Below, piece after piece: positions 1-64,000 of a stretch of DNA of 64,000 bases. The stretch's first letter is position 1. Each line of letters starts with the position of its first letter. The notes below the pieces were generated by a model. The model saw only the letters and a list, made by a program, of their open reading frames with translations, had not been told where the DNA came from and searched no databases. A program made the position numbers and the translations under genes. Origin of the DNA: Antedon mediterranea (lineage: Eukaryota > Animalia > Echinodermata); assembly GCF_964355755.1 (NCBI RefSeq), contig NC_092679.1, positions 9,268,201 through 9,332,200 of the forward strand, given 5' to 3'.

Positions 1-3000
1 GTCTCCAAATGCGATTTGAAGCTATTCTGTACACTTTGATGTTTTTATGTTAACAAGTTTTTTCGAAGATCACAAAATGGTCTAAAACGTCTACAAATGC
101 AATTTGAAGCTATTCTAAGCACTTTTGTGTTTTTATGTTAACAAGTTTTTTCGAAAATCACAAAATGGTCTAAAACGTCTGCAAATGCGATTTTAAACTA
201 TTCTTAGCACATGGGTGTTTTTATTTAAACAAATTTTTTCGAAACTCACAAAATGGTCTAAAACGTCTCCAAATGCGATTTGAAGCTATTTTAAGCACTT
301 TGGTGTTTTTGTGTTAACAAGTTTTTCGAAATGCTCAAAATGGTCTAAAACGTTTTTAAACACGATATTAAGCTATTTTGTGCTCTTTGGTGTTTTTTTG
401 TGAAAAGTTTTAGCAAAATGCTCAAAATGGTCTAAAACGATTTCTAATGTGATTTTAAGCACTTTGATGTTTTTATGTTAACTAGTTTTTTCGAAAATCA
501 CAAAATGGTCTAAAACGTTTCCAAATGCGATTTGAAGCTATTTTAAGCACTTAAGTGCTTTTGTGTAACCAAGTTTTTTTGAAAATCACAAAAGGGTCTA
601 AAATGTCTCCAAATGTGATTTGAAGCTATTTTAAGCACTTTGGTGTTTTTGTGTTAACAAGTTTTTCGGAAATCACCAAATTGTCTAAAACGTCTCCAAA
701 TGCGATTTGAAGCTATTCTGTACACTTTGATGTTTTTATGTTAACAAGTTTTTTAGAAAATCACAAAATGGTCTAAAACATCTCCAAATGCGATTTAAAG
801 CTATTTTAAGCACTTTGGTGTTTTTATGTTAACAAGTTTTTTCGAAAATCACAAAATGGTCTAAAACGTCTCCAAATGCGATTTGAAGCTATTTTAAGCA
901 CTTTGGTGTTTTTGTGTTAACAAGTTTTTCGAAATGCTCAAAATGGTCTAAAACGTTTCCAAATGCGATTTGAAGCTATTCTGTACACTTTGATGTTTTG
1001 TGTGAAAATTTTCTGTCGAAATGCTCAAAATGGTCAAAAACGTTTTTAAATACGATATTAAGCTACTTTGTGCTCTTTGATGTTTTTGTGTGAAATGTTT
1101 TATCGAAATGCTCAAAATGGTCTAAAACGGTTTCTAATGTGATTTCAAGCACTTTGATGTTTTTGTGTAACCAAGTTTTTCGAAAATCACAAAATTGTCT
1201 AAAACGTCTCCAAATGCGATTTGAAGCTATTCTGTACTCTTTGATGTTTTTATGTTAACAAGTTTTTCGAAAATCACAAAATGGTCTAAAACGTCTCCAA
1301 ATGCGATTTTAAGCTATTCTAAGCACTTTGGTGTTTTTATGTTAACAAGTTTTTTTGAAATCACAAAATGGTCTAAAACGTCTCTAAATGAGATTTGAAG
1401 CTTTTCTGTACATTTTGATGTTTTTATGTTAACAAGTTTTTTCGAAAATCACAAAATGGTCTAAAATGTCTCCAAATGCGATTTGAAGCTATTCTAAGCA
1501 CTTTGGTGTTTTTATGGAAACAATTTTTTTCGAAAATCACAAAATGGTCTAAAACGTCTCCAAATGTGATTTGAAGCTATTCTGTACACTTTGATGTTTT
1601 TATGTTAGCAAGTTTTTTCGAAAATCACAAAATGGTCTAAAACGTCTACAAATGCGATTTGAAGCTAATCTGTACACTTTGATGTTTTTATGTTAACAAG
1701 TTTTTTCGAAAATCACAAAAGGGTCTAAAATGTCTGTAAATGCTATTTGAAGCTATTTAAAGCACTTTGGTGTTTTTAGGTTAACAAGTTTTTTCGAAAA
1801 TCACAAAAGGGTCTAAAATGTCTGTAAATGCGATTTGAAGCTATTTAAAGCACTTTTGTGTTTTTATGTTAACAAGTTTTTTCGAAAATCACAAAATGGT
1901 CTAAAACGTCTCCAAATGCGATTTGAAGCTATTTTAAGCACTTTGGTGTTTTTGTGTTAACAAGTTTTTCGAAAATCACAAAATGGTCTAAAACGTTTCC
2001 AAATGCGATTTGAAGCTATTCTGTACACTTTGATGTTTTGTGTGAAAATTTTCTTTCGAAATGCTCAAAATGGTCAAAAACGTTTTTAAATACGATATTA
2101 AGCTACTTTGTGCTCTTTGATGTTTTTGTGTGAAATGTTTTATCGAAATGCTCAAAATGGTCTAAAACGGTTTCTAATGTGATTTCAAGCACTTTGATGT
2201 TTTTGTGTAACCAAGTTTTTCGAAAATCACAAAATTGTCTAAAACGTCTCCAAATGCGATTTGAAGCTATTCTGTACACTTTGATGTTTTTATGTTAACA
2301 AGTTTTTCGAAAATCACAAAATGGTCTAAAACGTCTCTAAATGCGATTTGAAGCTTTTCTGTACACTTTGATGTTTTTATGTTAACAACTTTTTTCGAAA
2401 ATCACAAAATGGTCTAAAATGTCTCCAAATGCGATTTGAAGCTATTCTAAGCACTTTGATGTTTTTATGTTACCAAGTTTTTTCGAAAATCACAAAATGG
2501 TCTAAAACGTCTCCAATAGCGATTTTAAGCTATTCTGTACACTTTGATGTTTTTATGTTAACAAGTTTTTCGAAAATCACAAAATGGTCTAAAACGTCTC
2601 CAAATGCGATTTTAAGCTATTCTAAGCACTTTGGTGTTTTTATGTTAACAAGTTTTTTTGAAAATCACAAAATGGTCTAAAACGTCTCTAAATGCGATTT
2701 GAAGCTTTTCTGTACACTTTGATGTCTTTATGTTAACAACTTTTTTCGAAAATCACAAAATGGTCTAAAATGTCTCCAAATGCGATTTGAAGCTATTCTA
2801 AGCACTTTGGTGTTTTTATGGAAACAATTTTTTTCGAAAATCACAAAATGGTCTAAAACGTCTCCAATAGCGATTTGAAGCTTTTCTGTACACTTTGGTG
2901 TTTTTATGTTAACAAGTTTTTTCGAAAATCACAAAATGGTCTAAAACGTCTCCAAATGCGATTTGAAGCTAATCTGTACACTTTGATGTTTTTATGTTAA

Positions 3001-5460
3001 CAAGTTTTTTCGAAAATCACAAAATGGTCTAAAACGTTTCCAAATGCGATTTGAAGCTTTTCTTTACACTTTGGTGTTTTTATGTTAACAAGTTTTTTCG
3101 AAAATCACAAAATGGTCTAAAACGTCTCCAAATGCGATTTGAAGCTATTCTGTACACTTTGATGTTTTTATGTTAACAAGTTTTTTCGAAGATCACAAAA
3201 TGGTCTAAAACGTCTACAAATGCAATTTGAAGCTATTCTAAGCACTTTTGTGTTTTTATGTTAACAAGTTTTTTCGAAAATCACAAAATGGTCTAAAACG
3301 TCTGCAAATGCGATTTTAAACTATTCTTAGCACATGGGTGTTTTTATTTAAACAAATTTTTTCGAAACTCACAAAATGGTCTAAAACGTCTCCAAATGCG
3401 ATTTGAAGCTATTTTAAGCACTTTGGTGTTTTTGTGTTAACAAGTTTTTCGAAATGCTCAAAATGGTCTAAAACGTTTTTAAACACGATATTAAGCTATT
3501 TTGTGCTCTTTGGTGTTTTTTTGTGAAAAGTTTTAGCAAAATGCTCAAAATGGTCTAAAACGATTTCTAATGTGATTTTAAGCACTTTGATGTTTTTATG
3601 TTAACTAGTTTTTTCGAAAATCACAAAATGGTCTAAAACGTTTCCAAATGCGATTTGAAGCTATTTTAAGCACTTAAGTGCTTTTGTGTAACCAAGTTTT
3701 TTTGAAAATCACAAAAGGGTCTAAAATGTCTCCAAATGTGATTTGAAGCTATTTTAAGCACTTTGGTGTTTTTGTGTTAACAAGTTTTTCGGAAATCACC
3801 AAATTGTCTAAAACGTCTCCAAATGCGATTTGAAGCTATTCTGTACACTTTGATGTTTTTATGTTAACAAGTTTTTTAGAAAATCACAAAATGGTCTAAA
3901 ACATCTCCAAATGCGATTTAAAGCTATTTTAAGCACTTTGGTGTTTTTATGTTAACAAGTTTTTTCGAAAATCACAAAATGGTCTAAAACGTCTCCAAAT
4001 GCGATTTGAAGCTATTTTAAGCACTTTGGTGTTTTTGTGTTAACAAGTTTTTCGAAATGCTCAAAATGGTCTAAAACGTTTCCAAATGCGATTTGAAGCT
4101 ATTCTGTACACTTTGATGTTTTGTGTGAAAATTTTCTGTCGAAATGCTCAAAATGGTCAAAAACGTTTTTAAATACGATATTAAGCTACTTTGTGCTCTT
4201 TGATGTTTTTGTGTGAAATGTTTTATCGAAATGCTCAAAATGGTCTAAAACGGTTTCTAATGTGATTTCAAGCACTTTGATGTTTTTGTGTAACCAAGTT
4301 TTTCGAAAATCACAAAATTGTCTAAAACGTCTCCAAATGCGATTTGAAGCTATTCTGTACTCTTTGATGTTTTTATGTTAACAAGTTTTTCGAAAATCAC
4401 AAAATGGTCTAAAACGTCTCCAAATGCGATTTTAAGCTATTCTAAGCACTTTGGTGTTTTTATGTTAACAAGTTTTTTTGAAATCACAAAATGGTCTAAA
4501 ACGTCTCTAAATGAGATTTGAAGCTTTTCTGTACATTTTGATGTTTTTATGTTAACAAGTTTTTTCGAAAATCACAAAATGGTCTAAAATGTCTCCAAAT
4601 GCGATTTGAAGCTATTCTAAGCACTTTGGTGTTTTTATGGAAACAATTTTTTTCGAAAATCACAAAATGGTCTAAAACGTCTCCAAATGTGATTTGAAGC
4701 TATTCTGTACACTTTGATGTTTTTATGTTAGCAAGTTTTTTCGAAAATCACAAAATGGTCTAAAACGTCTACAAATGCGATTTGAAGCTAATCTGTACAC
4801 TTTGATGTTTTTATGTTAACAAGTTTTTTCGAAAATCACAAAAGGGTCTAAAATGTCTGTAAATGCTATTTGAAGCTATTTAAAGCACTTTGGTGTTTTT
4901 AGGTTAACAAGTTTTTTCGAAAATCACAAAAGGGTCTAAAATGTCTGTAAATGCGATTTGAAGCTATTTAAAGCACTTTTGTGTTTTTATGTTAACAAGT
5001 TTTTTCGAAAATCACAAAATGGTCTAAAACGTCTCCAAATGCGATTTGAAGCTATTTTAAGCACTTTGGTGTTTTTGTGTTAACAAGTTTTTCGAAAATC
5101 ACAAAATGGTCTAAAACGTTTCCAAATGCGATTTGAAGCTATTCTGTACACTTTGATGTTTTGTGTGAAAATTTTCTTTCGAAATGCTCAAAATGGTCAA
5201 AAACGTTTTTAAATACGATATTAAGCTACTTTGTGCTCTTTGATGTTTTTGTGTGAAATGTTTTATCGAAATGCTCAAAATGGTCTAAAACGGTTTCTAA
5301 TGTGATTTCAAGCACTTTGATGTTTTTGTGTAACCAAGTTTTTCGAAAATCACAAAATTGTCTAAAACGTCTCCAAATGCGATTTGAAGCTATTCTGTAC
5401 ACTTTGATGTTTTTATGTTAACAAGTTTTTCGAAAATCACAAAATGGTCTAAAACGTCTC
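1..5460. repeat. ~1.75 copies of the 3,123-bp higher-order repeat
   Basis: Sequence from position 1 recurs at 3124 with the same order of variant monomers until about 5460. Confidence 0.88.
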
Positions 5461-8400
5461 CAAATGCGATTTGAAGCTATTCTGTACACTTTGATGTTTT
5501 TATGTTAACAAGTTTTTCGAAAATCACAAAATGGTCTAAAACGTCTCTAAATGCGATTTGAAGCTTTTCTGTACACTTTGATGTTTTTATGTTAACAACT
5601 TTTTTCGAAAATCACAAAATGGTCTAAAACGTCTACAAATGCGATTTGAAGCTATTCTAAGCACTTTTGTGTTTTTATGTTAACAAGTTTTTTCGAAAAT
5701 AACAAAATGGTCTAAAACGTCTGCAAATGCGATTTGAAGCTATTTTAAGCACTTTGGTGTTTTTGTGTTAACAAGTTTTTCGAAATGCTCAAAATGGTCT
5801 AAAACGTTTCCAAATGCGATTTGAAGCTATTCTGTACACTTTGATGTTTTGTGTGAAAATTTTCTGTCGAAATGCTCAAAATGGTCAAAAACGTTTTTAA
5901 ATACGATATTAAGCTACTTTGTGCTCTTTGATGTTTTTGTGTGAAATGTTTTATCGAAATGCTCAAAATGGTTTAAAACGGTTTCTAATGTGATTTCAAG
6001 CACTTTGATGTTTTTGTGTAACCAAGTTTTTCGAAAATCACAAAATTGTCTAAAACGTCTCCAAATGCGATTTGAAGCTATTCTGTACACTTTGGTGTTT
6101 TTATGTTAACAAGTTTTTTCGAAAATCACAAAATGGTCTAAAACGTCTCCAAATGCGATTTAAAGCTATTTTAAGCACTTTTGTGTTTTTGTGTTAACAA
6201 GTTTTTCGAAAATCACAAAATGGTCTAAAACGTTTCCAAATGCGATTTGAAGCTATTCTGTACACTTTGATGTTTTGTGTGAAAATTTTCTTTCGAAATG
6301 CTCAAAATGGTCAAAAAAGTTTTTAAATACGATATTAAGCTACTTTGTGCTCTTTGATGTTTTTGTGTGAAATGTTTTATCGAAATGCTCAAAATGGTCT
6401 AAAACGGTTTCTAATGTGATTTCAAGCACTTTGATGTTTTTGTGTAACCAAGTTTTTCGAAAATCACAAAATTGTCTAAAACGTCTCCAAATGCGATTTG
6501 AAGCTATTCTGTACACTTTGATGTTTTTATGTTAACAAGTTTTTCGAAAATCACAAAATGGTCTAAAACGTCTCCAAATGCGATTTGAAGCTATTCTGTA
6601 CACTTTGATGTTTTTATGTTAACAAGTTTTTCGAAAATCACAAAATGGTCTAAAACGTCTCTAAATGCGATTTGAAGCTTTTCTGTACACTTTGATGTTT
6701 TTATGTTAACAACTTTTTTCGAAAATCACAAAATGGTCTAAAATGTCTCCAAATGCGATTTGAAGCTATTCTAAGCACTTTGATGTTTTTATGTTACCAA
6801 GTTTTTTCGAAAATCACAAAATGGTCTAAAATGTCTCCAATAGCGATTTTAAGCTATTCTGTACACTTTGATGTTTTTATGTTAACAAGTTTTTCGAAAA
6901 TCACAAAATGGTCTAAAACGTCTCCAAATGCGATTTTAAGCTATTCTAAGCACTTTGGTGTTTTTATGTTAACAAGTTTTTTTGAAAATCACAAAATGGT
7001 CTAAAACGTCTCTAAATGCGATTTGAAGCTTTTCTGTACACTTTGATGTTTTTATGTTAACAACTTTTTTCGAAAATCACAAAATGGTCTAAAATGTCTC
7101 CAAATGCGATTTGAAGCTATTCTAAGCACTTTGGTGTTTTTATGGAAACAATTTTTTTCGAAAATCACAAAATGGTCTAAAACGTCTCCAATAGCGATTT
7201 GAAGCTTTTCTGTACACTTTGGTGTTTTTATGTTAACAAGTTTTTTCGAAAATCACAAAATGGTCTAAAACGTCTCCAAATGCGATTTGAAGCTAATCTG
7301 TACACTTTGATGTTTTTATGTTAACAAGTTTTTTCGAAGATCACAAAATGGTCTAAAACGTCTACAAATGCAATTTGAAGCTATTCTAAGCACTTTTGTG
7401 TTTTTATGTTAACAAGTTTTTTCGAAAATCACAAAATGGTCTAAAACGTCTGCAAATGCGATTTTAAACTATTCTTAGCACATTGGTGTTTTTATTTAAA
7501 CAAATTTTTTCGAAACTCACAAAATGGTCTAAAACGTCTCCAAATGCGATTTGAAGCTATTTTAAGCACTTTGGTGTTTTTGTGTTAACAAGTTTTTCGA
7601 AATGCTCAAAATGGTCTAAAACGTTTTTAAACACGATATTAAGCTATTTTGTGCTCTTTGGTGTTTTTTTGTGAAAAGTTTTAGCAAAATGCTCAAAATG
7701 GTCTAAAACGATTTCTAATGTGATTTTAAGCACTTTGATGTTTTTATGTTAACTAGTTTTTTCGAAAATCACAAAATGGTCTAAAACGTCTCCAAATGCG
7801 ATTTGAAGCTATTTTAAGCACTTAAGTGCTTTTGTGTAACCAAGTTTTTTTGAAAATCACAAAAGGGTCTAAAATGTCTCCAAATGTGATTTGAAGCTAT
7901 TTTAAGCACTTTGGTGTTTTTGTGTTAACAAGTTTTTCGGAAATCACAAAATTGTCTAAAACGTCTCCAAATGCGATTTGAAGCTATTCTGTACACTTTG
8001 ATGTTTTTATGTTACCAAGTTTTTTAGAAAATCACAAAATGGTCTAAAACATCTCCAAATGCGATTTAAAGCTATTTTAAGCACTTTGGTGTTTTTATGT
8101 TAACAAGTTTTTTCGAAAATCACAAAATGGTCTAAAACGTCTCCAAATGCGATTTGAAGCTTTTCTGTACACTTTGGTGTTTTTATGGAAACAATTTTTT
8201 TCGAAAATCACAAAATGGTCTAAAATGTCTCCAAATGCGATTTGAAGCTATTCTAAGCACTTTGATGTTTTTATGTTAACAAGTTTTTTCGAAAATCACA
8301 AAATGGTCTAAAACGTCTCCAATAGCGATTTTAAGCTATTCTGTACACTTTGATGTTTTTATGTTAACAACTTTTTTCGAAAATCACAAAATGGTCTAAA

Positions 8401-9519
8401 ATGTCTCCAAATGCGATTTGAAGCTATTCTAAGCACTTTGGTGTTTTTATGGAAACAATTTTTTTCGAAAATCACAAAATGGTCTAAAACGTCTCCAATA
8501 GCAATTTGAAGCTTTTCTTTACACTTTGGTGTTTTTATGTTAACAAGTTTTTTCGAAAATCACAAAATGATCTAAAACGTCTCCAAATGCGATTTGAAGC
8601 TATTCTGTACACTTTGATGTTTTTATGTTAACAAGTTTTTTCGAAAATCACAAAATGTTCTAAAACGTCTACAAATGCAATTTGAAGCTATTCTAAGCAC
8701 TTTTGTGTTTTTATGTTAACAAGTTTTTTCGAAAATCACAAAATGGTCTAAAACGTCTGCAAATGCGATTTGAAATTATTCTTAGCACATTGGTGTTTTT
8801 ATTTAAACAAATTTTTTCGAAACTCACAAAATGGTCTAAAACGTCTCCAAATGCGATTTGAAGCTATTTTAAGCACTTTGGTGTTTTTGTGTTAACAAGT
8901 TTTTCGAAATGCTCAAAATGGTCTAAAACGTTTTTAAACACGATATTAAGCTATTTTGTGCTCTTTGGTGTTTTTTTGTGAAAAGTTTTAGCAAAATGCT
9001 CAAAATGGTCTAAAACGATTTCTAATGTGATTTTAAGCACTTTGATGTTTTTATGTTAACTAGTTTTTTCGAAAATCACAAAATGGTCTAAAACGTCTCC
9101 AAATGCGATTTGAAGCTATTTTAAGCACTTAGGTGCTTTTGTGTAACCAAGTTTTTTTGAAAATCACAAAAGGGTCTAAAATGTCTCCAAATGTGATTTG
9201 AAGCTATTTTAAGCACTTTGGTGTTTTTGTGTTAACAAGTTTTTCGGAAATCACAAAATTGTCTAAAACGTCTCCAAATGCGATTTGAAGCTATTCTGTA
9301 CACTTTGATGTTTTTATGTTAACAAGTTTTTTAGAAAATCACAAAATGGTCTAAAACATCTCCAAATGCGATTTAAAGCTATTTTAAGCACTTTGGTGTT
9401 TTTATGTTAACAAGTTTTTTCGAAAATCACAAAATGGTCTAAAACGTCTCCAAATGCGATTTGAAGCTATTTTAAGCACTTGGGTGTTTTTGTGTTAACA
9501 AGTTTTTCGAAATGCTCAA

Positions 9520-9523
9520 AATG
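9520..9523. repeat. Target-site duplication AATG, left copy
   Basis: ctcaa-AATG-cacagctg; the uninterrupted paralog reads ctcaa-AATG-gtctaaa with AATG only once. Confidence 0.93.
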
Positions 9524-9536
9524 CACAGCTGTTTCA
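9524..9536 (+). repeat. Left terminal inverted repeat (13 bp, CACAGCTGTTTCA)
   Basis: Exact reverse complement of 14737-14749; begins exactly where the satellite is interrupted. Confidence 0.97.
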
Positions 9537-9548
9537 AACATACGAATT

Positions 9549-9565
9549 AAGTCATGCGCCCTCAA
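9549..9565 (+). repeat. Subterminal inverted motif, left (AAGTCATGCGCCCTCAA), putative transposase-binding site
   Basis: 16/17 match to the reverse complement of 14699-14715; 12 bp inside the left TIR. Confidence 0.85.
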
Positions 9566-9665
9566 CGTTACAAGTCGTATCGCTGGAGTAACAATACATA
9601 AACAATTACTTACAAATCCACGTGTGCAGAGTGGAGTCAAATGTCATTTAAAGACATGTTTTAAA

Positions 9666-9679
9666 CAGCCAATGAGAAT
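9666..9679 (+). promoter_or_regulatory. Possible CCAAT (NF-Y) box near the left end of the transposon
   Basis: CAGCCAATGAGAAT matches the extended CCAAT consensus, ~140 bp inside the left TIR; motif match only. Confidence 0.25.
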
Positions 9680-10119
9680 GAGATAAAAAAATAAAGGGTC
9701 GGTAAAAATATGAATATTCATTAAAGAGTCCCTGGATGAAACAAGCACGTTGTCGTTTTGTTTTTAACAAGGAATGTAACGCTGAAAATTAATGGAAGGG
9801 TGGACCATAAAATACAAGCATATACCAATTTACGCACGTGAGTGACATTTCCAAATTAGGTACATGTTTGTTTGTCCGTATCTTTAAAAAATCTAATTTT
9901 CACTCTAATTCTTTGGTACTGCATGATAATTTAGTTATCTGTGAATGTTATAACATAGTAATGGTCGAGAGGTGATGGTTGAATTTTTGAGCTATGGCCG
10001 TTTCAAATTGTGTCATTTTTAGGCTTAGGCTTGTGTCTACTCTAGTTGCAACACTGCCTTTCATGTGACAGCTGACCCAAATGAGTTTGGAAATGTTACA
10101 TTATTTGAATTATTTAGGC

Positions 10120-12733
10120 CTGGCTGGGTAGGCTAGGCATATACCAATACTATAGGCCCTATTTTTATTTTAATACTAGGCCTAGGCCCTTGCTAGACCT
10201 GTGTTCTCTAGCAGCCTACTACAGAGAAGCAGCTTTCCGGCTTAGTTAGCCTGGCCTTGAGTAGGCTAGCCTACTAGCCTAATACTAGTATTAGTAGGCT
10301 ACCTAATTAAAATTAGGCCCAGGATCTACGCCTAGGCCTATATATTTTTAATATTATTTAATCATTATAATTAATTTTAGTTTTATTAAATTTACAGTAT
10401 TCATTACAAAAACTGTAAATTTAATATTATGAGGATTATATATACCCTATGTAACATGTATGCAATAGGGAATATTATAGGCCTACCCTGTAAAGTGTAT
10501 GTAATAATTACAATATAAATAATGACAAGCATCATATTAACATTCGGTTTTGCTCATCACTGCATATTCAAATTAGTATGCAATCATACTAAATTTAATA
10601 AGTTAAGTTAATTTTATAAAATTGTTATAATAATTATTAATGTTATACTATTGTAGATACATATAATATATAGAGCAGTAACCTGAAGTGGCTAAGCAGA
10701 TTTGGACCATACCTACCATCTATATAGGTAAGATTATTTTGCTGTTCAAGAAGTAGCAAATATTAAATTGTGTACCATGCTATTAATTTGTAATATTAAC
10801 AATCAATCACTACCACTGGCTGGGTAGGCTAGGCCTATATTATAGGCCCTATTTTTATTTTAATATACTAGATAGACCTGTGCTCTCTATCACTAGCAGC
10901 AGCCTACAGAGAAGCAGCTTTCCAGCTTATTTAGCCTAGCCTAGAGCAATTAGGCTAGGTATAAGTAGGCTACCTAATTAGGCTAGGCTCTACGCCTATA
11001 TAGGCCTATTATTATTTAATTATTATTAATTTTTGTTTAATATATTTACAGTATTTATTTAAATAATGTTTATTATGAGAATACCTGGTTATATATACCC
11101 TATGCAATGACATAAGGCATATATGCCTACCCTGTATGTAATAATTACAATTATTAAAAATAATGAATTTTAACATTCGTTTTTGCTCATCACTGCATAT
11201 TCAAATTAGTATGTATGCAACCATATTAAATTTAATAAGCTAATTTTAAGTAATTCTTATAATAATGTTTTACTATTTTTTAGGTACATAGCGGCAACCC
11301 GAAGTGGCAAAAACATTTTAAACAGATTTGGACCAATACCTAGCAGCCTACCATCTATATACAGTAGGTAAGTTTATTTTACTGCTCAAGAACTAGTAAA
11401 TTTTAAATTGTGTTTACCATGCTATTAATTTTCAATATTAACAATAAATCACTACCACTGGCTGGGTAGGCTAGGCCTATATTATAGGCCCCATTTTTAT
11501 TTTAATATACTAGCTAGACCTGTGCTCTCTAACACTAGCAGCCTACAGAGAAGCAGCTTTCCAGCTTATTTAGCCTAGCCTAGAGCAATAGGCTAGGTAT
11601 AAGTAGACTACCTAATTAGGTCTAGGCTCTACGCCTAAATATTATTATTTAATTATTATTATTTTTAGTTTTAATATATTTACTGTATTTTATTTAAATA
11701 ATGTTTATTATGAGAATACCTGGTTATATATACCCTATGCAATGACATAAGGCATATATGCCTACCCTGTATGTAATAATTACAATTACAGTATTATAAA
11801 TAATGAATTTAAACATTCGTTTTTGCTTATCACTGCATATTCAAATTAGTATGTATGCAACCATATTAAATTTAATAAGCTAATTTTAATTAATTCTTAT
11901 AGTAATGTTTTACTATTTTTTAGGTACATAGCGGCAACCGGAAGTGGAAAAATCATTTAAACAGATTTGGACCTATACCTATACCTACCATCTATATTAT
12001 AGGTAAGTTTATTTTACTGTTCAAGAACTAGTAAATTTTAAATTGTGTTTACCATGCTATTAATTTTCAATATTAACAACCAATCACTACCACTGGCTGG
12101 GTAGGCTAGGCCTATATTATAGGCCCTATTTTTATTTTAATATACTAGCTAGACCTGTGCTCTCTTGCACTAGTAGCTTACAGAGAAGCAGCTTTCCAGC
12201 TTATTTAGCCTAGCCTAGAGCAATAGGCTAGGTATTAGTAGGCTACCTAATTAGGCATAGAGGCTCTATGCCTATATATTATTATTATTTAATTATTATT
12301 AATTTTTATTTTTAATATATTTACAGTATTTATTACAAATAATGTTTATTATGAGGATACCTGGTTATATATACCCTATGCAATGACATAAGGCATATAT
12401 GCCTACCCTGTATGTAATAATTACAATTATTATAAATAATGAATTTTAACATTTGTTTTTGCTCATCACTGCATATTCAAATTAGTATGTATGCAACCAT
12501 AGTAAATTTAATAAGTTAATTTTAATTAATTCTTATTATAATGTTATACTATTACTATTTTTTAGGTACATATATAGCGGCAACCCAAAATGGCTAAAAC
12601 ATTTTAAACAGATTTGGACCAATACCTATACCTACCATATAGGTAAGTTTATTTTACTGTTCAAGAACTAGTAAATTTTAAATTGTGTTTACCATGCTAT
12701 GAATTTGTAACTTTAACAATCAATCACTAACAC
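10120..12733. repeat. Internal tandem repeat of the transposon: 4 copies of a ~635-696 bp AT-rich unit
   Basis: Anchor CTGGCTGGGTAGGCTAGG at 10120, 10816, 11458 and 12093; shared blocks ACAGAGAAGCAGCTTTCC, CACTGCATATTCAAATTAGTATG and CAGATTTGGACC in every unit; copy 1 is the most diverged. Confidence 0.95.
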
Positions 12734-12914
12734 ATGTACAGCAGTAGTACTATCAATCAATAGTAATTAGTTAGTAATTGAAATATAGACATACTATAGT
12801 ATTACTTTTACATATTCATTATTATTAGGCATTGTTAAAAGGAAATCAATACAATGCAATATTCCTTTAACATTTAAAAATGTACAATATTTTATGATCA
12901 TTAATGTTAATGAA

Positions 12915-13190
12915 TCATTCTTTGTTGGCTTTCTTGCATTTGTTGGGTTTTATTATTTCATTTTGTATCATTGGAGATGTGAAAGTCAGATGAGTCTAAG
13001 TTTGACTCTAATCCACACTGCTGTTTTGTGACGGTTGAGTTTGGCATGTCTCCCCGCCTTGCTCAGAGACCACCTTCCATTCTCTCATGAATGCAATAGC
13101 ATGGTGCTCAAGCATATGTAGCTTAGGCTGTATTACACCTGGTGCAATATGCCTGTATTCTGCTAAAAATACTTGTATGATATTTTTTAT
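12915..13190 (-). pseudogene. Decayed transposase C-terminal region (H-x4-H zinc ligands and catalytic Glu motif; Chapaev/Transib/RAG1-like)
   Basis: Manual translation: IKNIIQVFLAEYRHIAPGVIQPKLHMLEHHAIAFMREWKVVSEQGGE, then after a frameshift HAKLNRHK. It parallels the RAG1 core end (YFHKTLAH...SEGNES, catalytic E). Short deletions before SEQ and after GGE plus downstream stops indicate inactivation. Confidence 0.8.
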
Positions 13191-13559
13191 GTAATTAAAA
13201 AATACTTAATTGACACATTAATACATTTTATAATTTCAGAAATTTTGTGATGAAAAAGTCAATCTGTGGTGACTGTAGAATGGACCCGAGATCGGACTAT
13301 CTTAGACATTTAAATAATAGAAAGTTCTGACAATTTTGTTGAATAGAAATATACAATGTATGATGTAGTCTTAATTGAAAATTGGCGCTTTTTAAACTAT
13401 GTATATAAATTAGGATGAGAAAACAGTTATTTGATTATGAGGTATGTTCATTTAATTAAATTTGTTAGTATAAACTTTCAAAAAGAGTGAAGATATAAGA
13501 AAAGCAGATTATGGAGCAGCTGTACCAGACAAAAAACTGTTCCCTTAAACGCCAGTGTG

Positions 13560-13864
13560 TTCTTTCACTTGTGAATGTAGTTTTGGCCCAGGTCATAATT
13601 GTTGTTGAAGTGTAGCATGCCAAGCAATTTGGTCCATGCCCTGTTAATTTAAATGTTAGCGTGGTAGTATACAGTATCCATTGAAAATTCGCGAATGGCA
13701 GGTTGTATAAATGTATATAGGTTGTAATTTTACATTTGTTAGATTTAGTGCAAATTTGTGATGGTTTTCATATTTTTTAAATTGTATTTTTTATCTTTTT
13801 CTTTAAATTTTGTTCCACAACAGAAGCAAGTAGAACTTAAAGCCTTTTCGTGAAACTGTGTTGC
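13560..13864 (-). pseudogene. Decayed transposase N-terminal Cys/His zinc domain (Chapa / RAG1 N-terminal-like)
   Basis: After a splice-acceptor-like TTTTCATTTTTGTAG: ATQFHEKALSSTCFCCGTKFKEKDKKYNLK; after a frameshift KPSQICTKS...TFKLTGHGPNCLAC. The motif order H-x7-CxxCG / P-x3-Cxx(C) / H-x3-CxxC matches the RAG1 N-terminal region (HQANLRHLCRICG / HPTEFCHNC / WHPHTPSCDIC, recalled from memory). Confidence 0.75.
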
Positions 13865-14399
13865 CTACAAAAATGAAAAGAAATTTTAATTTTACCAACC
13901 TTTAATTTTATATTATATTTATCATACAGTAGTTTGAGTATTTTTGTATAGGCTTTAATTTTGAAGGGCCTAGCTAGGCCTGGCCTGGTAGTTAGTAGTT
14001 TTACTAAATTTGTACATGTATGATGAATTATATTCAGTTGAAATAAATACAATGATAATAATTAAGCTTATTATTTAATCTATTGTAAATTAAAATGATG
14101 TATAGCATGATTACACTACTTATACGTACCAACTAGGCCTAGCTACAACCTAGGCCTAGTTGCGTACAGCCTAGCGAGCGGTTATCAGCCGCGTTCATCG
14201 ACCTCTCGCCAAATACGCTGTTTCGCATTTAACAAAACAGTCGAGTTTTTAAATGAAAATTTCTTGAGATTTTCACCGTCACCTCCTAACAATTCAATGT
14301 CTCATGTAAGCATATATAATCAAACTTTTACCTAGATTTTCCAAGTATTTATGAAAATTACGAATAAAAACAAAAAGTGTACAATTTGACAAGCATTTT

Positions 14400-14700
14400 T
14401 TCAAACTTTCCATTGTTTACATTTGCTAGGCCGATCGATGTTAATTTTTAAAACTTCCGGGTGTAAATAATTTCGTAAACTTGGTGTTATGCTTAATTAC
14501 TTACTATTTCCAAAAAATCGGTAATTAAAAATCTTATTTTCTAACAAATAGTATAAAAATGGTTTTATAATATTTATGACGAAATTGATTAAATTAATTT
14601 AAAGTGTAGTTATAAAAGTTGCAAATGTCGCGAAAGTTGAACGAGATTCAACCACTCGCGCGGCGTCACGCTCAGGCACATATCGCCGTCTGACAATATT
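14400..14700 (-). promoter_or_regulatory. Possible transposase promoter region
   Basis: Locally CpG-rich segment (~14625-14710) and an ETS-like CCGGAAGT on the minus strand (~14453-14460), upstream of the minus-strand transposase remnants; inference only. Confidence 0.25.
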
Positions 14701-14715
14701 GAGGGCGCTTGACTT
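14699..14715 (-). repeat. Subterminal inverted motif, right (revcomp AAGTCAAGCGCCCTCAA), putative transposase-binding site
   Basis: TTGAGGGCGCTTGACTT on the + strand; 21 bp inside the right TIR. Confidence 0.85.
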
Positions 14716-14736
14716 TTTCTATTTATTTTACATTGG

Positions 14737-14749
14737 TGAAACAGCTGTG
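14737..14749 (-). repeat. Right terminal inverted repeat (13 bp, TGAAACAGCTGTG)
   Basis: Exact reverse complement of 9524-9536; satellite resumes immediately after. Confidence 0.97.
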
Positions 14750-14753
14750 AATG
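14750..14753. repeat. Target-site duplication AATG, right copy
   Basis: cagctgtg-AATG-gtctaaa; offsets to the paralogous block change from 44,600 to 39,370, a difference of 5,230 = 5,226 + 4. Confidence 0.93.
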
Positions 14754-17700
14754 GTCTAAAACGTTTCCAAATGCGATTTGAAGCTATTCTGTACACTTTG
14801 ATGTTTTGTGTGAAAATTTTCTGTCGAAATGCTCAAAATGGTCAAAAACGTTTTTAAAAACGATATTAAGCTACTTTGTGCTCTTTGATGTTTTTGTGTG
14901 AAATGTTTTATCGAAATGCTCAAAATGGTCTAAAACGGTTTCTAATGTGATTTCAAGCACTTTGATGTTTTTGTGTAACCAAGTTTTTCGAAAATCACAA
15001 AATTGTCTAAAACGTCTCCAAATGCGATTTGAAGCTATTCTGTACTCTTTGATGTTTTTATGTTAACAAGTTTTTCGAAAATCACAAAATGGTCTAAAAC
15101 GTCTCCAAATGCGATTTTAAGCTATTCTAAGCACTTTGGTGTTTTTATGTTAACAAGTTTTTTTGAAATCACAAAATGGTCTAAAATGTCTCTAAATGAG
15201 ATTTGAAGCTTTTCTGTACATTTTGATGTTTTTATGTTAACAAGTTTTTTCGAAAATCACAAAATGGTCTAAAATGTCTCCAAATGCGATTTGAAGCTAT
15301 TCTAAGCACTTTGGTGTTTTTATGGAAACAATTTTTTTCGAAAATCACAAAATGGTCTAAAACGTCTCCAAATGTGATTTGAAGCTATTCTGTACACTTT
15401 GATGTTTTTATGTTAGCAAGTTTTTTCGAAAATTACAAAATTGTCTAAAACGTCTACAAATGCGATTTGAAGCTAATCTGTACACTTTGATGTTTTTATG
15501 TTAACAAGTTTTTTCGAAAATCACAAAAGGGTCTAAAATGTCTCCAAATGCGATTTGAAGCTATTCTAAGCACTTTGATGTTTTTATGTTACCAAGTTTT
15601 TTCGAAAATCACAAAATGGTCTAAAACGTCTCCAATAGCGATTTTAAGCTATTCTGTACACTTTGATGTTTTTATGTTAACAAGTTTTTCGAAAATCACA
15701 AAATGGTCTAAAACGTCTCCAAATGCGATTTTAAGCTATTCTAAGCACTTTGGTGTTTTTATGTTAACAAGTTTTTTTGAAAATCACAAAATGGTCTAAA
15801 ACGTCTCTAAATGCGATTTGAAGCTTTTCTGTACAATTTGATGTTTTTATGTTAACAACTTTTTTCGAAAATCACAAAATGGTCTAAAATGTCTCCAAAT
15901 GCGATTTGAAGCTATTCTAAGCACTTTGGTGTTTTTATGGAAACAATTTTTTTCGAAAATCACAAAATGGTCTAAAACGTCTCCAATAGCGATTTGAAGC
16001 TTTTCTGTACACTTTGGTGTTTTTATGTTAACAAGTTTTTTCGAAAATCACAAAATGGTCTAAAACGTCTCCAAATGCGATTTGAAGCTAATCTGTACAC
16101 TTTGATGTTTTTATGTTAACAAGTTTTTTCGAAGATCACAAAATGGTCTAAAACGTCTACAAATGCAATTTGAAGCTATTCTAAGCACTTTTGTGTTTTT
16201 ATGTTAACAAGTTTTTTCGAAAATCACAAAATGGTCTAAAACGTCTGCAAATGCGATTTTAAACTATTCTTAGCACATTGGTGTTTTTATTTAAACAAAT
16301 TTTTTCGAAACTCACAAAATGGTCTAAAACGTCTCCAAATGCGATTTGAAGCTATTTTAAGCACTTTGGTGTTTTTGTGTTAACAAGTTTTTCGAAATGC
16401 TCAAAATGGTCTAAAACGTTTTTAAACACGATATTAAGCTATTTTGTGCTCTTTGGTGTTTTTTTGTGAAAAGTTTTAGCAAAATGCTCAAAATGGTCTA
16501 AAACGATTTCTAATGTGATTTTAAGCACTTTGATGTTTTTATGTTAACTAGTTTTTTCGAAAATCACAAAATGGTCTAAAACGTCTCCAAATGCGATTTG
16601 AAGCTATTTTAAGCACTTAAGTGCTTTTGTGTAACCAAGTTTTTTTTAAAATCACAAAAGGGTCTAAAATGTCTCCAAATGTGATTTGAAGCTATTTTAA
16701 GCACTTTGGTGTTTTTGTGTTAACAAGTTTTTCGGAAATCACAAAATTGTCTAAAACGTCTCCAAATGCGATTTGAAGCTATTCTGTACACTTTGATGTT
16801 TTTATGTTAACAAGTTTTTTAGAAAATCACAAAATGGTCTAAAACATCTCCAAATGCGATTTAAAGCTATTTTAAGCACTTTGGTGTTTTTATGTTAACA
16901 AGTTTTTTCGAAAATCACAAAATGGTCTAAAACGTCTCCAAATGCGATTTGAAGCTATTTTAAGCACTTTGGTGTTTTTGTGTTAACAAGTTTTTCGAAA
17001 TGCTCAAAATGGTCTAAAACGTTTCCAAATGCGATTTGAAGCTATTCTGTACACTTTGATGTTTTGTGTGAAAATTTTCTGTCGAAATGCTCAAAATGGT
17101 CAAAAACGTTTTTAAATACGATATTAAGCTACTTTGTGCTCTTTGATGTTTTTGTGTGAAATGTTTTATCGAAATGCTCAAAATGGTCTAAAACGGTTTC
17201 TAATGTGATTTCAAGCACTTTGATGTTTTTGTGTAACCAAGTTTTTCGAAAATCACAAAATTGTCTAAAACGTCTCCAAATGCGATTTGAAGCTATTCTG
17301 TACTCTTTGATGTTTTTATGTTAACAAGTTTTTCGAAAATCACAAAATGGTCTAAAACGTCTCCAAATGCGATTTTAAGCTATTCTAAGCACTTTGGTGT
17401 TTTTATGTTAACAAGTTTTTTTGAAATCACAAAATGGTCTAAAACGTCTCTAAATGAGATTTGAAGCTTTTCTGTACATTTTGATGTTTTTATGTTAACA
17501 AGTTTTTTCGAAAATCACAAAATGGTCTAAAATGTCTCCAAATGCGATTTGAAGCTATTCTATACACTTTGATGTTTTTATGTTAGCAAGTTTTTTCGAA
17601 AATCACAAAATGGTCTAAAACGTCTACAAATGCGATTTGAAGCTAATCTGTACACTTTGATGTTTTTATGTTAACAAGTTTTTTCGAAAATCACAAAAGG

Positions 17701-20700
17701 GTCTAAAATGTCTGTAAATGCGATTTGAAGCTATTTAAAGCACTTTGGTGTTTTTAGGTTAACAAGTTTTTTCGAAAATCACAAAAGGGTCTAAAATGTC
17801 TGTAAATGCGATTTGAAGCTATTTAAAGCACTTTGGTGTTTTTAGGTTAACAAGTTTTTTCGAAAATCACAAAATGGTCTAAAACGTCTACAAATGCGAT
17901 TTGAAGCTATTCTAAGCACTTTTGTGTTTTTATGTTAACAAGTTTTTTCGAAAATCACAAAATGGTCTAAAATGTCTCCAAATGCGATTTGAAGCTATTC
18001 TAAGCACTTTGGTGTTTTTATGGAAACAATTTTTTTCGAAAATCACAAAATGGTCTAAAACGTCTCCAAATGTGATTTGAAGCTATTCTGTACACTTTGA
18101 TGTTTTTATGTTAGCAAGTTTTTTCGAAAATCACAAAATGGTCTAAAACGTCTACAAATGCGATTTGTAGCTAATCTGTACACTTTGATGTTTTTATGTT
18201 AACAAGTTTTTTCGAAAATCACAAAAGGGTCTAAAATGTCTGTAAATGCGATTTGAAGCTATTTAAAGCACTTTGGTGTTTTTAGATTAACAAGTTTTTT
18301 CGAAAATCACAAAATGGTCTAAAACGTCTACAAATGCGATTTGAAGCTATTCTAAGCACTTTTGTGTTTTTATGTTAACAAGTTTTTTCGAAAATCACAA
18401 AATGGTCTAAAACGTCTCCAAATGCGATTTGAAGCTATTTTAAGCACTTTGGTGTTTTTGTGTTAACAAGTTTTTCGAAAATCACAAAATGGTCTAAAAC
18501 GTTTCCAAATGCGATTTGAAGCTATTCTGTACACTTTGATGTTTTGTGTGAAAATTTTCTTTCGAAATGCTCAAAATGGTCAAAAACGTTTTTAAATACG
18601 ATATTAAGCTACTTTGTGCTCTTTGATGTTTTTGTGTGAAATGTTTTATCGAAATGCTCAAAATGGTCTAAAACGGTTTCTAATGTGATTTCAAGCACTT
18701 TGATGTTTTTGTGTAACCAAGTTTTTCGAAAATCACAAAATTGTCTAAAACGTCTCCAAATGCGATTTGAAGCTATTCTGTACACTTTGATGTTTTTATG
18801 TTAACAAGTTTTTCGAAAATCACAAAATGGTCTAAAACGTCTCCAAATGCGATTTGAAGCTATTCTGTACACTTTGATGTTTTTATGTTAACAAGTTTTT
18901 CGAAAATCACAAAATGGTCTAAAACGTCTCTAAATGCGATTTGAAGCTTTTCTGTACACTTTAATGTTTTTATGTTAACTTTTTTCGAAAATCACAAAAT
19001 GGTCTAAATTTTCTCCAAATGCGATTTGAAGCTATTCTAAGCACTTTGATGTTTTTATGTTAACAAGTTTTTTCGAAAATCACAAAATGGTCTAAAACGT
19101 CTCCAATAGCGATTTTAAGCTATTCTGTACACTTTGATGTTTTTATGTTAACAAGTTTTTCGAAAATCACAAAATGGTCTAAAATGCGATTTTAAGCTAT
19201 TCTAAGCACTTTGGTGTTTTTATGTTAACAAGTTTTTTTGAAAATCACAAAATGGTCTAAAACGTCTCTAAATGCGATTTGAAGCTTTTCTGTACACTTT
19301 GATGTTTTTATGTTAACAACTTTTTTCGAAAATCACAAAATGGTCTAAAATGTCTCCAAATGCGATTTGAAGCTATTCTAAGCACTTTGGTGTTTTTATG
19401 GAAACAATTTTTTTCGAAAATCACAAAATGGTCTAAAACGTCTCCAATAGCGATTTGAAGCTTTTCTGTACACTTTGGTGTTTTTATGTTAACAAGTTTT
19501 TTCGAAAATCACAAAATGGTCTAAAACGTCTCCAAATGCGATTTGAAGCTAATCTGTACACTTTGATGTTTTTATGTTAACAAGTTTTTTCGAAAATCAC
19601 AAAATGGTCTAAAACGTTTCAAAATGCGATTTGAAGCTTTTCTTTACACTTTGGTGTTTTTATGTTAACAAGTTTTTTCGAAAATCACAAAATGGTCTAA
19701 AACGTCTCCAAATGCGATTTGAAGCTATTCTGTACACTTTGATGTTTTTATGTTAACAAGTTTTTTCGAAGATCACAAAATTGTCTAAAACGTCTACAAA
19801 TGCAATTTGAAGCTATTCTAAACACTTTTGTGTTTTTATGTTAACAAGTTTTTTTCGAAAATCACAAAATGGTCTAAAACGTCTGCAAATGCGATTTTAA
19901 ACTATTCTTAGCACATTGGTGTTTTTATTTAAACAAATTTTTTCGAAACTCACAAAATGGTCTAAAACGTCTCCAAATGCGATTTGAAGCTATTTTAAGC
20001 ACTTTGGTGTTTTTGTGTTAACAAGTTTTTCGAAATGCTCAAAATGGTCTAAAACGTTTTTAAACACGATATTAAGCTATTTTGTGCTCTTTGATGTTTT
20101 TTTGTGAAAAGTTTTAGCAAAATGCTCAAAATGGTCTAAAACGATTTCTAATGTGATTTTAAGCACTTTGATGTTTTTATGTTAACTAGTTTTTTCGAAA
20201 ATCACAAAATGGTCTAAAACGTCTCCAAATGCGATTTGAAGCTATTTTAAGCACTTAGGTGCTTTTGTGTAACCAAGTTTTTTTGAAAATCACAAAAGGG
20301 TCTAAAATGTCTCCAAATGTGATTTGAAGCTATTTTAAGCAGTTTGGTGTTTTTGTGTTAACAAGTTTTTCGAAAATCACAAAATTGTCTAAAACGTCTC
20401 CAAATGCGATTTGAAGCTATTCTGTACACTTTGATGTTTTTATGTTAACAAGTTTTTTAGAAAATCACAAAATGGTCTAAAACATCTCCAAATGCGATTT
20501 AAAGCTATTTTAAGCACTTTGGTGTTTTTATGTTAACAAGTTTTTTCGAAAATCACAAAATGGTCTAAAACGTCTCCAAATGCGATTTGAAGCTATTTTA
20601 AGCACTTTGGTGTTTTTGTGTTAACAAGTTTTTCGAAATGCTCAAAATGGTCTAAAACGTTTCCAAATGCGATTTGAAGCTATTCTGTACACTTTGATGT

Positions 20701-23700
20701 TTTGTGTGAAAATTTTCTGTCGAAATGCTCAAAATGGTCAAAAACGTTTTTAAATACGATATTAAGCTACTTTGTGCTCTTTGATGTTTTTGTGTGAAAT
20801 GTTTTATCGAAATGCTCAAAATGGTCTAAAACGGTTTCTAATGTGATTTCAAGCACTTTGATGTTTTTGTGTAACCAAGTTTTTCGAAAATCACAAAATT
20901 GTCTAAAACGTCTCCAAATGCGATTTGAAGCTATTCTGTACTCTTTGATTTTTTTATTTTAACAAGTTTTTCGAAAATCACAAAATGGTCTAAAACGTCT
21001 CCAAATGCGATTTTAAGCTATTCTAAGCACTTTGGTGTTTTTATGTTAACAAGTTTTTTTGAAAATCACAAAATGGTCTAAAACGTCTCTAAATGAGATT
21101 TGAAGCTTTTCTGTACACTTTGATGTTTTTATGTTAACAAGTTTTTTCGAAAATCACAAAATGGTCTAAAATGTCTCCAAATGCGATTTGAAGCTATTCT
21201 AAGCACTTTGGTGTTTTTATGGAAACAATTTTTTTCGAAAATCACAAAATGGTCTAAAACGTCTCCAAATGTGATTTGAAGCTATTCTGTACACTTTGAT
21301 GTTTTTATGTTAACAAGTTTTTTCGAAAATCACAAAATGGTCTAAAACGTCTACAAATGCGATTTGAAGCTATACTGTACACTTTGATGCTTTTATGTTA
21401 ACAAGTTTTTTCGAAAATCACAAAATGGTCTAAAACGTTTCCAAATGCGATTTGAAGCTATTCTGTACACTTTGATGTTTTGTGTGAAAATTTTCTGTCG
21501 AAATGCTCAAAATGGTCAAAAACGTTTTTAAATACGATATTAAGCTACTTTGTGCTCTTTGATGTTTTTGTGTGAAATGTTTTATCGAAATGCTCAAAAT
21601 GGTCTAAAACGGTTTCTAATGTGATTTCAAGCACTTTGATGTTTTTGTGTAACCAAGTTTTTCGAAAATCACAAAATTGTCTAAAACGTCTCCAAATGCG
21701 ATTTGAAGCTATTCTGTACACTTTGATGTTTTTATGTTAACAAGTTTTTCGAAAATCACAAAATGGTCTAAAACGTCTCCAAATGCGATTTGAAGCTATT
21801 CTGTAAACTTTGATGTTTTTATGTTAACAAGTTTTTCGAAAATCACAAAATGGTCTAAAACGTCTCTAAATGCGATTTGAAGCTTTTCTGTACACTTTGA
21901 TGTTTTTATGTTAACAACTTTTTTCGAAAATCACAAAATGGTCTAAAATGTCTCCAAATGCGATTTGAAGCTATTCTAAGCACTTTGGTGTTTTTATGTT
22001 AACAAGTTTTTTCGAAAATCACAAAATGGTCTAAAACGTCTCCAAATGCGATTTGAAGCTATTCTGTACACTTTGATGTTTTTATGTTAACAAGTTTTTT
22101 CGAAAATCACAAAATGGTCTAAAACGTCTACAAATGCGATTTGAAGCTATTCTGTACACTTTGATGTTTTTATGTTAACAAGTTTTTTCGAAAATCACAA
22201 AATGGTCTAAAACGTTTCCAAATGCGATTTGAAGCTATTCTGTACACTTTGATGTTTTGTGTGAAAATTTTCTTTCGAAATGCTCAAAATGGTCAAAAAC
22301 GTTTTTAAATACGATATTAAGCTACTTTGTGCTCTTTGATGTTTTTGTGTGAAATGTTTTATCGAAATGCTCAAAATGGTGTAAAACGGTTTCTAATGTG
22401 ATTTCAAGCACTTTGATGTTTTTGTGTAACCAAGTTTTTCGAAAATCACAAAATTGTCTAAAACGTCTCCAAATGCGATTTGAAGCTATTCTGTACACTT
22501 TGATGTTTTTATGTTAACAAGTTTTTTCGAAGATCACAAAATGGTCTAAAACGTCTACAAATGCAATTTGAAGCTATTCTAAGCACTTTTGTGTTTTTAT
22601 GTTAACAAGTTTTTTCGAAAATCACAAAATGGTCTAAAACGTCTGCAAATGCGATTTTAAACTATTCTTAGCACATGGGTGTTTTTATTTAAACAAATTT
22701 TTTCGAAACTCACAAAATTGTCTAAAACGTCTCCAAATGCGATTTGAAGCTATTTTAAGCACTTTGGTGTTTTTGTGTTAACAAGTTTTTCGAAATGCTC
22801 AAAATGGTCTAAAACGTTTTTAAACACGATATTAAGCTATTTTGTGCTCTTTGGTGTTTTTTTGTGAAAAGTTTTAGCAAAATGCTCAAAATGGTCTAAA
22901 ACGATTTCTAATGTGATTTTAAGCACTTTGATGTTTTTATGTTAACTAGTTTTTTCGAAAATCACAAAATGGTCTAAAACGTCTCCAAATGCGATTTGAA
23001 GCTATTTTAAGCACTTAAGTGCTTTTGTGTAACCAAGTTTTTTTGAAAATCACAAAAGGGTCTAAAATGTCTCCAAATGTGATTTGAAGCTATTTTAAGC
23101 ACTTTGGTGTTTTTGTGTTAACAAGTTTTTCGGAAATCACCAAATTGTCTAAAACGTCTCCAAATGCGATTTGAAGCTATTCTGTACACTTTGATGTTTT
23201 TATGTTAACAAGTTTTTTAGAAAATCACAAAATGGTCTAAAACATCTCCAAATGCGATTTAAAGCTATTTTAAGCACTTTGGTGTTTTTATGTTAACAAG
23301 TTTTTTCGAAAATCACAAAATGGTCTAAAACGTCTCCAAATGCGATTTGAAGCTATTTTAAGCACTTTGGTGTTTTTGTGTTAACAAGTTTTTCGAAATG
23401 CTCAAAATGGTCTAAAACGTTTCCAAATGCGATTTGAAGCTATTCTGTACACTTTGATGTTTTGTGTGAAAATTTTCTGTCGAAATGCTCAAAATGGTCA
23501 AAAACGTTTTTAAATACGATATTAAGCTACTTTGTGCTCTTTGATGTTTTTGTGTGAAATGTTTAATCGAAATGCTCAAAATGGTCTAAAACGGTTTCTA
23601 ATGTGATTTCAAGCACTTTGATGTTTTTGTGTAACCAAGTTTTTCGAAAATCACAAAATTGTCTAAAACGTCTCCAAATGCGATTTGAAGCTATTCTGTA

Positions 23701-26599
23701 CTCTTTGATGTTTTTATGTTAACAAGTTTTTCGAAAATCACAAAATGGTCTAAAACGTCTCCAAATGCGATTTTAAGCTATTCTAAGCACTTTGGTGTTT
23801 TTATGTTAACAAGTTTTTTTGAAATCACAAAATGGTCTAAAACGTCTCTAAATGAGATTTGAAGCTTTTCTGTACATTTTGATGTTTTTATGTTAACAAG
23901 TTTTTTCGAAAATCACAAAATGGTCTAAAATGTCTCCAAATGCGATTTGAAGCTATTCTAAGCACTTTGGTGTTTTTATGGAAACAATTTTTTTCGAAAA
24001 TCACAAAATTGTCTAAAACGTCTCCAAATGCGATTTGAAGCTATTCTGTACACTTTGATGTTTTTATGTTAACAAGTTTTTCGAAAATCACAAAATGGTC
24101 TAAAACGTCTCCAAATGCGATTTGAAGCTATTCTGTAAACTTTGATGTTTTTATGTTAACAAGTTTTTCGAAAATCACAAAATGGTCTAAAACGTCTCTA
24201 AATGCGATTTGAAGCTTTTCTGTACACTTTGATGTTTTTATGTTAACAACTTTTTTCGAAAATCACAAAATGGTCTAAAATGTCTCCAAATGCGATTTGA
24301 AGCTATTCTAAGCACTTTGATGTTTTTATGTTACCAAGTTTTTTCGAAAATCACAAAATGGTCTAAAACGTCTCCAATAGCGATTTTAAGCTATTCTGTA
24401 CACTTTGATGTTTTTATGTTAACAAGTTTTTCGAAAATCACAAAATGGTCTAAAACGTCTCCAAATGCGATTTTAAGCTATTCTAAGCACTTTGGTGTTT
24501 TTATGTTAACAAGTTTTTTTGAAAATCACAAAATGGTCTAAAACGTCTCTAAATGCGATTTGAAGCTTTTCTGTACACTTTGATGTTTTTATGTTAACAA
24601 CTTTTTTCGAAAATCACAAAATGGTCTAAAATGTCTCCAAATGCGATTTGAAGCTATTCTAAGCACTTTGGTGTTTTTATGGAAACAATTTTTTTCGAAA
24701 ATCACAAAATGGTCTAAAACGTCTCCAATAGCGATTTGAAGCTTTTCTGTACACTTTGGTGTTTTTATGTTAACAAGTTTTTTCGAAAATCACAAAATGG
24801 TCTAAAACGTCTCCAAATGCGATTTGAAGCTAATCTGTACACTTTGATGTTTTTATGTTAACAAGTTTTTTCGAAAATCACAAAATGGTCTAAAACGTTT
24901 CCAAATGCGATTTGAAGCTTTTCTTTACACTTTGGTGTTTTTATGTTAACAAGTTTTTTCGAAAATCACAAAATGGTCTAAAACGTCTCCAAATGCGATT
25001 TGAAGCTATTCTGTACACTTTGATGTTTTTATGTTAACAAGTTTTTTCGAAGATCACAAAATGGTCTAAAACGTCTACAAATGCAATTTGAAGCTATTCT
25101 AAGCACTTTTGTGTTTTTATGTTAACAAGTTTTTTCGAAAATCACAAAATGGTCTAAAACGTCTGCAAATGCGATTTTAAACTATTCTTAGCACATGGGT
25201 GTTTTTATTTAAACAAATTTTTTCGAAACTCACAAAATGGTCTAAAACGTCTCCAAATGCGATTTGAAGCTATTTTAAGCACTTTGGTGTTTTTGTGTTA
25301 ACAAGTTTTTCGAAATGCTCAAAATGGTCTAAAACGTTTTTAAACACGATATTAAGCTATTTTGTGCTCTTTGGTGTTTTTTTGTGAAAAGTTTTAGCAA
25401 AATGCTCAAAATGGTCTAAAACGATTTCTAATGTGATTTTAAGCACTTTGATGTTTTTATGTTAACTAGTTTTTTCGAAAATCACAAAATGGTCTAAAAC
25501 GTCTCCAAATGCGATTTGAAGCTATTTTAAGCACTTAAGTGCTTTTGTGTAACCAAGTTATTTTGAAAATCACAAAAGGGTCTAAAATGTCTCCAAATGT
25601 GATTTGAAGCTATTTTAAGCACTTTGGTGTTTTTGTGTTAACAAGTTTTTCGGAAATCACCAAATTGTCTAAAACGTCTCCAAATGCGATTTGAAGCTAT
25701 TCTGTACACTTTGATGTTTTTATGTTAACAAGTTTTTTAGAAAATCACAAAATGGTCTAAAACATCTCCAAATGCGATTTAAAGCTATTTTAAGCACTTT
25801 GGTGTTTTTATGTTAACAAGTTTTTTCGAAAATCACAAAATGGTCTAAAACGTCTCCAAATGCGATTTGAAGCTATTTTAAGCACTTTGGTGTTTTTGTG
25901 TTAACAAGTTTTTCGAAATGCTCAAAATGGTCTAAAACGTTTCCAAATGCGATTTGAAGCTATTCTGTACACTTTGATGTTTTGTGTGAAAATTTTCTGT
26001 CGAAATGCTCAAAATGGTCAAAAACGTTTTTAAATACGATATTAAGCTACTTTGTGCTCTTTGATGTTTTTGTGTGAAATGTTTTATCGAAATGCTCAAA
26101 ATGGTCTAAAACGGTTTCTAATGTGATTTCAAGCACTTTGATGTTTTTGTGTAACCAAGTTTTTCGAAAATCACAAAATTGTCTAAAACGTCTCTAAATG
26201 CGATTTGAAGCTATTCTGTACTCTTTGATGTTTTTATGTTAACAAGTTTTTCGAAAATCACAAAATGGTCTAAAACGTCTCCAAATGCGATTTTAAGCTA
26301 TTCTAAGCACTTTGGTGTTTTTATGTTAACAAGTTTTTTTGAAATCACAAAATGGTCTAAAACGTCTCTAAATGAGATTTGAAGCTTTTCTGTACATTTT
26401 GATGTTTTTATGTTAACAAGTTTTTTCGAAAATCACAAAATGGTCTAAAATGTCTCCAAATGCGATTTGAAGCTATTCTAAGCACTTTGGTGTTTTTATG
26501 GAAACAATTTTTTTCGAAAATCACAAAATGGTCTAAAACGTCTCCAAATGTGATTTGAAGCTATTCTGTACACTTTGATGTTTTTATGTTAGCAAGTTT

Positions 26600-29500
26600 T
26601 TTCGAAAATCACAAAATGGTCTAAAACGTCTACAAATGCGATTTAAAGCTAATCTGTACACTTTGATGTTTTTATGTTAACAAGTTTTTTCGAAAATCAC
26701 AAAAGGGTCTAAAATGTCTGTAAATGCTATTTGAAGCTATTTAAAGCACTTTGGTGTTTTTAGGTTAACAAGTTTTTTCGAAAATCACAAAAGGGTCTAA
26801 AATGTCTGTAAATGCGATTTGAAGCTATTTAAAGCACTTTGGTGTTTTTAGGTTAACAAGTTTTTTCGAAAATCACAAAATGGTCTAAAACGTCTACAAA
26901 TGCGATTTGAAGCTATTCTAAGCACTTTTGTGTTTTTATGTTAACAAGTTTTTTCGAAAATCACAAAATGGTCTAAAATGTCTCCAAATGCGATTTGAAG
27001 CTATTCTAAGCACTTTGGTGTTTTTATGGAAACAATTTTTTTCGAAAATCACAAAATGGTCTAAAACGTCTCCAAATGTGATTTGAAGCTATTCTGTACA
27101 CTTTGATGTTTTTATGTTAGCAAGTTTTTTCGAAAATCACAAAATGGTCTAAAACGTCTACAAATGCGATTTGAAGCTAATCTGTACACTTTGATGTTTT
27201 TATGTTAACAAGTTTTTTCGAAAATCACAAAAGGGTCTAAAATGTCTGTAAATGCGATTTGAAGCTATTTAAAGCACTTTGGTGTTTTTAGATTAACAAG
27301 TTTTTTCGAAAATCACAAAATGGTCTAAAACGTCTACAAATGCGATTTGAAGCTATTCTAAGCACTTTTGTGTTTTTATGTTAACAAGTTTTTTCGAAAA
27401 TCACAAAATGGTCTAAAACGTCTCCAAATGCGATTTGAAGCTATTTTAAGCACTTTGGTGTTTTTGTGTTAACAAGTTTTTCGAAAATCACAAAATGGTC
27501 TAAAACGTTTCCAAATGCGATTTGAAGCTATTCTGTACACTTTGATGTTTTGTGTGAAAATTTTCTTTCGAAATGCTCAAAATGGTCAAAAACGTTTTTA
27601 AATACGATATTAAGCTACTTTGTGCTCTTTGATGTTTTTGTGTGAAATGTTTTATCGAAATGCTCAAAATGGTCTAAAACGGTTTCTAATGTGATTTCAA
27701 GCACTTTGATGTTTTTGTGTAACCAAGTTTTTCGAAAATCACAAAATTGTCTAAAACGTCTCCAAATGCGATTTGAAGCTATTCTGTACACTTTGATGTT
27801 TTTATGTTAACAAGTTTTTCGAAAATCACAAAATGGTCTAAAACGTCTCCAAATGCGATTTGAAGCTATTCTGTACACTTTGATGTTTTTATGTTAACAA
27901 GTTTTTCGAAAATCACAAAATGGTCTAAAACGTCTCTAAATGCGATTTGAAGCTTTTCTGTACACTTTAATGTTTTTATGTTAACTTTTTTCGAAAATCA
28001 CAAAATGGTCTAAATTTTCTCCAAATGCGATTTGAAGCTATTCTAAGCACTTTGATGTTTTTATGTTAACAAGTTTTTTCGAAAATCACAAAATGGTCTA
28101 AAACGTCTCCAATAGCGATTTTAAGCTATTCTGTACACTTTGATGTTTTTATGTTAACAAGTTTTTCGAAAATCACAAAATGGTCTAAAACGTCTCCAAA
28201 TGCGATTTTAAGCTATTCTAAGCACTTTGGTGTTTTTATGTTAACAAGTTTTTTTGAAAATCACAAAATGGTCTAAAACGTCTCTAAATGCGATTTGAAG
28301 CTTTTCTGTACACTTTGATGTTTTTATGTTAACAACTTTTTTCGAAAATCACAAAATGGTCTAAAATGTCTCCAAATGCGATTTGAAGCTATTCTAAGCA
28401 CTTTGGTGTTTTTATGGAAACAATTTTTTTCGAAAATCACAAAATGGTCTAAAACGTCTCCAATAGCGATTTGAAGCTTTTCTGTACACTTTGGTGTTTT
28501 TATGTTAACAAGTTTTTTCGAAAATCACAAAATGGTCTAAAACGTCTCCAAATGCGATTTGAAGCTAATCTGTACACTTTGATGTTTTTATGTTAATAAG
28601 TTTTTTCGAAAATCACAAAATGGTCTAAAACGTTTCAAAATGCGATTTGAAGCTTTTCTTTACACTTTGGTGTTTTTATGTTAACAAGTTTTTTCGAAAA
28701 TCACAAAATGGTCTAAAACGTCTCCAAATGCGATTTGAAGCTATTCTGTACACTTTGATGTTTTTATGTTAACAAGTTTTTTCGAAGATCACAAAATGGT
28801 CTAAAACGTCTACAAATGCAATTTGAAGCTATTCTAAACACTTTTGTGTTTTTATGTTAACAAGTTTTTTTCGAAAATCACAAAATGGTCTAAAACGTCT
28901 GCAAATGCGATTTTAAACTATTCTTAGCACATTGGTGTTTTTATTTAAACAAATTTTTTCGAAACTCACAAAATGGTCTAAAACGTCTCCAAATGCGATT
29001 TGAAGCTATTTTAAGCACTTTGGTGTTTTTGTGTTAACAAGTTTTTCGAAATGCTCAAAATGGTCTAAAACGTTTTTAAACACGATATTAAGCTATTTTG
29101 TGCTCTTTGATGTTTTTTTGTGAAAAGTTTTAGCAAAATGCTCAAAATGGTCTAAAACGATTTCTAATGTGATTTTAAGCACTTTGATGTTTTTATGTTA
29201 ACTAGTTTTTTCGAAAATCACCAAATGGTCTAAAACGTCTCCAAATGCGATTTGAAGCTATTTTAAGCACTTAGGTGCTTTTGTGTAACCAAGTTTTTTT
29301 GAAAATCACAAAAGGGTCTAAAATGTCTCCAAATGTGATTTGAAGCTATTTTAAGCACTTTGGTGTTTTTGTGTTAACAAGTTTTTCGGAAATCACAAAA
29401 TTGTCTAAAACGTCTCCAAATGCGATTTGAAGCTATTCTGTACACTTTGATGTTTTTATGTTAACAAGTTTTTTAGAAAATCACAAAATGGTCTAAAACA

Positions 29501-31520
29501 TCTCCAAATGCGATTTAAAGCTATTTTAAGCACTTTGGTGTTTTTATGTTAACAAGTTTTTTCGAAAATCACAAAATGGTCTAAAACGTCTCCAATTGCG
29601 ATTTGAAGCTATTTTAAGCACTTTGGTGTTTTTGTGTTAACAAGTTTTTCGAAATGCTCAAAATGGTCTAAAACGTTTCCAAATGCGATTTGAAGCTATT
29701 CGGTACACTTTGATGTTTTGTGTGAAAATTTTCTGTCGAAATGCTCAAAATGGTCAAAAACGTTTTTAAATACGATATTAAGCTACTTTGTGCTCTTTGA
29801 TGTTTTTGTGTGAAATGTTTTATCGAAATGCTCAAAATGGTCTAAAACGGTTTCTAATGTGATTTCAAGCACTTTGATGTTTTTGTGTAACCAAGTTTTT
29901 CGAAAATCACAAAATTGTCTAAAACGTCTCCAAATGCGATTTGAAGCTATTCTGTACTCTTTGATTTTTTTATTTTAACAAGTTTTTCGAAAATCACAAA
30001 ATGGTCTAAAACGTCTCCAAATGCGATTTTAAGCTATTCTAAGCACTTTGGTGTTTTTATGTTAACAAGTTTTTTTGAAAATCACAAAATGGTCTAAAAC
30101 GTCTCTAAATGAGATTTGAAGCTTTTCTGTACACTTTGATGTTTTTATGTTAACAAGTTTTTTCGAAAATCACAAAATGGTCTAAAATGTCTCCAAATGC
30201 GATTTGAAGCTATTCTAAGCACTTTGGTGTTTTTATGGAAACAATTTTTTTCGAAAATCACAAAATGGTCTAAAACGTCTCCAAATGTGATTTGAAGCTA
30301 TTCTGTACACTTTGATGTTTTTATGTTAACAAGTTTTTTCGAAAATCACAAAATGGTCTAAAACGTCTACAAATGCGATTTGAAGCTATACTGTACACTT
30401 TGATGCTTTTATGTTAACAAGTTTTTTCGAAAATCACAAAATGGTCTAAAACGTTTCCAAATGCGATTTGAAGCTATTCTGTACACTTTGATGTTTTGTG
30501 TGAAAATTTTCTGTCGAAATGCTCAAAATGGTCAAAAACGTTTTTAAATACGATATTAAGCTACTTTGTGCTCTTTGATGTTTTTGTGTGAAATGTTTTA
30601 TCGAAATGCTCAAAATGGTCTAAAACGGTTTCTAATGTGATTTCAAGCACTTTGATGTTTTTGTGTAACCAAGTTTTTCGAAAATCACAAAATGGTCTAA
30701 AACGTCTCCAAATGCGATTTGAAGCTATTCTGTACACTTTGATGTTTTTATGTTAACAAGTTTTTCGAAAATCACAAAATGGTCTAAAACGTCTCCAAAT
30801 GCGATTTGAAGCTATTCTGTACACTTTGATGTTTTTATGTTAACAAGTTTTTCGAAAATCACAAAATGGTCTAAAACGTCTCTAAATGCGATTTGAAGCT
30901 TTTCTGTACACTTTGATGTTTTTATGTTAACAACTTTTTTCGAAAATCACAAAATGGTCTAAAATGTCTCCAAATGCGATTTGAAGCTATTCTAAGCACT
31001 TTGGTGTTTTTATGTTAACAAGTTTTTTCGAAAATCACAAAATGGTCTAAAACGTCTCCAAATGCGATTTGAAGCTATTCTGTACACTTTGATGTTTTTA
31101 TGTTAACAAGTTTTTTCGAAAATCACAAAATGGTCTAAAACGTCTACAAATGCGATTTGAAGCTATTCTGTACACTTTGATGTTTTTATGTTAACAAGTT
31201 TTTTCGAAAATCACAAAATGGTCTAAAACGTTTCCAAATGCGATTTGAAGCTATTCTGTACACTTTGATGTTTTGTGTGAAAATTTTCTTTCGAAATGCT
31301 CAAAATGGTCAAAAACGTTTTTAAATACGATATTAAGCTACTTTGTGCTCTTTGATGTTTTTGTGTGAAATGTTTTATCGAAATGCTCAAAATGGTCTAA
31401 AACGGTTTCTAATGTGATTTCAAGCACTTTGATGTTTTTGTGTAACCAAGTTTTTCGAAAATCACAAAATTGTCTAAAACGTCTCCAAATGCGATTTGAA
31501 GCTATTCTGTACACTTTGAT
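26600..31520. repeat. Block duplication of ~17600-22500 (offset ~9.0 kb)
   Basis: Shared rare variants: TTAATG...GTTAACTTTTT...CTAAATTTTCTCC at 18961/27967 (offset 9,006) and CTCTTTGATTTTTTTATTTT at 20941/29957 (offset 9,016). Boundaries approximate. Confidence 0.8.
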
Positions 31521-34500
31521 GTTTTTATGTTAACAAGTTTTTCGAAAATCACAAAATGGTCTAAAACGTCTCCAAATGCGATTTTAAGCTATTCTAAGCA
31601 CTTTGGTGTTTTTATGTTAACAAGTTTTTTTGAAAATCACAAAATGGTCTAAAACGTCTCTAAATGCGATTTGGAGCTATTCTGTACACTTTGATGTTTT
31701 TATGTTAACAAGTTTTTTCGAAAATCACAAAATGGTCTAAAACGTCTACAAATGCGATTTGAAGCTATTCTAAGCACTTTGGTGTTTTTATGGAAACAAT
31801 TTTTTTCGAAAATCACAAAATGGTCTAAAACGTTTCCAAATGCGATTTGAAGCTATTCTGTACACTTTGATGTTTTGTGTGAAAATTTTCTGTCGAAATG
31901 CTCAAAATGGTCAAAAACGTTTTTAAATACGATATTAAGCTACTTTGTGCTCTTTGATGTTTTTGTGTGAAATGTTTTATCGAAATGCTCAAAATGGTCT
32001 AAAACGGTTTCTAATGTGATTTCAAGCACTTTGATGTTTTTGTGTAACCAAGTTTTTTGAAAATCACAAAATTGTCTAAAACGTCTCCAAATGCGATTTG
32101 AAGCTATTCTGTACACTTTGATGTTTTTATGTTAACAAGTTTTTCGAAAATCACAAAATGGTCTAAAACGTGTCTCCAAATGCGATTTTAAGCTATTCTA
32201 AGCACTTTGGTGTTTTTATGTTAACAAGTTTTTTTGAAAATCACAAAATGGTCTAAAACGTCTCTAAATGCGATTTGAAGCTTTTCTGTACACTTTGATG
32301 TTTTTATGTTAACAACTTTTTTCGAAAATCACAAAATGGTCTAAAATGTCTCCAAATGCGATTTGAAGCTATTCTAAGCACTTTGGTGTTTTTATGTTAA
32401 CAAGTTTTTTCGAAAATCACAAAATGGTCTAAAACGTCTCCAAATGCGATTTGAAGCTATTCTGTACACTTTGATGTTTTTATGTTAACAAGTTTTTTCG
32501 AAAATCACAAAATGGTCTAAAACGTCTACAAATGCGATTTGAAGCTATTCTGTACACTTTGATGTTTTTATGTTAACAAGTTTTTTCGAAAATCACAAAA
32601 TGGTCTAAAACGTTTCCAAATGCGATTTGAAGCTATTCTGTACACTTTGATGTTTTGTGTGAAAATTTTCTTTCGAAATGCTCAAAATGGTCAAAAACGT
32701 TTTTAAATACGATATTAAGCTACTTTGTGCTCTTTGATGTTTTTGTGTGAAATGTTTTATCGAAATGCTCAAAATGGTCTAAAACGGTTTCTAATGTGAT
32801 TTCAAGCACTTTGATGTTTTTGTGTAACCAAGTTTTTCGAAAATCACAAAATTGTCTAAAACGTCTCCAAATGCGATTTGAAGCTATTCTGTACACTTTG
32901 ATGTTTTTATGTTAACAAGTTTTTCGAAAATCACAAAATGGTCTAAAACGTCTCCAAATGCGATTTGAAGCTATTCTGTACACTTTGATGTTTTTATGTT
33001 AACAAGTTTTTCGAAAATCACAAAATGGTCTAAAACGTCTCTAAATGCGATTTGAAGCTTTTCTGTACACTTTGATGTTTTTATGTTAACAACTTTTTTC
33101 GAAAATCAATAAATGGTCTAAAATGTCTCCAAATGCGATTTGAAGCTATTCTAAGCACTTTGATGTTTTTATGTTACCAAGTTTTTTCGAAAATCACAAA
33201 ATGGTCTAAAATGTCTCCAATAGCGATTTTAAGCTATTCTGTACACTTTGATGTTTTTATGTTAACAAGTTTTTCGAAAATCACAAAATGGTCTAAAACG
33301 TCTCCAAATGCGATTTTAAGTTATTCTAAGCACTTTGGTGTTTTTATGTTAACAAGTTTTTTTGAAAATCACAAAATGGTCTAAAACGTCTCTAAATGCG
33401 ATTTGAAGCTTTTCTGTACACTTTGATGTTTTTATGTTAACAACTTTTTTCGAAAATCACAAAATGGTCTAAAATGTCTCCAAATGCGATTTGAAGCTAT
33501 TCTAAGCACTTTGGTGTTTTTATGGAAACAATTTTTTTCGAAAATCACAAAATGGTCTAAAACGTCTCCAATAGCGATTTGAAGCTTTTCTGTACACTTT
33601 GGTGTTTTTATGTTAACAAGTTTTTTCGAAAATCACAAAATGGTCTAAAACGTCTCCAAATGCGATTTGAAGCTAATCTGTACACTTTGATGTTTTTATG
33701 TTAACAAGTTTTTTCGAAAATCACAAAATGGTCTAAAACGTTTCCAAATGCGATTTGAAGCTTTTCTTTACACTTTGGTGTTTTTATGTTAACAAGTTTT
33801 TTCGAAAATCACAAAATGGTCTAAAACGTCTCCAAATGCGATTTGAAGCTATTCTGTACACTTTGATGTTTTTATGTTAACAAGTTTTTTCGAAGATCAC
33901 AAAATGGTCTAAAACGTCTACAAATGCAATTTGAAGCTATTCTAAGCACTTTTGTGTTTTTATGTTAACAAGTTTTTTCGAAAATCACAAAATGGTCTAA
34001 AACGTCTGCAAATGCGATTTTAAACTATTCTTAGTACATTGGTGTTTTTATTTAAACAAATTTTTTCGAAACTCACAAAATGGTCTAAAACGTCTCCAAA
34101 TGCGATTTGAAGCTATTTTAAGCACTTTGATGTTTTTGTGTAACCAAGTTTTTCGAAAATCACAAAATTGTCTAAAACGTCTCCAAATGCGATTTGAAGC
34201 TATTTTGTGCTCTTTGGTGTTTTTTTGTGAAAAGTTTTAGCAAAATGCTCAAAATGGTCTAAAACGATTTCTAATGTGATTTTAAGCACTTTGATGTTTT
34301 TATGTTAACTAGTTTTTTCGAAAATCACAAAATGGTCTAAAACGTCTCCAAATGCGATTTGAAGCTATTTTAAGCACTTAGGTGCTTTTGTGTAACCAAG
34401 TTTTTTAGAAAATCACAAAAGGGTCTAAAATGTCTCCAAATGTGATTTGAAGCTATTTTAAGCACTTTGGTGTTTTTGTGTTAACAAGTTTTTCGGAAAT

Positions 34501-37500
34501 CACAAAATTGTCTAAAACGTCTCCAAATGCGATTTGAAGCTATTTTGTACACTTTGATGTTTTTATGTTAACAAGTTTTTTAGAAAATCACAAAATGGTC
34601 TAAAACATCTCCAAATGCGATTTAAAGCTATTTTAAGCACTTTGGTGTTTTTATGTTAACAAGTTTTTTCGAAAATCACAAAATGGTCTAAAACGTCTCC
34701 AAATGCGATTTGAAGCTATTTTAAGCACTTGGGTGTTTTTGTGTTAACAAGTTTTTCGAAATGCTCAAAATGGTCTAAAACGTTTCCAAATGCGATTTGA
34801 AGCTATTCTGTACACTTTGATGTTTTGTGTGAAAATTTTCTGTCGAAATGCTCAAAATGGTCAAAAACGTTTTTAAATACGATATTAAGCTACTTTGTGC
34901 TCTTTGATGTTTTTGTGTGAAATGTTTTATCGAAATGCTCAAAATGGTCTAAAACGGTTTCTAATGTGATTTCAAGCACTTTGATGTTTTTGTGTAACCA
35001 AGTTTTTCGAAAATCACAAAATTGTCTAAAACGTCTCCAAATGCGATTTGAAGCTATTCTGTACTCTTTGATGTTTTTATGTTAACAAGTTTTTCGAAAA
35101 TCACAAAATGGTCTAAAACGTCTCCAAATGCGATTTTAAGCTATTCTAAGCACTTTGGTGTTTTTATGTTAACAAGTTTTTTTGAAATCACAAAATGGTC
35201 TAAAACGTCTCTAAATGAGATTTGAAGCTTTTCTGTACATTTTGATGTTTTTATGTTAACAAGTTTTTTCGAAAATCACAAAATGGTCTAAAATGTCTCC
35301 AAATGCGATTTGAAGCTATTCTAAGCACTTTGGTGTTTTTATGGAAACAATTTTTTTCGAAAATCACAAAATGGTCTAAAACGTCTCCAAATGTGATTTG
35401 AAGCTATTCTGTACACTTTGATGTTTTTATGTTAGCAAGTTTTTTCGAAAATCACAAAATGGTCTAAAACGTCTACAAATGCGATTTGAAGCTAATCTGT
35501 ACACTTTGATGTTTTTATGTTAACAAGTTTTTTCGAAAATCACAAAAGGGTCTAAAATGTCTGTAAATGCGATTTGAAGCTATTTAAAGCACTTTGGTGT
35601 TTTTATGTTAACAAGTTTTTTCGAAAATCACAAAATGGTCTAAAATGTCTCCAAATGCGATTTGAAGCTATTCTAAGCACTTTGGTGTTTTTATGGAAAC
35701 AATTTTTTTCGAAAATCACAAAATGGTCTAAAACGTCTCCAAATGTGATTTGAAGCTATTCTGTACACTTTGATGTTTTTATGTTAGCAAGTTTTTTCGA
35801 AAATCACAAAATGGTCTAAAACGTCTACAAATGCGATTTGAAGCTAATCTGTACACTTTGATGTTTTTATGTTAACAAGTTTTTTCGAAAATCACAAAAG
35901 GGTCTAAAATGTCTGTAAATGCGATTTGAAGCTATTTAAAGCACTTTGGTGTTTTTAGATTAACAAGTTTTTTCGAAAATCACAAAATGGTCTAAAACGT
36001 CTACAAATGCGATTTGAAGCTATTCTAAGCACTTTTGTGTTTTTATGTTAACAAGTTTTTTCGAAAATCACAAAATGGTCTAAAACGTCTCCAAATGCGA
36101 TTTGAAGCTATTTTAAGCACTTTGGTGTTTTTATGTTACCAAGTTTTTTCGAAAATCACAAAATGGTCTAAAATGTCTCTAATAGCGATTTTAAGCTATT
36201 CTGTACACTTTGATGTTTTTATGTTAACAAGTTTTTCGAAAATCACAAAATGGTCTAAAACGTCTCCAAATGCGATTTTAAGCTATTCTAAGCACTTTGG
36301 TGTTTTTATGTTAACAAGTTTTTTTGAAAATCACAAAATGGTCTAAAACGTCTCTAAATGCGATTTGAAGCTTTTCTGTACACTTTGATGTTTTTATGTT
36401 AACAACTTTTTTCGAAAATCACAAAATGGTCTAAAATGTCTCCAAATGCGATTTGAAGCTATTCTAAGCACTTTGGTGTTTTTATGGAAACAATTTTTTT
36501 CGAAAATCACAAAATGGTCTAAAACGTCTCCAATAGCGATTTGAAGCTTTTCTGTACACTTTGGTGTTTTTATGTTAACAAGTTTTTTCGAAAATCACAA
36601 AATGGTCTAAAACGTCTCCAAATGCGATTTGAAGCTAATCTGTACACTTTGATGTTTTTATGTTAACAAGTTTTTTCGAAAATCACAAAATGGTCTAAAA
36701 CGTTTCCAAATGCGATTTGAAGCTTTTCTTTACACTTTGGTGTTTTTATGTTAACAAGTTTTTTCGAAAATCACAAAATGGTCTAAAACGTCTACAAATG
36801 CAATTTGAAGCTATTCTAAGCACTTTTGTGTTTTTATGTTAACAAGTTTTTTCGAAAATCACAAAATGGTCTAAAACGTCTACAAATGCGATTTGAAGCT
36901 ATTCTAAGCACTTTTGTGTTTTTATGTTAACAAGTTTTTTCGAAAATCACAAAATGGTCTAAAACGTCTGCAAATGCGATTTTAAACTATTCTTAGCACA
37001 TTGGTGTTTTTATTTAAACAAATTTTTTCGAAACTCACAAAATGGTCTAAAACGTCTCCAAATGCGATTTGAAGCTATTTTAAGCACTTTGGTGTTTTTG
37101 TGTTAACAAGTTTTTCGAAATGCTCAAAATGGTCTAAAACGTTTTTAAACACGATATTAAGCTATTTTGTGCTCTTTGGTGTTTTTTTGTGAAAAGTTTT
37201 AGCAAAATGCTCAAAATGGTCTAAAACGATTTCTAATGTGATTTTAAGCACTTTGATGTTTTTATGTTAACTAGTTTTTTCGAAAATCACAAAATGGTCT
37301 AAAACGTCTCCAAATGCGATTTGAAGCTATTTTAAGCACTTAGGTGCTTTTGTGTAACCAAGTTTTTTAGAAAATCACAAAAGGGTCTAAAATGTCTCCA
37401 AATGTGATTTGAAGCTATTTTAAGCACTTTGGTGTTTTTGTGTTAACAAGTTTTTCGGAAATCACAAAATTGTCTAAAACGTCTCCAAATGCGATTTGAA

Positions 37501-40500
37501 GCTATTCTGTACACTTTGATGTTTTTATGTTAACAAGTTTTTTAGAAAATCACAAAATGGTCTAAAACATCTCCAAATGCGATTTAAAGCTATTTTAAGC
37601 ACTTTGGTGTTTTTATGTTAACAAGTTTTTTCGAAAATCACAAAATGGTCTAAAACGTCTCCAAATGCGATTTGAAGCTATTTTAAGCACTTGGGTGTTT
37701 TTGTGTTAACAAGTTTTTCGAAATGCTCAAAATGGTCTAAAACGTTTCCAAATGCGATTTGAAGCTATTCTGTACACTTTGATGTTTTGTGTGAAAATTT
37801 TCTGTCGAAATGCTCAAAATGGTCAAAAACGTTTTTAAATACGATATTAAGCTACTTTGTGCTCTTTGATGTTTTTGTGTGAAATGTTTTATCGAAATGC
37901 TCAAAATGGTCTAAAACGGTTTCTAATGTGATTTCAAGCACTTTGATGTTTTTGTGTAACCAAGTTTTTCGAAAATCACAAAATTGTCTAAAACGTCTCC
38001 AAATGCGATTTGAAGCTATTCTGTACTCTTTGATGTTTTTATGTTAACAAGTTTTTCGAAAATCACAAAATGGTCTAAAACGTCTCCAAATGCGATTTTA
38101 AGCTATTCTAAGCACTTTGGTGTTTTTATGTTAACAAGTTTTTTTGAAATCACAAAATGGTCTAAAACGTCTCTAAATGAGATTTGAAGCTTTTCTGTAC
38201 ATTTTGATGTTTTTATGTTAACAAGTTTTTTCGAAAATCACAAAATGGTCTAAAATGTCTCCAAATGCGATTTGAAGCTATTCTAAGCACTTTGGTGTTT
38301 TTATGGAAACAATTTTTTTCGAAAATCACAAAATGGTCTAAAACGTCTCCAAATGTGATTTGAAGCTATTCTGTACACTTTGATGTTTTTATGTTAACAA
38401 GTTTTTCGAAAATCACAAAATGGTCTAAAACGTCTCCAAATGCGATTTTAAGCTATTCTAAGCACTTTGGTGTTTTTATGTTAACAAGTTTTTTTGAAAA
38501 TCACAAAATGGTCTAAAACGTCTCTAAATGCGATTTGAAGCTATTTTAAGAACTTTGGTGTTTTTATCTTAACAAGTTTTTTCGAAAATCACAAAATGGT
38601 CTAAAACGTCTCCAAATGCGATTTGAAGCTATTCTAAGCACTTTTGTGTTTTTATGTTAACAAGTTTTTTCGAAAATCACAATATGGTCTAAAACGTCTG
38701 CAAATGCGATTTGAAGCTATTCTAAGCACTTTGGTGTTTTTATGGAAACAATTTTTTTCGAAAATCACAAAATGGTCTAAAACGTCTCCAAATGTGATTT
38801 GAAGCTATTCTGTACACTTTGATGTTTTTATGTTAGCAAGTTTTTTCGAAAATCACAAAATGGTCTAAAACGTCTACAAATGCGATTTGAAGCTAATCTG
38901 TACACTTTGATGTTTTTATGTTAACAAGTTTTTTCGAAAATCACAAAAGGGTCTAAAATGTCTGTAAATGCGATTTGAAGCTATTTAAAGCACTTTGGTG
39001 TTTTTAGATTAACAAGTTTTTTCGAAAATCACAAAATGGTCTAAAACGTCTACAAATGCGATTTGAAGCTATTCTAAGCACTTTTGTGTTTTTATGTTAA
39101 CAAGTTTTTTCGAAAATCACAAAATGGTCTAAAACGTCTCCAAATGCGATTTGAAGCTATTTTAAGCACTTTGGTGTTTTTGTGTTAACAAGTTTTTCGA
39201 AAATCACAAAATGGTCTAAAACGTTTCCAAATGCGATTTGAAGCTATTCTGTACACTTTGATGTTTTGTGTGAAAATTTTCTTTCGAAATGCTCAAAATG
39301 GTCAAAAACGTTTTTAAATACGATATTAAGCTACTTTGTGCTCTTTGATGTTTTTGTGTGAAATGTTTTATCGAAATGCTCAAAATGGTCTAAAACGGTT
39401 TCTAATGTGATTTCAAGCACTTTGATGTTTTTGTGTAACCAAGTTTTTCGAAAATCACAAAATTGTCTAAAACGTCTCCAAATGCGATTTGAAGCTATTC
39501 TGTACACTTTGATGTTTTTATGTTAACAAGTTTTTCGAAAATCACAAAATGGTCTAAAACGTCTCCAAATGCGATTTGAAGCTATTCTGTACACTTTGAT
39601 GTTTTTATGTTAACAAGTTTTTCGAAAATCACAAAATGGTGTAAAACGTCTCTAAATGTGATTTGAAGCTTTTCTGTACACTTTAATGTTTTTATGTTAA
39701 CAACTTTTTTCGAAAATCACAAAATGGTCTAAAATGTCTCCAAATGCGATTTGAAGCTATTCTAAGCACTTTGATGTTTTTATGTTAACAAGTTTTTTCG
39801 AAAATCACAAAATGGTCTAAAACGTCTCCAATAGCGATTTTAAGCTATTCTGTACACTTTGATGTTTTTATGTTAACAAGTTTTTCGAAAATCACAAAAT
39901 GGTCTAAAACGTCTCCAAATGCGATTTTAAGCTATTCTAAGCACTTTGGTGTTTTTATGTTAACAAGTTTTTTTGAAAATCACAAAATGGTCTAAAACGT
40001 CTCTAAATGCGATTTGAAGCTTTTCTGTACACTTTGATGTTTTTATGTTAACAACTTTTTTCGAAAATCACAAAATGGTCTAAAATGTCTCCAAATGCGA
40101 TTTGAAGCTATTCTAAGCACTTTTGTGTTTTTATGTTAACAAGTTTTTTCGAAAATCACAAAATGGTCTAAAACGTCTCCAAATGCGATTTGAAGCTATT
40201 TTAAGCACTTTGGTGTTTTTGTGTTAACAAGTTTTTCGAAAATCACAAAATGGTCTAAAACGTTTCCAAATGCGATTTGAAGCTATTCTGTACACTTTGA
40301 TGTTTTGTGTGAAAATTTTCTTTCGAAATGCTCAAAATGGTCAAAAACGTTTTTAAATACGATATTAAGCTACTTTGTGCTCTTTGATGTTTTTGTGTGA
40401 AATGTTTTATCGAAATGCTCAAAATGGTCTAAAACGGTTTCTAATGTGATTTCAAGCACTTTGATGTTTTTGTGTAACCAAGTTTTTCGAAAATCACAAA

Positions 40501-40599
40501 ATTGTCTAAAACGTCTCCAAATGCGATTTGAAGCTATTCTGTACACTTTGATGTTTTTATGTTAACAAGTTTTTCGAAAATCACAAAATGGTCTAAAAC

Positions 40600-43500
40600 G
40601 TCTCCAAATGCGATTTGAAGCTATTCTGTAAACTTTGATGTTTTTATGTTAACAAGTTTTTCGAAAATCACAAAATGGTCTAAAACGTCTCTAAATGCGA
40701 TTTGAAGCTTTTCTGTACACTTTGATGTTTTTATGTTAACAACTTTTTTCGAAAATCACAAAATGGTCTAAAATGTCTCCAAATGCGATTTGAAGCTATT
40801 CTAAGCACTTTGATGTTTTTATGTTACCAAGTTTTTTCGAAAATCACAAAATGGTCTAAAACGTCTCCAATAGCGATTTTAAGCTATTCTGTACACTTTG
40901 ATGTTTTTATGTTAACAAGTTTTTCGAAAATCACAAAATGGTCTAAAACGTCTCCAAATGCGATTTTAAGCTATTCTAAGCACTTTGGTGTTTTTATGTT
41001 AATAAGTTTTTTTGAAAATCACAAAATGGTCTAAAACGTCTCTAAATGCGATTTGAAGCTTTTCTGTACACTTTGATGTTTTTATGTTAACAACTTTTTT
41101 CGAAAATCACAAAATGGTCTAAAATGTCTCCAAATGCGATTTGAAGCTATTCTAAGCACTTTGGTGTTTTTATGGAAACAATTTTTTTCGAAAATCACAA
41201 AATGGTCTAAAACGTCTCCAATAGCGATTTGAAGCTTTTCTGTACACTTTGGTGTTTTTATGTTAACAAGTTTTTTCGAAAATCACAAAATGGTCTAAAA
41301 CGTCTCCAAATGCGATTTGAAGCTAATCTGTACACTTTGATGTTTTTATGTTAACAAGTTTTTTCGAAAATCACAAAATGGTCTAAAACGTTTCCAAATG
41401 CGATTTGAAGCTTTTCTTTACACTTTGGTGTTTTTATGTTAACAAGTTTTTTCGAAAATCACAAAATGGTCTAAAACGTCTCCAAATGCGATTTGAAGCT
41501 ATTCTGTACACTTTGATGTTTTTATGTTAACAAGTTTTTTCGAAGATCACAAAATGGTCTAAAACGTCTACAAATGCAATTTGAAGCTATTCTAAGCACT
41601 TTTGTGTTTTTATGTTAACAAGTTTTTTCGAAAATCACAAAATGGTCTAAAACGTCTGCAAATGCGATTTTAAACTATTCTTAGCACATGGGTGTTTTTA
41701 TTTAAACAAATTTTTTCGAAACTCACAAAATGGTCTAAAACGTCTCCAAATGCGATTTGAAGCTATTTTAAGCACTTTGGTGTTTTTGTGTTAACAAGTT
41801 TTTCGAAATGCTCAAAATGGTCTAAAACGTTTTTAAACACGATATTAAGCTATTTTGTGCTCTTTGGTGTTTTTTTGTGAAAAGTTTTAGCAAAATGCTC
41901 AAAATGGTCTAAAACGATTTCTAATGTGATTTTAAGCACTTTGATGTTTTTATGTTAACTAGTTTTTTCGAAAATCACAAAATGGTCTAAAACGTCTCCA
42001 AATGCGATTTGAAGCTATTTTAAGCACTTAAGTGCTTTTGTGTAACCAAGTTTTTTTGAAAATCACAAAAGGGTCTAAAATGTCTCCAAATGTGATTTGA
42101 AGCTATTTTAAGCACTTTGGTGTTTTTGTGTTAACAAGTTTTTCGGAAATCACCAAATTGTCTAAAACGTCTCCAAATGCGATTTGAAGCTATTCTGTAC
42201 ACTTTGATGTTTTTATGTTAACAAGTTTTTTAGAAAATCACAAAATGGTCTAAAACATCTCCAAATGCGATTTAAAGCTATTTTAAGCACTTTGGTGTTT
42301 TTATGTTAACAAGTTTTTTCGAAAATCACAAAATGGTCTAAAACGTCTCCAAATGCGATTTGAAGCTATTTTAAGCACTTTGGTGTTTTTGTGTTAACAA
42401 GTTTTTCGAAATGCTCAAAATGGTCTAAAACGTTTCCAAATGCGATTTGAAACTATTCTGTACACTTTGATGTTTTGTGTGAAAATTTTCTGTCGAAATG
42501 CTCAAAATGGTCAAAAACGTTTTTAAATACGATATTAAGCTACTTTGTGCTCTTTGATGTTTTTGTGTGAAATGTTTTATCGAAATGCTCAAAATGGTCT
42601 AAAACGGTTTCTAATGTGATTTCAAGCACTTTGATGTTTTTGTGTAACCAAGTTTTTCGAAAATCACAAAATTGTCTAAAACGTCTCCAAATGCGATTTG
42701 AAGCTATTCTGTACTCTTTGATGTTTTTATGTTAACAAGTTTTTCGAAAATCACAAAATGGTCTAAAACGTCTCCAAATGCGATTTTAAGCTATTCTAAG
42801 CACTTTGGTGTTTTTATGTTAACAAGTTTTTTTGAAATCACAAAATGGTCTAAAACGTCTCTAAATGAGATTTGAAGCTTTTCTGTACATTTTGATGTTT
42901 TTATGTTAACAAGTTTTTTCGAAAATCACAAAATGGTCTAAAATGTCTCCAAATGCGATTTGAAGCTATTCTAAGCACTTTGGTGTTTTTATGGAAACAA
43001 TTTTTTTCGAAAATCACAAAATGGTCTAAAACGTCTCCAAATGTGATTTGAAGCTATTCTGTACACTTTGATGTTTTTATGTTAGCAAGTTTTTTCGAAA
43101 ATCACAAAATGGTCTAAAACGTCTACAAATGCGATTTGAAGCTAATCTGTACACTTTGATGTTTTTATGTTAACAAGTTTTTTCGAAAATCACAAAAGGG
43201 TCTAAAATGTCTGTAAATGCTATTTGAAGCTATTTAAAGCACTTTGGTGTTTTTAGGTTAACAAGTTTTTTCGAAAATCACAAAAGGGTCTAAAATGTCT
43301 GTAAATGCGATTTGAAGCTATTTAAAGCACTTTTGTGTTTTTATGTTAACAAGTTTTTTCGAAAATCACAAAATGGTCTAAAACGTCTCCAAATGCGATT
43401 TGAAGCTATTTTAAGCACTTTGGTGTTTTTGTGTTAACAAGTTTTTCGAAAATCACAAAATGGTCTAAAACGTTTCCAAATGCGATTTGAAGCTATTCTG

Positions 43501-46500
43501 TACACTTTGATGTTTTGTGTGAAAATTTTCTTTCGAAATGCTCAAAATGGTCAAAAACGTTTTTAAATACGATATTAAGCTACTTTGTGCTCTTTGATGT
43601 TTTTGTGTGAAATGTTTTATCGAAATGCTCAAAATGGTCTAAAACGGTTTCTAATGTGATTTCAAGCACTTTGATGTTTTTGTGTAACCAAGTTTTTCGA
43701 AAATCACAAAATTGTCTAAAGCGTCTCCAAATGCGATTTGAAGCTATTCTGTAAACTTTGATGTTTTTATGTTAACAAGTTTTTCGAAAATCACAAAATG
43801 GTCTAAAACGTCTCTAAATGCGATTTGAAGCTTTTCTGTACACTTTGATGTTTTTATGTTAACAACTTTTTTCGAAAATCACAAAATGGTCTAAAATGTC
43901 TCCAAATGCGATTTGAAGCTATTCTAAGCACTTTGATGTTTTTATGTTACCAAGTTTTTTCGAAAATCACAAAATGGTCTAAAACGTCTCCAATAGCGAT
44001 TTTAAGCTATTCTGTACACTTTGATGTTTTTATGTTAACAAGTTTTTCGAAAATCACAAAATGGTCTAAAACGTCTCCAAATGCGATTTTAAGCTATTCT
44101 AAGCACTTTGGTGTTTTTATGTTAACAAGTTTTTTTGAAAATCACAAAATGGTCTAAAACGTCTCTAAATGCGATTTGAAGCTTTTCTGTACACTTTGAT
44201 GTCTTTATGTTAACAACTTTTTTCGAAAATCACAAAATGGTCTAAAATGTCTCCAAATGCGATTTGAAGCTATTCTAAGCACTTTGGTGTTTTTATGGAA
44301 ACAATTTTTTTCGAAAATCACAAAATGGTCTAAAACGTCTCCAATAGCGATTTGAAGCTTTTCTGTACACTTTGGTGTTTTTATGTTAACAAGTTTTTTC
44401 GAAAATCACAAAATGGTCTAAAACGTCTCCAAATGCGATTTGAAGCTAATCTGTACACTTTGATGTTTTTATGTTAACAAGTTTTTTCGAAAATCACAAA
44501 ATGGTCTAAAACGTTTCCAAATGCGATTTGAAGCTTTTCTTTACACTTTGGTGTTTTTATGTTAACAAGTTTTTTCGAAAATCACAAAATGGTCTAAAAC
44601 GTCTCCAAATGCGATTTGAAGCTATTCTGTACACTTTGATGTTTTTATGTTAACAAGTTTTTTCGAAGATCACAAAATGGTCTAAAACGTCTACAAATGC
44701 AATTTGAAGCTATTCTAAGCACTTTTGTGTTTTTATGTTAACAAGTTTTTTCGAAAATCACAAAATGGTCTAAAACGTCTGCAAATGCGATTTTAAACTA
44801 TTCTTAGCACATGGGTGTTTTTATTTAAACAAATTTTTTCGAAACTCACAAAATGGTCTAAAACGTCTCCAAATGCGATTTGAAGCTATTTTAAGCACTT
44901 TGGTGTTTTTGTGTTAACAAGTTTTTCGAAATGCTCAAAATGGTCTAAAACGTTTTTAAACACGATATTAAGCTATTTTGTGCTCTTTGGTGTTTTTTTG
45001 TGAAAAGTTTTAGCAAAATGCTCAAAATGGTCTAAAACGATTTCTAATGTGATTTTAAGCACTTTGATGTTTTTATGTTAACTAGTTTTTTCGAAAATCA
45101 CAAAATGGTCTAAAACGTTTCCAAATGCGATTTGAAGCTATTTTAAGCACTTAAGTGCTTTTGTGTAACCAAGTTTTTTTGAAAATCACAAAAGGGTCTA
45201 AAATGTCTCCAAATGTGATTTGAAGCTATTTTAAGCACTTTGGTGTTTTTGTGTTAACAAGTTTTTCGGAAATCACCAAATTGTCTAAAACGTCTCCAAA
45301 TGCGATTTGAAGCTATTCTGTACACTTTGATGTTTTTATGTTAACAAGTTTTTTAGAAAATCACAAAATGGTCTAAAACATCTCCAAATGCGATTTAAAG
45401 CTATTTTAAGCACTTTGGTGTTTTTATGTTAACAAGTTTTTTCGAAAATCACAAAATGGTCTAAAACGTCTCCAAATGCGATTTGAAGCTATTTTAAGCA
45501 CTTTGGTGTTTTTGTGTTAACAAGTTTTTCGAAATGCTCAAAATGGTCTAAAACGTTTCCAAATGCGATTTGAAGCTATTCTGTACACTTTGATGTTTTG
45601 TGTGAAAATTTTCTGTCGAAATGCTCAAAATGGTCAAAAACGTTTTTAAATACGATATTAAGCTACTTTGTGCTCTTTGATGTTTTTGTGTGAAATGTTT
45701 TATCGAAATGCTCAAAATGGTCTAAAACGGTTTCTAATGTGATTTCAAGCACTTTGATGTTTTTGTGTAACCAAGTTTTTCGAAAATCACAAAATTGTCT
45801 AAAACGTCTCCAAATGCGATTTGAAGCTATTCTGTACTCTTTGATGTTTTTATGTTAACAAGTTTTTCGAAAATCACAAAATGGTCTAAAACGTCTCCAA
45901 ATGCGATTTTAAGCTATTCTAAGCACTTTGGTGTTTTTATGTTAACAAGTTTTTTTGAAATCACAAAATGGTCTAAAACGTCTCTAAATGAGATTTGAAG
46001 CTTTTCTGTACATTTTGATGTTTTTATGTTAACAAGTTTTTTCGAAAATCACAAAATGGTCTAAAATGTCTCCAAATGCGATTTGAAGCTATTCTAAGCA
46101 CTTTGGTGTTTTTATGGAAACAATTTTTTTCGAAAATCACAAAATGGTCTAAAACGTCTCCAAATGTGATTTGAAGCTATTCTGTACACTTTGATGTTTT
46201 TATGTTAGCAAGTTTTTTCGAAAATCACAAAATGGTCTAAAACGTCTACAAATGCGATTTGAAGCTAATCTGTACACTTTGATGTTTTTATGTTAACAAG
46301 TTTTTTCGAAAATCACAAAAGGGTCTAAAATGTCTGTAAATGCTATTTGAAGCTATTTAAAGCACTTTGGTGTTTTTAGGTTAACAAGTTTTTTCGAAAA
46401 TCACAAAAGGGTCTAAAATGTCTGTAAATGCGATTTGAAGCTATTTAAAGCACTTTTGTGTTTTTATGTTAACAAGTTTTTTCGAAAATCACAAAATGGT

Positions 46501-49500
46501 CTAAAACGTCTCCAAATGCGATTTGAAGCTATTTTAAGCACTTTGGTGTTTTTGTGTTAACAAGTTTTTCGAAAATCACAAAATGGTCTAAAACGTTTCC
46601 AAATGCGATTTGAAGCTATTCTGTACACTTTGATGTTTTGTGTGAAAATTTTCTTTCGAAATGCTCAAAATGGTCAAAAACGTTTTTAAATACGATATTA
46701 AGCTACTTTGTGCTCTTTGATGTTTTTGTGTGAAATGTTTTATCGAAATGCTCAAAATGGTCTAAAACGGTTTCTAATGTGATTTCAAGCACTTTGATGT
46801 TTTTGTGTAACCAAGTTTTTCGAAAATCACAAAATTGTCTAAAACGTCTCCAAATGCGATTTGAAGCTATTCTGTACACTTTGATGTTTTTATGTTAACA
46901 AGTTTTTCGAAAATCACAAAATGGTCTAAAACGTCTCTAAATGCGATTTGAAGCTTTTCTGTACACTTTGATGTTTTTATGTTAACAACTTTTTTCGAAA
47001 ATCACAAAATGGTCTAAAATGTCTCCAAATGCGATTTGAAGCTATTCTAAGCACTTTGATGTTTTTATGTTACCAAGTTTTTTCGAAAATCACAAAATGG
47101 TCTAAAACGTCTCCAATAGCGATTTTAAGCTATTCTGTACACTTTGATGTTTTTATGTTAACAAGTTTTTCGAAAATCACAAAATGGTCTAAAACGTCTC
47201 CAAATGCGATTTTAAGCTATTCTAAGCACTTTGGTGTTTTTATGTTAACAAGTTTTTTTGAAAATCACAAAATGGTCTAAAACGTCTCTAAATGCGATTT
47301 GAAGCTTTTCTGTACACTTTGATGTCTTTATGTTAACAACTTTTTTCGAAAATCACAAAATGGTCTAAAATGTCTCCAAATGCGATTTGAAGCTATTCTA
47401 AGCACTTTGGTGTTTTTATGGAAACAATTTTTTTCGAAAATCACAAAATGGTCTAAAACGTCTCCAATAGCGATTTGAAGCTTTTCTGTACACTTTGGTG
47501 TTTTTATGTTAACAAGTTTTTTCGAAAATCACAAAATGGTCTAAAACGTCTCCAAATGCGATTTGAAGCTAATCTGTACACTTTGATGTTTTTATGTTAA
47601 CAAGTTTTTTCGAAAATCACAAAATGGTCTAAAACGTTTCCAAATGCGATTTGAAGCTTTTCTTTACACTTTGGTGTTTTTATGTTAACAAGTTTTTTCG
47701 AAAATCACAAAATGGTCTAAAACGTCTCCAAATGCGATTTGAAGCTATTCTGTACACTTTGATGTTTTTATGTTAACAAGTTTTTTCGAAGATCACAAAA
47801 TGGTCTAAAACGTCTACAAATGCAATTTGAAGCTATTCTAAGCACTTTTGTGTTTTTATGTTAACAAGTTTTTTCGAAAATCACAAAATGGTCTAAAACG
47901 TCTGCAAATGCGATTTTAAACTATTCTTAGCACATGGGTGTTTTTATTTAAACAAATTTTTTCGAAACTCACAAAATGGTCTAAAACGTCTCCAAATGCG
48001 ATTTGAAGCTATTTTAAGCACTTTGGTGTTTTTGTGTTAACAAGTTTTTCGAAATGCTCAAAATGGTCTAAAACGTTTTTAAACACGATATTAAGCTATT
48101 TTGTGCTCTTTGGTGTTTTTTTGTGAAAAGTTTTAGCAAAATGCTCAAAATGGTCTAAAACGATTTCTAATGTGATTTTAAGCACTTTGATGTTTTTATG
48201 TTAACTAGTTTTTTCGAAAATCACAAAATGGTCTAAAACGTTTCCAAATGCGATTTGAAGCTATTTTAAGCACTTAAGTGCTTTTGTGTAACCAAGTTTT
48301 TTTGAAAATCACAAAAGGGTCTAAAATGTCTCCAAATGTGATTTGAAGCTATTTTAAGCACTTTGGTGTTTTTGTGTTAACAAGTTTTTCGGAAATCACC
48401 AAATTGTCTAAAACGTCTCCAAATGCGATTTGAAGCTATTCTGTACACTTTGATGTTTTTATGTTAACAAGTTTTTTAGAAAATCACAAAATGGTCTAAA
48501 ACATCTCCAAATGCGATTTAAAGCTATTTTAAGCACTTTGGTGTTTTTATGTTAACAAGTTTTTTCGAAAATCACAAAATGGTCTAAAACGTCTCCAAAT
48601 GCGATTTGAAGCTATTTTAAGCACTTTGGTGTTTTTGTGTTAACAAGTTTTTCGAAATGCTCAAAATGGTCTAAAACGTTTCCAAATGCGATTTGAAGCT
48701 ATTCTGTACACTTTGATGTTTTGTGTGAAAATTTTCTGTCGAAATGCTCAAAATGGTCAAAAACGTTTTTAAATACGATATTAAGCTACTTTGTGCTCTT
48801 TGATGTTTTTGTGTGAAATGTTTTATCGAAATGCTCAAAATGGTCTAAAACGGTTTCTAATGTGATTTCAAGCACTTTGATGTTTTTGTGTAACCAAGTT
48901 TTTCGAAAATCACAAAATTGTCTAAAACGTCTCCAAATGCGATTTGAAGCTATTCTGTACTCTTTGATGTTTTTATGTTAACAAGTTTTTCGAAAATCAC
49001 AAAATGGTCTAAAACGTCTCCAAATGCGATTTTAAGCTATTCTAAGCACTTTGGTGTTTTTATGTTAACAAGTTTTTTTGAAATCACAAAATGGTCTAAA
49101 ACGTCTCTAAATGAGATTTGAAGCTTTTCTGTACATTTTGATGTTTTTATGTTAACAAGTTTTTTCGAAAATCACAAAATGGTCTAAAATGTCTCCAAAT
49201 GCGATTTGAAGCTATTCTAAGCACTTTGGTGTTTTTATGGAAACAATTTTTTTCGAAAATCACAAAATGGTCTAAAACGTCTCCAAATGTGATTTGAAGC
49301 TATTCTGTACACTTTGATGTTTTTATGTTAGCAAGTTTTTTCGAAAATCACAAAATGGTCTAAAACGTCTACAAATGCGATTTGAAGCTAATCTGTACAC
49401 TTTGATGTTTTTATGTTAACAAGTTTTTTCGAAAATCACAAAAGGGTCTAAAATGTCTGTAAATGCTATTTGAAGCTATTTAAAGCACTTTGGTGTTTTT

Positions 49501-50050
49501 AGGTTAACAAGTTTTTTCGAAAATCACAAAAGGGTCTAAAATGTCTGTAAATGCGATTTGAAGCTATTTAAAGCACTTTTGTGTTTTTATGTTAACAAGT
49601 TTTTTCGAAAATCACAAAATGGTCTAAAACGTCTCCAAATGCGATTTGAAGCTATTTTAAGCACTTTGGTGTTTTTGTGTTAACAAGTTTTTCGAAAATC
49701 ACAAAATGGTCTAAAACGTTTCCAAATGCGATTTGAAGCTATTCTGTACACTTTGATGTTTTGTGTGAAAATTTTCTTTCGAAATGCTCAAAATGGTCAA
49801 AAACGTTTTTAAATACGATATTAAGCTACTTTGTGCTCTTTGATGTTTTTGTGTGAAATGTTTTATCGAAATGCTCAAAATGGTCTAAAACGGTTTCTAA
49901 TGTGATTTCAAGCACTTTGATGTTTTTGTGTAACCAAGTTTTTCGAAAATCACAAAATTGTCTAAAACGTCTCCAAATGCGATTTGAAGCTATTCTGTAC
50001 ACTTTGATGTTTTTATGTTAACAAGTTTTTCGAAAATCACAAAATGGTCT
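40600..50050. repeat. Three tandem copies of a 3,123-bp higher-order repeat (~36 monomers)
   Basis: Marker ORFs at 40783, 43906 and 47029 are spaced exactly 3,123 bp; the rare variant GTAAACTTT at 40628 and 43751 has the same offset. Boundaries and monomer count are approximate. Confidence 0.9.
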
Positions 50051-53000
50051 AAAACGTCTCCAAATGCGATTTGAAGCTATTCTGTACACTTTGATGTTTT
50101 TATGTTAACAAGTTTTTCGAAAATCACAAAATGGTCTAAAACGTCTCTAAATGCGATTTGAAGCTTTTCTGTACACTTTGATGTTTTTATGTTAACAACT
50201 TTTTTCGAAAATCACAAAATGGTCTAAAACGTCTACAAATGCGATTTGAAGCTATTCTAAGCACTTTTGTGTTTTTATGTTAACAAGTTTTTTCGAAAAT
50301 AACAAAATGGTCTAAAACGTCTGCAAATGCGATTTGAAGCTATTTTAAGCACTTTGGTGTTTTTGTGTTAACAAGTTTTTCGAAATGCTCAAAATGGTCT
50401 AAAACGTTTCCAAATGCGATTTGAAGCTATTCTGTACACTTTGATGTTTTGTGTGAAAATTTTCTGTCGAAATGCTCAAAATGGTCAAAAACGTTTTTAA
50501 ATACGATATTAAGCTACTTTGTGCTCTTTGATGTTTTTGTGTGAAATGTTTTATCGAAATGCTCAAAATGGTTTAAAACGGTTTCTAATGTGATTTCAAG
50601 CACTTTGATGTTTTTGTGTAACCAAGTTTTTCGAAAATCACAAAATTGTCTAAAACGTCTCCAAATGCGATTTGAAGCTATTCTGTACACTTTGGTGTTT
50701 TTATGTTAACAAGTTTTTTCGAAAATCACAAAATGGTCTAAAACGTCTCCAAATGCGATTTAAAGCTATTTTAAGCACTTTTGTGTTTTTGTGTTAACAA
50801 GTTTTTCGAAAATCACAAAATGGTCTAAAACGTTTCCAAATGCGATTTGAAGCTATTCTGTACACTTTGATGTTTTGTGTGAAAATTTTCTTTCGAAATG
50901 CTCAAAATGGTCAAAAAAGTTTTTAAATACGATATTAAGCTACTTTGTGCTCTTTGATGTTTTTGTGTGAAATGTTTTATCGAAATGCTCAAAATGGTCT
51001 AAAACGGTTTCTAATGTGATTTCAAGCACTTTGATGTTTTTGTGTAACCAAGTTTTTCGAAAATCACAAAATTGTCTAAAACGTCTCCAAATGCGATTTG
51101 AAGCTATTCTGTACACTTTGATGTTTTTATGTTAACAAGTTTTTCGAAAATCACAAAATGGTCTAAAACGTCTCCAAATGCGATTTGAAGCTATTCTGTA
51201 CACTTTGATGTTTTTATGTTAACAAGTTTTTCGAAAATCACAAAATGGTCTAAAACGTCTCTAAATGCGATTTGAAGCTTTTCTGTACACTTTGATGTTT
51301 TTATGTTAACAACTTTTTTCGAAAATCACAAAATGGTCTAAAATGTCTCCAAATGCGATTTGAAGCTATTCTAAGCACTTTGATGTTTTTATGTTACCAA
51401 GTTTTTTCGAAAATCACAAAATGGTCTAAAATGTCTCCAATAGCGATTTTAAGCTATTCTGTACACTTTGATGTTTTTATGTTAACAAGTTTTTCGAAAA
51501 TCACAAAATGGTCTAAAACGTCTCCAAATGCGATTTTAAGCTATTCTAAGCACTTTGGTGTTTTTATGTTAACAAGTTTTTTTGAAAATCACAAAATGGT
51601 CTAAAACGTCTCTAAATGCGATTTGAAGCTTTTCTGTACACTTTGATGTTTTTATGTTAACAACTTTTTTCGAAAATCACAAAATGGTCTAAAATGTCTC
51701 CAAATGCGATTTGAAGCTATTCTAAGCACTTTGGTGTTTTTATGGAAACAATTTTTTTCGAAAATCACAAAATGGTCTAAAACGTCTCCAATAGCGATTT
51801 GAAGCTTTTCTGTACACTTTGGTGTTTTTATGTTAACAAGTTTTTTCGAAAATCACAAAATGGTCTAAAACGTCTCCAAATGCGATTTGAAGCTAATCTG
51901 TACACTTTGATGTTTTTATGTTAACAAGTTTTTTCGAAGATCACAAAATGGTCTAAAACGTCTACAAATGCAATTTGAAGCTATTCTAAGCACTTTTGTG
52001 TTTTTATGTTAACAAGTTTTTTCGAAAATCACAAAATGGTCTAAAACGTCTGCAAATGCGATTTTAAACTATTCTTAGCACATTGGTGTTTTTATTTAAA
52101 CAAATTTTTTCGAAACTCACAAAATGGTCTAAAACGTCTCCAAATGCGATTTGAAGCTATTTTAAGCACTTTGGTGTTTTTGTGTTAACAAGTTTTTCGA
52201 AATGCTCAAAATGGTCTAAAACGTTTTTAAACACGATATTAAGCTATTTTGTGCTCTTTGGTGTTTTTTTGTGAAAAGTTTTAGCAAAATGCTCAAAATG
52301 GTCTAAAACGATTTCTAATGTGATTTTAAGCACTTTGATGTTTTTATGTTAACTAGTTTTTTCGAAAATCACAAAATGGTCTAAAACGTCTCCAAATGCG
52401 ATTTGAAGCTATTTTAAGCACTTAAGTGCTTTTGTGTAACCAAGTTTTTTTGAAAATCACAAAAGGGTCTAAAATGTCTCCAAATGTGATTTGAAGCTAT
52501 TTTAAGCACTTTGGTGTTTTTGTGTTAACAAGTTTTTCGGAAATCACAAAATTGTCTAAAACGTCTCCAAATGCGATTTGAAGCTATTCTGTACACTTTG
52601 ATGTTTTTATGTTAACAAGTTTTTTAGAAAATCACAAAATGGTCTAAAACATCTCCAAATGCGATTTAAAGCTATTTTAAGCACTTTGGTGTTTTTATGT
52701 TAACAAGTTTTTTCGAAAATCACAAAATGGTCTAAAACGTCTCCAAATGCGATTTGAAGCTTTTCTGTACACTTTGGTGTTTTTATGGAAACAATTTTTT
52801 TCGAAAATCACAAAATGGTCTAAAATGTCTCCAAATGCGATTTGAAGCTATTCTAAGCACTTTGATGTTTTTATGTTAACAAGTTTTTTCGAAAATCACA
52901 AAATGGTCTAAAACGTCTCCAATAGCGATTTTAAGCTATTCTGTACACTTTGATGTTTTTATGTTAACAACTTTTTTCGAAAATCACAAAATGGTCTAAA

Positions 53001-56000
53001 ATGTCTCCAAATGCGATTTGAAGCTATTCTAAGCACTTTGGTGTTTTTATGGAAACAATTTTTTTCGAAAATCACAAAATGGTCTAAAACGTCTCCAATA
53101 GCAATTTGAAGCTTTTCTTTACACTTTGGTGTTTTTATGTTAACAAGTTTTTTCGAAAATCACAAAATGATCTAAAACGTCTCCAAATGCGATTTGAAGC
53201 TATTCTGTACACTTTGATGTTTTTATGTTAACAAGTTTTTTCGAAAATCACAAAATGTTCTAAAACGTCTACAAATGCAATTTGAAGCTATTCTAAGCAC
53301 TTTTGTGTTTTTATGTTAACAAGTTTTTTCGAAAATCACAAAATGGTCTAAAACGTCTGCAAATGCGATTTGAAATTATTCTTAGCACATTGGTGTTTTT
53401 ATTTAAACAAATTTTTTCGAAACTCACAAAATGGTCTAAAACGTCTCCAAATGCGATTTGAAGCTATTTTAAGCACTTTGGTGTTTTTGTGTTAACAAGT
53501 TTTTCGAAATGCTCAAAATGGTCTAAAACGTTTTTAAACACGATATTAAGCTATTTTGTGCTCTTTGGTGTTTTTTTGTGAAAAGTTTTAGCAAAATGCT
53601 CAAAATGGTCTAAAACGATTTCTAATGTGATTTTAAGCACTTTGATGTTTTTATGTTAACTAGTTTTTTCGAAAATCACAAAATGGTCTAAAACGTCTCC
53701 AAATGCGATTTGAAGCTATTTTAAGCACTTAGGTGCTTTTGTGTAACCAAGTTTTTTTGAAAATCACAAAAGGGTCTAAAATGTCTCCAAATGTGATTTG
53801 AAGCTATTTTAAGCACTTTGGTGTTTTTGTGTTAACAAGTTTTTCGGAAATCACAAAATTGTCTAAAACGTCTCCAAATGCGATTTGAAGCTATTCTGTA
53901 CACTTTGATGTTTTTATGTTAACAAGTTTTTTAGAAAATCACAAAATGGTCTAAAACATCTCCAAATGCGATTTAAAGCTATTTTAAGCACTTTGGTGTT
54001 TTTATGTTAACAAGTTTTTTCGAAAATCACAAAATGGTCTAAAACGTCTCCAAATGCGATTTGAAGCTATTTTAAGCACTTGGGTGTTTTTGTGTTAACA
54101 AGTTTTTCGAAATGCTCAAAATGGTCTAAAACGTTTCCAAATGCGATTTGAAGCTATTCTGTACACTTTGATGTTTTGTGTGAAAATTTTCTGTCGAAAT
54201 GCTCAAAATGGTCAAAAACGTTTTTAAAAACGATATTAAGCTACTTTGTGCTCTTTGATGTTTTTGTGTGAAATGTTTTATCGAAATGCTCAAAATGGTC
54301 TAAAACGGTTTCTAATGTGATTTCAAGCACTTTGATGTTTTTGTGTAACCAAGTTTTTCGAAAATCACAAAATTGTCTAAAACGTCTCCAAATGCGATTT
54401 GAAGCTATTCTGTACTCTTTGATGTTTTTATGTTAACAAGTTTTTCGAAAATCACAAAATGGTCTAAAACGTCTCCAAATGCGATTTTAAGCTATTCTAA
54501 GCACTTTGGTGTTTTTATGTTAACAAGTTTTTTTGAAATCACAAAATGGTCTAAAATGTCTCTAAATGAGATTTGAAGCTTTTCTGTACATTTTGATGTT
54601 TTTATGTTAACAAGTTTTTTCGAAAATCACAAAATGGTCTAAAATGTCTCCAAATGCGATTTGAAGCTATTCTAAGCACTTTGGTGTTTTTATGGAAACA
54701 ATTTTTTTCGAAAATCACAAAATGGTCTAAAACGTCTCCAAATGTGATTTGAAGCTATTCTGTACACTTTGATGTTTTTATGTTAGCAAGTTTTTTCGAA
54801 AATTACAAAATTGTCTAAAACGTCTACAAATGCGATTTGAAGCTAATCTGTACACTTTGATGTTTTTATGTTAACAAGTTTTTTCGAAAATCACAAAAGG
54901 GTCTAAAATGTCTCCAAATGCGATTTGAAGCTATTCTAAGCACTTTGATGTTTTTATGTTACCAAGTTTTTTCGAAAATCACAAAATGGTCTAAAACGTC
55001 TCCAATAGCGATTTTAAGCTATTCTGTACACTTTGATGTTTTTATGTTAACAAGTTTTTCGAAAATCACAAAATGGTCTAAAACGTCTCCAAATGCGATT
55101 TTAAGCTATTCTAAGCACTTTGGTGTTTTTATGTTAACAAGTTTTTTTGAAAATCACAAAATGGTCTAAAACGTCTCTAAATGCGATTTGAAGCTTTTCT
55201 GTACAATTTGATGTTTTTATGTTAACAACTTTTTTCGAAAATCACAAAATGGTCTAAAATGTCTCCAAATGCGATTTGAAGCTATTCTAAGCACTTTGGT
55301 GTTTTTATGGAAACAATTTTTTTCGAAAATCACAAAATGGTCTAAAACGTCTCCAATAGCGATTTGAAGCTTTTCTGTACACTTTGGTGTTTTTATGTTA
55401 ACAAGTTTTTTCGAAAATCACAAAATGGTCTAAAACGTCTCCAAATGCGATTTGAAGCTAATCTGTACACTTTGATGTTTTTATGTTAACAAGTTTTTTC
55501 GAAGATCACAAAATGGTCTAAAACGTCTACAAATGCAATTTGAAGCTATTCTAAGCACTTTTGTGTTTTTATGTTAACAAGTTTTTTCGAAAATCACAAA
55601 ATGGTCTAAAACGTCTGCAAATGCGATTTTAAACTATTCTTAGCACATTGGTGTTTTTATTTAAACAAATTTTTTCGAAACTCACAAAATGGTCTAAAAC
55701 GTCTCCAAATGCGATTTGAAGCTATTTTAAGCACTTTGGTGTTTTTGTGTTAACAAGTTTTTCGAAATGCTCAAAATGGTCTAAAACGTTTTTAAACACG
55801 ATATTAAGCTATTTTGTGCTCTTTGGTGTTTTTTTGTGAAAAGTTTTAGCAAAATGCTCAAAATGGTCTAAAACGATTTCTAATGTGATTTTAAGCACTT
55901 TGATGTTTTTATGTTAACTAGTTTTTTCGAAAATCACAAAATGGTCTAAAACGTCTCCAAATGCGATTTGAAGCTATTTTAAGCACTTAAGTGCTTTTGT

Positions 56001-59000
56001 GTAACCAAGTTTTTTTTAAAATCACAAAAGGGTCTAAAATGTCTCCAAATGTGATTTGAAGCTATTTTAAGCACTTTGGTGTTTTTGTGTTAACAAGTTT
56101 TTCGGAAATCACAAAATTGTCTAAAACGTCTCCAAATGCGATTTGAAGCTATTCTGTACACTTTGATGTTTTTATGTTAACAAGTTTTTTAGAAAATCAC
56201 AAAATGGTCTAAAACATCTCCAAATGCGATTTAAAGCTATTTTAAGCACTTTGGTGTTTTTATGTTAACAAGTTTTTTCGAAAATCACAAAATGGTCTAA
56301 AACGTCTCCAAATGCGATTTGAAGCTATTTTAAGCACTTTGGTGTTTTTGTGTTAACAAGTTTTTCGAAATGCTCAAAATGGTCTAAAACGTTTCCAAAT
56401 GCGATTTGAAGCTATTCTGTACACTTTGATGTTTTGTGTGAAAATTTTCTGTCGAAATGCTCAAAATGGTCAAAAACGTTTTTAAATACGATATTAAGCT
56501 ACTTTGTGCTCTTTGATGTTTTTGTGTGAAATGTTTTATCGAAATGCTCAAAATGGTCTAAAACGGTTTCTAATGTGATTTCAAGCACTTTGATGTTTTT
56601 GTGTAACCAAGTTTTTCGAAAATCACAAAATTGTCTAAAACGTCTCCAAATGCGATTTGAAGCTATTCTGTACTCTTTGATGTTTTTATGTTAACAAGTT
56701 TTTCGAAAATCACAAAATGGTCTAAAACGTCTCCAAATGCGATTTTAAGCTATTCTAAGCACTTTGGTGTTTTTATGTTAACAAGTTTTTTTGAAATCAC
56801 AAAATGGTCTAAAACGTCTCTAAATGAGATTTGAAGCTTTTCTGTACATTTTGATGTTTTTATGTTAACAAGTTTTTTCGAAAATCACAAAATGGTCTAA
56901 AATGTCTCCAAATGCGATTTGAAGCTATTCTATACACTTTGATATTTTTATGTTAGCAAGTTTTTTCGAAAATCACAAAATGGTCTAAAACGTCTACAAA
57001 TGCGATTTGAAGCTAATCTGTACACTTTGATGTTTTTATGTTAACAAGTTTTTTCGAAAATCACAAAAGGGTCTAAAATGTCTGTAAATGCGATTTGAAG
57101 CTATTTAAAGCACTTTGGTGTTTTTAGGTTAACAAGTTTTTTCGAAAATCACAAAAGGGTCTAAAATGTCTGTAAATGCGATTTGAAGCTATTTAAAGCA
57201 CTTTGGTGTTTTTAGGTTAACAAGTTTTTTCGAAAATCACAAAATGGTCTAAAACGTCTACAAATGCGATTTGAAGCTATTCTAAGCACTTTTGTGTTTT
57301 TATGTTAACAAGTTTTTTCGAAAATCACAAAATGGTCTAAAATGTCTCCAAATGCGATTTGAAGCTATTCTAAGCACTTTGGTGTTTTTATGGAAACAAT
57401 TTTTTTCGAAAATCACAAAATGGTCTAAAACGTCTCCAAATGTGATTTGAAGCTATTCTGTACACTTTGATGTTTTTATGTTAGCAAGTTTTTTCGAAAA
57501 TCACAAAATGGTCTAAAACGTCTACAAATGCGATTTGTAGCTAATCTGTACACTTTGATGTTTTTATGTTAACAAGTTTTTTCGAAAATCACAAAAGGGT
57601 CTAAAATGTCTGTAAATGCGATTTGAAGCTATTTAAAGCACTTTGGTGTTTTTAGATTAACAAGTTTTTTCGAAAATCACAAAATGGTCTAAAACGTCTA
57701 CAAATGCGATTTGAAGCTATTCTAAGCACTTTTGTGTTTTTATGTTAACAAGTTTTTTCGAAAATCACAAAATGGTCTAAAACGTCTCCAAATGCGATTT
57801 GAAGCTATTTTAAGCACTTTGGTGTTTTTGTGTTAACAAGTTTTTCGAAAATCACAAAATGGTCTAAAACGTTTCCAAATGCGATTTGAAGCTATTCTGT
57901 ACACTTTGATGTTTTGTGTGAAAATTTTCTTTCGAAATGCTCAAAATGGTCAAAAACGTTTTTAAATACGATATTAAGCTACTTTGTGCTCTTTGATGTT
58001 TTTGTGTGAAATGTTTTATCGAAATGCTCAAAATGGTCTAAAACGGTTTCTAATGTGATTTCAAGCACTTTGATGTTTTTGTGTAACCAAGTTTTTCGAA
58101 AATCACAAAATTGTCTAAAACGTCTCCAAATGCGATTTGAAGCTATTCTGTACACTTTGATGTTTTTATGTTAACAAGTTTTTCGAAAATCACAAAATGG
58201 TCTAAAACGTCTCCAAATGCGATTTGAAGCTATTCTGTACACTTTGATGTTTTTATGTTAACAAGTTTTTCGAAAATCACAAAATGGTCTAAAACGTCTC
58301 TAAATGCGATTTGAAGCTTTTCTGTACACTTTAATGTTTTTATGTTAACTTTTTTCGAAAATCACAAAATGGTCTAAATTTTCTCCAAATGCGATTTGAA
58401 GCTATTCTAAGCACTTTGATGTTTTTATGTTAACAAGTTTTTTCGAAAATCACAAAATGGTCTAAAACGTCTCCAATAGCGATTTTAAGCTATTCTGTAC
58501 ACTTTGATGTTTTTATGTTAACAAGTTTTTCGAAAATCACAAAATGGTCTAAAATGCGATTTTAAGCTATTCTAAGCACTTTGGTGTTTTTATGTTAACA
58601 AGTTTTTTTGAAAATCACAAAATGGTCTAAAACGTCTCTAAATGCGATTTGAAGCTTTTCTGTACACTTTGATGTTTTTATGTTAACAACTTTTTTCGAA
58701 AATCACAAAATGGTCTAAAATGTCTCCAAATGCGATTTGAAGCTATTCTAAGCACTTTGGTGTTTTTATGGAAACAATTTTTTTCGAAAATCACAAAATG
58801 GTCTAAAACGTCTCCAATAGCGATTTGAAGCTTTTCTGTACACTTTGGTGTTTTTATGTTAACAAGTTTTTTCGAAAATCACAAAATGGTCTAAAACGTC
58901 TCCAAATGCGATTTGAAGCTAATCTGTACACTTTGATGTTTTTATGTTAACAAGTTTTTTCGAAAATCACAAAATGGTCTAAAACGTTTCAAAATGCGAT

Positions 59001-61895
59001 TTGAAGCTTTTCTTTACACTTTGGTGTTTTTATGTTAACAAGTTTTTTCGAAAATCACAAAATGGTCTAAAACGTCTCCAAATGCGATTTGAAGCTATTC
59101 TGTACACTTTGATGTTTTTATGTTAACAAGTTTTTTCGAAGATCACAAAATTGTCTAAAACGTCTACAAATGCAATTTGAAGCTATTCTAAACACTTTTG
59201 TGTTTTTATGTTAACAAGTTTTTTTCGAAAATCACAAAATGGTCTAAAACGTCTGCAAATGCGATTTTAAACTATTCTTAGCACATTGGTGTTTTTATTT
59301 AAACAAATTTTTTCGAAACTCACAAAATGGTCTAAAACGTCTCCAAATGCGATTTGAAGCTATTTTAAGCACTTTGGTGTTTTTGTGTTAACAAGTTTTT
59401 CGAAATGCTCAAAATGGTCTAAAACGTTTTTAAACACGATATTAAGCTATTTTGTGCTCTTTGATGTTTTTTTGTGAAAAGTTTTAGCAAAATGCTCAAA
59501 ATGGTCTAAAACGATTTCTAATGTGATTTTAAGCACTTTGATGTTTTTATGTTAACTAGTTTTTTCGAAAATCACAAAATGGTCTAAAACGTCTCCAAAT
59601 GCGATTTGAAGCTATTTTAAGCACTTAGGTGCTTTTGTGTAACCAAGTTTTTTTGAAAATCACAAAAGGGTCTAAAATGTCTCCAAATGTGATTTGAAGC
59701 TATTTTAAGCAGTTTTGTGTTTTTGTGTTAACAAGTTTTTCGAAAATCACAAAATTGTCTAAAACGTCTCCAAATGCGATTTGAAGCTATTCTGTACACT
59801 TTGATGTTTTTATGTTAACAAGTTTTTTAGAAAATCACAAAATGGTCTAAAACATCTCCAAAAGCGATTTAAAGCTATTTTAAGCACTTTGGTGTTTTTA
59901 TGTTAACAAGTTTTTTCGAAAATCACAAAATGGTCTAAAACGTCTCCAAATGCGATTTGAAGCTATTTTAAGCACTTTGGTGTTTTTGTGTTAACAAGTT
60001 TTTCGAAATGCTCAAAATGGTCTAAAACGTTTCCAAATGCGATTTGAAGCTATTCTGTACACTTTGATGTTTTGTGTGAAAATTTTCTGTCGAAATGCTC
60101 AAAATGGTCAAAAACGTTTTTAAATACGATATTAAGCTACTTTGTGCTCTTTGATGTTTTTGTGTGAAATGTTTTATCGAAATGCTCAAAATGGTCTAAA
60201 ACGGTTTCTAATGTGATTTCAAGCACTTTGATGTTTTTGTGTAACCAAGTTTTTCGAAAATCACAAAATTGTCTAAAACGTCTCCAAATGCGATTTGAAG
60301 CTATTCTGTACTCTTTGATTTTTTTATTTTAACAAGTTTTTCGAAAATCACAAAATGGTCTAAAACGTCTCCAAATGCGATTTTAAGCTATTCTAAGCAC
60401 TTTGGTGTTTTTATGTTAACAAGTTTTTTTGAAAATCACAAAATGGTCTAAAACGTCTCTAAATGAGATTTGAAGCTTTTCTGTACACTTTGATGTTTTT
60501 ATGTTAACAAGTTTTTTCGAAAATCACAAAATGGTCTAAAATGTCTCCAAATGCGATTTGAAGCTATTCTAAGCACTTTGGTGTTTTTATGGAAACAATT
60601 TTTTTCGAAAATCACAAAATGGTCTAAAACGTCTCCAAATGTGATTTGAAGCTATTCTGTACACTTTGATGTTTTTATGTTAACAAGTTTTTTCGAAAAT
60701 CACAAAATGGTCTAAAACGTCTACAAATGCGATTTGAAGCTATACTGTACACTTTGATGCTTTTATGTTAACAAGTTTTTTCGAAAATCACAAAATGGTC
60801 TAAAACGTTTCCAAATGCGATTTGAAGCTATTCTGTACACTTTGATGTTTTGTGTGAAAATTTTCTGTCGAAATGCTCAAAATGGTCAAAAACGTTTTTA
60901 AATACGATATTAAGCTACTTTGTGCTCTTTGATGTTTTTGTGTGAAATGTTTTATCGAAATGCTCAAAATGGTCTAAAACGGTTTCTAATGTGATTTCAA
61001 GCACTTTGATGTTTTTGTGTAACCAAGTTTTTCGAAAATCACAAAATTGTCTAAAACGTCTCCAAATGCGATTTGAAGCTATTCTGTACACTTTGATGTT
61101 TTTATGTTAACAAGTTTTTCGAAAATCACAAAATGGTCTAAAACGTCTCCAAATGCGATTTGAAGCTATTCTGTAAACTTTGATGTTTTTATGTTAACAA
61201 GTTTTTCGAAAATCACAAAATGGTCTAAAACGTCTCTAAATGCGATTTGAAGCTTTTCTGTACACTTTGATGTTTTTATGTTAACAACTTTTTTCGAAAA
61301 TCACAAAATGGTCTAAAATGTCTCCAAATGCGATTTGAAGCTATTCTAAGCACTTTGGTGTTTTTATGTTAACAAGTTTTTTCGAAAATCACAAAATGGT
61401 CTAAAACGTCTCCAAATGCGATTTGAAGCTATTCTGTACACTTTGATGTTTTTATGTTAACAAGTTTTTTCGAAAATCACAAAATGGTCTAAAACGTCTA
61501 CAAATGCGATTTGAAGCTATTCTGTACACTTTGATGTTTTTATGTTAACAAGTTTTTTCGAAAATCACAAAATGGTCTAAAACGTTTCCAAATGCGATTT
61601 GAAGCTATTCTGTACACTTTGATGTTTTGTGTGAAAATTTTCTTTCGAAATGCTCAAAATGGTCAAAAACGTTTTTAAATACGATATTAAGCTACTTTGT
61701 GCTCTTTGATGTTTTTGTGTGAAATGTTTTATCGAAATGCTCAAAATGGTGTAAAACGGTTTCTAATGTGATTTCAAGCACTTTGATGTTTTTGTGTAAC
61801 CAAGTTTTTCGAAAATCACAAAATTGTCTAAAACGTCTCCAAATGCGATTTGAAGCTATTCTGTACACTTTGATGTTTTTATGTTAACAAGTTTT
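44601..61895. repeat. Near-identical duplicate of satellite block 1-22525 but lacking the transposon
   Basis: Offset 44,600 before the insertion (6753/51353) and 39,370 after (15548/54918). Shares private variants: TTTTTAAAAACG 14851/54221, a 10-bp deletion at 19181/58551, GGTGTAAAAC ~22378/61748. Confidence 0.92.
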
Positions 61896-64000
61896 TCGAA
61901 AATCACAAAATGGTCTAAAACGTCTCCAAATGCGATTTTAAGCTATTCTAAGCACTTTGGTGTTTTTATGTTAACAAGTTTTTTTGAAAATCACAAAATG
62001 GTCTAAAACGTCTCTAAATGCGATTTGAAGCTATTCTGTACACTTTGATGTTTTTATGTTAACAAGTTTTTTCGAAAATCACAAAATGGTCTAAAACGTC
62101 TACAAATGCGATTTGAAGCTATTCTAAGCACTTTGGTGTTTTTATGGAAACAATTTTTTTCGAAAATCACAAAATGGTCTAAAACGTTTCCAAATGCGAT
62201 TTGAAGCTATTCTGTACACTTTGATGTTTTGTGTGAAAATTTTCTGTCGAAATGCTCAAAATGGTCAAAAACGTTTTTAAATACGATATTAAGCTACTTT
62301 GTGCTCTTTGATGTTTTTGTGTGAAATGTTTTATCGAAATGCTCAAAATGGTCTAAAACGGTTTCTAATGTGATTTCAAGCACTTTGATGTTTTTGTGTA
62401 ACCAAGTTTTTTGAAAATCACAAAATTGTCTAAAACGTCTCCAAATGCGATTTGAAGCTATTCTGTACACTTTGATGTTTTTATGTTAACAAGTTTTTCG
62501 AAAATCACAAAATGGTCTAAAACGTGTCTCCAAATGCGATTTTAAGCTATTCTAAGCACTTTGGTGTTTTTATGTTAACAACTTTTTTCGAAAATCACAA
62601 AATGGTCTAAAATGTCTCCAAATGCGATTTGAAGCTATTCTAAGCACTTTGGTGTTTTTATGTTAACAAGTTTTTTCGAAAATCACAAAATGGTCTAAAA
62701 CGTCTCCAAATGCGATTTGAAGCTATTCTGTACACTTTGATGTTTTTATGTTAACAAGTTTTTTCGAAAATCACAAAATGGTCTAAAACGTCTACAAATG
62801 CGATTTGAAGCTATTCTGTACACTTTGATGTTTTTATGTTAACAAGTTTTTTCGAAAATCACAAAATGGTCTAAAACGTTTCCAAATGCGATTTGAAGCT
62901 ATTCTGTACACTTTGATGTTTTGTGTGAAAATTTTCTTTCGAAATGCTCAAAATGGTCAAAAACGTTTTTAAATACGATATTAAGCTACTTTGTGCTCTT
63001 TGATGTTTTTGTGTGAAATGTTTTATCGAAATGCTCAAAATGGTCTAAAACGGTTTCTAATGTGATTTCAAGCACTTTGATGTTTTTGTGTAACCAAGTT
63101 TTTCGAAAATCACAAAATTGTCTAAAACGTCTCCAAATGCGATTTGAAGCTATTCTGTACACTTTGATGTTTTTATGTTAACAAGTTTTTCGAAAATCAC
63201 AAAATGGTCTAAAACATCTCCAAATGCGATTTGAAGCTATTCTGTACACTTTGATGTTTTTATGTTAACAAGTTTTTCGAAAATCACAAAATGGTCTAAA
63301 ACGTCTCTAAATGCGATTTGAAGCTTTTCTGTACACTTTGATGTTTTTATGTTAACAACTTTTTTCGAAAATCACAAAATGGTCTAAAATGTCTCCAAAT
63401 GCGATTTGAAGCTATTCTAAGCACTTTGATGTTTTTATGTTACCAAGTTTTTTCGAAAATCACAAAATGGTCTAAAATGTCTCCAATAGCGATTTTAAGC
63501 TATTCTGTACACTTTGATGTTTTTATGTTAACAAGTTTTTCGAAAATCACAAAATGGTCTAAAACGTCTCCAAATGCGATTTTAAGCTATTCTAAGCACT
63601 TTGGTGTTTTTATGTTAACAAGTTTTTTTGAAAATCACAAAATGGTCTAAAACGTCTCTAAATGCGATTTGAAGCTTTTCTGTACACTTTGATGTTTTTA
63701 TGTTAACAACTTTTTTCGAAAATCACAAAATGGTCTAAAATGTCTCCAAATGCGATTTGAAGCTATTCTAAGCACTTTGGTGTTTTTATGGAAACAATTT
63801 TTTTCGAAAATCACAAAATGGTCTAAAACGTCTCCAATAGCGATTTGAAGCTTTTCTGTACACTTTGGTGTTTTTATGTTAACAAGTTTTTTCGAAAATC
63901 ACAAAATGGTCTAAAACGTCTCCAAATGCGATTTGAAGCTAATCTGTACACTTTGATGTTTTTATGTTAACAAGTTTTTTCGAAAATCACAAAATGGTCT

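What the first reader, a model, noticed from the sequence alone, without database searches (positions are those of the whole stretch)
9524..14749. Transposon ends have an asymmetric, RSS-like bipartite design: TIR + 12 bp or 21 bp spacer + conserved 17-mer
Seen: both ends begin CACAGCTGTTTCA, then an unconserved spacer, then AAGTCA(T/A)GCGCCCTCAA. The spacer is 12 bp at the left end and 21 bp at the right, a difference of 9 bp, close to one helical turn. The first 5 nt (CACAG) equal those of the V(D)J heptamer CACAGTG. Established: RSSs (12/23 rule) and ProtoRAG ends use terminal motif + unequal spacer + internal motif, and RAG/Transib make 5-bp TSDs. Inference: a 4-bp-TSD Chapaev-type element may use asymmetric end pairing analogous to the 12/23 rule. 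I am not aware of this being described for Chapaev but cannot check the literature. The 17-mer does not resemble the RSS nonamer.
Basis: partly seen in the sequence, partly recalled or inferred. Interest (0 to 1): 0.85.

Follow-up and report, generated by a model that had tools for sequence, protein, structure and literature searches.

The report
Chapaev-like transposon with one-turn-offset ends
This gene-less jumping-DNA element carries the same short signal about 25 bases in from one end and 35 bases in from the other, and other copies and diverged relatives keep that one-helix-turn offset, so its still-unfound enzyme, likely of the Chapaev kind, is predicted to pair a short end with a long end, as the antibody-gene recombinase RAG does.

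Summary
A 5,226-bp non-autonomous DNA transposon (9524-14749) sits in an 88-bp satellite with an exact 4-bp target duplication; the rebuilt empty site matches 120/120 at three other places. Each end is a 13-14-bp inverted repeat, a spacer and a 17-mer.

The asymmetry is not a private indel. Contigs from public runs keep the left terminus-to-motif distance at 25 bp. On the right, 9 of 10 readable contigs give 35 bp (one gives 38, none 25); this copy has 34. Diverged relatives changed about half their spacer letters but not the length. The family offset is therefore 10 bp, and 12/21 is this copy's variant of 12/22.

No transposase was found, so 'Chapaev' rests on CAC termini and the 4-bp duplication. 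An obligatory short-plus-long pairing rule is inferred, not shown.

One-turn asymmetry is published for Transib, RAGL and P elements; my searches found no report for Chapaev. The scan noted a similar Chapaev case in another genome (e1-9549352, unchecked). New variant of a known kind; interest 0.5.

The parts
9520..9523 (+). Left target-site duplication (AATG)
9524..9536 (+). Left terminal inverted repeat, 13 bp (14 bp with 9537 when compared with the 22-bp form of the right end)
   Evidence: boundary confirmed by different flanks joining exactly at 9524 in runs X1 and X9
9537..9548 (+). Left (short) spacer, 12 bp; terminus-to-motif distance 25
   Evidence: same length in the X9 contig and in a diverged X1 family
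9549..9565 (+). Left inner 17-mer, predicted transposase-binding site
   Evidence: binding is inferred
9566..10119 (+). Left unique subterminal region, non-coding, with a CCAAT-box-like site at 9667
10120..12733 (+). Four tandem units of 696, 642, 635 and 641 bp. All four hold a donor-like site and units 2-4 an acceptor-like site in register on the + strand; no ORF in common
12734..14698 (.). Right unique region, non-coding, CpG-richer near the end
14699..14715 (-). Right inner 17-mer (16/17 identical to the left one)
14716..14736 (-). Right (long) spacer: 21 bp here, 22 bp in 9 of 10 readable contigs from other copies and a diverged family
14737..14749 (-). Right terminal inverted repeat, 13 bp
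   Evidence: different flanks follow it in X1, X2 and X6
14750..14753 (+). Right target-site duplication (AATG)
1..64000 (+). Host 88-bp satellite array into which the element inserted

Best explanation
This is a multi-copy, non-autonomous cut-and-paste transposon with a 4-bp duplication and two-part ends offset by one helical turn, likely moved in trans by a Chapaev-type (CMC) transposase that is predicted to grip the terminal repeat and the inner 17-mer together and to prefer one short plus one long end. Shown: the ends, the 4-bp TSD, other insertion sites, conserved distances of 25 and 35 (34 here), and no coding capacity. Inferred: the catalytic core cuts at the CAC tip while a separate DNA-binding domain holds the 17-mer. 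Inferred: a 10-bp step keeps the motif on the same face of the helix, and a flexibly linked domain takes up the length difference in an asymmetric paired complex, as described for the RAG nonamer-binding domain and the P-element THAP domain.
For: Ends and TSD. Other insertion sites: two different left flanks at 9524 (X1, X9) and different right flanks (X1, X2, X6). Left distance 25 in the X9 contig (no change listed before 9592) and in a diverged X1 family whose 12-bp spacer differs at 5 letters by eye. Right distance 35 in 9 of 10 readable contigs (X1 3, X2 2, X6 4). One of them is a diverged X2 family that differs at 8 of the 16 readable spacer letters by eye yet has the same length. Rough chance of no indel at that divergence: 0.085 and 0.025 at assumed indel:substitution ratios of 0.1 and 0.15; far lower at the 0.59 measured between this element's internal repeats. 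Precedents, read as passages or sections: RAG nonamer-binding domain pivots to take up the asymmetry (PMC10462144); P element 9/21 spacing and THAP flexibility (PMC7776569); spacer length matters for ProtoRAG (PMC8289069); piggyBat needs unlike ends (PMC11707139). Chapaev hallmarks are a 3-4-bp TSD and CAC..GTG termini (PMC4079192).
Against: No transposase in the element (0 of 44 stop-to-stop frames hit a transposase family), and none could be linked to these ends. The TSD length is shown at one locus only; no left and right flank of a second locus could be paired. Left and right ends of the diverged families were read separately and are not shown to belong to one element. Each end has only one diverged family. 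One low-depth X2 contig has distance 38, and this copy has 34, so some slack exists. Organism B (X6) shows no cover at 9536-9556, and its main left contig starts at 9573 behind other letters; unresolved. By eye, Chapaev3 Merrow ends in a published figure are offset by 9-10 bases in two hosts but 0-1 in two others (PMC4079192 Fig. S6), which hints that asymmetry can be dispensable. Invertebrate RAGL enzymes are proposed to be fairly insensitive to TIR asymmetry (PMC7204232).
Confidence: 0.5

Rival explanations
1. Phase rule only: the transposase needs the 17-mer on the right face of the helix, so 12 or 22 both work at either end. The asymmetry is inherited, not required.
For: The offset is one turn. 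Merrow Chapaev3 ends seem to switch between offsets of 0-1 and 9-10 among hosts (by eye, 34 bases per end). Subgroup II Transibs have both symmetric and asymmetric TIRs (PMC9435367).
Against: No like-ended form was seen: 0 of 10 readable right ends had the short distance, and no long left end was listed. The diverged families keep short on the left and long on the right.
Confidence: 0.25
2. The mover is a Transib or RAGL-type transposase that makes a 4-bp instead of a 5-bp duplication. The ends would then be an ordinary case of the published Transib/RAGL asymmetry. This concerns family identity and is compatible with either pairing model.
For: TSD length is labile within Transib (2, 3 and 5 bp; bioRxiv 10.64898/2026.08.26.747230, passages). 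TransibSU-1_PM starts with the same six letters. The AanRAGL inner 10-mer resembles the tail of the 17-mer plus the next four bases (9/10 at the right end, 8/10 at the left, by eye).
Against: The TSD is 4 bp, whereas RAGL and canonical Transib make 5 bp. Positions 8-10 read GTT, not the A-run of RAGL TIRs. The inner motif is GC-rich, not an A-rich nonamer. The AanRAGL likeness was noticed after the fact and lies 19-20 bases further in.
Confidence: 0.15
3. The 17-mer is a host-protein site (a promoter or chromatin factor) kept near both ends, not a transposase site.
For: Both subterminal regions are CpG-richer than the interior, with promoter-like and splice-like signals. The GC core loosely recalls half of the CTCF motif (recalled, not tested).
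Against: The motif occurs exactly once per end, in inverted orientation, at a fixed distance from the cut site. Host promoter sites would not need that.
Confidence: 0.1
4. The asymmetry is a chance indel in an originally continuous 40-50-bp inverted repeat and has no function.
For: Both spacers are A-rich and can be aligned with gaps. Only one diverged family per end was read.
Against: The lengths are kept across runs of three organism labels and across families with about half the spacer letters changed, while indels are common elsewhere in the element (table 4 of both calls).
Confidence: 0.07

Closest known systems
Chapaev transposons (CMC/CMCT clade; PMC4079192 passages and supplement parts 1-2 of 3; PMC4411706, PMC12730594 and PMC3014272 passages)
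   Same: CAC..GTG termini, short TIR, 4-bp TSD, animal-like host DNA, non-autonomous derivatives
   Different: No transposase here to test membership. No two-part, one-turn-offset end was described for Chapaev in the texts I saw. Not Chapaev3, which makes a 3-bp TWA duplication.
Asymmetric Transibs: Transib5, Transib2_AG, TransibN1-3_AG (PMC1131882 passages); Subgroup I Transibs (PMC9435367 whole text)
   Same: CAC-type tip, unequal spacers about one turn apart, inner motif
   Different: 5-bp GC-rich TSD and A-rich nonamer there; 4-bp TSD and GC-rich 17-mer here
RAGL transposons: AanRAGL (13 bp + 4/13 + 10-mer), PflRAGL-A (10-bp offset), ProtoRAG (27/31) (PMC9435367, PMC10462144, PMC8289069)
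   Same: Two-part ends with unequal spacers; AanRAGL has a 13-bp terminal block and a 9-bp offset
   Different: 5-bp TSD and RAG1L/RAG2L genes, with an A-rich block after the heptamer in most RAGL TIRs; none of these here
V(D)J recombination signal sequences (12/23 rule)
   Same: First five letters; short and long spacer one turn apart, with 1-bp tolerance
   Different: Heptamer matches 5 of 7; no nonamer; inner motif starts at position 26/36 rather than 20/31; no pairing rule shown
Drosophila P element (PMC7776569 passages) and piggyBac/piggyBat (PMC11707139 passages)
   Same: Inner transposase site at unequal distances from the two tips (P: 9/21); unlike ends needed together (piggyBat)
   Different: Unrelated superfamilies (8-bp TSD for P; TTAA for piggyBac, recalled). 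They show that the design has arisen more than once.

Membership tests
Chapaev (4-bp TSD group) | 5'-CAC...GTG-3' termini | tested here: met
   definition in PMC4079192
Chapaev (4-bp TSD group) | 3-4-bp TSD | tested here: met
   4 bp by empty-site match; one locus only
Chapaev (4-bp TSD group) | DDE transposase with C(2)C, LH and H(4)H motifs and a Chapa domain | tested here: inconclusive
   No transposase in this copy; autonomous partner not found (no genome held)
Chapaev (4-bp TSD group) | Sequence match to a Repbase/Dfam Chapaev family | not testable with these tools
Chapaev3 | 3-bp TWA TSD | tested here: not met
   TSD is AATG; definition
Transib | 5-bp GC-rich TSD | tested here: not met
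   against PMC1131882; the feature is reported as labile
Transib | Heptamer + spacer + A-rich nonamer | tested here: not met
   Inner motif is GC-rich
RAGL transposons | RAG1L and RAG2L genes | tested here: not met
   No Pfam hit of this kind in 44 of 44 frames; a non-autonomous copy could lack them
RAGL transposons | A-run at TIR positions 8-10 and 5-bp TSD | tested here: not met
   Positions 8-10 read GTT; TSD 4 bp; definition in PMC7204232
12/23-type pairing rule | Unequal spacers about one turn apart, conserved in length but not in sequence | tested here: met
12/23-type pairing rule | Unlike ends required for coupled cleavage | not testable with these tools
   Needs biochemistry with the cognate transposase

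The most novel reading that the evidence does not exclude
Chapaev transposases obey their own 12/22 one-turn pairing rule, read through a GC-rich 17-mer in place of the nonamer. Asymmetric end pairing would then predate the split of Chapaev from Transib/RAG, and the 12/23 rule would be an old trait of the whole clade rather than a late RAG or RAG2 invention.
Probability: 0.25. Interest if true: 0.78.

Novelty: new variant of a known kind. Interest (0 to 1): 0.5.

Why it matters
When the 12/23 rule arose is debated. One view ties it to particular Transibs (PMC8355894), others to RAGL-A (PMC10462144) or to ancestral Subgroup I Transibs (PMC9435367). Chapaev shares the RAG1 N-terminal Chapa and RING domains and is the more distant relative (PMC4411706). 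A conserved one-turn offset in a 4-bp-TSD, CAC-ended family gives an outgroup test. The family looks young (family contigs identical or nearly identical to this copy) and has tens of copies by rough depth ratio, so an intact transposase may exist in the same genome, which would make the test feasible. The P element shows that such spacing can also arise independently.

Tried and rejected
1. Whole genome: none held, so no full copy census or second TSD.
2. Coding remnants: only 3 stop-to-stop frames of 80 aa or more. 44 of 44 frames of 35 aa or more gave no transposase family; 5 had noise hits at E 0.03-0.21, all below cut-off.
3. Rfam: one sub-threshold AT-rich hit, rejected.
None showed a paired inverted end or the element's sequence; taken as chance.
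5. Sequencing runs: no RNA holder listed. Five of 15 listed runs were laid: X1, X6 and X9 on both ends, X15 on the left only, X2 on the right only. X15 gave nothing, X9 no element cover on the right, X6 no cover at 9536-9556; holes prove nothing.
6. X9 shares several substitutions with X6 that X1 lacks, so it may not be independent of organism B.
7. A 5-bp TSD was considered and rejected.
8. The AanRAGL 10-mer likeness was considered and left as probably chance; the supplement search found the motif core 0 times and the first 8 TIR letters once, inside other sequence.
9. The bacterial promoter scan was irrelevant. PMC8355894 gave context only; bioRxiv 2021.09.26.461848 gave nothing useful.
10. 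Earlier-findings look-ups by sequence and place were blank.
Full report
OBSERVATION. The whole 64-kb window is an 88-bp satellite, interrupted at 9524-14749 by a 5,226-bp insert. Both ends begin with the same 13 bases, the only 2 matches in the window. A 17-mer follows at 9549-9565 and 14699-14715, the only 2 matches with up to 3 mismatches, against 0.17 expected. Spacers are 12 and 21 bp. The ends agree 16/17 only at offset +9, and 0 of 1000 shuffles reach that score. The insert is flanked by AATG on both sides. The empty site rebuilt with one copy matches 120/120 at three other places, and the A-run there is four A in 555 of 555 matches, so the duplication is exactly 4 bp.

INTERIOR. There is no transposase. 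Only 3 stop-to-stop frames reach 80 aa, and none of 44 frames of 35 aa or more hits a transposase family in Pfam. About half the element is four tandem units of 635-696 bp, with donor-like sites in all four and acceptor-like sites in three. Rfam gave one sub-threshold hit. The element is non-autonomous.

OTHER COPIES. No genome is held. A search of public runs listed 15 holders under four coded organism labels plus three unlabelled runs. I laid five, all contigs: X1, X6 and X9 on both ends, X15 on the left, X2 on the right.

LEFT END (12 of 15 loose-end rows, 12 of 13 indel rows and 19 of 413 records shown). Different flanks join exactly at 9524 in X1 and X9, so the boundary is real and the family has inserted elsewhere. 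No indel is listed between 9524 and 9565. A 606-nt X9 contig covers 9524-10099 with no change listed before 9592. A diverged X1 family aligns at 9553-9621 with 12 differences and no gap; its end has the same 29-base distance from the CAC tip to 9553, although 5 of the 12 spacer letters differ (by eye). Against: X6 has no cover at 9536-9556, and its main contig starts at 9573 behind letters that resemble the internal repeat. X15 gave nothing.

RIGHT END (18 of 26 loose-end rows and 32 of 3,285 records shown). Ten contigs could be read from motif to tip. Nine have distance 35, that is a 22-bp spacer: two X1 contigs with one added T, one X1 contig with a decayed tip, one X2 contig identical to the window over 14500-14737, four X6 contigs, and one diverged X2 family. 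The diverged family aligns only over 14687-14720, keeps the terminal repeat, and differs at 8 of 16 readable spacer letters (by eye) with no length change. One low-depth X2 contig has distance 38 through a 3-base duplication in the TIR. None has the short distance. In X1 most of the summed depth shows no added base (1,440 of 20,125 with it), so the 21-bp form of the window is probably common in that sample; this cannot be counted exactly. In the 22-bp form the inverted repeat is 14 bp and the distances are 25 and 35, an offset of exactly 10. X9 had no element cover here. No left and right flank could be paired, so the TSD is shown at one locus only.

IS LENGTH SELECTED? A rough calculation gives a chance of no indel in the two diverged spacers of 0.085 or 0.025 at assumed indel:substitution ratios of 0.1 or 0.15. 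It is far lower at the ratio of 0.59 measured between the element's own tandem units, which are rich in simple sequence and may overstate the rate. This is moderate evidence from two comparisons. Contigs with unique flanks have depth 147-156 in X1 against 5,700-8,500 for family contigs, which suggests tens of copies; the tool warns that depth is not a copy number.

MECHANISM. Shown: two-part ends, conserved distances, mobility, 4-bp TSD. Inferred: a transposase supplied in trans cuts at the CAC tip and binds the 17-mer with a second domain. One turn of B-DNA (about 10.5 bp, recalled) keeps the motif on the same face, and a flexible linker would let one complex hold a short and a long end. This is how the RAG nonamer-binding domain enforces 12/23 (PMC10462144, passages) and how P-element ends with 9/21 spacing are thought to pair (PMC7776569, passages). 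Spacer length matters for ProtoRAG (PMC8289069, abstract and section 8), and piggyBat needs unlike ends (PMC11707139, passages). The main rival is a phase rule without obligatory asymmetry. By eye, the Chapaev3 Merrow ends printed in Fig. S6 of PMC4079192 are offset by 9-10 bases in two hosts and 0-1 in two others (only about 34 bases per end; the passages I saw do not remark on it). Invertebrate RAGL enzymes are proposed to be insensitive to asymmetry (PMC7204232, passages).

IDENTITY. CAC..GTG termini and a 3-4-bp TSD are the stated hallmarks of Chapaev; Chapaev3 makes 3-bp TWA duplications (PMC4079192; PMC3014272). The element fails the Transib and RAGL tests of a 5-bp TSD, an A-rich nonamer and an A-run at positions 8-10. 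TSD length is labile within Transib, however (bioRxiv 10.64898/2026.08.26.747230, passages), so without a transposase the filing is 'Chapaev-like'. The heptamer likeness is 5 of 7 letters, and CA termini are common to the CMCT clade (PMC12730594, passages).

WHAT IS KNOWN. Asymmetric two-part ends are published for Transib5 and four mosquito Transib families (PMC1131882, passages), for all Subgroup I Transibs and AanRAGL with 4/13 spacers (PMC9435367, whole text), for PflRAGL-A and for the P element. I found no description for Chapaev. The search for Chapaev + asymmetric + TIRs returned 0 papers, and searches listed none on this point. The library lacks most subscription papers and the Repbase Reports, and it matches words literally (one search missed PMC4079192), so absence from print is not established. 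An earlier AI report of this scan describes a Chapaev element with unequal, conserved ends in another genome (e1-9549352); I could not check it and do not count it as support. Another report put a similar asymmetry in a Transib copy down to damage (e1-9039655); that alternative was tested here and failed.

VERDICT. This is a real, young, multi-copy non-autonomous transposon with a conserved one-turn offset between its ends. The architecture is a known kind; its occurrence in a 4-bp-TSD, Chapaev-like family with a GC-rich inner motif appears undescribed. Function and family remain inferred. New variant of a known kind; interest 0.5.

Noticed in passing
window 10120-12733: The four internal tandem units carry donor-like sites (near 10727, 11367, 12002, 12642), and units 2-4 carry acceptor-like sites (11284, 11924, 12566) in register on the + strand, with a further donor near 13440 and AATAAA at 14042. 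This looks like a spliced non-coding transcript built by exon duplication.
   Followed up: partly
window 9573 (run X6): In organism B the main left contig begins at 9573 behind 28 letters that resemble the internal repeat. That family may have a rearranged or internally duplicated left part.
   Followed up: no
window 9553-9621 and 14687-14720: Organism A holds diverged related families with the same end design but different interiors. Several more show as loose ends at 9572, 9680, 14687 and 14721.
   Followed up: partly
window 1-64000: The 88-bp satellite has higher-order structure: the 120-bp stretch around the insertion site recurs identically at 34717, 37679 and 54068. The satellite is also present in runs X1, X2, X6 and X9.
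   Followed up: no
window 14695-14704 (- strand) and 9560-9569: The tail of the 17-mer plus the next four bases matches the published AanRAGL inner 10-mer at 9/10 (right) and 8/10 (left) by eye, but lies 19-20 bases further from the tip; probably chance.
   Followed up: partly
PMC4079192 Fig. S6: Chapaev3 Merrow 5' ends are 9-10 bases longer than 3' ends up to a shared short motif in two hosts and about equal in two others. Garfield shows about 4. By eye only.
   Followed up: partly
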